From: Neoechinorhynchus agilis
Taxonomy: Eukaryota > Animalia > Acanthocephala
Reading direction: 5' to 3'
NCBI GenBank assembly: GCA_051530055.1
Contig: CM121342.1
Span: forward strand, 3,347,489 to 3,411,488
Length of the DNA: 64,000 bases
Below the pieces are notes generated by a model. The model was not told the DNA's origin. It saw only the letters and a program-made list of their open reading frames with translations, and did no database searches. The position numbers were made by a program, and so were the translations under genes. Below, piece by piece: positions 1 to 64,000 of the stretch; the first letter of the stretch is position 1; each line of letters opens with the position of its first letter.

Positions 1-339
1 TCTGATAGGATCAAACTTTTTAGAAGATGCAACCTTGCAAGTTTTTTAATGGGATAGATTTTGGCCTAATAAACGCATAACTCTTTTGTACATTCATGTT
101 TGAGACGTTGAAAATTAATAAAATACACTTTTATCCCCAACTGTTAATATACGTGACAGAGAGTCTTATTTTCATGGATTTAAATCTTGGATACATTGCA
201 ATTAATAGTTTTTCTATCATTCTTTTTTAACAATGTTACCACAAATCAACAATTTAGGTTATGTACCATTTTGTCTTTATTTACAATGACCCTATTTTAT
301 TTCGTGTTTTATCGCAAGTTGCTTTCAAACATATTTTTT

Positions 340-1500
340 GTGACCGAAATCTCCTGCTGGAGCCGAGGCGACCGTACATGCATCACGAGCGAATAGTCGG
401 AATGGTAGCCATAAAGGAACGACCATGGTCAAGTTTGACATGGAGAACGCGTTCAATTCAATAAGCTGCACCGCGATGACAGAGGTTGTCCACCAACACC
501 GACGCAACATGGAAACAGGCGATCCTTCCCATTCGATTCGGCGGTCTTGGCATCCAGAGTGCCACCGAATTAGCAATTATTGCATTTTCGTCATCGATTT
601 CGGTCTCTTCAGACCTGGTGCTGAGAATCATCCAACCACACACTCGAATAGAGTCGCACCCACCACCTGAACTGATTGAAATGCACGCTCAATGGACATC
701 AGTGTTCGGGCAGGTCGTTTTGACCGAAACAAACTCTCAAGAACGTTGGACTGCCTTGCTCCACACTGCGTATTATCAGCAGCTTCTCAACTCATGCTTA
801 TCTCCCACCGATTGAGCTAGTCTCCTGGCAGTCTCAGCTTCCCGATCACGGCTGTTGGCACGAGGCTGGATGACCAAGCCATCACCGTCGCTATGGGACT
901 TCGGTTGGGCATCGAATTCTCAGACTCATATACATGTCGGTGCGGTGGAATAGTGAATAGGTCGAAAACTCACGGCCTTGACTGCAAGCGTTCAAATGCT
1001 CGCCGCGCACGGCACTCAGCAGTCAACCGCATAATCAAGGATGCCCTCTCAACGGCCGGTTTTCCTGCTCAACTCAAACCAGTCGGACTCTCCCGGAACG
1101 ACGGTAAACGCCCTGATGGAGCGACTCTCCTCCCATGGTGCTCCGGGAAAATACTGGTTTGGGATTCTACCTGCCCCAACACGCTCGCAGCATTCCACTT
1201 ACGGGATGCCGCCTCAAAAGCGGGAGCAGTCGCCAGCCTCAGCGAGGAAAAGAAGCGGCAGAAGTACTCCTCGCTCGATGGGCATCAATATATTTTCATC
1301 CCGATTGCGGTGGATACACTGGGATGTCTCGGTAAAGAAGCCGATTATTTCCTTTCTCGACTGGGAAAGATACTGAAATATGCCACCGGCGATATGCGCT
1401 CCAGCAGCTTCCTGCTGCAGCGAATCAGCGTGGCGATGCAACGCGGCAATGCCGCAGCCATCAAGGAAGCTGCCGAACAATCATAACATATCCGTAATGC
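340..1500 (+). mobile_element. CRE-clade non-LTR retroelement fragment (family A): internally deleted RT, Zn finger and REL endonuclease
   Basis: GAEATVHA...VKFDMENAFNS (about 350-460) jumps to WKQAILPIRFGGLG (post-RT), so the RT palm is missing. ORF 893-1486 has CRCG..H..DC..ARH and RPDG...WDSTCPNT, and ends QRISVAMQRGNA. Confidence 0.85.
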
Positions 1501-2416
1501 GGATTTGATATGACTGCGAAATGCATAAATAAAATTTTAACACTAAATGATAAACATTTATATAATTTACTGTTTCAATGAAACAAAAAATGCTCAATAA
1601 AATGGAGCTGCTTGTTGGTGCTCATGTTTCTGACAAAAATTATAGCTCTTCGTCATCAAATTACATGCCGCGTACACGATGATTGGCACCAACAATACGA
1701 GATTCCAAGACCAGCCAATCATTTTCTCCACCATTGCTTGATTCTTGGAATATTGAATAAATCACATTTTTTGTAAAATAATTTACTAACAGAAGGCAAA
1801 GGTTCGCTTTAATGTGAAGAAAAATCTCACGAATAAAGCGGGGCGGACGGTTTGAAGGATCACCGAAATGAAAAGATTTGGTATGACAACGAACGTGTCT
1901 GTTAAAGATAAAAAGTAATAACCATCGTTTACTGCGGTTGGAATTGAAATAAAAAGACTCAACAAAACCACTCAGATTCTAATCCATCTTGAATATTGTT
2001 TAGGGCGTTTGGAGTGTCCATCCAAGCCACGGTGAATCGTTTCCGTAATAGCAACGCTCGAACGGACCGGAAAAAAGGGAAAATAGCAGAAAATATTAAG
2101 ATTATTAACTGCCTTTGGCGCTAATATTGTTATCTTTGTTATTGAACAGTCATCGTGTTCGAAATAGACTGTAATGTTTGGACTTTTTAAGCCTCATGTT
2201 ATTTTGGTTTGTCTTCAGAATTTTGTTTGTACATGAAAAATGATGACCACAATTTTTAATTTTTGACTTTTGCTAATTGGAATTATTGTTTAGGTCTTCA
2301 CATGGTAAATGATTTTTTTACGTCCATCGAACTGATAATTAACCCGACGAGGTTCGACGAATGTCTTTAATAAAAACCCGGCACCTTCTCACATATCAAA
2401 ATTATACCAATTACAG

Positions 2417-2426
2417 CAGCCAATCA
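2417..2426 (+). promoter_or_regulatory. possible CCAAT box upstream of the small secreted peptide gene
   Basis: CAGCCAATCA about 320 nt upstream of ATG 2748; motif match only. Confidence 0.25.
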
Positions 2427-2710
2427 CATTTCAGGCATTGTTTGGTGTAAAATCTGTGCCCTGGATTTAATTATGATCTTCAAGGGTGCTAAATACCTTT
2501 AACTACCTTGCTGAAATACCAAGAATTATTAAAAAACTAAGCAACTGATTATTTGTTTCAACAAAACGATATGCATAAATTTCGAATAATGAAATGCTTG
2601 TTGATCAGCGATAAATTGACTATAAACAATATTACTTGTTTTGAGACAATGCTTTCCGTTTTGCTTAAATCTCAATGTTCAAGTGGAAAACACCTTACAA
2701 AATCCAAGTC

Positions 2711-2717
2711 TATATAA
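2711..2717 (+). promoter_or_regulatory. TATA box
   Basis: TATATAA about 30 nt upstream of ATG 2748. Confidence 0.45.
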
Positions 2718-2747
2718 GATCCGTATACGCTTACGTTCGATAACGAA

Positions 2748-3068
2748 ATGAAAGTCGCAATCTTTCTACTTTTCGTCGTCTTTCTTTGTTTCTGTGAAAA
2801 TATAACTGTCAAATCGAAAAATAAAGATGCAACAGTCGAATCTTCAGGTCAGATTGAGATCGCGGACATGGATTCGAAGGGCAAATGGTTCAGTGAAGAT
2901 GATATCTCAAAGGCGGATCTTGAGTTGCTGCAGAAGGACGACAAAATACCAAAAAAGATAGTTAATGGTAAATTCTTCTTCTGGGGATTCGTTCCATTCT
3001 TTCCATGGGGATTCCTTTATCCGTTTTACTATCCGTGCTTTCGGCCATGGATACCGTGTTGCTTTTAA
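2748..3068 (+). CDS. small secreted prepropeptide (106 aa) with aromatic/Pro/Cys-rich C-terminal peptide
   Basis: ATG..TAA. Hydrophobic signal MKVAIFLLFVVFLCFC, acidic D/E/K-rich pro-region, C-terminal KFFFWGFVPFFPWGFLYPFYYPCFRPWIPCCF. Upstream TATA box. Confidence 0.7.
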   Translation: MKVAIFLLFVVFLCFCENITVKSKNKDATVESSGQIEIADMDSKGKWFSEDDISKADLELLQKDDKIPKKIVNGKFFFWGFVPFFPWGFLYPFYYPCFRPWIPCCF

Positions 3069-3680
3069 AGATAGCAGATAATTAATTACACCAAAGTAAA
3101 ACACCTTAGTTGGCAAATCGAGTGGTCTGCAAATTATGGAATCAAGCGGCGTGTTGATTTCTCCTTTTTTATAAGCGTGATTTACCAAGTTCATAATTTG
3201 AGTATTGAGAAGCCATAACTAAAGGAACTCAATGAATCCGCCCACTTTAACATCTTTGGAAAAACGAATTGGAAAAAATACACAAAAAAAGAGTTAATTC
3301 GCTTAAATCTGTAAACTGAATCTCCTATAAATATGCCGTTTTTAAAGCCTCCTACAAAGAGAGCTCTTCAACAAAGGCAATATCCTTTTTTTGTAGTTAT
3401 TCGGCAAACCTTGATAATGTCGGAATTATCGGACGAAATATCAGCAATAAATCAGTCAATTTAAATTCGGGCGTGAAATTTTTCAATTGAAAAAAAGGTT
3501 TTATTCGGTCGATTACGATCGCCATAACTTTAAAACTTTCTTGTCTTATTCTCTTAAGACAAAAATATCCGTTACGTATTTACCTAGGAAGTTTCGTTTT
3601 CGGATAAAAGAAAAAAGGACAACATACGAGTATTTTTATTTCCATCTACACGATCCAACGTCGTAAACACTTGCAAACAG

Positions 3681-4835
3681 TGAGTATTGGCGAAAAGCCA
3701 AAGCCCAGTGATGACCAAAGGTGCGATTGCATCTCAGAGGGCACATAAAAAAATGAAAGATAATCAACGGAGGGGTTTTAGCGCAGGTGAAGATTGTTCA
3801 ATTTTCTGAAAAGCGTTCACGTTCATTTTAAAAAGATTTGCCTTAAAAATAAACCGTTGATGTGCAATCAGTTAATTTTTAAATAAGGAAAAGAATTTGT
3901 TATCAATCTCGGTCGGTCCTGAAACCGAGGTCGTCAGAGTCGAATATTCCGACGGATTCAATCGATGATTTTATCAATTCAAGTGTAAAAAACCTCAAAA
4001 ACGACCGACGGAATTGAGATAATCGAAGGTGAACATTGTCTCTATCGACTGAGAAAAAGATTAATAATCTAACCGATGGATACGACTAAAGAATTTAGGC
4101 GAACAAAAAGTTTTTAAAAACTTTCACATCTCCGCTTCGGTTTTTTTGTAGTGGTCGAAAGGACGAATTCAGCGTTTCTCTGAGATCAGTTTTTTGCGTA
4201 TAACATTAATCCGCAATCGTGGAATACGCAACGCAAACAATTACGTCACTGCAATATACGAATTCCTCGAAAGCATCCATAGGCGAGGGAGGGACGATAA
4301 TCTCGTTTTTGCGTTCGAGATTTCATCTGTGACCTAGAAATTTGCTAGTTTTCGCTTAATAGTCCACAAATTCTATGCCGAGAAAAGTTTACGCTTAAAA
4401 TCAGCGATTATCGTTTTCTTTTGATGATATTCGATAATCGTTGATATAGAAGACGGTGTTCAATTGATTCATTTAGTCAAAGATGAGCTTATTAATGGAT
4501 TTACGGGAAAATCGATATTTACGAACTTTCATCGAAAAGTAGGCGATTTTTGTTTAACCGCAAATTAATTCGCTTTCGTTTTAAAGAAAGGTCTTAAATT
4601 TTCGACTGAATCAATGAGATGCAGATTTCTGAAGGTGATTCTCCATCGCCTTCACAGATACCAAATATTCGTCAAAGGTTTTCTCTTCTTTTTGAAAAAA
4701 CGTTGACTAACAAGTCAATCGATATTGTCGGTTATTGTAAATCACGCAGCGTTCAAAACGTCAATTCTGAAAGGATTTCATGTTTGCGAATCCGATGTAA
4801 AAGACCAAGTGGAAATCGAAGAGTTTATGGATTTT
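3681..4835 (+). repeat. module U copy 1 (unknown degenerate gene-like repeat), fused to CRE-B
   Basis: Near-identical to 19527-20700, 28830-29331 and 48064-48900. Ends at TTTATGGATTTT|ACTAAAAATC. Confidence 0.85.
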
Positions 4836-6152
4836 ACTAAAAATCGATCAGTTTCTTCCCCCGCCGTCCCCACCATCTCTGCAAATCACGACTCGCCGCA
4901 TGTCGCACCGCCCACGCCCGACGCTGCTGACGCACGCGGATCACAAGAGGATCGACGCTGCAAATTCTCAAAATCAACTTTCGTCCAAAGGACCTGTAGA
5001 GAACAAGCGGCAGTCGGAAATTTCACTTGCTCTGGGCGCTGAGGCCAATGCTGCCCGAGATCCGAAGGTCTCGGCATATAATTGCCCGATCTGTGACAAG
5101 CAGATCAAAATTACCAAATTGGGAGAATTTTGGACTCACGGCCCAAGGGATTCCCGACGTGTTAGTTCCGGCCTTCTGCTAGCAAACTCTGTTCCTCAGC
5201 TCACTGAACCTCGTCAGAACATCAACCCTTCGTTGCTGGAGATCGTGCCCTGCCCAGAAACATCCTGAAAGGGATCCCGAAGGGCGCTCGATTTCAGGTA
5301 GCGAAGAGGTATTCAGCTGAGCGAATGTCTCGAGACAAATACCGAAATATCTTGGACAAGCCTTTTCGCGTTCCCGAGACTGGTGCTCTGGAGTACCACC
5401 TGACGTGTCCCTTGTTACCCTCATCCAAAACCGGGTGTCCTCCTTCGACAATTCGTTTCGAGGGGTCCTACGCAAAGCTCACGTTTTTAAGGGAGATTTT
5501 TCAAAGCCACCGATTCCGAGCCGAGTTTCAACCCGTTCAATGACTCAGAGACTGTCTTCTAAACTCGCCGATGGTGAAGTTCGGTTCGTATTCTATCATC
5601 CACCAACGAATTCGCAAGAGATGATACGAAAACTCACGAACTTCTCAGAGATAAACATCCTCGGTCCGCTGGTCATCTAGGATATTCGGAGATGATCCCC
5701 TCGTGCACCCCGTTAGAATTTTCGGTTGATGTTGTTAAGAAAGCCGTTCCTTCGTTCGCAAATGGGCCAGCCGATGGGCTCGACCGGCTTCGGCTTCAGC
5801 ACCTAAAGGACATGATGTCCTTCTCCGTAGGTGATCCATCCCATGTTCTCCTGAACGCCTTGACTCGGTTAGTCGGCGAAAGTGATTTCTCGGCGAGTAA
5901 CAGAAGATGTTGCTGAAATTCTTTGTCCAGTTCAACTAGGCTGCTGCACTCCTTGTTGGGCGGAAGCCATAGTCCACGCAACTCCGTACATTTGTTATTG
6001 AGAACGCCAAACCGTGTTTGATCCTGAAATTAGATTTTCGGAACGCCTTCAATTCCGTTAATCGCAACTCGCTCTTAAAAGCTGTCAGCGATAACGCACC
6101 GGAGGCTTACGGGTATTTTAGAAATTCGTACATAGCTGCGACCCCTCTTGTA
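4836..6152 (+). mobile_element. CRE-clade retroelement family B copy 1, 5' part (N-terminal Zn finger, start of RT), decayed
   Basis: CPICDKQI..G..WTHGP; ILKGIPKGAR; GPADGLDRLRLQHLKD; PVQLG; LKLDFRNAFNS-like. Many stops and frameshifts. Confidence 0.85.
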
Positions 6153-8112
6153 CTGTTGAAAATAAAATCCATATGTTTGAGATATGGGAATTGAAGTAAG
6201 ATTTAATTTATTGATTGAATATTTCGATCCAACCTAGGATCTTCTTCAGCGAATTCTAAAAAGAGAGGTAGGGAATGCCAAAACTATCACACGTTGATCT
6301 TATCGGGTGGAATCCGAAGCTTCAATCTTTAATCTGGCTTGTTTCCATCAAAAATGGATGACGACTGGATATACACAGCTTCCATGACCACACGACTGAA
6401 TCGATCGTGATTATACTGATCCAGATTGAGGCTCGCCTTTTTGTTGGGACAAAGCAGTGTGTAAATTACGTCCCTTCCGACAATACACATCTACCAGGGC
6501 ACTGCTACTACCTGTTTGTAGTGTCCTCTGCATCTTCCTGAACAAGGATTCATCATGGAAGGGGACCTCTAGGAAAATGCTCTCTTTCTTCACATTCGAA
6601 ACCCTTCCGTGGCTGTGTCTCACTCCTTCAAGGCATCTTTTTTCCAAGTGTAGAGGATAACCGAGTCTGCCCGACAAGTCGAATAGGAAATTAAGCCCTT
6701 CATCCCGTATAAATTCATCACTACAGTGTGTAAAAGCTCTGTGAAATAAACATCTAATCCTAGACATTTTTTTATTTTTGCGGTTGCATTGAACTCCATG
6801 GAACAAAACGATGCGGGACACCATATTTCCTATACACGCTCGTCGTGTATGAATTCTCCCTTCGTTTAATGGGTACATCGAGAAACGAAAAATATCCTCG
6901 TTCCTCAATGTCCATTGTCCACGGTATGTGTTCGTCCTTACCATTCAGCTGATTGTGAAGCTCCCCAGGAGACAGGACAGAAGAGTCTAGAAATATGAAG
7001 GTATCGTCCACATATCTAACCCAGAATGCGATCCCAGGGATAGCCTTTAAGAAATCAGATTCCCATTGCCTCATATATAACTCAGCTAAGATAGGAGCTA
7101 GAGGACTTCCCATTGCCAAGCCATCTTTTTGGTCATAGTCGCATCCCTCGAATCGAAAATTGGAAAATCTGGTACAGAACTGTAAAAGTTTTTTTCAGTC
7201 AGTCTTAGTGAGTTTCCATTCATTGTTAAGTGAAAGCAAAGGAATAGCTAGATTGATTGCACGATTCACAGGAATTTTTGTGAAGAGGGACGTAACATCA
7301 GCAGAAACCATTGTGTAAGTAGAACCCAAATTAGAGCGAAGTCTTGATATGAAATCCTCACCATTATCAACAGTATTATCGGAAAATCCCATTATACTAC
7401 GTAGAATGCCGAGTGGACAGCCACTATAGGTCGAAACTTAATAGGGTTTTGTGTACCTTGGCGTTAAGGTGTAGTCTGGGCGTTTTTGCATCAGTAGAGC
7501 GAAGTGCTTTATAATCATCAGGAGGAAGCTTCCCTTGAATTTTTCAATCTCAAAATAAATGAGTTGAATTCCCTTTCACGACTTTTTGTTGGGCATGTAC
7601 TGAGCTGCTCAAACTCATTTCCGTTGAGGATTTCGAGACCCGCTTCTCGATATTGTTGTGAATTCGCAATACAATATCCATACCCCTTATCGATCTTGAC
7701 CAAAACTACATCCTTGATGTCCCTGAGAAGGTCCATTCCACACTGCATTCTCCGGGAGATGTTAGAGTTGACATTCTTATTGTTAATAACTGAATCATAG
7801 TACTGTTCTATCTTCCAAATTGGTATATTCAGATTATCATATTCGAGTCGCGTCGCAAGCTTCTCTAGCTTGATTCTGTATTCAAACTTCTTAGGTGGCG
7901 TATAAGGAATGAAATCGGGACCCAGCAGAATAATGTTCGACATATTATATACCTCATTCTTGTGATCAGAAGCAGTATAGAATCTATTCTGGGTTAGTCG
8001 ATTAAGCTTTCGAATATGGCGATTGAAAATAGCTTTTTCTTCAATATCCATGTGATCTTTGACACAGAACTCTACAAGTTGACAATATTCTAAACTTATC
8101 CATCTATTGAAA
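6153..8112 (-). mobile_element. Penelope-like element 1 (decayed) nested in CRE-B
   Basis: MVSADVTSLFTKIP, AMGSPLAPILAELYM, WVRYVDDTF, FLDV..VYRK (ORFs 7195-7392, 6772-7119). Remnant C..RDVIYTLLCP...RVVMEAVYI of GIY-YIG near 6330-6500. CRE-B resumes at 8113. Confidence 0.85.
6214..6256 (-). ncRNA. minimal type I hammerhead ribozyme (degenerate stem I) at PLE-1 3' end
   Basis: Minus strand reads GAATTCG-CTGAAGA-A-GATCC(TAGGTT)GGATC-GAAA-TA-TT-CAATC; palindromic ATAT stem III. Confidence 0.6.
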
Positions 8113-9017
8113 CACATCATTCCTTCCGAAAGAGCCGTTCAACCGGGAGACCCATTAGATCCCATTGGTTGTGCGCTCACATGAACGAATTAGCGCATTC
8201 TCTTGATGCTGAATTCAATGCCTGGTACCTGGACGATGTTACGCTAAGAGGCGATCCCCAGGTAGTTGTCCGTGACCTGGAGAAAATCAAGATGGGGGCT
8301 AGCAAACTGGGCATTGAATTGAACACAGAAAAGTGCGAAATTCTATTCCGTAATATAGAGAGCGGCCCTGCAAAAGACGTAATAAAGTGTGACTTTGAAA
8401 ATGTTGCACCCGGGATAGAAATGATCGACCTTCAGCGGTTTAAGATTTAGGGCAGTTGCGTCTTTGATAGGAATGCAGAAAACTAAATTAACAACCTTCT
8501 AAAGAAGTTATCGGTGCCTTGCGATAGGGTCTGCGAGCTTGGATCATACGAGGCTCTGTTCTTGATAAAGTACACCCTCTTCATCCCCAAGTTCCTTTAT
8601 GTTCTACGCACTGCCCCGTTTTTCAAGCACGAGGTTCAGCGTGGCAAGCTAGATGACAGATTGAAGGACTGTCTCGAGCAAGTTTTAAATGTCCAGCTGT
8701 CAGAAGAGGCATGGCGACAAGCATCCTTGCCTGTATCTTCTGACGGGTTGGGTATCCGGAAAACAGCAGAAATATCCCTGCCCGCATTTTTAGGCTCCTA
8801 TGAGGGAAGCGAAAGCACAGTTCAGCGCGTTTTGAAATCTACTTATCATTTTGATAAGCATTTTAAAGAGGGAATCAGTGAGTGATGTAAACTGACCAAC
8901 TCCGATCAAGTAGCTGTGAATGGCCAAAAACAATCTGTGAGGGTTCGACCTTTCGTCGCAAGTGTTCAAGGCTCTCTCTCTTATCAGACTCAAGCGACGA
9001 CGTTGCCCGTGCCAGGT
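8113..9017 (+). mobile_element. CRE-B copy 1, RT core and thumb, truncated by module M
   Basis: FNAWYLDDVTLRGD, LNTEKCE, WRQASLPVSSDGLG. Collinear with 30770-31660 and 51183-52060. Confidence 0.85.
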
Positions 9018-10095
9018 GAGTTAAATTCGACATTCAATCTCACTCATTCTGCCTCGATCAACTTTCAACGAGACTTAGGTATAAACACTTCCTTGTCGAA
9101 TACTTTTTCAGTATCCCTGTCAACTCTGACAAGTTCAAAATAACGCATAGCAATTTCCTTGTTCTTAACAAATCCATCCGTATTTTCAACTGCATTGACG
9201 ATACGCGTCCTTTTTTATAGTAAAAAGGTCACATATTGACATAGAAAAATTTCTTTCTATGAAGTCTATAGGCTTCAAGAAAATCTCTCCAGCGAATAGA
9301 ACCACGCGCAATTTCCTCGGCCACTTCCGATGCATCCGTGATAACACAAAACCGCATAAACAACATAATGTTGTTTTGCTCTGGTTTACAAATACGACAG
9401 CGTATAAAATATTTTCCTGGCATTAAATAACCTGAAAGCGGATTATATCCTTTTAAATGTACGAACGGCAGGTTATTTCAAGAATTATTGACATGATCAC
9501 TCGTTCTAGAAATTTCTTCTCGAACATCCGACTGAATCCGCAATCAACATCGACGAACAAGCCTAACAGACTTAGCATTTTAACAATTTCGTAAATTTTT
9601 GCGCCATATACTTATCGAAAACAGACATTGCACACGACTTTACTAACATCATCACAAGCGACATCCTTATAGCTTCTCTGCTGGCTCAGAGAGCATTCCA
9701 TGACGTCATCAACATTCACTTCGTTCCATAGCTCTGTACTATGCCGTGCCCTTCAAGGAGGATCAGCGAATTCGATCCCATCCTACATGTCAGGGTTTTT
9801 ACCCCGTCTAAAACATAAACTTTGCATACGTCATAAGACTCAGAATTTTCACAATTTCGGATATTTTTCGCCGTTCACTTGTAGAATACCGATATTTTCC
9901 CGCAACACTGCAAGCATTCAGGAGACAATTGAGGACGAGGACGGCGAATAATTATGTTTATATCTTCAAACAATAAATTGATGAAACTTTCAAAAAAAAT
10001 CGCAATTCAGATTCAATTGAAACGCCAAGGATATGCCAATCATCTACTACAAACTTTATAGATCAAGATGAATTCCTTTCAGTTTCCAAAGATGA
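9018..10095 (-). repeat. modules M+N copy 1 (unknown gene fragments)
   Basis: Matches 21150-21650, 27490-28790 and 57031-57286. ORF 9229-9423 MPGKYFIRCRICKPEQ is a frameshifted version of 21202-21561. Confidence 0.8.
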
Positions 10096-10259
10096 GCAAT
10101 AACGAGGAACTACCGTTCATCAAAACCGTTTCGGTATAATTAAGAAGGAATCGAAATTTCAGTTCCGACGTTGAACCGAATTAAGATTCTTTATAAAAAC
10201 TCAGTCTACTCGGCTTTCAAGCACAATAGAATTAAACTCACTTCAGGTCAATCGTTGAA

Positions 10260-11204
10260 CTAATCGTAATCGTACAAAAAAGATGGACCCTCTCGGATAT
10301 TTTCATTTACAACGTATGTACTGTCCTCGGTCTCGTGAGGGACATCCATTTCATTGATCGATGTTACATGTTTAAATAGTTCACTAAGTTCGTATTCTTT
10401 TGTGAGATCCGAATCCTTTTCATCTTTTAATATCTCCTTACAAATGTGTGAGCAATAATTGAGGCAATTCGTTCTTCTTTTTGATCCATTTTCGAAGCAC
10501 GAAACTAGTTCATCATTTGCCGACAGCAAGATGTGATCGTCAGAACTAATTTTTCCACGATTATTCGTATTTTCAACTTTACAATTTACTATTTTTACGT
10601 TATCAATATTAATGGGTGTTTCTTTGGTATTTACCATTTTGCTGAAAAGTAAAGTTGTCTTCTTTTTTAGCCGTTTAAAGCATTCAGATACGCAGGAAGC
10701 CATACACTTTTCAATGCTAAAAGCTATTTTTCCATATCTTGACAGTCCTGAATAATCACCGAAACACGTTCGTTTACATCTTTGAATACAAAGCTCGTTT
10801 CTCAAGGCTCGGAACTTTGTCGTTGATTTTATGTTAGAACTCGTTTTCTTGCATTCGTCTTTTCGGGTATCAAATCGATTTGACTTTGTATTTTCTCTTA
10901 AAGTTAAGCTCGGTTCTCCTTCAGTCTCGAAATTATGTTTACCTGAAACATCACTCATTTTCTTCATATTCTGTTTATTATTTATTGCATCGCCCTCTGC
11001 AAAATTGTTATCCTTAACCCCTTGCTCGCCGGATAACCTTTTGTTATTCAATATTTGTAAATAACTTTCCAATTTCTTTTCTTCATACTGAAAGTGTTCA
11101 ATTTTCGGCACCTTTTCATTAACTTTACCATTTGTATGCTGAAAGTTTACGACGATTGCAGTTCCCAGCAACAAAACTGAGAAATAAAACTTTGAAGCGT
11201 TCAT
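10260..11204 (-). CDS. secreted CX3CX3C-motif protein (family S), short 314-aa form
   Basis: ATG..TAG. Signal-like MNASKFYFSVLLLGTAIVVNF. Motifs CIQRCKRTC-x19-CMASCVSEC and CLNYCSHIC. Paralogous to 36050-38890. Confidence 0.65.
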   Translation of the reverse strand: MNASKFYFSVLLLGTAIVVNFQHTNGKVNEKVPKIEHFQYEEKKLESYLQILNNKRLSGEQGVKDNNFAEGDAINNKQNMKKMSDVSGKHNFETEGEPSLTLRENTKSNRFDTRKDECKKTSSNIKSTTKFRALRNELCIQRCKRTCFGDYSGLSRYGKIAFSIEKCMASCVSECFKRLKKKTTLLFSKMVNTKETPINIDNVKIVNCKVENTNNRGKISSDDHILLSANDELVSCFENGSKRRTNCLNYCSHICKEILKDEKDSDLTKEYELSELFKHVTSINEMDVPHETEDSTYVVNENIREGPSFLYDYD

Positions 11205-11754
11205 GTTAATGTAATTTTATAATTCTGTGAAGGCGTTATAAAATATTTATTATCTTTTTCGCCATTGTTGCCTTCGCGACATCGACGCAAAAATGAAAAA
11301 TTCGATTTTCATGTTGCCATAATTTTTAAAGACTACTTTTAAATTTCTTTATTTTGTTTTAGCCTTTTTATCAACACTAAATCAACGCATTAAAGTGTTC
11401 GAAAACTGAAGACTCAATTTAATAATAAACTAATTGCTTTTGACAGGAAGCATTATTTGGACTTAAATTTTTATTTCATTCATCGCTTCGTAAAAACGGG
11501 TTTGCGTTTTGATATTCTTAAATCCGATCATTTTGTACTTTTTAGCAAAGCCAATGGAAGAAGATTTGTACTTCGACGACTAAGAAACTTATCCAAAATA
11601 AAATATTAATCCTGCTTCATTTTACATCAACAGTACAAGTTGCCTTTTGTGTGCTTAAAATCATTGTAAATAGGCTTTGATTCAGTCTCCTCCGAAAAAA
11701 AAATTTATTCGCAGAAGGACCATGTGAGATAGTTTCAATGAATCGAACGTATCA

Positions 11755-14700
11755 TTAATTGGCGATCGCTGTCCATTTATCCACTTTGGCGGTCCAGTCG
11801 ACGGTGTTGGCCCATGCGAAAGGAAGAGTGGAGCTGAGTCTCAGGAAGGTGCAGCGAAAGCTCTGGCGTTGTTCGGGCGGTCGTCCTCTAGAATAGAAGA
11901 CTAGACCAGATATGGCCCATGAGTTCCAAATAGATCTGCAAATCTTTGGATTGAGGCCTAGTCGGGCAGCACGCTTTGCTTTAGCATTGGCACATTTGAA
12001 GAGGCGTTTCATCTTATGTCAGCCGAGACTGAAAGATTACTGGTAAGGGTATAACCTAGAATGTTGAGTCTTTGCTATACCGGGAAAAAATCAAGGGCGA
12101 AAAACTTCTTGGCAAAGTCTCTAATGCGTCGCTTACCAACGACGGATTTTGATTTTATTAAAAACTTGGTCTTTTTATTATTTAAGGCAAGACCCATGTG
12201 AGGGAGTTTTTCTTTTAAGAAATTCTGAACTGCAGCAAGCTTCGCTCGAGCTCGCGTTCTTTTATTACCACGGTGAGATCATCCGCGTACATGGTGATAG
12301 AATGACAGACTTTGCAGTTTTGAACAATATATTGGGAGGCCAAACAGAAAAGAATCGGTGATAGAGGGGAGCCTTGGGGAACTCCTTTAACCTGAAAGTA
12401 AACTGAGCGAGCGGGGTCGTCCGAGAAAAAGAACCGTTTGGACTTCAAGGTATTGTGAACCCTAGCTATGAAATTGAAAGGAAAATTAAAAAACCGCAAA
12501 ATACTCAGGATAAAATCAATATCGATATTGCCGAATGCCTTGCTGATATCAAAAGAAATCAAGATATTCATAACACGACGGTTCTGGCCAAAATTGAGTA
12601 TAATTTCGTTCATAGCAGAGTGGACTGATTTGCCGGGAACGAAGCCATGGCATCGCTTATCGATGATATTATGCTCACAGGAGAACGCGACGATCCGCTT
12701 TGCCAATATTCTCTCATAGATGGAGACCAACGAGTTTTGAATGGAAATTGGTCTCACATCTCCCGGAGAAGATATTGATCGAACCTTACCTTTGCGTAGG
12801 AAAATCCTTTTCGCAATATTAATTTCGGACCATTCTTCAGGTGAGGCTAATAGCATGACACTGGCCAATAATGAAATGTTATCCCTACTCAAGACGTTGG
12901 TTGCTTTGAAACAAGCTGAAGAGCCGTTGCATGAGGTAAGATTCTTAGACGTCCACCATTGTAAAAAATCTTTTTTGGTGAGATCAAGTCTCCGTGGTTT
13001 AGGAAGTATGAAGCTAGTGGCGATGGGAATCGGACTGGCACCGTTGGAGTGTTCGGAGCAAAGTGCGCTGATGACTGTGTCAAAGCCTAAAGCTCTGATC
13101 CAGGCGGCAGCTGCCCTTTTCCATGGGAAGGAGCGCTTCCGGTTTACTACTCTCCACCATTCCGATGAGTGGGGTAGGTAAGAGCTGATCATTTTGCGAT
13201 CTTGGGCGATCTGGAATCTGGCTTTGCACGGCCAGTAGAGAGATGACCAAAACTTAGAGGAACTGGTGTCGCCCGCTGCCTTAGCTTTAAAGAGCTCCTT
13301 ACCGTAAAGGGATAATAGATTGGGTTTCCGAGGTATTCCTACGGATCTCCTGACGGTAGTAAGGAAATTGTCACTAGTGTCAGCCAGAAAATTGTTGATA
13401 TCGTTTAGCTCGGTGGATTTTGAACCAGACAAAAAAAGCGGGTAACAGCATTGAAGAGACTGACATTCAACCATCTCAATTTGAACTTTCGCGATAAACG
13501 AACGTTCTTGTCGAGCTCCCAAACTAACAAGTCGTGCCCAGCGACCCGAAAGGGAGAAGATAGAAGTTAAAATAGGTTTGTAAAAACCAGTTTTGCGGTA
13601 TAGATGAAGATCCGTCAGTAAAAGTAGGATAATCGGGCATAATAATGTTGTGGGACTCTCCAGAACGAATAATAGAATTGATCCATTTATGCGAAGGATC
13701 ATTGAAATCGCCAAAACAATAGTCAATACCGGTCCCTAAGATGTTCTTCAGTATGGACTTATTACAAGGGAGATGTATCTTATGAGGCCGGACATAGATA
13801 TTTGCTAATAAAAGTTCAGAGCCATTAAAACAAACTAAAAAAATTGAATAAGACAGATCATCGGAGGAATACGATGTAATCTGTGTAGGACCGAGAGAAG
13901 GCCGGAAAAAAGACAGTTGACCCTGGGAATTCGGCGAATGAGGAGGGGTACAAAATATGACAAATTGTTCCGTCAGTGAGCTGAGACATTGAGGTAGGTC
14001 ATGAACATTATAGACAGACTTGGACTCCTGAATAAAGATGGTGCTGCACCTCAAGGCCTCTGAGAGCTGTCCATGGATACTTAGCCGTCCACCAGAATTC
14101 CACTGCACGATCCTTAACTCCGTGCTGCGCACTCTTGAATAAGTTTGTGACCTCCCGCGGCACAAACCTGAGATTGTTCTTGGATAATATCCCGAACGAA
14201 GAGTTCGTTCTCGGACATCTCAACGTCTGAGTTGGGCAAGTTCGGATTGACGGGAGACGCTTTACGGATACGTTTGCAGGAAATCGGGCTGTCGATAGAT
14301 CCATGAGGAAACATGTTGTCCAGTCGTGAGGATATAGTCGCCATTAGTGCGTCCAGATGAGAGGCCAATCTTTTCTCGAGTCCTTGTATAGCCATATTTA
14401 TCCGGAGATCTACCATCTGCATGATCTTATCCGAAAATTGGCGAAGTTTTCCATCGATAGAATCTTGGTTGGGTGACATTCGCTCAGAGCGCCATTCGTT
14501 CGATGGCGGAGGGGCAGATTCATGGACTACTTGCTTGTTTGGTGCCTGACATACGATGCTAGCATTGTTGTTTGCGGACGGTTTCGTTTGAGCCCAATGG
14601 AGATATTGCTTGAAAACCGGACAGGATTTCGAAAAGGCGCAATGTCCTGTCTTCTTACAGTTGGCGCAACATTTTGTATCCTTCGGACAAGCTGATGAAT

Positions 14701-15559
14701 GGTGGTTGCACGCGCAAAATGCGCAAACGGACTTTTTTGTAGGGCATCTTTGTGACCAATGTCCCCAGGATTGGCAGATGCTGCAGCGTGGGAACGTGAA
14801 GTCGTCCAGTCTCGATATCTCGTTCATGGAAAAATTGACTTCCATTCCCTGAAAGCAACATCTCTCACTTATTAGCGCATCTCTCCGATCAACCGGAGCT
14901 TTTACTACCGCCCTATGAATAAGCTTGGCTGTACGGGCCGATTTGAGGAAGAATAGAATCTCACAAGCAAACTTGTTCTCGAACGATTTTTTCTGCAGCA
15001 TCGATGTCGCGAGAAAATCCATTCACTAGGAAGGTTGATTAGTAGCTTGCGTTTGTAATTTGAACGTTAGACGTGTCGCAATTCATTTCGAGCCATTAAA
15101 GTATATTTTTAATTGGCCGGCGAAATATGTAGTAGAGGTGATTCTTATGATGTCATCATTGAGCGTTTTGAGCCACGGGGACAGTAATCGTTTAAATAGT
15201 TCTTCTCGTGATAGAACGGGATTAGCTTTTAAAGATATAACGTTGGATTTTTTCTTCGAAGGTGCCTCCAAGAAGACGAGTTCCTCGGGCGAGCTGGTTG
15301 GATTGTTTAGTTCAGAGAGCAACAACTCTCTTGTTGCAGAAGATACGGTTATCTTCAGTGTATTTGGTGGCCGAATGCCACCCTCCGCTAACGCCTGAAC
15401 GTTAATTGACATGGACGACTCAAGGTGATCGAGGATAAGTTTTGTCGTGAGATTGATGAGGCGAGGTTTACTCCTTTGAAGTAATGTTTTATCCCGGGGG
15501 TTTGCGATACCAACTAAAATCCGTGACCTGATTAAATTTGAAGGCATCTCTTCCCACAC
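11755..15559 (-). mobile_element. near-complete APE-RT LINE (Jockey/I-like group), frameshifted
   Basis: ORF1 with three CCHC knuckles RCSICQSWGHWSQRC..CAFCACNHHSSAC..CANCKKTGHCAFSKSCP (14114-15022; N-terminus 15083-15559). APE VQWNSGG..FIQES..NIYVRP..GDFN (13524-14165). RT RPISI..HGFVPGKS..DISKAF..GVPQGSPLSPILF..YADD (12215-13726). Confidence 0.9.
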
Positions 15560-16150
15560 TCAACATTTGACGAATCTCTTTTGATTAAAAAGGATAAACC
15601 CTCATAAAAATGACTAATTTCCCGACCAATAGTAATCTACATTTTTCATTTATGACTTACAATGCATTTCGGGCCAATCGCTCCCCAGAATCCTTTTGCC
15701 CTTTATCGCATTCTCAAATCCTGGTCATTTATTATTTCACGAAACTGGGTCATGTTTGCTAGTTAATAGCAGTAAATATGATTCCTTCTTCTTAAATCCT
15801 AATCCATCACCTAATGGAGACCGCTTGGGTTTCTCAAGAGGGTTACAATCCTTTCTAAACAAAAATCTTAAAGTCAAATTGCTCTTTCAAACAAAAAACT
15901 CCAAACTTTGCCAACTCTTCCTATTTGCTCTCTCCCTTTTCTGGATCCACGCTTTTTATTTCAAACATATACATTAACCCACGCAAGGTTTCTCTTTTTT
16001 TTATTAAAACCAAGATGAAAAACCTCCTTTTTTGGGACACGGATTTTATTATAGCAGAATTTAATAGCAAATATCTCAGGATTTTTAGACCCTTTTTAAC
16101 AATCATTTACTACACCTACCAAAATTCCCATCCTTTAATAATTATACTTA
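15560..16150 (-). repeat. putative LINE 5' region, duplicated at 45000-45590
   Basis: Near-identical to 45000-45590; lies directly upstream of ORF1. Confidence 0.6.
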
Positions 16151-17260
16151 TTCTTTAGACGGATTTTTTCCAAAGAAAGTCTTACCCATGATCTGTTTCT
16201 CATATAAAGGTATAAATATCAAGGATAAAATTAATTTAAACGAAACATATATTAATCTCTTCATCTGTCTCATATCAAACACTCTGTCATCGTCTTCGAA
16301 GGTCTCCTGCACCTTTTTGAAACTCCTGGAAACCATCTTCGATTACACCACTATTATTTTCTAAGATATTTTTTTATTATGCTTCAGCATGCGAACCTGA
16401 ACCTAAGTATCTACTTTGCGACGGAACTCACGTCAAACCGAAGTACTCCAATAATTTTGCCATTAAATGTACGAATGGTTTTGCTTGTTTCAATCATACG
16501 AAAAACAATTTTGAAAAAAGCCTAGAGATAACGTATTTTTAACAGCAGCAAATAACTTTAGCACTAAATTGTAAAGACCTTTAGAATTTGTTGAAGAAAC
16601 AAAGTCAAATGAAACGTTAATGTAATCGTTCCGGCGAAAAGCTACAGCTATAAAACCTTTTGCATAAATGCAAAAATTGGTTTTTGGAAATATGAATTCA
16701 TTTCCTTCAGGATGTCGATGCTTCGCGGTCACATTTACATCTTCAATGTCCATTTTCATCCCGAATTGTGGAATTGAGACAAACAAAGATCTTCATCGAT
16801 GGATACAAAAAAATTTCTTTTATTTTTTCGGTGCCCTCTGAAGCGTCCGAGCGGACACTGTACTCGTCATTGGGCTTTGGCCTGAAGCCGCAACTTACTG
16901 TAAATTGTTTCGAGATAGAAGTGAAAGTTAGAAAGCTGTTTTTCGCAGTGAGAGTTCGTTAGCGAAAATCGATGCTCTTTTGATGTTCTTTGAAAAGTGA
17001 GCCTTACCTTAACTCACGGAGAAAAACTTCTTGCGCTCTTCGCTATCTTTGATCTCGTCAATAAACACCTTACCTTGAAAGTTGCGGCGAATCCAACAAA
17101 GCTTAAGAACTAAAATTATACTTAATTTCTACCATCGAATAGAAGGCTCTATGAATCTTTGCTAAAAACAAAAGTGAGTGAAATGTAAAAATAGTTAAAA
17201 TAAATCGTGCATTCATAGATTAACTTCATTAAGGTTAAGTCAAGAGTTTCCATCGCAAAC
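16150..17260 (-). pseudogene. module K copy 1: unknown gene remnant with signal-peptide-like start (MNARFILTIFTF)
   Basis: Five copies in the window. Successive open frames on the minus strand, including 16490-16786. Confidence 0.55.
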
Positions 17261-17265
17261 TCTAC

Positions 17266-18078
17266 TTATTGTACAACAACATTTCTTTGAACTTTTCTCT
17301 CAGTTGAGAGGTCGTTCTTTCCAGCATTGTCGTTTTTAGTTTTTTTTCTCCTTTCCCAGCGTCTTGAATCTCTGCTCACACTGTCCTCCCACCTCTTCTT
17401 GGGCCTCCCTCTTCTCGTTTTCCCCTCGAGTTCGATTCTCCATGCGCTCTTCACCCAGTCGTCTTCATTTGCTTGTTTCACCTGCAGGTACCATCGCATC
17501 CGCCTCTTTGCGATTGCCTCCTCGATCGGCTCGGCATTAAACAGCTTTCGCACCTCCTCATTGGGCACTCGATCCTTGCGTGTCAATCCTGCGGACCATC
17601 TCGGCTTCCGCATTTCGTTGACGGCTAATCGTTGAACGTCTTCCTTCTTCATATCCCACTTCTCTGCTCCGTGGTGCATGGCGGGTCGCACTACTTCATT
17701 GTACACCCGCCGTTTCGGGAGACGCTTATCGCAAGGGATGCCTGTTGTCTTCCTCCAGTTGTTCCACCCGCATTGAACTCTTTGTCCGATCTCTGGTTCG
17801 AGCTCACATTGCATGTTCAACATGCTGCCAAAATGTTTGAAGGTGTTCATCTTTTTGATGTGAGTTCCTTGCATATCGAGGTTACCCGGCCCCATTTATT
17901 TCGTTTTGCGCCTGCTCACTCTCAACTCTTTGCTCTCCAATCGTTGTCGCCAACTCTTCAGCAAACTCTTGAGCGTGTCCACGTCTCTAGCTGTGAGCAC
18001 CAAATCGTCCGCGAATAGTATCGTCCATGGCGGGTTCATTTCTCTTTCCGCATTTCCTAGGACGTCCATCACGATCGT
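17266..18078 (-). mobile_element. RTE-clade LINE family 1, 3' half (RT C-terminal part)
   Basis: PWTILFADDLVL; FKHFGSML; EIGQRVQCGWNNWRK..CDKR; EMRKPRW..GLTRKDRVPNE; RRMRWY. Confidence 0.9.
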
Positions 18079-19430
18079 CTCGCTGATAACTCATTCTCGT
18101 CTTCATTAAGGACCTTTTAATTGCCCAATTCGGATATCCCTCCTCTCTGAGCATTGATGTTATTGAGTCAATTTCTTGCCTCTGTCCTTTCGCCTCGGAG
18201 CATATTCTCTTTGCTCTCCTGAATAAGGCATCCGATGCTGCTATCTTGTATCTCACAGGAGAATGTGATGTCCATTTACTTGTGTGCCAGTTTATGTTGG
18301 GTTTTCTGTATACCTTTGTTTCGATTCTGTCCACATGTTTCACTATTTCCACTTCCAGAAAAGATATGCGATTGTTTTTCTCTCGCTTACTTTAAACCCC
18401 TAAATCACTGGGATCATTGTTGAATACCATGCAAACATCATCAACATATCTCCACCAGTGTGTTAATCCTCTTATATCGTTTTTTATATCCTTCCGCCAC
18501 TCCGTCCACTTGCTCGAAAATACTGTCGTTGAATTTGAATGCTGATTTTTTCGTGCATAGAGTTAGTAGTTTAGACCATGTGATCAAGTCCAATTTTGGT
18601 ACGCCACAGTTTTTCTCGAGTATTATAGCCGTCAACTCAATGGTCTCTTGAAGAGGATTGTTAGTGAATAAAGATTTAATATCGGCCGTTATAAACCATG
18701 ATGTGTTTGATGGAAGATTCCGCACTTCTTCTGCTAATATTGGTCCGTTTAAAACTCCATGTTCGTTTAGTGGTCTACAGCCCCTAATACACGTGTTCAG
18801 CATTTTCGCCAACGAGTGGTTAAACGACAAATACGCCGCTAAGACCGTTCTGATTTGGAGTTTCGGCTTATGTATCTTAGATAGTAGATACATGTTTGCG
18901 GTTGTTGCATTATTAGATCTACATCTTCGGAATGTCTCCTCCGTGATTTTAGCTGCTTTCTTCAACTCTAGCAATATTTTGTTCATTTCTTTTCCCCTCT
19001 TTTCTGTAGGATCATGATCAAGTGTGTTGAATTGTTCTGACCGTAATAACCCGTAACCTGCTTGAATATAGTCTGCTGAGTTCAAAATAACTAACTCGAG
19101 CCCTTTGTCTGCTTTACATATGCAAATTGATGCAACTTTTGACAAAATTTTCAGAGCAGCTCTTTGTTCCGGCGTCAAGTTATCGTCTTTTCGGCACTTC
19201 TCAGACATTCGTCTCGCTCTCAGATCATAATCCATAATTCCACCTATCATGTCGTTCGGCAATCTACTGACTATGATTTCTGTGTCACATCGCATTTCTA
19301 TATCCTTAACCTTTGTTTTAGGTATGAAATTCGGTCCAAGTCTTAGAACCTCCTCCTCTGATTCGGATAACCTCCGGTCCGACCAGTTTATGATAATTAT
19401 ATTCATCGCTGCTTACGTAATCGAAGCATT
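18079..19430 (-). mobile_element. Penelope-like element 2, N-terminus and partial RT, 3' truncated
   Basis: LSESEEEVLRLGPNFIP; KADKG..VILN..Y; ITADIKSLFTN; FKFNDSIFEQVDGVA; TKVYRKP..H..HSP (ORFs 18441-19406, 17987-18352). Confidence 0.88.
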
Positions 19431-19526
19431 GCCTTTAATTGAGGTCTCTTTCCAATATAACCCGATTTGGGCCGATTTAATTAAATTCAAATTGTTTGTA
19501 TTGGCTAAAAAATAAAATAAATAACA

Positions 19527-21048
19527 ATGAGTATTGGCGAAAAGTCAAACCCAATGATGAGCAATGGTGCGATTGCATCTCAGACGGCACATAAAAAATG
19601 AAGATAATCAACGGAGGGGTTTTAGCGAGGGTGAAGATTATTCAATATCCGTCGAATTGCATTCAATGATAATTTTCTAAAAAGCGTTCACGTTCATTTT
19701 AAAAAGATTTGCCTTAAAAATAAACCGTTGATGTGCAATCAGTTAATTTTTAAATAAGGAAAAGAATTTGTTATCAATTTCGGTCGGTCCTGAAACCGAG
19801 ATCGTCAGAGTCGAATATTCCGACAGATTCAATCGATGATTTTATCAATTCAAGTGTAAAAAACCTCAAAAACGACCGACGGAATTGAGATAATCGGAGG
19901 TGAACATTGTCTCTATCGACTGAGAAAAAGATTAATAATCTAACCGATGGATACGACTAAAGAATTTAGGCGAACAAAAAGTTTTTAAAAACTTTCACAT
20001 CTCCGCTTCGGTCTTTTTTTGTAGTGGTCGAAAGGACGAATTCAGCGTTTCTCTGAGATCAGTTTTTTGCGTAAAACATTAGTCCGCAATCGTGGAATAC
20101 GCAACGCAAACAATTACGTCACTTCGAAAGCATCCAAAGGCGAGGGAGGGCCGATAATCTCGTTTTTGTGTTCGAGATTTCATCTGCGACCTAGAAATTT
20201 GCTTTTGTTTTTGCTTAATAGCCCACAAATTTGATGCCAAGAAAAGTTTACGCTTAAAATCAGCATTTATCGTTTCCTTTTGATGATATTCGATAATCGT
20301 TGATATAGAAGACGATGTTCAATTGACTCATTTAGTCATAGATGAGCTTATTAATGGATTTACGGGAAAAACGATATTTACAAACATTCATCGAAAGGTA
20401 GGCAATTTTTGTTTAACCACAAATTAATTCGCCTTCGTTTTAAGGAAAGGTCTTAAATTTTCGGCTGAATCAATGAGATGCAGATTTCTTAAGATGATTT
20501 TCCATCGCCTTCACAGATACCAAATATTCGTCAAAGGTTTTCTCTTCCTTTTGAAAAAAAACGTTGACTAACAAATCAATCGATATTGTCGGTTATTGTA
20601 AATCACGCAGCTTTCAAGATGTCAATTCTGAAAGGATTTCATGTTTGCGAATCCGATGTAAACGACGAAGTGAAAATCGAAGAGTTTATGGATCTTCCTG
20701 GTAAGGAGAATCAGGGCGATTCAATTTCTGAGGTCCTCAAGACCAATAAACATGACGCAGCGACTCAGACGTTGGGACAAGAACCATTTAGATTTAAATC
20801 TCCTTTGGAGTTAATCAAAAACATTGATGTGAATTATAGAGATTTGAGAAAATTGGGTGAGAATGTTTTAGATGCAGCGGACAGGCGACTGTACGCCATG
20901 GTAATGGCGCAGCAAACAAACCAACATGGAATCGATTTTTCTCAAGAATAAATTATGTAAACGCTTTCTTTAGCTTAAGATAGCCGTTAAATTTTATCGA
21001 AGGTTGCTTTCGGGCGGTTTTCAATTTTTATTAATGGCGAATTTTTAC
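19527..21048 (+). repeat. module U copy 2, including a 121-codon open frame (20586-20951)
   Basis: Matches copies 1, 3 and 4. Frame ...SILKGFHVCESDV...AQQTNQHGIDFSQE* is also open at 48793-49158. Confidence 0.8.
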
Positions 21049-21201
21049 CGCCAGAATTTAAAAGGATATCTCATGGAAAAATTCCCGCACTGGAAGCCAA
21101 CGAATTCAGGGGGATTAATATACTTATTAGTCGAAGTAAAAGACTGAAATATTCGAGTTAAATTCGACATTCAATCTCACTCATTCTGCCTCGATCAACT
21201 T

Positions 21202-21561
21202 TCAACGAGACTTAGGTATAAACACATCTTTGTCAAATACTTTTTCAGTATACCTGTCAACTCTGACAAGTTCAAAATAATGCATACCAATTTCCTTGTT
21301 CTTAACAAATCCATCCGTATTTTCAACCGCATTAACGATACGCGTCCTTTTTTTGTAGTAAAAAGGTCCAATATTGACATAGAAAACTTTCTTTCCATGA
21401 AATCTATAGGCTTCAAGAAAATCTCTCCAGCGAATAGAAGCACGCGCAATTTCCTCGGCCACTTCCGGTGCATCCGTGATTACACAAAACCGCATAAACA
21501 ACATAATGTTGTTTTGCTCTGGTTTACAAATACGACAGCGTATAAAATATTTTCCTGGCAT
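21202..21561 (-). CDS. module M ORF, unknown 119-aa protein (CRIC motif); best-preserved copy
   Basis: ATG..TGA. Other copies are frameshifted or fused. No recognisable domain. Confidence 0.4.
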   Translation of the reverse strand: MPGKYFIRCRICKPEQNNIMLFMRFCVITDAPEVAEEIARASIRWRDFLEAYRFHGKKVFYVNIGPFYYKKRTRIVNAVENTDGFVKNKEIGMHYFELVRVDRYTEKVFDKDVFIPKSR

Positions 21562-21934
21562 TAAATAACCTGAAAGCGGATTATATCCTTTTAAATGTAC
21601 GAACGGCAGGTTATTTCAAGAATTATTGACATGATCACTCGTTCTAGAAATCCTGCTACTAATCAAAGTACAACCATCGAAGACAATGAATTGTATTAAT
21701 AAAAAATGTGACGATATTCTCTTTTATCTAAGATGCGTGCACTTACAATTTGTTTTTTTAGTGCGTTTATAAACATTCGGCCTTTTTTTACAAAAATAAA
21801 AATCGCATTAATGTTTCGAATTAAAAGGTGACACATTTGTGCCATTATTTATTATATAACTTTGTTATTAAATTCTATGGAGGGAACGTGACACATTCAT
21901 CGTTCATATTTATTTAAACCGAACGTAAGTTTGT

Positions 21935-23950
21935 TTAAAGCTCAACGCTTTTAAATATTGGATATAATATATCACACGCCTTCGACAGTTCATCGTAATT
22001 TCTGCCATTCATTACTATCTTTCCTGTTGTATAAGCCTCAATCTTAACATCGATTTCTTCTATGGCTACATTTGCCCCATGGGAAATTTCCGGCTCGTAA
22101 AAGAATTTGCTTAGCTTTCTCGTTATCGGATCTTTCTTCGCCCATAAATTGAGCAAACGATACATATCGATTTTAAACCGAAAATCGGTTTTAGCTTGAA
22201 TCTTTTTCAAACTATATTCTCGAATTTGAGTCTCCTTCACTCCCGCTTCTGCAAGGCGACGAACTGCATCTTCTGCCAATTCACGGGTCTGATCGATGGT
22301 TCCTGAACAATAGACGACAGCTCGACCAAATCGGTAAAATGTGACTTTACCCGGGGGAGCGTAATGCATTAATATTAAAATCTTTCCATGTTCGTCTGTT
22401 TTGGCATAACTAATTTTTTTGACAAGTTCACGAACGTTGAGCTCACCGACGATATGGAAAGTGGCGACGATGTTATAGACAACTATTTGAAATTTTGAAG
22501 ATTCTTGATTAACTGCCTGTGATTTGTTATCGAGTTGACCTTCTGATTCAGTTCCGGGCTTTTGAAGTGAACATCGTCTTTTTCTCTCTTTGTTAATCAA
22601 ATGAATATTTCGTTGTTTCACTCTTGTATCTGAAAAATCTTGATTTTTCGTCGGGTCCGCATGAACTTCATATTTACGTTCAAGATTGGGCATTGATTGA
22701 ACCGAATGTCTTCTCGGAATTTCGGGAACCATATCGCGATATTCGTGTAATATAAATTCGCCACTTGAAATCAACTTGCTGGGGTCAAAGATTCTACTTG
22801 TTATTAATTGCGGATCAGTGTAAGTATTTGGTACTGAATCGATTTGTGTTGACTTTACTTTATGACTTAAACAAGTTATTGAAGGTGTGCTTTGTCGTGA
22901 TAAAGAGCTGAGCTGGCGAATTCGACTAGAATAATTCGTAGTGGATTCATGTACTTGCTCTTGATTTAAATCGGATAAATGTCTATTTGGCGCACTAAGA
23001 AATTGAGATGGCAATTGTTGCCGACTGAAATGTCGAGCTAGTCCAGGATATTGATTGACGGATAGTCTGGTAGGTGGATGAACTATTTGTTGAGATCGTT
23101 GTTGGGAGGGATGAATTTGGTGTTGATCGACCGCATGTGGATTTCTGTACGAATCAACTAATGAATTAGTTCTTTTATGTAAATGTTGTTGTGGCTGTGT
23201 TGGTCGAGAATGAATCCTGTTTGAAATATTTGAACATCTACTAGCCATGAACTGATTATACAAATCAGGTTCTGAAATCGGACAATTCGGCTGCTGTGAA
23301 TGTCGTGACTGGATTGGGCGTTCTATCGATTGGCTTTCCAGTTCTTGGCGCGGATCTGATCCACTTGGATTGGGCGAATTTGATAAAACCGTAAAATCAT
23401 TTGGATGAAGTCGCTGATTTGGATACAATGGCTGTACATAAACGAACTGTGATGGCAATTGTTGCCGACTGAAATGTCGAGCTAGTCCACGATATTGATT
23501 GACGGATAGTCTAGTAGGTGGATGAACTAATTGTTGAGATCGTTGTTGGGAGGGATGAATTTGGTGTAGATCGACCGCATGTGGATTTCTATACGAATCA
23601 ACTAATGAATTAGTTCTTTTATGTAAATGTTGTTGTGGCTGTGTTGGTCGAGAATGAATCCTGTTTGAAATATTTGAGCATCTACTAGCCATGTACTGAT
23701 TATACAAATCAGGTTCTGAAATCGGACAATTCGGCTGTTGTGAATGTCGTGACTGGATTGGGCGTTCTATCGATTGGCTTAACCCTTCTTGATGTTGTAA
23801 CGATCCACGTGCATTGGGCCAATTAGATAAACCCGTAAAGTCATTTAGATGAAGTCGCTGATTTGGATTTGTTGATGTCATTCGAATTGTTCGTGGTCTG
23901 TTGTCCCATGAACGTACTTTAAGTTTTGGTCGTTTGTTTCCGTCATTCAT
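21935..23950 (-). CDS. highly divergent TBP-like (TRF/TLF-type) factor with long Q/S/H/P-rich N-terminal extension
   Basis: First ATG at 23950 (ORF track starts at GTG 24037); TAA at 21935. The C-terminal ~185 aa align by eye to the TBP saddle: YNIVATFH..ELNV..L; P.GKVTFYRFGRAVV; KIQAKTDFRFKIDM; FYEPEISHG; KIEAYTTGKIVMNG; AC..LYPIF. Confidence 0.85.
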   Translation of the reverse strand: MNDGNKRPKLKVRSWDNRPRTIRMTSTNPNQRLHLNDFTGLSNWPNARGSLQHQEGLSQSIERPIQSRHSQQPNCPISEPDLYNQYMASRCSNISNRIHSRPTQPQQHLHKRTNSLVDSYRNPHAVDLHQIHPSQQRSQQLVHPPTRLSVNQYRGLARHFSRQQLPSQFVYVQPLYPNQRLHPNDFTVLSNSPNPSGSDPRQELESQSIERPIQSRHSQQPNCPISEPDLYNQFMASRCSNISNRIHSRPTQPQQHLHKRTNSLVDSYRNPHAVDQHQIHPSQQRSQQIVHPPTRLSVNQYPGLARHFSRQQLPSQFLSAPNRHLSDLNQEQVHESTTNYSSRIRQLSSLSRQSTPSITCLSHKVKSTQIDSVPNTYTDPQLITSRIFDPSKLISSGEFILHEYRDMVPEIPRRHSVQSMPNLERKYEVHADPTKNQDFSDTRVKQRNIHLINKERKRRCSLQKPGTESEGQLDNKSQAVNQESSKFQIVVYNIVATFHIVGELNVRELVKKISYAKTDEHGKILILMHYAPPGKVTFYRFGRAVVYCSGTIDQTRELAEDAVRRLAEAGVKETQIREYSLKKIQAKTDFRFKIDMYRLLNLWAKKDPITRKLSKFFYEPEISHGANVAIEEIDVKIEAYTTGKIVMNGRNYDELSKACDILYPIFKSVEL
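23001..23872. repeat. 444-bp (148-codon) in-frame tandem duplication within the TBP-like gene
   Basis: GATGGCAATTG at 23007 and 23451; GAAGTCGCTGATTTGGA at 23407 and 23851. Confidence 0.95.
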
Positions 23951-26900
23951 TTCGAATGCAATAGTGTAATAACCTTCTATAGAAAGTGAGAACAAAAGGC
24001 GATGAAATATTGAAAGTGTAAGCGTTTTGGTAGACACGATAAACAGTATAAAGTTATTTGCCAGTCACTCATTGGCTCTTTTTCTTAATTAATTTAGCCC
24101 TAATGAAACACGTGATCTAAATTGACAAATAAAATAGTTAAGGCATTTTTAACTGATTTTGATTAGATCAGATCCTTTCAATGCCGTGCACAGGTATTTT
24201 AAAGTGTAACTTTGAATGACGCTAATTTCTCAGCAAATCTACCGTTGCGCAATGAAAATAAACGACTTTTGTTTTGGTGCAAATGAATTTGATGGTATTT
24301 TTACTACCATAATTAAAGCAATGGGGAAAAAAGTCAATGAAAGCACTTGAAGGTTTTGATCAATTCTTTGAAAATTAAGATAAATTTATTTTTCTAATTA
24401 GAAAAAATCAAGAATTTTTACTTCGTAAAAATGTTTTGATGTCTATTTTTCGCAAATTCAGTCATTTTAGATTTTGTGCCGATGGTTAGGATTTAAGAGA
24501 TTTCAAAAACATTTGCATAAAACGTGGAATAAAGTTTAATCGAAATTGATTTTCAAACGAAAATATTCTCTTGGAGCAAGATAGCTCCATAAACTTAAAT
24601 ACATGTTATTTGAAGTGTGCTACAAGCCATATTAAGTGTGATTTAATTGTCAAAAAACTATAACGACCCGTGGAGTAACTTTTAAACCAGTTATTTTTAA
24701 CAAAAATCTTTTTCGTATTCGTAGAATAAGGAACGTTTTCAACCCTTTGTGCGAAATTCTTTGTTCACAACAACATCTCCAAATATTTACCGTTCTCACT
24801 CACCTCTATTTAGTAATACCGATTCCTTTTTATCTCGGAAACCGCGAAAATGTTAACCCCTCGTTATTCCGAATTCGTTCGCCATGAAAGGTTTCTCTAT
24901 GATTTAGATAAGCACAATTTTTACCTCAATTTTTCATCAACCTCCGGGTTTTACCATCTTACGCTTTTTTGTAAAATTGCATTTCTGTAGCGTTCCACGA
25001 TGATGCCCTTAATAGGACGAATCTGTATCTAATTTATTGATTGTTCCCGGAGAAACATTTCCAATCGCTAATCGCCATGCCTTGATGATCCCTTTTTTGT
25101 AAAATAAGACTGGCTAAATAATTTTAAGTGTTGTTATTTTGTTCGTAAACACAACCCTTTAATGTATTCGATTGGACAATCTAAATTTTGAATCTCGTTC
25201 AACTCCCAAATGTGGAACTTATTCGAATAAAAATCGGAAATAATCGCTATCTAATTGTCTGAGGCAAGTCGCTCTTTATAAAGATGATAAATACGAGCGA
25301 CGGTCGCAGAGACCTAAAATGCAAGGCAGGCGAAATTTCTGAAGATATTTTCCAAAATATTCAATGAGAGAAATCTTTATAAAAAATGTTGACGAAATCA
25401 TTTTGTCTAAATAGAAGGCAAAATTATCTTTGCCTTTATTTTATTCGGCTAATTTTTATCTTCGGTGGAATCTTCACCTTTTTCGCCGGTTCTACCGTTT
25501 TATTATTTCTTTCTATATTGTGTTGCTCTCAGATGGTTTTATCGTCGCTAACGCATATTTGTTTAGGTAGTCGAACAAATACTCAATTCGAACATTCAAA
25601 AAAATAATTCTATTTGAGTAATGCGGGATCGATTGAACAGAAAAGTATTGTTAGAAGTTCACCGAAGCCTTATCTTCGGGTGCAAGGAAAAATTCTAAAG
25701 GACTCATTGAACCGATTAATTGTTGATAAAATCGATGTTCGATCGTTCGATGAAATGTTCGGCTTTGAGGTTTCTTAACGACTGTTATAAGAATAAAGTT
25801 CCCTCTCGCCTCTGCTTTTGTAGGAAACTCGCAATCGAGGACAAAGTGTTTCATTGATTGGATTTTCAATGTCGATTTTGATCTTTAACCCATCAATGAT
25901 ATTTTCTCCGTTCTAAAAGTCAACTACAATTATGCTCGTTAAAAGAAGCCTCAATCACTCATTAAACTTATTGAACGAGTTGAAAGGACGAGGATAAATG
26001 AAAAGTTGGCTACCGGTATCACCAAGACTTTAGCAGTTATGATGTCCTAAATAAATCATTGATATTTTCTCTAAAATAAAATGTAGATCCTAGAACGCGT
26101 TCGGGTCCAAAAATCATGAGAAACGTTAATGTCTAAAGGTTAAATAAAATGATTTCTTTAGTTTAAATATTTCTTCATAATAAAATTTATTGGTAGTTTT
26201 CAGCTTCCCAGATTTTTATATTTTTCTTAAAAAATTTATTTCTTTATTTTTATTTGTATCATATTTTTAAACGGAATTATTTTACAGAATAAATTGGTGG
26301 TATTTAGGGTTAAAAAGAAGGTCAATTTAAAATACATTACTCGAGTTTTGTTGATAATATTAGGAAAGCGAAAGGTTGAGACAATATGAAATTTGGTCGC
26401 TATAATATAATTGAAATTTCTGGGAATGCATTTCATCTGATTTTATAAAATACGCATAAAAGTTTCGCTCTTCCATGAATTCCAAACTTCATTCTATGAA
26501 TGAGATCATGAATTTAAATAAATCATTCCTTCAATTGGATTTGAACAAAGGTTTCTACGCTTTAGACGTAGTAATTTCATATAGATTTCAGTTCATTTTA
26601 AATTTCATCTTAATATGATTTATAAGATATCGAAAATTTGATTGAATTCCAATCTGTTTATTACGAAGTTAACGCCTCGTGAACAACTTTTTATTCTAAA
26701 TATGGAGTTCCACAGTAAAACAATCCTTTTACCTTCGCAGATGATATTTTTTTGATTTTGTGCGGTAAGATCTAGAGGAAGCAAAATGGACAACATTTTA
26801 GGATATTTCAATGGTTTGCTCCATGCTTTTAGGGAGGCGAATTTAATCATTAATCTTGATATAACTTTTATCATCCTCTAAACTAAATAATTCGCTCCAG

Positions 26901-27392
26901 GATCCTTCTAAATAAATGCAATTATTTCTATTAGAATTTTAAAATATTTTAACGTCAAAAGGCATTCAATAATTTTGGGCGTCGATTTCCCTTGAAGAAA
27001 ACAGGGATTCGGAACAACTTTTCTTTTAAGTGCACCTTTAGGAAAATCGAAAGTTTTATTAAACGCTCAAGACACTTGACGGAACCAAATGCGAATAATT
27101 GTGTCTCTTCGTACGCCCCCTTTCTACAAGCATTGCTAAAAAGCCAGGAAAGTTATTCCATAGCCTAAATATTGATTATAGCATTTGAAGCAACATTTAA
27201 ATTAGTTATTTTATAACAAAATTCTTGCCTATAACGTTTTTAGAATACTATAAGCAAACGATTCCAGTAATACGAAATGCAGATCGGTTAAAATGTGAAC
27301 CGATAGACTCCCTTGGTTCCGAATGTGATTTATTGAATATATTTATGAACTTATCAGAATTGAGCGAGATACGAATATAATGAATGCATCCA

Positions 27393-28790
27393 TTTTTACG
27401 CCGGAATTTAAAAGGATATCTCATGGAAAAATTCCCGCGCTGGAACCCTGCAAATTCAGGGAGGGTTAATATACTTATTAGTCGAAGTAAAAGACTGAAG
27501 TATTCGAGTTAAATTCGACACTCAATCTCACTCATTCTGCCTCGATCAACTTTCAACGAGACTTAGGTATAAACACATCTTTGTCAAATACTTTTTCAGT
27601 ATACCTGTCAACTCTGACAAGTTCAAAATAACGCATAGCAATTTCCTTGTTCTTAACAAATCCATCCGTATTTTCAACTGCATTGACGATACGCGTCCTT
27701 TTTTATAGTAAAAAGGTCACATATTGACATAGAAAAATTTCTTTCCATTAAGTCTATTGGCTTCAAGAAAATCTCTCCAGCGAATAGAAGTACGCGCAAT
27801 TTCCTCGGCCACTTCCGATGCATCCGTGATAACACAAAACCGCATAAACAACATAATGTTGTTTTGCTCTGGTTTACAAATACGACAGCGTATAAAATAT
27901 TTTCCTGGCATTAAAAAACCAGAAAGCGGATTATATCCTTCTAAATGTACGAACGGCAGGTTATTTCAAGAATTATTGACATGATCACTCGTTCTAAAAA
28001 TTTCTTCTCGAACATCCGACTGAATCCGCAATCAACATCGACGAACAAGCCTAACAGACTTAGCATTTTAACAATTTCGTAAATTTTTGCGCCATATACT
28101 TATCAAAAACAGACATTGCACACGACTTTACTAACATCATCACAACCGACATCCTTATAGCTTCTCTGCTGGCTCAGAGAGCATTCCATGACGTCATCAA
28201 CATTCACTTCGTTCCATAGCTCTGTACTATGCCGTGCCCTTCAAGGAGGATCAGCGAATTCGATCCCATCCTACATGTCAGGGTTTTTACCCCGTCTAAA
28301 ACATAGACTTTGCATACGTCATAAGACTAAGAATTTTCACAATTTCGGATATTTTTCGCCGTTCACTTGTAGAAACCCGACATTTTCCCGACTTTCTTAA
28401 CATCATCACAACCAACATCCTTATAGCTTTTCTGCTTGCTCAGAGAGCATTCCATGACGTCATCGACATTCACTTCGTTCCATAGCTCTGTACTATGCCT
28501 TGCCCTTCTTGGAGGCTCTGCCATTTCGGGCCCCTCATGTAAAACAGGGTTTTTTACCCTGTCCAACACTTAACTTTGCTTACGTCATAAGAGTAAGAAT
28601 TTTCACAATTTCGGATATTTTTCGCCGTTCACTTGTAGAATGTCGATATTTTCCCGCAACACTGCAAGCATTCAGGCGACAATTGAGGACGAGGACGGCG
28701 AATAATTATGTTTATATCTTCCAAACAATAAATTGATGAAACTCAAAAAAAATCGCAATTTAGATTCAATTGAAACGCCAAGGATTGAAG
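27393..28790 (-). repeat. modules M+N copy 3, with an internal ~266-bp tandem duplication (28133-28665)
   Basis: AACATCATCACAACC at 28133 and 28399. Matches 9018-10030 and 21042-21650. Confidence 0.85.
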
Positions 28791-28829
28791 TCGGATCAGC
28801 CGGCAACTTTTAGGGTTGATATCGGTGGG

Positions 28830-29331
28830 CTAGAAATTTGCTAGTTTTCGCTTAATAGTCCACAAATTATATGCCGAGAAAAGTTTACGCTTTAAATCAG
28901 TGTTTATCGTTTTCTTTTGATGATATTCGATAATCGTTGATATAGAAGACGGTGTTCAATTGATTCATTTAGTCAAAGATGAGCTTATTAATGGATTTAC
29001 GGGAAAATCGATATTTACAAACTTTCATCGAAAAGTAGGCAATTTTTGTTTAACCGCAAATTAATTCGCCTTCGTTTTAAGGAAAGGTCTTAAATTGTCG
29101 GCTGAATCAATGAGATGCAGATTTCTGAAGGTGATTCTCCATCGCATTCACAGATACCAAATATTCGTCAAAGGTTTTCTCTTCCTTTTGAAAAAACGTT
29201 GACTAGCAAATCAATCGATATTGTCGATTATTGTAAATCACGCAGCTTTCAAGATGTCAATTCTGAAAGGATTTCATGTTTGCGAATCCGATGTAAAAGA
29301 CCAAGTGGAAATCGAAGAGTTTATGGATTTT
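28830..29331 (+). repeat. module U copy 3 (3' part), same U|CRE-B junction as copy 1
   Basis: TTTATGGATTTTACTAAAAATC junction identical to 4825-4845. Confidence 0.85.
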
Positions 29332-31831
29332 ACTAAAAATCGATCAGTTTCTTCCACCGCCGTCCCCACCATCTCTGCAAATCACGACTCGCCGCATGTC
29401 GCACCGCCCACGCCCGACGCTGCTGACGCACGCGGATCACAGGAGGATCGACGCTGCAAATTCACAAAATCAACTTTGGTCCGAATAACCTGTAGAGAAC
29501 AAGCGGCAGTCGGAAATTTCACTTGCTCTGGGCGCTGAGGCCAATGCTGCCCGAGATCCGAAGGTCTCGGCATATAATTGCCCGATCTGTGACAAGCAGA
29601 TCAAAATTACCAAATTGGGAGAATTTTGGACTCACGGCCCAAGGGATTCCCGACGTGTTAGTTCCGGCCTTCTGCTAGCAAACTCTGTTCCTCAGCTCAC
29701 TGAACCTCGTCAGAACATCAACCCTTCGTTGCTGGAGATCGTGCGCTGCCCAGAAACATCCTGAAAGGGATCCCGAAGGGCGCTCGATTTCAGGTAGCGA
29801 AGAGGTATTCAGCTGAGCGAATGTCTCGAGACAAATATCGAAATATCTTGGACAAGCCTTTTCGCGTTCCCGAGACTGGTGCTCTGGAGTACCACCTGAC
29901 GTGTCCCTTGTTACCCTCATCCAAAACCGGGTGTCCTCCTTCGATAATTCGTTTGTAGAGGTCCTACGCAAAGCTCAGGTTTTTAGGGGAGATTTTTCAA
30001 AGCCACCGAATCCGAGCCGAGTTTCAACCCGTTCAATGACCCAGAGACTGTCTTCTAAACTCGCCGATGGTGAAGTTCGATTCGTATTCTATCATCCACC
30101 AACGAATTCGCAAGAGATGATACGAAAACTCACGAACTTCTCAGAGATAAACATCCTCGGTCCGCTGGTCATCTGGGATATTCGGAGATGATCCCCTCGT
30201 GCACCCCGTTAGAATTTTCGGTTGATGTTGTTAAGAAAGCCGTTCCTTCGTTCTCAAATGAGTCAACCGATGGGCTCGACCGGCTTCGGCTCAGCACCTA
30301 AAGGACATGATGTCCTTCTCCGTAGATGATCCATCCCATGTTCTCCTGAACGCCTTAACTCGGTTAGTCGGCGTATTCTCTGGAGACAACCTGTCCCCCA
30401 AAGTGATCGAATTGTTTTCATGTGCTTCCTTCCGCGCTTTAGAAAAGAAGGACGGTGGGATTCGCCCAATCGCGATTGGCTCTACATTGAGACAACTAGC
30501 AGGGAAAGTTATTTCTGGGCGAGTATCAGAAGGTCTTGCTGAAATTCTTTGTCCAGTTCAACTAGGCTGCATCACACCTTGTGGGCGCGGAAGCCATAGT
30601 CCACGCAACTCCGTACATTTGTTATTGGGAACGTCAAACCGTGTTTGATCCACGCCTTCAATTCCGTTAATCGCAACTCGCTCTTAAAAGCTGTCAGAGA
30701 TCACGCACCGAAGGCTTACGGGTATTTTAAAAATTCGTACTGAGCTGCGACCCCTCTTGTATTCAACGATCACATTATTCCTTCCGAAAGAGGCGTTCAA
30801 CCAGGAGACCCATTGGTTGCGCGCTCACAGCGAACGAATTAGCGCATTCTCTTGATGCCGAATTCAATGCCACCTGGACGATGCTACGCTGGGAGGCGAT
30901 CCCCAGGTAGTTGTCCGTGACCTGGAGAAAATCAAGATGGGGGCTAGCAAACTGGGCATTGAATTGAACACAGAAAAGTTCGAAATTCTATTCCGTAATA
31001 TAGAGAGCGGCCCTGCAAAAGACGTAATAAAGTGTGACATTGAAAATGTTGCACCCGGGATAGAAATAATCGACCTTGACCGGCTTAAGCTTTAGGGCAG
31101 TTGCGTCTTTGATAGGAATGCAGAAAACTAAATTAACAACCTTCTAAAGAAGTTATCGGTGCCTTGCGATAGGGTCTGTGAGCTTGGATCACACGAGGCT
31201 CTGTTCTTGATAAAGTACACCCTCTTCATCCCCAAGTTCCTTTATGTTCTACGCACTGCCCCGTTTTTCAAGCACGAGGTTCAGCGTGGCAAGCTAGATG
31301 ACAGATTGAAGGACTGTCTCGAGCAAGTTTTAAATGTCCAGCTGTCAGAAGAGGCATGGCGACAAACATCCTTGCCTGTATCTTCTGGCGGGTTGGGTAT
31401 CCGGAAAACAGCAGACATATTTCTGCCCGCATTTTCAGGCTCCTATGAGGGAAGCGCAGTTCAGCGCATTTTGAAATTTACTTATCATTTTGATAGGCAT
31501 TTTGAAGAGGGAATCAGTGAGCGGTGTAAACTGACCAACTCCGGTCAAGTAGCTGTGAATGGCCAAAAACAATCTGTGAGGGTTCGACCTCTCGACGCAA
31601 GTGTTCAAGGCTCTCTCTCTTATCAGACTCAAGCGACGACGTTGCCCGTGCCAGGTTGTCACCAGTCTCCAGTAGAGAATCAGGTGCTTGGTTGAACGCG
31701 GTCCCGTTGCCATTTGTGGGTATTCTCCTCTTCGACCAGGCAGTACGGGTCGGAGTTTCAATGAGACTGGGACTACCGATGTGTCATCCCCACCGATGCC
31801 GCTGCGGTACAAATGTGGATTCGTCGAGGAC
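29332..31831 (+). mobile_element. CRE-B copy 2 (uninterrupted, decayed, truncated at the Zn finger)
   Basis: FRALEKKDGGIRPIAIGSTLRQLAGK; PVQLG; GV.QGDP; WRQTSLPVSSGGLG; CHPHRCRCG. Confidence 0.88.
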
Positions 31832-32120
31832 TACAGAAGTATATCCTTGATGTGCAACACGGCAAAACTTTTCAGCAGCATTTTGAGACGCCGAATTCAG
31901 CAAATCCTCGAGCCGTTTCTAAGAATTGACCAGAACGGCTTCAGGAAAGGTCGAGGCACCACAGAGCACATATTGGCTTTGAGGATGATCCTCGAGGAGG
32001 CACGAATTCATCAAACGGATGTGACGCTCGTATTTGTTGATTTCCGTCGAGCTTTCGATTCGCTAAATCGAACGACGATTGACGGTATCTTAAAGGAGTA
32101 TGGAGTGCCGCGGATCATGC
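31826..32120 (+). mobile_element. RTE-like family 2 RT fragment
   Basis: DYRSISLMCNTAK..QNGFRKGRGTTEHI..FVDFRRAFDS. Near-identical to 55313-55610 and 60473-60770. Confidence 0.88.
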
Positions 32121-32820
32121 ACTAAATTGTAAAGACCTTTGGAATTTGTTGAAGAAACAAAGTCAAATGAAACGTTAATGTAATCGTTCCGGCGAAAAGT
32201 TAAAGCTATAAAACCTTTTGCATAAATGCAAAAATTGGTTTTTGGAAATATGAATTCATTTCCTTCAAGATGTCGATGCTTCGCGGTCACATTGACATCT
32301 TCAATGTCCATTTTCATTCCGAATTGTGGAATTGAGAAAAACAAAGATCTTCATCGATGGATGCAAAAAATTTTCTTTTATTTTTTCGGTGCCCTCTGAA
32401 GCGTCCGAGCGGACACTGTACTCGTCATTGGGCATTGGCCTGAGGCCGCAACTTACTGTAAATTGTTTCGAGATAGAAGTGAAAGTTAGAAAGCTGTTTT
32501 TCGCAGTGAGAGTTCGTTAGCGAAAATCGATGCTCTTTTGATGTTCTTTGAAAAGTGAGCCTTGCCTTAACTCACGGAGAAAAACTTCTTGCGCTCTTCG
32601 CTATCAATGATTTCGTCAATAAACACCTTACCTTGAAAGTTGCGGCGAATCCAACAGAGCTTAAAAACTAAAATTATGCTTAATTTTTCCGTCGAATACA
32701 AGGCTCTATGAATCTTGCTAAAAAAAGTGAGTGAAATGTAAAAATAGTTAAAATAAATCGTGCATTTATATAACTTCATTAAGGTTGAGTCAAGAGTTTC
32801 CATCGCAAACTCTACTTATT
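32119..32820 (-). repeat. module K copy 2
   Basis: Matches 16558-17270. Confidence 0.85.
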
Positions 32821-33448
32821 GTACAACAACATTTTTTTGAACTTTTCTCTCACTTGAGAGATCGTTCTTTCCATCATTGTCGTTTTTCGTTTTTGTTCTC
32901 CTTTCCCAGCGTCTTGAAATCTCCGCTCACACTGTCCTCCCACCTCTTCTTGGGCCTCCCTCTTCTCGTTTTCCCCTCGAGTTCGATTCTCCATGCGCTC
33001 TTCACCCAACTCTTTGTCCGATCTCTGGTTCGAGCTCGCTGCCCAAATATTTGAAGGTGTTCATCTTTTTGATGTGAGTTCCTTGCATATCGAGGTTACC
33101 CGGCCCCATTTATTTCGTTTTGCGCCTGCTCACTCTCAACTCTTTGCTCTCCAATCGTTGTCGCCAACTCCTCGGCAAACTCTTGAGCGTGTCCACGTCC
33201 CTAGCTGTAAGCACCAAATCGTCCGCGAATAGTATCGTCCATGGCGGGTTCATTTCTCTTTCCGCATTTCCCAGGACGTCCATCACGATCGTGAACAAGA
33301 ATGGGCTCAGGGCCGAACCCTGTTGCAGACCCACGGAGACTCGGAAATAGTCGATGGTTCCGCTGTGGCATCGCATGCAGGTGTAGCATTCTCGATAAAT
33401 CGCTCGGATCGCGGCGACATAATGTTCGGGACAATTCCTTTTTCTGAG
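32820..33448 (-). mobile_element. RTE family 1 fragment with internal deletions
   Basis: VSVGLQQGSALSPFLFTIVMD; LFADDLVL. Deletions at about 33007 and 33037 relative to 17266-18078. Confidence 0.88.
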
Positions 33449-33604
33449 GCAAAGTTCAGCTCATAATGGCTGTAAAGGATCAAAGATGCTAAATGTGACC
33501 GGATATGCTCCAAGACCAAGAAAATTCGGCATCTACTATACACAGTCTCCAATTAGCAGCATTATACCCACTGGAACCAAATGCAACTCAAGTCATCACT
33601 CGCA

Positions 33605-33850
33605 CCTACGCCTATGCTTTTTCGAGGCAATAAAAAAAGTTAACGATATTTTACAGGTCATTTCAGGTCAATGGTCTTTCATAGAAAATAACTTAAAGAC
33701 CGCTTTTTCAGACACATCAGAATATTTCATAACCGAACACCAACGCTTGAAAGGGTTTTTTCTACAGTCGATCGACAGCATTTTATTAAAAATCAATAGA
33801 GACTTCTTGTTCGAAGAATGAAGATCGAAATAATCAAGATTCCATTGATC
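33605..33850 (+). repeat. module Y copy 1 (unknown; plus-strand frame EAIKKVNDILQVISGQWSFIENNLK)
   Basis: Matches 47693-47965 and 62577-62850. Confidence 0.75.
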
Positions 33851-33924
33851 CGTGGCCTCAAGCATTGATGTGAATTATAGAGATTTGAGAAAGTTGGATG
33901 AGAATGTTTTAGATGCAGCGGACA

Positions 33925-34520
33925 GGCGACTTTCGGATTGAGACCTACAGATCTCTTGGTAGCAAGGCTCTTCAACTCCTGAGGGATGTGAAGCGACGCC
34001 TTCAGCCGAGTGTAGACCTAAACAATAATTCCTGGTGCTTTATTCTTTGGACGTAAATATCGGCAGCTAAGCAAAGTTCGACATTTTGTGTTTTATGGAC
34101 TTTGGTTACCGCAGTAATCAAAAGCGCAATGATCTTCATTCGCAAAAATGATCTAAAATTATAACTGATTTTTTTGAACAATATAAACAAACTTATAATT
34201 TCCGATTTACTATCGTCGCGGAAAAAAGAATTAAATACTACAAAATATCATTTTATTTTGTCCAAGTTTGCATAAAAAATCATTTCGAAATTAAATAATT
34301 GAAAAACTGCGTTTAATTTCCTCTTGATAAAGACGACCAATTCAAATTGAGTAAAGCGACAATTCATTATATCCAAGTAATGAATTTCATCTTATGAACA
34401 CAGAGTATTAAACCACGAAATAGCCCGGGTTCATGTGTTTGTGCCTTTTGGGTTGAGACCTACGGATCTCTTGGTAGCGAGGCTCTTCAACTTCTGAGGC
34501 ATCTGAAGCGACGCTTTCAG
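33925..34520 (+). mobile_element. two short CRE REL-domain scraps (about 33925-34005 and 34435-34520) separated by unrelated DNA
   Basis: Both translate with one indel to (V)PFG(V)ETY(G/R)SLGS(E/K)ALQLLR.(L/V)KRR, matching the FVPFGVETYGALG segment of CRE-C. Confidence 0.6.
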
Positions 34521-34532
34521 GTTGTTAAGAGG

Positions 34533-35450
34533 CAACACTGCAAGCATTCAGGCGACAATTGAGGACGAGGACGGCGAATAATTATGTTTATATCTTCAAA
34601 CAATAAATTGATGAAACTTTCAAAAAAATTCGCAATTCAGATCCAATTGAAACGCCAAGGATATGCCAATCATATACTACAAACTTTATTGATCAAGATG
34701 AATTCCTTTCAGTTTACAAAGATTTCTAAGAACAAAGAAACGGAACGAAGTACCTATGGGTCCTCTTAAACACCTGAGTCATGATAAAATAAATGAATTC
34801 GGTTTATTGATTTCGGAGTTGATTATGAGTTTGGTCGGGTTGAAAAAGTTGGTGATTATCGTTTGTAGGAGAATTTGTAAGGTAGAGTCTTTCCTTCGGT
34901 TCATTTCGATATCCGTGAGATTTGGCAGTATGGAAAATGGAGTGGAGGAAGAGGGATCTGCGAGGTTGAGGGAGGATGAAAAGAATTGCAATTTCGAGGG
35001 TTTTGCCCGTTAGGGGAATAAAATGAGGTAAAAATTATAGTGTTTAAATTTATTAGCGTTTATATTGTCTGTTAAAAATCTTACAAGGGTATTATTCGGT
35101 GAACGCAAGCGAACTTGAATTTAGCAAAAATCATTTGTAAACAAGCATCGTCGTGTCCTTATTTATTGGCAATACTTAAAGTAAGGTCAAGTAATTTAAA
35201 AATTAAATTTTATTAGAACCGTTAGAAAATCTTGTGTCCCCTTATCACAAATATTGCAATTGTTTTATTTTTTGAAGTCGGGTCAGCCGGTAACTTTTAT
35301 TCAGTATCTATGTGTGGCCTTTTTACGGTTGATATCGGTGGGCTGTGTGCCAGAGGAAAATTATCTGCCATGAAAAAGGCTACACATAGATATTTAATTT
35401 TATATTTGAGCACTGATTTTGATCACGACTCTTTAAAAAGAAACTCAAAT
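34533..35450. repeat. module N tail followed by a non-coding block repeated at 62890-63530
   Basis: 34533-34720 matches 9902-10095. 34735-35450 matches 62890-63530. A deleted 40-bp piece of it occurs at 28790-28830. Confidence 0.8.
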
Positions 35451-36049
35451 CCACAGATGACTTTATTTACTTTTAAAAATATTTTCAATTTTCTATGGTC
35501 TTTATCATAAGCACTTGCCTTGAATGACTACACTCGAAAAGATCAATAGATCGTTGTTTTACAATCTCGTTTCACTTTACTCGATTAGAAAATAGTTTTA
35601 CGTGGCCAAGTTTAATTCGACAAAATAGAATTTCCCAATCTGATGCTTGATTTGAAGAATACTTCATGTTTACTTCTATCGAATCGTTCACGAAGTTTAC
35701 TGAACTGCAAAGTTGTACCATAAGTCAGTCAATCGCTTTGGCTTGATTCGGAAAGGATTTCCGATAAGTAAATTTGGAATATCAAGCATTTGCACACTCG
35801 TAAATATTTATAAATCGTATCAAAGAGTCGTTTTAGAGATTCGTTGCAACTTTTTCGTTTCTTTAATCAGATGTCGCTGTCCTGAGCAATAACGAGGAAC
35901 TACCGTTCATCAAAACCGTTTCGGTATAATTAAGAAGGAATCGAAATTTCAGCTCCGACGTTGAACCGAATTAAGATTCTTTATAAAAACTCAGTCTACT
36001 CGGCTTTCAAGCACAATAGAATTGAACTCACTTCAGGTCAATCGTTGAA

Positions 36050-38890
36050 CTAATCGTAATCGTACAAAAAAGATGGACTCTCTCTGATATTTTCATTTAC
36101 AACGCATGTACTGTCCTCGGTCTCGTGAGGGACATCCATTTCATTGATCGATGTTACATGTTTAAATAGTTCACTAAGTTCGTATTCTTTTGTAAGATCC
36201 GAATCCTTTTCATCTTTTAATATCTCCTTACAAATGTGTGAGCAATAATTGAGGCATTCACTGAATTTTGCATTGTCGGTCACAGAATCGGTTAATCAGC
36301 TTCAAATGCAATCGCGTTTGGCCAGCACTATCTCTTTTCGAAAGCTTCAAAATCGATTGGATTTTAGTGGTAATCAGGTCGCTAATTCTTGGTAAACTGT
36401 TAAAATTTACTGATTCGGAATTCGCGTTTGGCATTTCAGATGTATTACTCACCGTCGGTTTCGCATCCTTCGATTTAGCAACGACCTTATCGCTGGGCAG
36501 CAAGCTGAGTTCTTTTTCAAATATATTCACGTTTTGATCATCGGATAATTCATTGACGTCAGAATGAACTTCCTCAGATTCCAGGCTTTCCTTGAACTTG
36601 TTAACAATAGATTCATACTTAACCGTCTTTGTAGAATTTGCTTCAGCTTGATTTAATTTACTACCGATTTGCTCATGAAAATCAAATTTTTCAGATCGGT
36701 CACTTAATTTTTCGTCCAATGAATTTTTGAGTTCAATTGTGCTTTTTTGATTTGTTACTTTATCCGAAAAAAATGATCCGATGAATTTCTTTATCGTCCT
36801 GGTCCAACTTTTTGAGGAAGATGCTGCTTTTTCTACTTTAATTATCATTTGCTCTCCTTCTCCATTTATTGACGTCTGAATTTCAGGAAATGGCAATTCG
36901 TTCATTATCGAAGGTTCAGATTCGATCTTTGATGTGGTACTGTCCGGCGATTTTGCCGTTTGTTCAAATTCTACATCTCCGGCTCTGTCGTGTTTCGCAT
37001 CGATATTGTTGGAGATTTCAGTATCTTCATTATTTCCTAGTACAGTCAAATTCGGTTCATACTTTTTTGCTTCTTTAATTGTAATCATTTCCGTTCTCAA
37101 CCGTTCATCTCGAGCTTTAACCTGTAGACAAATTTCGTTGGCTATTTCAGGATTAAGATTCTCGTTTAGGTCGAAGAGATTTGCTGATGGCAAAGTATAG
37201 ATTTCGGCCAGCACCCCGAGAACGAGAGAACCATCTCTGCTTTCGATTGCACCCGTTTTGCGAGCTTTCAGTTTGAAAACCTTAGAAATGTAAGTTTCCC
37301 CAGTTTTGAAAGAAGATGATTTATCGGCCTTTAAGGTAACTGCTTTGTCATTTATTTGCTGTGTTTCTATTATCAAAGATTGTGTCATTAAACTTTTACT
37401 GTCCATGATGGAGGCAGATCCCTTCTCAATTTGTAGATTCGATTCGGTCAATATATAGTTTCTGTGCTGTCGTTCGTAACTTCCAAATTGAACGCATTTT
37501 ATCGAACAAAGTTTGAGGCATCGCTGTCGGCATTCATTTAAGCGTTCTAAACCGTTCGATTTCTCAATCATTCGGATTCCCCACATTTTCTTGTAGGTTT
37601 TTAGACGAACAAGACGTTTATGAAAATCTGCGCTAATTAGGTTGTATTCGCCATTGTCGTTTGTACCTTTCTTTTCTTTGTTATATCCAGAATTTTCGAA
37701 CCTGTAACTTAGTTCAAACCGAGTTCGTTGTGGGAGTTCAATGCATTCGTTTTTACAGGACGATAAACACTTTCCTCTGCTAAAAGCAACCTTTCCGTGT
37801 TTCGATAGCCGAGAATAGTCGCCAAGGCACTTTTGCCGGCATTTATCAGTGCAAAGCTCAGTTCTCAAAGTCCTTGACTTTTCGATCGAATTTATCTTAT
37901 TACCACTGGTTCGCTTGCAGTTTACTTTTCGCGAATGTAATCGATTTGAAGCTGAATTTTCTCTTGAAAGGACGTTGACGTGCTTTTCATTCAGTGGTAT
38001 TTGAAGCGTCGGTAGCTTTCTTGCATTGCAGATAAAATTCAACTCTCTGAGCTTCGTCCATTTACTTTGTAACTCTTCGACTTCGTTGATTTGAACACGG
38101 CACATTCCGTAACATTTGTCATCGAATGAATAACTCAACTCGTTTGTAATATAGAAATTATAGCCTTTTGAAACCTCCGTAAATCCCTTGGTCATGGCCG
38201 TGTTATTCTGTGAAGTGTCTACTGCTACATTTTCGCTAATAATGCTGCTTTCTATAAATACATTTTGGTAAGGGAGAGTTTCATTTCCCAGTTTCCGTAT
38301 AATATCCAGAAAATCTTCGATATCAACTTTTCCACCATTTTGTTGTTCATTCATTAATCGAATATCAGCGATAATTGTTTTCGGCCGTAGCAAAAACGAA
38401 ATGTAGAACTCCTGAAAGTTGACTTGCAAATAGATCGCTACTTCTGTATTCAATCTGCTTAAACTTCTATTCTTAGTCGTTTTCGTTACAAAGTCAAAAA
38501 TTAGCTTCGGTCTCCGAAAGAGTGTTAGCGCATTTTGATTGGATCGTCGAGATACCCCTTCAAATTTGATTCCGTTAGCGAAATTTAATAAATAAAATAC
38601 AAGACATCGCTTTCGATATTCGTTCAGACATGCGAGAATATAAGATTTACCTTTAGCTTTTAAAACTCTTCTTTTTTGTCCATTTTCGAAGCACGAAACT
38701 ATTTCATCATTTGCCGACAGCAAGATGTGGTCGTTAGAACTAATTTTTCCACGATTATTCGTATTTTCAACTTTACAATTTACTATTTTTACGTTATCAA
38801 TGTTAATGGGTGTTTCTTTGGTATTGACCATTTTGCTGAAAAGTAAAGTTCTCTTCTTTTTTAGCCGTTTAAAGCATTCAGATACGCAGG
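36050..38890 (-). pseudogene. family S long form (857-codon open frame), 5' truncated, frame break at 36258
   Basis: Shares MVNTKETP..KRR and the CLNYCSHIC..YDYD C-terminus with 10260-11204 but carries about 2.4 kb extra, including a second 6-Cys domain CTDKCRQKC-x19-CLSSCKNEC and CRQRCLKLCSIKC. Confidence 0.75.
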
Positions 38891-38962
38891 TCCACCACCA
38901 ACAACAATGCTTGGGTCACCGGGAGGATTTCGAGCAATACTCATTTCCTCGAGACGACGTTT
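38891..38962 (-). repeat. second short copy of the Piwi-like 5' segment
   Basis: TCCACCACCAACAACA.TGCTTGGGTCACCGGG..CCTCGAGACGACGTT matches 39640-39710. Confidence 0.85.
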
Positions 38963-39150
38963 TCGTCTTTGCTCTTCTCCTTTCCCAGCGTCTTGAAATC
39001 TCCGCTCGGGCCTCCCTCTTCTCGTTTTCCCCTCGAGTTCGATTCTCCATGCGCTCTTCATCCAGGCGTCTTCATCTGCTTGTTTCACCTGCGGGTACCA
39101 CCGCATCCGCCTCTTAGCGATTGCCTCCTCGATCGGCTCGGCAGCCTCGT
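38960..39150 (-). mobile_element. RTE family 1 scrap
   Basis: AEPIEEAIAKRRMRWYPQV..WRIELEGKTRRGRP. Confidence 0.85.
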
Positions 39151-39740
39151 CGGGCGCTGGGTTCCATATCGAACATGTTTCGGTTGATACTCCGGAATCC
39201 GACCTCGCAAAACAAGACCAAGTAGAGCAACAAATTGTTCTGTGCCGGGTACAGTTTCCCCTGTATCCTGAAATCGAACATTCTGACCTGTCCCCTATAA
39301 CTGATATCCCCATGTTCTGCACATTCAATTCTATGAGCCAAATGTACACTCTGACCACTAAAGCTAAACACCGAATTCTCCCAATGTTTTCGGGCGATCA
39401 TCTTGACCATTTTTGACATTGAAAACATTGATTTGCATGGCGGATCAAAGAAAACGGCATAATTGAAGATTTTATACGAAGGAAGCTTTTCCACGGTGAA
39501 AAAGTTTGACAGGACGTTAACGCGCACTCCACTTTTACCGACATCAACTAAACGATCCATATCCTCAACATGAAACGCTTCAGAGAGTTCAGTACCAAAT
39601 CGAGGTCGGCGACGTCCTCCATGCTCACCACCCGTCGTTCCACCACCAACAACATTGCTTGGGTCACCGGGATGATTTCGAGCAACACTCATTTCCTCGA
39701 GACGACGTTGAATGCTACGCTCACCACGATCAGGATCCAT
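39150..39740 (-). pseudogene. Piwi/Argonaute-family N-terminal fragment (N domain and linker), truncated before PAZ
   Basis: GKSGVRVNVLSNFF..LPSYKIFNYAVFFDP..FSFSGQSVHL..KLYP..LLYLVLF..SINRNMFD resembles Piwi GxxGxxVxLxxNxF..YxYxVxFxP..FDG..LF..IGRNYY. ATG at 39740 and a Gly/Arg-rich leader. Confidence 0.7.
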
Positions 39741-40159
39741 TTTTTGAAGCTGTCTCTGAAATTGAAGATTCGAAGCACGATTAAAACTTATGTCACGTCC
39801 GCGGAAATATCGTCTCGCAGTAGCGAAAAAACGTGATTTAAGATTCCAAAATAGGCGAAAACATCTCCATCGATGTCAGTCCTTATGACCATTACCAAAA
39901 AACTGTACAAAGAGAAAAGTTGCATGAACGCTATTCGAACTCTGCAGAAAAAATAAACAATTTCACTCTTGAGCGCTGGTTATGATTATCATCAATTGAA
40001 ATATTTCGAAAGAGCAATTGCTCCGTTTTCTAGAAGCGCCAAGATCGTCTCGCAGTAGCGAAAAAAATGTTATTTTAAGAATCTTGTTCTAGCGGCAAAA
40101 ATTAATGGAATTTATAAAATCCGATATTTCGAGGGCTACAAGATTATCTATCGTAAAAA

Positions 40160-40436
40160 GATTTAAAAACAACCTCGATAAAGACGTACTCCAGATTATG
40201 CACCTCGGAAATATCGAATTTAATAAATTCCTTTAAACTTTCCGTCTCAATAATGAACAATTCAATTTTCTAATATAAATTTGTCGAACAAGTGTTTTTG
40301 AGAATAAAAAGCATCGATAAAGATGTAGTAAAGATTATGCACCACGGAAATATCGAATTTTATAAATTCCTTTAAACTTTCCGCCTCAATCATGAACAAT
40401 TCAATGTTCAAATATAAATTCGTCGAACAAGTGTTT
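40160..40436 (-). repeat. 139-bp LRR-like tandem repeat, about 2 units
   Basis: (T/A)CGGAAATATCG at 40205 and 40344. Same unit as 56313-57036. Confidence 0.85.
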
Positions 40437-41380
40437 ACGTCCTGGTCCAACTTTTTGAGGAAGATGCTGTTTTTTCTACTTTAATTATCATTTGCTCTCC
40501 TTCTCCATTTATTGACGTCTGAATTTCGGGAAATGACAATTCGTTCATCATCGAAGGTTCAGATTCGATCTTTGATGTGGTAAGATCCGGCGATTTTGCC
40601 GTTTGTTCAAATTCTACATCTCCGGCACTGTCGTGTATCGCATCGATATTGTTGGAGATTTCAGTATCTTCATTATTCCCTGGTACAGTCAAATTCGGTT
40701 CATATTTTTTTGCTTCTTCAATTGTAATAATTTCCGTTCTCAACCGTTCATCTCGAGCTTTAACCCGTAGACAAATTTCGTTGGCTACTTCAGGATTAAG
40801 ATTCTCGTTTAGGTCGAAGAGATTTGCTGATGGCAAAGTATAGATTTCGGCCAGCACCCCGAGAACGAGGGAACCATCTTTGCTTTCGATTGCACCCGTT
40901 TTGCGAGATTTCAGTTTGAAATCCTTAGAAATGTACGTTTCCTCAGCTTTGAAAGAAGATGATTTATCGGCCTTTAAGGTAACTGCTTTGTCATTTATTT
41001 GCTGTGTTTCTATTATCAAAGATTGTGTCATTAAACTTTTGCTGTCCATGATGGAAGCAGATCCCTTCTCAATTTGTAGATTCGATTCGGTCAATATATT
41101 GTTTCTGTGCTCTGGTTCGTAACTTCCAAATTGAACGCATTTTATCGAACAAAGTTTGAGGCATCGCGGTCGGCATTCATTTAAGCGTTCTAAACCGTTC
41201 GATTTCTCAATCATTCGGATTCCCCGCATTTTCTTGTAGTTTTTTGGACAAACAAGACGTTTATGAAAATCTGCGCTAATTAGGTTATATTCACCATTTT
41301 CGTTCGTACCTTTCTTTTCTTTGTTATATCCAGAATTTTCGAACCTGTAACTTAGTTCAAACCAAGTTCGTTGTGGGAGT
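40436..41380 (-). pseudogene. family S copy 3, distal part (interrupted by CRE-C)
   Basis: Collinear with 36797-37737. Confidence 0.85.
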
Positions 41381-43775
41381 GACGGAGATGTTCGGGGGGC
41401 TGTTCGGTTATTGTCATCCTCCGACAGTTTCGCAAAAGGAGACAGCGAGACGCTACAAATACTCCGGTCGAAGCACCCATGTGGAAGCGGAAGTTTTGAA
41501 ATTCCATCTCCTCCCATACAAGACAGGACGCCCATTCAAATTTCAGAGATAAAAAAGGCCATCTCAACTTTTGCAAATGGTTCGGGTCACGGGTTTGACG
41601 GACTAAGGCCTCAGCACCTAAAGGACATGATGTCCTTTTCAACTGGTGAAGCAGCTCTCTCACTAGGAAGTGCGCTTTCTCGAATAGTCGACCGCCTGAC
41701 TGGAGAGGACCTGAACTCCGTTGCAAGGGACCTATTTTTCGGAGCCTCATTGTGTGCCCTCACAAAAAAAGAAGGTGGGATCCGTCCCATCGCCGTATCT
41801 TCGACGATACGCCGACTCGCAGGAAAAATTCTCTGCAAACGTATTAAAGAGAAAACCGGACAGCAACTTCGTCCAGTCCAACTGGGCTGCTGCACATCCT
41901 ACGGGGCGGAAGCTATTGTCCACTCGCTCCGAAACTTTGCTACGAGAAGCTCAGAGCCGTGCGTGATTCTTAAGTGCGATTTTCGGAACGCCTTTAACTC
42001 TCTCAATAGAGAAAGCATGTTCTGCGCAATTAGGGATCACGCACCAGAAGCCTTCCAGTATTTTCTCAATGCCTACGGGACGGCGACTCCTCTGCTTTTC
42101 GAAGACCATCTCATTTGGTTCGAAAGAGGAGTGCAGCAAGGAGATCCTCTCGGTCCAATCGCATTCTCCCTAACAGTAAATCCAATAGCGCATTCTCTCG
42201 ATTCCAGCTTCAACGCTTGGTACTTGGATGACGCGCCGCTCGGAGGTGATCCCTCCGTTGCACTGCGCGATCTGGAGACGCTGATTAGGGAGACCTCGAA
42301 GATGGGCATTGAGCTTAATGCTGGAAAATGTGAGCTCCTTGTACTGAATATTGGAGACGCCGCCAAAGTCAAAGAACTAATGGCTGGGTTCGAGGCCGTA
42401 GCTCCAGGCCTGAAACTCGTGACTCGGGAACAACTCAGCCTCCTGGGCAGTTGCGTCTTCGATTCAAATGTGGAAGATGAGATCGGCCATATCATACCGA
42501 AACTTTCGTTGCTGTGCGATAGGGTGAGCGCTCTCTCGGCTCATGAAACCTTGTTTCTCATAAAGAACGCGCTCTTCGTCCCCAAATTATTGTACAAGGT
42601 TCGCACAGCAAAATTTTTCAAACATAAGGAAGGATTGGTAAGCTCGACCGCAAGGTGAGGGCTTGTCTCGAGCGTATTTTAAATGTCCAGCTCTCAGATG
42701 AGGCGTGCGACAAGCTTCTTTGCCTGTGTCATCTGGGGGATTGGGAATTCGGGCACTAGTGGACCTTGCTTTGCCGGCCTTTCTTGGATCGTTTGAGGGG
42801 AGCCTACCAGTCTCGAAGAACATTTTGAAGGAAAAGTTCTGTCTTGACCGGGATTTCGTGGTGGCGGTTGAGGAATGGTGCCAGCAGACCGGCGCTAACC
42901 ATGTTCCCGTGAATGGCCTCAGACAGTCGATCTGGGACGGACCTCTTGTCTGGAGAGCTCACAGCTCTCTACTTTCCGGTTCTCGCGATGGGGTCGTCCG
43001 AGCTAGACTGTTGGCAGTTTCAACACGAGAATCTGGGGCGTGGTTGGAGGCTGGTCCTCTGGCATCAGTGGGAACTCTTCTTACTGACGAGGTAACGAAG
43101 ATCGCAGTATCCTTAGGACTTGGTCTCCCGATATCCACGCCCCATCGCTGTCGATGTGGGTCTTTGGTTGATGCTCTCGGGCGACACGGTTTCGTCTGCA
43201 GAAGGTCAGCAGGAAGGTTCTCACGCCATTCTGAAATCAATAACGCAATTTCTCGGGCGTTGAGAACGGCGAACTTCCCGAACATAATGGAACCCGCCCA
43301 CCACTGTAGACTAGACGGCCGTAGGCCCGATGGAATTTCGGTCTTCCCGTGGCGGGATGGCAAATGCCTTCTTTGGGACGCCACGTGTGTGGATACCCTC
43401 GCAGCCAGCAACATCCCCTACTCCCTCGAAATCGCCGGTGGTGCCGCCAGTGCAGCGGAAGGGAGGAAAATACGGAAATATCTTCACTTATCGAGGGCTC
43501 ACTATTTTGTCCCCTTTGGGGTAGAGACGTATGGAGCGCTCGGCAGCTCGGCACTCTCTCTGCTCCAGGATCTCTCGAAGAAATTGAGAGAGGCAACCGA
43601 AGACTCAAGAGCAGGCGTATTCCTTCGACAAAATATCTCGCTAGCAGTACAACGGGGCAATGCTGCCAGCGTGATGGCGACGGTCGAGGAATGACAAAAG
43701 CTGGAATTCGGCGGGAGGTGGTGAGTGTGTTAATTGTCGAGAGATGAAGATTGATTGAAATAAAATATTTTCGAT
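41381..43775 (+). mobile_element. CRE-clade retroelement family C, 5' truncated, RT and REL largely intact with one frameshift
   Basis: GFDGLRPQHLKD; GGIRPIAV; CDFRNAFNS; GVQQGDPLGP; AWYLDD; frameshift near 42650; CRCG..H..VC; RPDG..WDATCVDT; LAVQRGNAA*. AATAAA at 43759. Confidence 0.92.
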
Positions 43776-44610
43776 TTTCCTGTGCTAAAAGCAACCTTTC
43801 CGCGTTTCGATAGCCGAGAATAGTCGCCAAGGCACGTTTGCCGGCATTTATCAGTGCAAAGCTCAGTTCTCAAGGTCCTTGACTTTTCGATCGAATTTAT
43901 CTTATTACCACTGGTTCGCTTGCAGTTTACTTTTCGCGAATGTAATCGATTTGAAGCTGTATTTTCTCTTGAAAGGACGTTGACTTGCTTCTCATTTTGA
44001 AGCGTCGGTAGCTTTCTTGCATTGCAAATAAAATTCAACTCTCTGAGCTTCGTCCATTTACCTTGTAACTCAACATTTGTCTTCGAATTAATAACTGAAC
44101 TCGTTTGTAATATAGAAATTGTAGCCCTTTGAAACCTCCGTAAATCCCTTGGTCATGGCCGTGTTATTCTGTGAAGTGTCTACTGCTACATTTTCGCTAA
44201 TAACGCTGCTTTCTATAAATACATTTTGGTAAAGGAGAGTTTTATTTCCCAATTTCCGTATGCTATCCAGAAAATCTTCGATATTAACTTTTCCACCAAA
44301 TTGTTTTTCATTCATTAATCGAACATCAGCGATGATTGTTTTCGGCCTTAGCAAGAACGAAATGTAGAACTCCTGAAAGTTGACTTGGAAATAGATCGCT
44401 ACTTCTGTATTCAATCTGCTTAAACTTCTATTCTTAGTCGTTTTCGTTACATAGTCAAAAATTAGCTTCGGTCTCCGAAAAACTGTTAGCGCATTTTGAT
44501 TGGATCGTCGAGATACCCCTTCAAATTTGATTTCGTTAGCGAAATTTAATAAATAAAATACAAGACATCGCTTTCGATATTCGTTCAGACATTCGAGAAT
44601 ATAAGATTTA
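43776..44610 (-). pseudogene. family S copy 3, proximal part
   Basis: Collinear with 37771-38648, with small deletions. Confidence 0.85.
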
Positions 44611-44999
44611 CATCGCTGGGACAGGAATCGTTTAAATAGTTCTTCTCGTGATAGAACGGGATTAGCTTTTAAAGATATAACGTTGGATTTTTTCTTCGAA
44701 GGTGCCTCCAAGAAGACGAGTTCCTCGGACGAGCTGGTTGGATTGTTTAGTTCAGAGAGCAACAACTCTCTTGTTGCAGAAGATACGGTTATCTTCAGTG
44801 TATTTGGTGGCCGAATGCCACCCTCCGCTAACGCCTGAACGTTAGTTGACATGGACGACTCAAGGTGATCGAGGATAAGTTTTGTCGTGAGATTGATGAG
44901 GCGAGGTTTACTCCTTTGAAGTAATGTTTTATCCCGGGGGTTTTCGATACCAACTAAAATCCGTGACCTGATTAAATTTGAAGGCATCTCTTCCCACAC
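44088..44999 (-). other. in-frame chimeric open frame: LINE ORF1 N-terminus fused to a family S internal segment (303 codons)
   Basis: ...SREELFKRFLSQR|CKSYILECLNEYRK...; junction at 44610-44620. Non-ATG start in the ORF track. Confidence 0.6.
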
Positions 45000-46680
45000 T
45001 CGGCATTTGACGAATCTCTTTTGATTAAAAAGGATAAACCCTCATAAAAATGACTAATTTCCCGACCAATAGTAATCTACATTTTTCATTTATCACTTAC
45101 AACGCATTTCGGGCCAATCGCTCCCCAGACTCCTTTTGCCCTTTATCGCATTCTCGAATCCTGGTCATTTATTATTTCACGAAACTGCGTCATGTTTGCT
45201 AGTTAATAGCAGTAAATATGATTCCTTCTTCTTAAATCCTAATCCATCACCTAATGGAGACCGCTTGGGTTTCTCAAGAGGGTTACAATCCTTTCTAAAC
45301 AAAAATCTTAAAGTCAAATTACTCTTTCAAACAAAAAACTCCAAACTTTGCCAACTCTTCCTATTTGCTCTCTCCCTTTTCTGGATCCACGCTTTTTATT
45401 TCAAACATATACATTAACCCACGCAAGGTTTCTCTTTTTTTTATTAAAACCAAGATGAAAAACCTCCTTTTTTGGGACACGGATTTTATTATAGCAGAAT
45501 TTAATAGCAAATATCTCAGGATTTTTAGACCCTTTTTAACAATCATTTACTACATCTACCAAAATTCCCATCCTTTAATAATTATACTTATTCTTTAGAC
45601 GGATTTTTTCCAAAGAAAGTCTTACCCATGATCTGTTTCTCATATAAAGGTATAAATATCAAGGATAAAATTAATTTAAACGAAACATATATTAATCTCT
45701 TCATCTGTCTCATATCAAAAACTCTGTCATCGTCTTCGAAGGTCTCCTGCACCCTTTTGAAACTCCTGGAAACCATCTTCGATTACACCACTATTATTTT
45801 CTAAGATATTTTTTTATTATACTTCAGCATGCGAACCTGAACCTAAGTATCTACTTTGCGACGGAACTCACGTCAAACCGAAGTACTCCAATAATTTTGC
45901 CATTAAATGTACGAATGGTTTTCTTGTTTCAATCATACGACAAACAATATTGAAGAAAGCCTAGAGATAATGTATTTTTAAGAGCAGCAAATAACTTTAG
46001 CACTAAGTTGTAAAGACCTTTAGAATTTGTTGAAGAAACAAAGTCAAATGAAACGTTAATGTAATCGTTACGGCGAAAAGCTAAAGCTACAAAACCTTTT
46101 GCATGAATGCAAAAATTGGTTTTTGGAAATATGAATTCATTTCCTTCAAGATGTCGATGCTTCGCGGTCACATTGACATCTTCAGTGTCCATCTTCATCC
46201 CGAATTGTGGAATTGAGACAAACAAAGATCTTCATCGATGGATACAAAAAATTTTCTTTTATTTTTTCGGTGCCCTCTGAAGCGTCCGAACGGACACTGT
46301 ACTCGTCATTGGGCTTTGGCCTGAGGCCGCAACTTACTGTAAATTGTTTCGAGATAGAAGTGAAAGTTAGAAAGCTGTTTTTCGCAGTGAGAGTTCGTTA
46401 GCGAAAATCGATGCTCTTTTGATGTTCTTTGAAAAGTGAGCTTTACCTTAACTCACGGAGAAAAACTTCTTGCGCTCTTCGCTATCTATGATCTCGTCAA
46501 TAAACACCTTACCTTGAAAGTTGCGGCGAATCCAACAGAGCTTAAAAACTAAAATTATGCTTAATTTTTTCCGTCGAATACAAGGCTCTATGAATTTTTG
46601 CTAAAAACCAAAGTGAGTGAAATGTAAAAATCGTTAAAATCAATCGTGCATTCATAGATAGTTAAGTCAAGAGTTTCCAT
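44618..46680 (-). repeat. duplicate of LINE 5' end plus module K copy 3
   Basis: Near-identical to 15175-17260. Confidence 0.9.
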
Positions 46681-47690
46681 TGTACAACCACATTTCTTTG
46701 AACTTTTCTCTCAGTTGAGAGGTCGTTCTTTCCAGCATTGTTGGTTTTCGTTTTTGTTCTCCTTTCCCAGCGTCTTGAATCTCTGCTCACACTGTCCTCC
46801 CACCTCTTCTTGGGCCTCCCGCTTCTCGTTTTCCCCTCGAGTTCGATTCGCCATGCGCTCTTAACCCAGGCGTCTTCATTTGTTTTTGTCACCTGCAGGT
46901 ACCATCGCATCCGCCTCTTTGCGATTGCCTCCTCGATCGGCTCGGCATTAAACAGCTTTCGCACCTCCTTATTGGGCACTCGATCCTTGCGTGTCAATCC
47001 TGCGGACCATCTAGGCATCCGCATTTCGTTGACGGCTAATCGTTGAACGTTTTCCTTCTTTGTATCCCACTTCTCTGCTCCGTGGTGCATGGCGGGTCGC
47101 ACTACTTCATTGTACACCCGCCGTTTCGGGAGACGCTTATCGCAAGGGATGCCTGTTGTCTTCCTCCAGTTGTTCCACCCGCATTGAACTCTTTGTCCGA
47201 TCTCTGGTTCGAGCTCACATTGCATGTTCAACATGCTGCCAAAATGTTTGAAGTTGTTCATCTTTTCGATCTGAGTTCCTTGCATATCGATGTTACCCGG
47301 CCCCATTTATTTCGTTTTGCGCCTGCTCACTCTCAATCCTTTGCTCTCCAATCGTTGTCGCCAACTCTACCGCAAATTCTTGAGCGTGTCCACGTCCCTA
47401 GCCGTAAGCACCAAAGCGTCCGCGAATGGTGCGTTCATTTCTCTTTCCGCATTTCCCAGGACGTCCATCACGATCGTGAACAAGAATGGGCTCAGGGCCG
47501 AACCCTGTTGCAGACCCACGGAGACTCGGAAATAGTCGATGGTTCCGCTGTGGCATCGCACGCAGGTGTAGCATTCTCGATACATCGCTCGAATCGCGGC
47601 GACATAATGTTCGGGACAATTCCTTTTTCTGAGCCATGCCCACACCAAATCTCGAGGGACCGTGTCGTACGCCCTTTCCAAATCGACGAA
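46680..47690 (-). mobile_element. RTE family 1, 3' half (longest copy)
   Basis: FVDLERAYDTVPR; GLQQGSALSPFLF; QRVQCGWNNWRK. Confidence 0.9.
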
Positions 47691-47692
47691 CG

Positions 47693-47965
47693 ACCGCTTT
47701 TTCAGACACATAAGAATATTTCATAACCGAACACAGACGCTTGAAAGGGCTTTTTCTACAGTCGATCGACAGCATTTTATTAAATATCAATAGACTTCTT
47801 GTTCGAAGAATGAAATTATGGATGTGCAGTAAAAAGCTTTTTCCAAAAACAATATCTGGGAAATATTATTGCTACCATTACTGATTGTAAACTCAATGTC
47901 GCGCAATTTTTTAACAAAAAAATTGCGCTCCGAACAATGATCAAAATAATCAAGATTCCATTGAT
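47693..47965 (+). repeat. module Y copy 2
   Basis: Matches 33700-33860 and 62655-62850. Confidence 0.75.
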
Positions 47966-48063
47966 CCGTGGCCACCGGATTACCGTGGAGGGGGAAAGAT
48001 GGATGTGGATTATAAGGTCAGCGATGGGGAAACGTCATGGAGGAGGTGGTTTTAGAGAAATAA

Positions 48064-49230
48064 GGAAAAGAATTTGTTATCAATTTCAGTCGGTCCTGAA
48101 ACCGAGATCGTCAGAGTCGAATATTCCGACGGATTCAATCGATGATTTTATCAATTCAAGTGTAAAAAACCTCAAAAGCGACCGACGGAATTGAGATAAT
48201 CGGAGGTGAACATTGTCTCCATCGACTGAGAAAAAGATTAATAATATAACCGATGGATACGACTAAAGAATTTAATACGCAATCGTGGAATGCGCAACGC
48301 AAACAATAACGTCACTGCAATATACGAATTCCTCGAAAGCATCCATAGGCGAGGGAGGGGCGATAATCTCGTATTTGTGTTCGAGATTTCATCTGCGACC
48401 TAGAAATTTGCTTCTGTTTTCGCTTAATAGTCCACAAATTCGATGCCAAGAAAAGTTTACGCTTTAAATCAGCGATTGTCGTTTTCTTTTCATGATATTC
48501 AATAATCGTTGATATAGAAGACGATGTTCAATTGATTCATTTAGTCAAAGATGAGCTTATTGATGGATTTACAGGAAAAACGATATTTACAAACATTCAT
48601 CGAAAGGTAGGCAATTTTTGTTTAAGCGCAAATTAATTCGCCTTCGTTTTAAAGAAAGGTCTTAAACTTTCGGCTGAATCAATGAGATGCAGATTTCTGA
48701 AGGTGATTCTCCATCGCCTTCACAGATACCAAATATTCGTCAAAGGTTTTTCTTCCTTTTGAAAAAATCGTTGACTAACAGATCAATCGATTTTGTCGGT
48801 TATTGTAAATCACGCAGCTTTCAAAAGGTCAATTCTGAAAGGATTTCATGTTTGCGAATCCGATGAAAAAGACGAAGTGAAAATCGAAGAGTTTATGGAT
48901 TTTCCTGGTAAGGAGAATCAAGGCGATTCAATTTCTGAGGTCCTCAAAACCAATAAAAATGACGCAGCTACTCAGACGTTTGGACAACGACCATTTAGAT
49001 TTAAATCTCCTTTGGAGTTAATCAAAAACATTGATGTGAACTATAGAGATTTGAGAAAGTTGGATGAGAATGTTTTAGATGCAGCGGACAGGCGACTGTA
49101 CGCCATGGTAATGGCGCAGCAGACAAACCAACATGGAATCGATTTTTCCCAAGAATAAATTATGTAAACGCTTTCTTTGGCTTAAGATAGCCGTTAAATT
49201 TTATCCAAGGTTGCTTTCGAGTGGTTTTCA
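48064..49230 (+). repeat. module U copy 4, including open frame 48793-49158
   Basis: Matches 19757-21030. Confidence 0.85.
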
Positions 49231-49282
49231 ATTTTTATTAATGGCGAATTTTTACCACCTCGAGAGTAGAGAAATTTATTTT

Positions 49283-49309
49283 GAATTTTCGAGGCCTTAG
49301 CCTCATCAG
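49283..49309 (-). ncRNA. degenerate hammerhead core
   Basis: CTGATGAGGCTAAGGCCTCGAAAATTC; stem I partner not evident. Confidence 0.4.
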
Positions 49310-49609
49310 ACATCTAAAAGGGGAAATTCAGTTAGACGCCATCCAATCTCGCTATCTGGATTCAAGAGCGCGGGATCGTTGGTCGCTTCCATAACTAGTC
49401 GCCTATGTAATTGGTCCTCGACCTTAGCGACCCTTGCGCTATCGCGGAAACGATATTTATCGAGATGGAAGAAATGATGGAGGGTAACAAAACCAATTTC
49501 GCAATCAACCTACCAATAAATAATCTCCGTCGTAGACCAACGATCCCGCGGTCCTGAATCCAGATAGCGAGATTGGATGACTTCTGACTGAATTTCCCCT
49601 TTTAGATGT

Positions 49610-49639
49610 TTGATGAGGAGGCTAAGGCCTCGAAAATTC
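49610..49639 (+). ncRNA. degenerate hammerhead core
   Basis: TTGATGA-G-GAGGC(TAAG)GCCTC-GAAA-AT-TC; C3 mutated, stem I weak. Confidence 0.4.
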
Positions 49640-49771
49640 AAAATAAATCTCTCTACTCTCGAGGAGGTAAAAATTCGCCAATAATAAAAATAGCCGTTAA
49701 AGTCAATATTTTATGAAGTTAAGTTTCTTGTCTTTATGACTGGGCCTCTAAAACGAACTAGGATTTGAGCA

Positions 49772-52370
49772 ACTAAAAATCGATCAGTTTCTTCCACCGC
49801 CGTCCCCTCGCTCCACTCGGGACTTTACCGTCTCAGCAAATCACGACTCGCCGCATGTCGCACAGCCCACGCCCGACGCTGCTGACGCAAACGGATCACG
49901 AGACGACCGCCGCTGCAAATTCAGAAATTCAACTTTGGTCCAAGCAGCAAACGGAAATTTCACTTACTCTGGGCGCTGAGGCCAATGCTGCCCGAGATCC
50001 GCAGACCAAAATTAGAAAATTGGGAGAATTTTGGACTCGCGGCTCAAAGGATTACCGACGTGTTAGTTCCGGCCTTCTGCTAGCAAACACTGTACCTCAG
50101 CTCAATGAACCTCGTCAGAACATCAACCCTTCGTTGCTGGAGATCGTGCCCTGCCCAGAAACATCCTGAAAAGTATCCCGAAGGGCGCTCGATTTCAGGT
50201 AGCGAAGAGGTATTCAGCTGAGCGAATGTCTCGAGACAAATATCGAAATATCTTGGACAAGCCTTTTCGCATTCCCGAGACTGGTGCTCTGGAGTACCAC
50301 CTGACGTGTCCCTTGTTACCCTCATCCAAAACCGGGTGTCCTCCTTCGATAATTCGTTTGTAGAGGTCCTACGCAAAGCTCAGGTTTTTAGGGGAGATTT
50401 TTCAAAGCCACCGAATCCGAGCCGAGTTTCAACCCGTTCAATGACTCAGAGACTGTCTTCTAAACTCGCCGATGGTGATGTGAGAGGCGTGGTTCACATT
50501 CTATCATCCACCAACGAATTTGCAAGAGATGATACGAAAACTCACCAACTTCTCAGAGAGAAACATCCTTGACCCACTGGTCATCTAGGATATTGGGAGA
50601 TGATCCAATCGTGCACCCCGTTAGAATTTTCGATTGATGTTGTTAAGAAAGCCGTTTCTTCGTTCTCAAATGAGTCAACCGATGGGCTCGACCGGCTTCG
50701 GCTCAGCACCTAAAGGACATGATGTCCTTCTCCGTAGATGATCCATCCCATGTTCTCCTGAACGCCTTAACTCGATTAGTCGGCGTTTTCTCTGGAGACA
50801 ACCTGTCCCCCAAAGTGATCGAATTGTTTTTATGTGCTTCCTTCCGCGCTTTAGAAAAGAAGGACGGTGGGATTCGCCCAATCGCGATTGGCTCTACATT
50901 GAGACAACTTGCAGGGAAAGTGAATTCTCGGCGAGTATCAGAAGGTCTTGCTGAAATTCTTTGTCCAGTTCAACTAGGCTGCTGCACTCCTTGGTGGCGC
51001 GGAAGCCATAGTCCACGCAACTCCGTACATTTGTTATTGAGAACGCCAAACCGTGTTTGATCCACGCCTTCAATTCCGTTAATCGCAACTCGCTCTTAAA
51101 AGCTGTCAGAGATCACGCACCGAAGGCTTACGGGTATTTTAGAACTTCGTACTGAGCTGCGACCCCTCTTGTATTCAACGATCACATCATTCCTTCCGAA
51201 AGAGGCGTTCAACCAGGAGACCCATTAGATCCCATTGGTTGCGCGCTCACAGCGAACGAATTAGCGCATTCTCTTGATGCAGAATTCAATGCCTGGTACC
51301 TGGACGATACTACGCTAGGAGGCGATGGACCTGGAGAAAATCAAGATGGGGACAAGCATGCTGTTCATTGAATTGAACACAGAAAAGTGCGAAATTCTGT
51401 TCCGTAACACAGAGGGCGGCCCTGCAAAAGACGTAATAAAGCGTAACTTTGAAAATGTTGCACCCGGGATAGAAATGATCGACCTTCAGCGGTTTAAGAT
51501 TTAGGGCAGTTGCGTCTTTGATAGGAATGCAGAAAACTAAATTAACAACCTTCTAAAGAAGTTATCGGTGCCTTGCGATAGGGTCTGTGAGCTTGGATCA
51601 CACGAGGCTCTGTTCTTGATAAAGTACACCCTCTTCATCCCCAAGTTCCTTTATGTTCTACGCACTGCCCCGTTTTTCAAGCACGAGGTTCAGCGTGGCA
51701 AGCTAGATGACAGATTGAAGGACTGTCTCGAGCAAGTTTTAAATGTCCAGCTGTCAGAAGAGGCATGGCGACAAGCATCCTTGCCTGTATCTTCTGACGG
51801 GTTGGGTATCCGGAAAACAGCAGAAATATCTCTGCCCGCATCTTTAGGCTCCTATGAGGGAAGCGTAGTTCAGCGCATTTTGAAATCTACTTATCATTTT
51901 GATAGGCATTTTGAAGAGGGAATCAGTGAGTGGTGTAAACTGACCAATTCCGATCAAGTAGCTGTGAATGGCCAAAAACAATCTGTGAGGGTTCGACCTC
52001 TCGTCGCAAGTGTTCAAGGCTCTCTCTTATTAGACTCAAGCGACGACGTTGTCCGTGCCAGGTTGTCAGCAGTCTCCCGTAGAGAATCAAGTGCTCGATT
52101 GATCGCGGTCCCGTTGGCATTTGTGGATATTCTTCTCTTCGACCAGGCAGTACGGGTCGGAGTTTCAATGAGACTGGGACTACCGATGTGTCATCCCCAC
52201 CGTTGCCGCAGAGGTGCAAATGTGGATTCGTGAGGACGTCATGGTTTCATCTGTAGAAAATCAGCCGGCAGATTCGCAGCCGAAATTAACATGGTGCTGA
52301 GCCGGGCACTTTTTACGCGGTAAATACCCCCAATATTTTGGAACCTGTCAACCTCTGTAAGGAGACTGAA
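49772..52370 (+). mobile_element. CRE-B copy 3 (decayed, extends slightly further 3')
   Basis: Collinear with copies 1 and 2; AWYLDD at about 51292; ends in HGFICRKSAGRF..EPVNLC. Confidence 0.88.
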
Positions 52371-52371
52371 A

Positions 52372-53006
52372 TGATAAACTAATTGCTTTTTTCAGGAAGC
52401 ATTATTTGGACTTAAATTTTTATTTCATTCATCGCTTCGTAAAAACGGTTTTGCGTCTTTATATTCTTAAACCCGATCATTTTGTACTTTTTTTAAGATA
52501 AATCAGCAAAGCCAATGGAAGAAGATTTGTACTTCGACGACTAAGAAACTTATCCAAAATGAAATATTAATCCTAAACAAAAACCTACTCTGGGTTAAAA
52601 AAATCTGTATGCTGCGCATCTTGACAACATTTGAAAAAAAGGTTTAGAAAATAAATTTCAAGAAAGATTGTTTTATTAGATATCATATTAAGCACTAATT
52701 TCAAATACCGATGCTCAATAAAATGAACGTACAAGTCTTTAGCACGAGTAAAGATACAATTCACAATCTTCTATGCGCTCATAAGCATTATAAACAAGCT
52801 GAAAAATAAACCACAAATCGAGCTCTGATAGATTATTTGCGATTACTCTGTTCAATTTTATTGGCAATCGCCGTTGTTTCCGACGAATGCAGTCCCCATT
52901 TTAGATATTAAAGATTTATTTGTACAATATTTTCCAGTACAATGGATTGAGTGTCAGAGCGCCACTTATGGGGTTTTCTGCTTTGGCAAATTTATGCAAT
53001 TATTCT
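52372..53006. repeat. AT-rich block: 52372-52575 resembles S-gene upstream DNA (11425-11610); whole block duplicated at 58145-58785
   Basis: AAACTAATTGCTTTT...GAAACTTATCCAAAAT and CAATCGCCGTTGTTTCCGACG are shared. Confidence 0.8.
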
Positions 53007-53053
53007 TTGATGATTGTTTGATTGACAATCCGACTGAAAGAGATTTTATTGAA

Positions 53054-53092
53054 ACACCTAGCTTTCGCCGTCCAACGGCTTCTTCAGGGTGT
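53054..53092 (-). ncRNA. minimal type I hammerhead ribozyme
   Basis: ACACC-CTGAAGA-A-GCCGT(TGG)ACGGC-GAAA-GC-TA^GGTGT; perfect stems I and II, palindromic AGCT stem III. Confidence 0.85.
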
Positions 53093-54514
53093 AATCTACA
53101 ATGCGAGTGAAGATGAGTGGAAGTTCACATTAGATTCATGACGGCAGACAACTCATCCTTCTGGTTAATGAGTGTCCTACCGTCCGACCGATGCCCGCTA
53201 GAGTCCTCACGATCCCGGGTCTCTCGGGATATGATCAGCGCTTCCGCTATCGACAGTTCGACGGGATCCTGCGCTTTGTACATTATGCGCGTGGACAGCT
53301 GAACTGTTCCATCCGGGTGGACTCGCGAATAATGTTTCGCCCACGGTGTCGTCACATACGATTGCGCACTTGGGTTAAACGAGTTTCGTACATGCTCGGC
53401 CACTCTTTGGCGAAGTGGCCTTTCTGTTTTTCCCACGTACGTGACCAAGTGGCCACGGTCAATCCGACACCGTTCACACCGGATCTCGTAGACCACACTG
53501 CTCTGATCGCACATCTTCCAGTCACGATCAATGGCTTGCTGACGCTCCTCGTCCATCCTCGCACCTGCTGCGTATCTGCACATTAGGCACGACCGAGGGC
53601 ATTCCTGATGATCCTCATGATGCCTCGTTCTCGTCAGCATCCTCCGCAGCGTTCTACACCCTCGGTGCACAATATGCACATTCAACCCTGCTTGCCTGAG
53701 CAGTACTTTGACTCTCTTCGTGAACATTTCACTAACGTACGGAATTCGTAGGATCGGCCTATCGTCCTTTCGTTCACTCATGGGTCCAGCCTCTCGTCTA
53801 ATTCTATTTTCCACTTCTCGCTGTAACCCTTCGATCTCCTCTGTCGAATATCCGTTGTCCGCGAAGATCTTGTTTACTGCTTCGACCGCTCCACGCTTCG
53901 CGTCCCACGACGATGAGCAGGTGGTTGCCGATTTATGCATACCGGCGTATATCGCCGCTTTCATCGCCCAAGGATGGTGAGAATCTCGGTGCATCACAAT
54001 CGACTTCCTGCATGGCTTTCGATACCAATTGAAGTTGGACACATCGTCGGATTTGAAGCGGCGATTGAGGAATGGCAGGTAGTCCGAAGGTTGGTCTCTT
54101 GTAACTTGAATGCTCCTATTCGAGTCCATTGAATTTAATAGTGACTCAATGGTATCGACCTCATCATCCTCGGTGAAGGTCAGCAACACATCGTCCACAT
54201 AGCGGAGGTAAACTTGACTCGACGCTAAATGTGGATAGATGTGCAGTCTTTCCAGGTCATCGAGGTAGAGGACATTATTCGCGAGTCCACCCGGATGGAA
54301 CAGTTCAGCTGTCCACGCGCATAATGTACAAAGCGCAGGATCCCGTCGAACTGTCGATAGCGGAAGCGCTGATCATATCCCGAGAGACCCGGGATCGTGA
54401 GGACTCTAGCGGGCATCGGTCGGACGGTAGGACACTCATTAACCAGAAGGATGAGTTGTCTGCCGTCATGAATCTAATGTGAACCTCCACTCCACTTCAC
54501 TCGCATTGTAGATT

Positions 54515-54553
54515 ACACCCTGAAGAAGCCGTTGGACGGCGAAAGCTAGGTGT
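54515..54553 (+). ncRNA. minimal type I hammerhead ribozyme (inverted pLTR copy)
   Basis: Identical to the reverse complement of 53054-53092. Confidence 0.85.
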
Positions 54554-54619
54554 TTCAATAAAATCTCTCTCTTTCAGTCGGATTGTCAATCAAACAATCA
54601 TCAATAGATAAAACATGCG

Positions 54620-55610
54620 GCTGAACAACCAAGCAGCGCTTAGTAATGATATTGATTTTTATTACAAGTCAATCTGCGACGCAGTGACCGAAGCGGCCGA
54701 GAAATCCCTCCCGAAAATGAGGCGTATAAAAGCTGCAAAGGTTATATGGCAGGAGGACTGCGAATTTATGCCAATGGCTGAGCAGATCAAGACCCTGAGA
54801 AAACGAGGAAAACGATCTGATGCTCGCACCGCAAGTCTTGAACTTGCCAACCTCTATAATGAAAAGCAAAAGGCTTCGATAGAGGATGCAGTTCGCGGGA
54901 TCGCATATAAGGAAGGTTTTGTTAGTACCTCCTTAGCATGGCGAGCGATAAACATTCTCACAGGAAAGGTCCTTCCCTGGAAATCAGAAAAAAGAGAATC
55001 GCAAATTATTTTGCGGAAATTCTCAATTCGCCATTATCGTCCTTGGAAGTGGGTCCTGCACTTCCAAAAGGCACAATCGTCCCAAGCACTGAGGCATACT
55101 CCACTGGACCGATTTCCGTGAAGGAAGCGATTGCTGCGGCGAAAATGATGCGTGCGGGACGTGCATAAGTCCCAGATGGGATGCGGTTTGAATCTATTGC
55201 CGGAAAGATCATATCGATAATGAATGGCATAATGAATGGTGGCTCAGTACCTCAAATCTGGCAAACGGCGCATTTAACAATGATCCACAAGAAATGCTGC
55301 TCGACAAAGGTGGAGGACTACAGAGGTATATCCTTGATGTCCAACACGGCAAAACTTTTCAGCAGCATTTTGAGACGCCGAATTCAGCAAATCCTCGAAC
55401 CGTTTCTAAGAATTGACCAGAACGGCTTCAGGAAAGGTCGAGGCACCACAGAGCACATATTGGCTTTGAGGATGATCCTCGAGGAGGCACGAATTCATCA
55501 AACGGATGTGACGCTTGTATTTGTTGATTTCCGTCGAGCTTTCGATTCGCTAAATCGAACGACGATTGACGGTATCTTAAAGGAGTATGGAGTGCCGCGG
55601 ATCATGCACT
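54620..55610 (+). mobile_element. RTE-like family 2 fragment (linker and RT N-terminal part)
   Basis: FYYKSICDAVTEAAEK; PDG; YRGISLM; QNGFRKGR; FVDFRRAFDS. Confidence 0.85.
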
Positions 55611-56312
55611 AAATTGTAAAGACCTTTGGAATTTGTTGAAGAAACAAAGTCAAATGAAACGTTAATGTAATCGTTCCGGCGAAAAGTTAAAGCAATAAAA
55701 CCTTTTGCATGAATGCAAGAATTGGTTTTTCGAAATATTAATTCATTTCCTTCAGGATGTCGATGCTTCGCGGTCACATTGACATCTTCAATGTACATTT
55801 TCATCCCGAATTGTGGAATTGAGACACAAAGATCTTCATCGATGGATACAAAAAAAATTCTTTTATTTTTTCGGTGCCCTCTGAAGCGTCCGAGCGGACA
55901 CTGTACTCGTCATTGGGCTTTGGCCTGAGGCCGCAACTTACTGTAAATTGTTTCGAGATAGAAGTGAAAGTTAGAAAGCTGTTTTTCGCAGTGAGAGTTC
56001 GTTAGCGAAAATCGATGCTCTTTTGATGTTCTTTGAAAAGTGAGCCTTACCTTAACTCACGGAGAAAAACTTCTTGCGCTCTTCGCTATCTATGATCTCG
56101 TCAATAAACACCTTACCTTGAAAGTTGCGGCGAATCCAACAGAGCTTAAAAACTAAAATTATGCTTAATTTTTCCGTTGAATACAAGGCTCTATGAATCT
56201 TTGCTAAAAACCAAAGTGAGTAAAATGTAAAAATCGTTAAAATAAATCGTGCATTCATAGATTAACTTCATTGAGGTTAAGTCAGGAGTTTCCATCGCCA
56301 ACTCTACTTATT
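55606..56312 (-). repeat. module K copy 4
   Basis: Same RTE2|K junction (GGATCATGCACTAAATTG) as 32119 and 60766. Confidence 0.85.
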
Positions 56313-57036
56313 TCGGAAATATCGAATTTAATTAATTCCTTTTAGCTTTCCGCCTCAATCATGAACAATTCAATGTTCAAATAAATATTTGCCGAACAAG
56401 TGTTTTTGAGAATAAAAAGCATCGATAAAGATGTACTCAAGATTATGCACCTCGGAAATATCGAATTTTATAAATTCCCTTAAACTTTCCGCCTCAATCA
56501 AGAACAATTCAATGTTCAAATATAAATTTGTCGAACAAGTATTTTTGAGAATAAAAAGCATCGATAAAGATGTACTCAAGATTATGCACCTCGGAAATAT
56601 CAAATTTAATAAATTCCTTGAAGCTTTCCGCCTAAATAATGAACAATTCAATGTTCAAATATAAATTTGTCGATCAAGAATTTTTGAGAATAAAAAGCAT
56701 CGATAGAGACGTACTCAAGATTATGCACATCGGAAATATCGAATTTAATAAATTCCTTTAAACTTTCCGCCTCAATCATAAACAATTCAATGTTCAAAAA
56801 AAAATTTGTCGAACAAGAATTTCTGAGAATAAAAATCATCGATAAAGACGTACTTAAGATTGAGCACCTCGAAAATATCGAATTAAATAAATTCCTTTAA
56901 ACTTTCCGCCTCAATCATGAACAATTCAATGTTCAAATAAATATTTGTCGAAAAAGTATTTTTGAGAATAAAAAGCATCGATAAAGATGTACTCAAAATT
57001 GTGCACCTCGGAAATATCGAATTTTAAAAATTCCCT
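56313..57036 (-). repeat. 139-bp tandem array (about 5.2 units) derived from an LRR-like coding unit
   Basis: TCG(G)AAATATC at 56313, 56452, 56591, 56730, 56869 and 57008. Unit reads NIELFMIEAESLKEFIKFDISEVHNLEYIFIDAFYSQKHL. Confidence 0.9.
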
Positions 57037-57286
57037 GTTCTTAACAAATCCATCCGTATTTTCAACCGCAATGACGATACGCGTCCTTTTTTTATAGTAA
57101 AAAGGTCCAATATTGACATAGAAAAATTTCTTTCCATGAAGTCTATAGGCTTCAAGAAAATAACTCCAGCGAATAGACGTACGCGCAATTTCCTCGGCCA
57201 CTTCCGGTGCATCCGTGATTACACATAACCGCATAAACAACATAATGTTGTTTTGCTCTGGTTTACAAATACGACAGCGTATAAAT
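57031..57286 (-). repeat. module M copy 4, fused in frame to the LRR-like array
   Basis: ORF 56926-57243 ...VENTDGFVKNR|EFLKFDISEVHN... Confidence 0.8.
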
Positions 57287-57603
57287 AGGAAAAATTGGTT
57301 TTTCCATTCGTTTTGTTCCGCTCATTTTTTCTTCGGTTACTTCTCTACCTTTTTCGTCGGTTGTTCCGTTTTCTTGTTCAGTTCATTACTCACGTCAAAT
57401 ACAGATTTCTGTTTATAAAAACTAACGAAGGTTAATAGTTTATTTTTATACTTACCACCGAGAACCTTGGCCCAAAATTGCTATAAATGTGAAAAACTGA
57501 TGAATCGAGAAACGTAGGTCTTTAATTTCCAGTCTTAGATAATTTTAGACGAACTTTAAAATTAAATTAAGAATAATTAGGTAATTACTTTTTTATGGCT
57601 CTA

Positions 57604-58330
57604 TTTCTGAAGATATTTTCCAAGATATTAAATGAGAGAAATCCTTTTAGGAAATGTTGACGAAATCATTTTGTCTAACTAAACAATGCGAGTACGTAAC
57701 AAAGATGCCTTCCATCAATTATTTTTTATTCTAAATATGGAGTTCCACAGTAAAACAATTCTTTTTCTTTTGCAGATGGGGAGGCGAATTTAATCATTAA
57801 TCTTGATATAACTTTTATCATCCTCTAAACTAAATAATGCGCTCCAATATCCTTTTCTGAAAGTTTACGACGATTGCAGTTCCCAGCAACAAAACTGAGA
57901 AATATAACTTTGAAGCGTTCATGTTAATGTAATCTTATAATTCTGCGAACGCGTTAAAAAATATTTATTATCTTTTTCGCCATTGTTGCCTTCGCGACAT
58001 CGACGCAAAAATGAAAAATTCGATTTGCGTGTTGCCATAATTTTTAAAGACTACTTTAAAATTTCTTTATTTTATGTTTTAGCCTTTTTATCAACACTAA
58101 ATCAACGCATTAAAGTGTCCGAAGACTGAAGACTCAATTTAATATTAAACTAATTGCTTTTGACAGGAAGCATTATTTGGACTTAAATTTTTATTTCATT
58201 TATCGCTTCGTAAAAACGGTTTTGCGTCTTTATATTCTTAAACCCGATCATTTTGTACTCTTTTTAAGATAAATCAGCAATGCCAATGGAAGAAGATTTA
58301 TACTTCGACGACTAAGAAACTTATCCAAAA
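57604..58330. repeat. string of short pieces copied from 25337-25408, 26690-26742 and 26832-26897, then the S-gene start and upstream region (11140-11610)
   Basis: Direct matches, e.g. TTCTGAAGATATTTTCCAA, TATGGAGTTCCACAGTAAAACAAT, GGGAGGCGAATTTAATCATTAATC, AAAGTTTACGACGATTGCAG. Confidence 0.8.
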
Positions 58331-58829
58331 TGAAATATTAGTCCTAAACAAAAACTAAGATTCTGGGTTAAAAAAATCGGTATGTGCGCATCTTCACTAC
58401 ATTTGAAAAAAAGTATTTAGAAAATAAATTTCAAGAAAGATTGTTTTATTAAATATCATATTAAGCACCAATTTCCAATAAGGATGCTCAATAAAATGAA
58501 CGTACAAGTCTTTAGTACGAGTAAAAATACAATTCACAATCTTCTATGCGCTCATAAGCATTATAAACAAGCTGAAAAATAAACCACAAATCGAGCTCTG
58601 ATAGATTATTTGCGATTACTCTATTCAATTTTATTGGCAATCGCCGTTGTTTCCGACGAATGCAGTCCCCATTTTAGATATTAAAGATTTATTTGTACAA
58701 TATTTTCCAGTACAAGGAATTGAGAGTGTCAGAGTGCCATTTATAGGATTTTCTGCTTTGGCAAATTTAAGCAATTATTCTTTAGCAAATATTTCGCTAT
58801 TAGACGTAAAAATAAGATCGCTCAGCCAC

Positions 58830-60770
58830 AATGTGGAATCGCTTTGTGGACAAAGTGGAGGACTGTTTTTCCACCAAGTCACGTCTAAGGAATTCCGCAA
58901 CACTTTCTTTCAGTCCCAAACTTTCTTTCACGATGATCGGACTTGATGGTACTGATTCTTGTCGGTCACGTAAAAGAAGCAGCTCCGGCGGCCAGACAGC
59001 TACTGATGGTAGCCTGTCAACGCGGGGTCGGTGTGTCGCTCCATTTTGTGATGCGGCAACGAACGGAAGCAGCAGAATCCACCAGTGCAACGGGAAAAAG
59101 CGAGGGCGTCGTAGCTCTCGCCGACGACTTGAACGTCGAAATGAGCGAAACTGTCGCCAGAGGCAACGAGAGCGTCAGTCGAAGCTCCGCATGAGAGGCC
59201 AGTCAGACACAGACGTAAATCAGGAGGATTTAGGAGGAGGCTGGTCATTATGGTACCCATCTGCGGGCAGTCGAGGAAATGGAGGGGCAGGCGTTTGTTT
59301 ATCACCCGCCTCCGAAACTCAGCACTATGCAGTACTATAACTGACCGAATCCTTCTTGTCTGCATAAAGCTTCGGTCCAGAAATCTCTATGCTTTTGGCG
59401 TATATTCACCGACCTCCTCGTCGGATGAAGAGGCGGTTGAAGGATTTTATGGAAATCTAGCCGAAGCATTAGATGATGTACCGAACAGAGACACCCGCGA
59501 TTTTACCGCATTCCGAAAGATCGCTATATGTGTTGAAGGGCGAGAATCGGAACAGCCGATACTTGGTTGAGGCGCTGGAGCCGCATGATCTCGTGTCTGC
59601 TAACACTTTATTCCGGAAGCGTCCGTGGCGTTTGGCGACGTTTAGTGTAAGTTGAGTAAGAGTGACTCGTTGTTCCGTAAGCCTCAGCATCCTCCAAGTC
59701 CGTTCTATGGCGCCCTCGCTAATGAGGAGAAGAGGAAAGAGTTCGATATCGAACTAGAGAATCAACTGAGCTCGATGCCAGCTGCTGAAATAGATATTGA
59801 TTTTTATTACAAGTCAATCTGCGACGCAGTGACCGAAGCGGCCGAGAAAACCCTCCCGAAAATGAGGCGTATAAAAGCTGCAAAGGTTATATGGCAGGAG
59901 GACTGCGAATTTAAACCAATGGCTGAGCAGATCAAGACCCTGAGAAAACGAGGAAAACGATCTGATGCTCGCACCGCAAGTCTTGAACTTGCCAACCTCT
60001 ATAATGAAAAGGAAACGGCTTCGATAGAGGATGCAGTTCGCGGGATCGCATATAAGGAAGGTTTTGTTAGTACCTCCTTAGCATGGCGAGCGATAAACAC
60101 TCTCACAGGAAGATCCCAAAGACAGCCAACTTTGATTGAAGGTCCCTCCCCGGAAATCAGAAAAAAGAGAATCGCAAATTATTTTACGGAAATTCTCAAT
60201 TCGCCATTATTGTCCTTGGAAGTTAGTCCTGCACTTCCAAAAGGCACAATCGTTCCAAGAACTGAGGCATACTTCACTGGACCGATTTCCGTGAAGGAAG
60301 CGATCGCTACGGCGAAAATGATGGGATAATGGCCGAGGTACTGAGGTTTGAATCTATTGCCGGAAAGATCATACCGATAATGAATGGCATAATGAATGGT
60401 GGCTCAGTACCTAAAATATTGCAAACAGTGCACTTAACAATGATCAACAAGAAATGCTGCTCGACAAAGGTGGAGGACTACAGAGGTATATCCTTGATGT
60501 GCAACACGGCAAAACTTTTCAGCAGCATTTTGAGACGCCGAATTCAGCAAATCCTCGAACCGTTTCTAAGAATTGACCAGAACGGCTTCAGGAAAGGTCG
60601 AGGCACCACAGAGCACATATTGGCTTTGAGGAGGATCCTCGAGGAGGCACGAATTCATCAAACGGATGTGACGCTGGTATTTGTTGATTTCCGTCGAGCT
60701 TTCGATTCGGTAAATCGAACGATGATTGGCGGTATCTTAAAGGAGTATGGAGTGCCGCGGATCATGCACT
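58830..60770 (+). mobile_element. RTE-like family 2, APE to RT N-terminal part, decayed
   Basis: MSET..GGAGV; GVYSPTSSSDEEAVEGFYGNL; DLVSANTLFRKRPWRLATF; YRGISLM..QNGFRKGR..FVDFRRAFDS. Confidence 0.88.
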
Positions 60771-61465
60771 AAATTGTAAAGACCTTCAGAATTTGTTGAA
60801 GAAACAAAGTCAAATGAAACGTTAATGTAATCGTTCCGGCGAAAAGCTAAAGCTACAAAACCTTTTGCATAAATGCAATTGGTTTTAAATATATTCATTT
60901 CCTTCAGGATGTCGATGCTTCGCGGTCACATTGACATCTTCAATGTCCATTTTCATCCCGAATTGTGGAATTGAGACAAACAAAAATCTTCATCGATGGA
61001 TACAAAAAATTTTCTTTTATTTTTTCGGTGCCCTCTGAAGCGTCCGAGCGGACACTGTACTCGTCATTGGGCTTTGGCCTGAGGCCGCAACTTACTGTAA
61101 ATTGTTTCGAGATAGAAGTGAAAGTTAGAAAGCTGTTTTTCGCAGTGAGAGTTCGTTAGCGAAAATCGATGCTCTTTTGATGTTCTTTGAAAAGTGAGCC
61201 TTACCTTAACTCACGGAGAAAAACTTCTTGCGCTCTTCGCTATCTATGATCTCGTCAATAAACACCTTACCTTGAAAGTTGCGGCGAATCCAACAGAGCT
61301 TAAAAACTAAAATTATGCTTAATTTTTACCTTCGAATACAAGGCTCTATGAATCTTTGCTAAAAACCAAAGTGAGTGAAATGTAAAAATCGTTAAAATAA
61401 ATCGTGCATTCATAGATTAACTTCATTAAGGTTAAGTCAAGAGTTTCCATCGCAAACTCTACTTA
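60766..61465 (-). repeat. module K copy 5
   Basis: Matches the other K copies. Confidence 0.85.
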
Positions 61466-62450
61466 TTGTACAACAACATTTCTTTGAACTTTTCTCTCAG
61501 TTGAGAGGTCGTTCTTTTCAGCATTGTCGGTTTTCGTCTTTGTTCTCCTTTCCCAGCGTCTTGAAATCTCCGCTCACACTGTCCTCCCACCTCTTCTTGG
61601 GCCTCCCTCTTCTCGTTTTCCCCTCGAGTTCGATTCTCCATGCGCTCTTAACCCAGGCGTCTTCATTTGCTTGTGTCACCTGCAGGTACCATCGCATCCG
61701 CCTCTTTGCGATTGCCTCCTCGATCGGCTCGGCATTAAACAGCTTTCGCACCTCCTCATTGGGCACTCGATCCTTGCGTGTCAATCCTGCGGACCATCTA
61801 GGCATCCGCATTTCGTTGACGGCTAATCGTTGAACGTCTTCCTTCTTCGTATCCCACTTCTCTGCTCCGTGGAGCATTGCGGGTCGCACTACTGCCTTGT
61901 ACACCCGCCATTTCGGGAGACGCTTATCGCAAAGGATGCCTATTGTCTTCCTCCAGTTGTTCCACCCGCATTGAACTCTTTGTCCGATCTCTGGTTCGAG
62001 CTCACATTGCATGTTCAACATGCTGCCCAAATATTTGAAGATCTTTTTGATCTGAGTTCCTTGCATATCGAGGTTACCCGGCCCCATTTATTTCGTTTTG
62101 CGCCTGCTCACTCTCAATCCTTTGCTCTCCAATCGTTGTCGCCAACTCTACAGCAAATTCTTGAGCGTGTCCACGTCCCTAGCTGTGAGCACCAAATCGT
62201 CCGCGAATAGTGTCGTCCATGGCGGGTTCATTTCTCTTTCCGCATTTCCTAGGACGTCCATCACGATCGTGAACAAGAATGGGCTCAGGGCCGAACCCTG
62301 TTGCAGACCCACGGAGACTCGGAAATAGTCGATGGTTCCGCTGTGGCATCGCACGCAGGTGTAGCATTCTCGATACATCGCTCGGATCGCGGCGACATAA
62401 TGTTCGGGACAATTCCTTTTTCTGAGGCATGCCCACACCAAACCTCGAGG
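61465..62450 (-). mobile_element. RTE family 1, 3' half
   Basis: GLQQGSALSPFLF; LFADDLVL; FKYLGSML; EMRMPRW. Confidence 0.9.
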
Positions 62451-62576
62451 GAAAAGGATAAAGTAAGGTAGATTCGTGGTTCAGATTATTTAGAAACGGT
62501 CATCCAAAGTCTCCATTATAACGGCACTGCATGTCACTGATCGTAAACTCGACTTAGTGTACAAAGCCTATGCTTT

Positions 62577-63530
62577 TTCGAGGCAATAAAAAAAGTTAAC
62601 GATATTTTACAGGTCATTTCAGGTCAATGGTCTTTCATAGAAAATAACTTAAAGACCGCTTTTTCAGACACATCAGAATATTTCATAACGGAACACCAAC
62701 GCTTGAAAGGGCTTTTTCTACAATCGATCGACAGCATTTTATTAAAAATCAATAGAGACTTCTTGTTCGAAGAATGAAATTATGGATGTGCAGTAAAAAG
62801 CTTTTTCCAAAAACAATACCTTGGAAATATTATTGCTACCATTAAAATTCGCATTCGATGCCCTACCGTATTGAATGGAAGCTTTGAGCATAACAAAGAA
62901 ACGGAACGAAGTACCTTTGGGTCCTCTTAAACACCTGAGTCATGATAAAATAAATGAATTCGGTTTATTGATTTCGGAGTTGATTACGAGTTTGGTCGGG
63001 TTGAAAAAGTTGGTGATTATCGTTTGTAGGAGAATTTGTAAGGTAGAGTCTTTCCTTCGGTTCATTTCGATATCCGTGAGAACATTTGGCAGTATGGAAA
63101 ATGGAGTGGAGGAAGAGGGATCTGCGAGGTTGAGGGAGGATTAAAAGAATTGCGATTTCGAGGGTTTTGCTCGTTAGGGGAATAAAATGAGGTAAAAATT
63201 ATGGTGTTGAAATTTAGGAGCGTTTATATTGTCTGTTGAAAATCTTACAAGGGTATTATTCGGTGAACGCAAGCGAACTTGAATTTAAGAAAAATCATTT
63301 GTAAACAAGCATCGTCGAGTCCTTATTTATTGGCAATACTTAAAGTAAGGTCAAGTAATTTAAAAATTAAATTTTATTAGAACCGTTAGAAAATCTTGTG
63401 TCCCCTTATCACATATATTGCAATTATTTCATTTTTTGTAAGTCGGGTCAGCCAGGAAAATTGTCAGCCGTGAAAATGGCTACACATAGATATTTAATTT
63501 TATATTTGAGCACTGATTTTGATCAAGCAA
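62577..63530. repeat. module Y copy 3 plus duplicate of 34735-35450
   Basis: Direct matches to 33605-33820, 47790-47875 and 34735-35450. Confidence 0.8.
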
Positions 63531-63584
63531 TAAAAAGGTTTTTCTAGAAACAATATCCGGGAAATATTATTCCTACCATTACTG

Positions 63585-64000
63585 ATCTACGGCACATTCC
63601 GTAACACTTGTCATCCAATGAATAACTCAACTCGTTTGTAATATAGAAATTATAGCCTTTTGAAGCCTTCGTAAATCCCTTGGTCATGGCCGTGTTATTC
63701 CGTGAAGTTCCTACTGCTACATTTTCGCTAATAATGCTGCTTTCTATCAATACATTTTGGTAAGGGAGAGTTTTATTTCCCAATTTTCGTATACTATCCA
63801 GAAAATCTTGGATATTAACTTTTCCACCAGTTTGCTGTTCATTCATTGATCGAATATCAGCGATAATTGTTTTCGGCCTAGGCAAAAACGAAATGTGGAA
63901 CTCCTGAAAGTTGACTTGGAAATAGATCGCTACTTCTGTATTCAATCTGCTTAAACTTCTATTCTTAGTCGTTTTCGTTACATAGTCAAAAATTAGCTTC
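63585..64000 (-). pseudogene. family S fragment (copy 4), runs off the window end
   Basis: NTEVAIYFQVNFQEF..ELSYSLDDKCYGMCR; matches 38098-38510. Confidence 0.85.

Follow-up and report, generated by a model that had tools for sequence, protein, structure and literature searches.

What a TBP-type transcription factor becomes once its TATA-reading residues are gone, and from which member of the family it then derives, is the question raised by a gene in the window, a 64,000-nucleotide stretch of chromosome CM121342.1 of the acanthocephalan fish parasite Neoechinorhynchus agilis. TBP-family duplicates are a textbook case of the diversification of the core transcription machinery in animals, and those known to us are few, namely TRF1, TRF2 and TBP2/TRF3. 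The original prediction concerned the stretch 21935-22497 (minus strand), which forms the final 187 codons of a 700-codon mechanical ORF with a GTG start (21935..24037, minus strand). The annotated coding sequence (21935-23950, minus strand) starts instead from an ATG at 23950 and gives a single-exon hypothetical protein of 671 aa. An AATAAA hexamer at 21909..21914 (minus strand), 21 nt 3' of the TAA stop, is a candidate polyadenylation signal. The N. agilis gene models were built with BRAKER using mRNA-Seq evidence (PMC12690905), and neither the text of that transcriptome paper, which covers 74 N. agilis RNA-seq libraries, nor one supplement names TBP, TATA, Piwi or the locus tags (PMC12690905).

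The protein consists of two dissimilar parts. The N-terminal region (22498..23950, minus strand), about 485 aa without a Pfam domain, has a high content of S (13%), Q (11%), R (9.5%) and P (9%) and few hydrophobic residues, 24% vs 41% for the TBP domain. It is presumably disordered and regulatory. Inside it a unit of 444 bp (148 aa) is duplicated in tandem and in frame (23001..23868, minus strand; 93% identity between the units). Both intact copies of the gene have the two units, and a decayed copy at locus L003 has a single one. The C-terminal part matches the Pfam TBP profile (PF00352) at 41.9 bits (cut-off 22.9), in two stretches that represent two tandem TBP repeats. Repeat 1 (22247..22486, minus strand) covers residues 19-98 of the 201-aa C-terminal piece, with strands S1-S4 and helices, and repeat 2 (21950..22222, minus strand) covers residues 107-197. 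An AF2 model of this piece, whose input included an alignment of family members so that the fold test depends in part on the family, predicts a complete two-repeat saddle (pLDDT 93.4, pTM 0.83). In Foldseek the model matches the solved TBP cores 1qna, 7egb, 1cdw and 1ytb with TM 0.82/0.91 and rmsd 1.6-2.0 A, at an identity of 17-20%. Both the profile search and the structure prediction, which had been put forward as checks, return a TBP fold.

Key columns were read in a 41-sequence family alignment, with residues numbered within the 201-aa piece. At the columns of yeast F99, F116, F190 and F207 stand G52 (22385-22387) and Y69 (22334-22336) in repeat 1 and S153 (22082-22084) and Y170 (22031-22033) in repeat 2, all on the minus strand. 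None of the four is Phe, two (those at F116 and F207) are still aromatic, and the residues are exactly those called in the original prediction. Three of the four central contacts have changed as well, the columns of yeast Asn69, Thr124, Asn159 and Thr215 reading N23, Y77, K113 and N178. This agrees with the earlier observation that the first Asn is kept (N23 in repeat 1, 22472-22474, minus strand) and the second replaced (K113 in repeat 2, 22202-22204, minus strand). The acidic TFIIB stirrup had likewise been called as kept and is found as Y148-E-P-E151-I152, with Y-E-P-E at 22088-22099 (minus strand) in repeat 2. A pairwise HMMER alignment to a plant TBP moves the hairpin by two residues and sets F71 opposite F116. 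Y69 is the favoured occupant of that column because its alignment is gap-free from the conserved Pro62 through the end of helix 2, agrees with the 'IYRTGR' of the nearest relatives, and mirrors repeat 2 of the predicted model, where aromatic-x-x-Gly is followed by a basic residue with which the next strand begins. The core has a pI of 9.1 and a net charge of +5, vs +11 to +20 in named TBPL1s, the lowest value among the metazoan TBPL1-type sequences compared. With this reduced positive charge and Lys in place of Asn159, DNA binding could be weak or lost.

No orthologue outside N. agilis was found when 1.84 billion representative proteins were searched exhaustively with HMMER (32 matches in total), and word-index protein searches, run both with the domain region of the full protein and with the isolated 201-aa domain, returned nothing beyond the gene itself. 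All relatives above 30% identity in the HMMER search come from the same genome, as expected of the lineage-specific TBP-family paralogue that had been proposed. The best matches were, in order, N. agilis P0003 (59% identity) and the species' own TRF2-like gene, P0004 (86-88 bits, 28% identity), followed by TRF2-like proteins of Adineta and Pomphorhynchus, with canonical TBPs at 40 bits or less; identity to TBPL1-type sequences is 14-26% (alignment A1). In a maximum-likelihood tree (LG+C20 PMSF; bootstrap/SH-aLRT supports), the query trio and P0004 are sister groups (95/84), the two together lie within an acanthocephalan group (99/97) with Adineta one level outside (83/92), and all are nested in the clade that includes all named TBPL1 sequences (100/98). 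At 3.64 changes per site, the stem branch of the query trio is far longer than the branch of P0004 (0.24), and with a query branch of this length any placement in the tree is less secure.

Two one-residue indels are diagnostic. From the Asn column to Pro62, with the indel before S2 at the F99 site, the query and TBPL1 have 18 residues and TBP and archaeal TBP have 19; from Gly173 to the Y-P motif, with the indel after S4', the numbers are 22 and 23. In addition, a Trp-containing loop insertion ahead of the stirrup is common to the query and P0004. P0010, from run SRR2835692, was considered as an orthologue on account of the motif 'AKTD.RFKID', which it shares with the query, but was rejected, as it has TBP-type indel states and is unplaced in the tree. 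The likeness in the motif is taken as convergence or chance because of the TBP-type indel states of P0010.

Based on these sequence comparisons, the protein probably descends from TRF2/TBPL1, and not directly from TBP. P0004 is the likelier TRF2 orthologue in N. agilis, and the query its fast-evolving sister paralogue. TBPL1 reads gap/W/H/F at the four Phe columns and keeps the quartet as N/T/N/T. As a descendant of TRF2/TBPL1, the protein would lack Phe at positions 1 and 3 because TRF2 ancestrally lacked it there, and the replacements of W by Y at position 2 and of F by Y at position 4 in the alignment appear conservative. The original claim of a loss of all four phenylalanines is correct as to the columns themselves, but the loss would be largely inherited from TRF2 rather than fresh, and would be no surprise by itself. 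The novelties of the lineage are the very long stem branch, N159K, T124Y and T215N (yeast numbering), the lower charge and the long N-terminal region.

A second intact copy of the gene, 96% identical, lies on the same chromosome at 8.24 Mb (locus L001), 4.9 Mb away. The two copies share a segmental duplication block (21667..28640, minus strand), colinear with L001 5102-12283 at 91-96% identity, which comprises the gene, about 4.6 kb of upstream sequence and 0.27 kb of downstream sequence. At L001 a PAZ/Piwi gene is found upstream of the TBP-like paralogue, and in the window a Piwi-family gene survives as a truncated 5' portion (39146..40327, minus strand) that is 94-95% identical to L001 3-1438. 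This relic implies that the duplicated block originally held both the Piwi and the TBP-like gene, a co-duplication that is a matter of adjacency and not evidence of function. The gene is surrounded by retroelement fragments and dispersed repeats, which matches the "field of dead fragments" described from the window at first. Two pairs of direct repeats flank it, one at 21043-21648 and 27393-27998 and the other at 20207-20699 and 28844-29334, each with at least four dispersed copies in the window. Capture by a transposable element, or an LTR-like structure, was rejected since both flanking repeat families are dispersed and their order is swapped between the two sides. A segmental duplication in a repeat-rich region is preferred on the same grounds, and because the shared block reaches the Piwi fragment.

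Between the two intact copies there are 44 coding differences, and the CDS differs by 2.18% vs 4.6-6.4% in the flanks (Fisher p 9e-9). Its 2016 bp contain no indel, vs about 6.8 predicted from the rate in the flanks (p 0.001). The dN/dS ratio is 0.36 for the whole CDS (p 0.001), 0.45 for the N-terminal region (p 0.02) and 0.11 for the TBP domain (5 synonymous and 2 non-synonymous changes; binomial p 0.007), the domain estimate being drawn from 7 substitutions between two young copies that may have undergone gene conversion. The copy at L003 has decayed: it carries a stop codon in frame and does not extend past repeat 1. Comparison of the copies thus shows that the two intact genes have been under purifying selection since their duplication while another copy decayed. 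Selection had been suspected from the intact ORF alone, and dN/dS, proposed as a check and run here between the two copies, is non-neutral for domain and CDS alike.

It is very improbable that the two genes are young duplicates on their way to becoming pseudogenes, with ORFs intact through recency and not function. Such drift would fit the TE-rich region, the decay of other family copies and a difference of only about 2% between the copies, which leaves few events to judge, but it is at odds with the significant deficits of non-synonymous changes, indels and total substitutions relative to the flanks, with the two intact 2-kb ORFs and with a domain-focused constraint that follows a very long stem branch. 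The mRNA-Seq evidence used for the BRAKER models argues weakly in the same direction (PMC12690905). An origin as a divergent duplicate of canonical TBP, with all four phenylalanines lost independently in the lineage, is improbable too. The best pairwise matches are all TRF2-type, the supported tree nests the query in TBPL1, the two indels are those of TBPL1, and the loop insertion recurs in P0004. The phylogeny proposed as a check nevertheless leaves some room for a TBP origin, as an AU test did not reject the exclusion of the query from the TBPL1 clade (delta lnL 12.2, p 0.22), and the motifs 'K-I-Q' in S1' and 'G-K-I-V' in S4' look TBP-like rather than TRF2-like. Profile scores for TBP also equal or exceed those for TBPL1 (85.5 bits vs 49 for a narrow TBPL1 profile, and 89.9 vs 85.0 for a broad one), while P0004 scores 188 bits with TBPL1 and 131 with TBP. 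The scores of the query were judged uninformative: the TBP set comes from diverse protists, rates archaeal TBPs highly too, and so behaves as a generic profile.

The best explanation, which we consider probable, is that the gene is an N. agilis-specific, fast-diverged duplicate of the metazoan TRF2/TBPL1/TLF and shares its proposed TATA-independent mechanism. Like TRF2, the protein would not bind TATA. Partner proteins would bring it to TATA-less promoters, probably via the long S/Q/R/P-rich N-terminal region, and a pre-initiation complex would be nucleated there through TFIIB and possibly TFIIA. Alternatively, the protein could have lost useful DNA engagement and serve as a decoy or modulator that sequesters TFIIA and/or TFIIB, or other partners of TBP and TRF2, and so tunes transcription. 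This is a minor but real possibility: the E-P-E-I stirrup is kept while three of four groove-contacting residues and all four phenylalanines have changed, the core has the lowest charge of the metazoan TBPL1-type sequences compared, and TLF reportedly has a negative effect on transcription through TFIIA sequestration (PMC3142196). The core is still basic, however, two of the kink positions are still aromatic, and the constraint on the 485-aa N-terminal region suggests functions in recruitment or activation instead. Under the preferred reading, that of a TRF2 duplicate acting at TATA-less promoters, the DNA-facing surface would have been remodelled after the duplication, as the very long stem branch suggests, and constrained afterwards, a sequence of events that would suggest a new and specialised set of targets, not decay.

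The gene would then be a duplicate of TRF2 itself whose DNA-facing surface changed very fast before coming under constraint, in the heavily reduced, 46-Mb genome of a parasite. If expressed, it would offer a natural experiment on the function of the TBP saddle after replacement of the TATA-reading residues, and would also inform how a TRF2-type factor finds its promoters. A much more specific role seems extremely doubtful, namely that of a TRF2-derived germline initiation factor, born in acanthocephalans, that starts transcription of repeat-rich or piRNA-source loci via chromatin or partner proteins. Were this true, the logic of Moonshiner-TRF2 would have been invented independently, by a gene co-duplicated with a Piwi gene. 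In the Drosophila Moonshiner/Deadlock-TRF2 pathway, a TRF2-type factor is recruited by chromatin readers and not by DNA sequence (bioRxiv 10.1101/678227). The likeness would lie in the Piwi gene co-duplicated with the query gene; no sign of a functional link turned up, the N. agilis case has no Moonshiner/TFIIA-L paralogue or Rhino, and the parallel is an analogy only.

Among the better-known members of the family, insect TRF1 and vertebrate TBP2/TRF3 resemble the query as lineage-specific TBP-family duplicates, often with divergent N-terminal regions and often with tissue- or germline-specific use, but they are TBP-derived and bind TATA (PMC3142196), whereas the query would be TRF2-derived and lacks the TATA-reading residues. 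TLF/TRF2, the sole TBP-family member unable to bind TATA, binds TFIIA and TFIIB, is poorly conserved among species, and has roles in germline and embryo (PMC3142196). With TRF2/TBPL1/TLF the query has in common the two-repeat saddle, the two one-residue deletions relative to TBP, the E-P-E-(L/I) stirrup, and kink positions of which the first and third lack Phe and the second and fourth are aromatic. The maximum-likelihood tree would also put it in the TBPL1 clade beside the species' own TRF2-like gene, a placement to which the AU test leaves an alternative. The query differs in kink columns 2-4 (Y/S/Y vs W/H/F), in the quartet (N/Y/K/N vs N/T/N/T), in net charge (+5 vs +11 to +20) and in its 485-aa S/Q/R/P-rich N-terminal region with the internal 148-aa duplication. 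It was also seen in one species in the data searched, and is a paralogue rather than a one-to-one orthologue. The core of canonical TBP is about 80% conserved from yeast to human (PMC3142196). The query resembles it in fold (TM 0.82-0.91), in the first Asn, in the stirrup and in the K-I-Q and G-K-I-V motifs, and departs from it in having none of the four phenylalanines, three of four Asn/Thr contacts changed, 17-20% identity and TRF2-type indels. In kinetoplastid TRF4 and dinoflagellate TLF the intercalating phenylalanines have also been replaced, and both factors act at non-TATA promoters; their origins and that of the N. agilis protein would be independent.

The gene lies at about 3.36 Mb on CM121342.1, a 16.4-Mb chromosome of the acanthocephalan mullet parasite N. 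agilis, for whose reduced genome a 46-Mb draft assembly (GCA_051530055.1) was annotated by BRAKER with mRNA-Seq evidence (PMC12690905). Toxin, effector and animal-virus genes play no part in the locus. Positions 21935-22497 (-) of the window make up the final 187 codons of an ORF of 700 (21935..24037 (-)), which the public annotation lists as a single-exon CDS for a 671-aa 'hypothetical protein' with its start ATG at 23950 (-); an AATAAA follows 21 nt past the stop codon on the same strand. TBP (PF00352) was the only Pfam match, in two stretches of the last 200 residues (41.9 bits, cut-off 22.9). No Pfam domain was found in the N-terminal 485 aa, where S, Q, R and P are abundant, hydrophobic residues are scarce and a 444-bp unit is duplicated in tandem and in frame (23001-23868 (-)). 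The AlphaFold2 model of the 201-aa C-terminal piece, to which residue numbers refer, was built from an alignment of 56 family members, reached a pLDDT of 93.4 and a pTM of 0.83, and has the strand and helix order of the TBP repeat twice over. The top Foldseek matches in the PDB were all TBP cores (TM 0.82/0.91, rmsd 1.6-2.0 Å, 17-20% sequence identity to solved TBPs), with the next fold class at TM ~0.3-0.4. Profile search and structure prediction both recover the TBP saddle.

That prediction also held that phenylalanine is missing from the four TATA-intercalating positions, that the first of two conserved Asn residues is kept and the second replaced, and that the YEPE stirrup persists, all of which proved correct as written when 41 extracted domains were aligned with MAFFT. 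In the column of yeast F99 the gene shares a one-residue deletion with the named TBPL1 (= TRF2, TLF) proteins, G52 taking this place if the alignment is anchored on Pro62. In the F116, F190 and F207 columns it carries Y69, S153 and Y170, where named TBPL1s have W, H and F, and TBP has F in all four. TBPL1 and TBP agree in the remaining columns: their first Asn (N69) is retained as N23, their second (N159) is K113, and their Thr residues at T124 and T215 are Y77 and N178. The stirrup reads Y148-E-P-E151-I152. In a pairwise HMMER alignment with Arabidopsis TBP the S3-S4 hairpin slides by two residues, so that F71 faces F116. Y69 is preferred because no gap interrupts its alignment between Pro62 and the end of helix 2, because the nearest relatives have IYRTGR where the gene has FYRFGR, and because repeat 2 of the model shows the same pattern of aromatic, x, x, Gly and a basic residue opening the next strand. 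Under both alignments this kink position is aromatic.

Word-index protein searches returned the gene itself as the sole match. As the claim depends on relatives being absent, 1.84 billion representatives were searched exhaustively with HMMER (E of 1e-3 or better), which gave 32 matches only. From N. agilis came a decayed third family copy, P0003 (KAL7672296.1; 59% identity, first repeat only), and a TRF2-like protein, P0004 (KAL7667466.1/KAL7671379.1; 86 bits, 28% identity). Others were from the bdelloid rotifer Adineta steineri (P0005, 66 bits), a Logan contig (P0006, 53 bits), MetaClust (P0007, 51 bits) and the acanthocephalan Pomphorhynchus laevis (P0008, 47 bits), together with a mixture of TBPL1, eukaryotic TBP and archaeal TBP from various sources at about 35-44 bits. 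The named TBPL1 references stem from a further search seeded with a TRF2-like match. P0004 is a single-exon gene encoded identically at two places, JBMGUZ010000054.1 (locus L004, 6001-7035) and CM121342.1, and the 19-kb contig bearing one copy may be an uncollapsed haplotig. Another N. agilis protein, P0009 (KAL7677337.1, 19.4-Mb contig), is an extremely divergent TBP-fold protein (end branch 4.0) with Phe at kink position 1 and mixed TBP and TBPL1 indel states. The TBP-family protein P0010 (L005 3635-4447, Logan SRR2835692) has Y/Q/T/Y in the four Phe columns, TBP-type indel states and an 'AKTD.RFKID' stretch in common with the gene; it probably belongs to a protist and represents a Phe-less TBP relative of separate origin.

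In the maximum likelihood tree (IQ-TREE, LG+C20 PMSF, 191 columns), the gene clusters with its 96% identical paralogue P0002 and with P0003 (100/100). P0004 is the sister of this trio (95/84), and both are nested in a group with the P. laevis protein (99/97). Adineta branches off one step further out (83/92), and all of these lie inside a clade with every named TBPL1 (100/98). Rare length changes, which are independent of the substitution model, agree with the tree: 18 residues precede Pro62 in the gene and TBPL1 versus 19 in TBP and archaeal TBP, 22 versus 23 residues separate Gly173 from the Y-P motif in the same two sets, and the gene and P0004 have in common an inserted loop with a Trp ahead of the stirrup. 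The stem of the gene's group is long (3.64 changes per column versus 0.24 for P0004), and a tree with the gene outside TBPL1 was not rejected by the AU test (p 0.22). Profile scores are unhelpful for the gene (narrow TBPL1 profile 49 bits versus 85.5 for TBP; broad TBPL1 profile 85.0 versus 89.9), and clearly mark P0004 as TBPL1 (188 versus 131 bits). With moderate confidence, these comparisons point to a TRF2/TBPL1-derived paralogue, P0004 being the conventional TRF2 orthologue of N. agilis.

The original interpretation is supported in part: a lineage-specific TBP-family paralogue stands, and loss of the phenylalanines as a new event probably does not. Given TRF2 ancestry, the Phe-less state at positions 1 and 3 was inherited from TRF2, and on that reading positions 2 and 4 would have undergone the conservative replacements of W by Y and of F by Y, respectively, so that the four missing residues are mostly TRF2 inheritance. 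New in this lineage relative to TRF2 are the replacement of the second Asn by Lys, of two Thr by Tyr and Asn and of the TRF2 His by Ser, a fall in net core charge to +5 from the +11 to +20 of named TBPL1s, and a long N-terminal region without similarity to its counterpart in P0004.

P0002 (KAL7671661.1), found at 8.24 Mb of this chromosome, encodes a protein of equal length, the two loci being colinear over ~7 kb. Between these copies, dN/dS is 0.36 for the whole CDS (19 synonymous, 25 non-synonymous, p 0.001), 0.45 for the N-terminal region (p 0.02) and 0.11 for the TBP domain (5 synonymous, 2 non-synonymous, p 0.007). Mismatches amount to 2.18% in the CDS versus 4.6-6.4% in the aligned flanks (Fisher p 9e-9), and indel events to 0 in 2016 bp of CDS, where 6.8 are expected, versus 14 in 4151 bp of flank (p 0.001). 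As far as sequence goes, this argues against a processed pseudogene, one of the outcomes that would have overturned the original prediction. At L003 (7708-8892, 9120-9578 and 13718-14545), P0003 contains an in-frame stop (7972-7974) and ends directly after TBP repeat 1; its second repeat was not found at this locus. It is closely followed by a GIY-YIG (Penelope-like) ORF, and another family fragment 6 kb off comprises the N-terminal region only. The family thus evolves by birth and death, two of its copies having stayed intact.

Non-LTR reverse-transcriptase fragments abound in the window, as do multi-copy ORFs without known domains. Of its retroelement remains (12215-13726 (-), 41411-42658 (+), 53125-54198 (-)), two ORFs carry RVT_1 domains (E 1e-26 and 4e-18), and the third gave a weak match, below cut-off, to GIY-YIG as found in Penelope-like elements (17.6 bits). 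The gene is flanked on each side, in swapped order, by members of two dispersed repeat families that have at least four copies apiece in the window (20207-20699, 28844-29334, 48416-48906, 4348-4832; and 21043-21648, 27393-27998, 9018-9510, 57028-57285) at 93-97% identity; no sign was found that it belongs to a mobile element. A multi-copy family of long ORFs (36258-38831, 10260-11204, 40435-41535, 44088-44999 and 15083-15559, all (-)) reaches 857 aa, has near-identical sequence blocks in common and matches nothing in Pfam; stretches rich in Cys occur in some members, and a signal-peptide-like start in one. At L001, the P0002 locus, a PAZ/Piwi gene (440-3482, both domains) lies 6.5 kb upstream of the TBP-like copy in the same orientation. 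It is annotated as two neighbouring models of 368 and 536 aa with 54 bp between them, which points to a gene that is disrupted or whose model was split. The window holds a truncated 5' fragment of this Piwi gene (39146-40327 (-), 94-95% identical), parted from the TBP-like gene by ~10 kb of inserted sequence; the duplicated block therefore first held both genes.

The analysis shows a TBP saddle that lacks the TATA-reading residues, keeps a TFIIB-type stirrup motif, is probably of TRF2 ancestry and is under purifying selection. TLF/TRF2 binds TFIIA and TFIIB but not TATA, and functions in germline and embryo (PMC3142196). By analogy, the protein may reach TATA-less promoters via partners, probably recruited by its long low-complexity N-terminal region, and would then nucleate a pre-initiation complex. 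Alternatively, and as the main functional rival, it could be a decoy that sequesters TFIIA or TFIIB; the low charge and the Lys in place of Asn make weak DNA binding plausible. The gene is an undescribed and probably TRF2-derived member of the TBP-related factors, restricted to one species in the data searched. The likeness to Moonshiner-TRF2 (bioRxiv 10.1101/678227) drawn in the original prediction is reflected here in a Piwi gene beside a TBP-like gene, a parallel of adjacency only.
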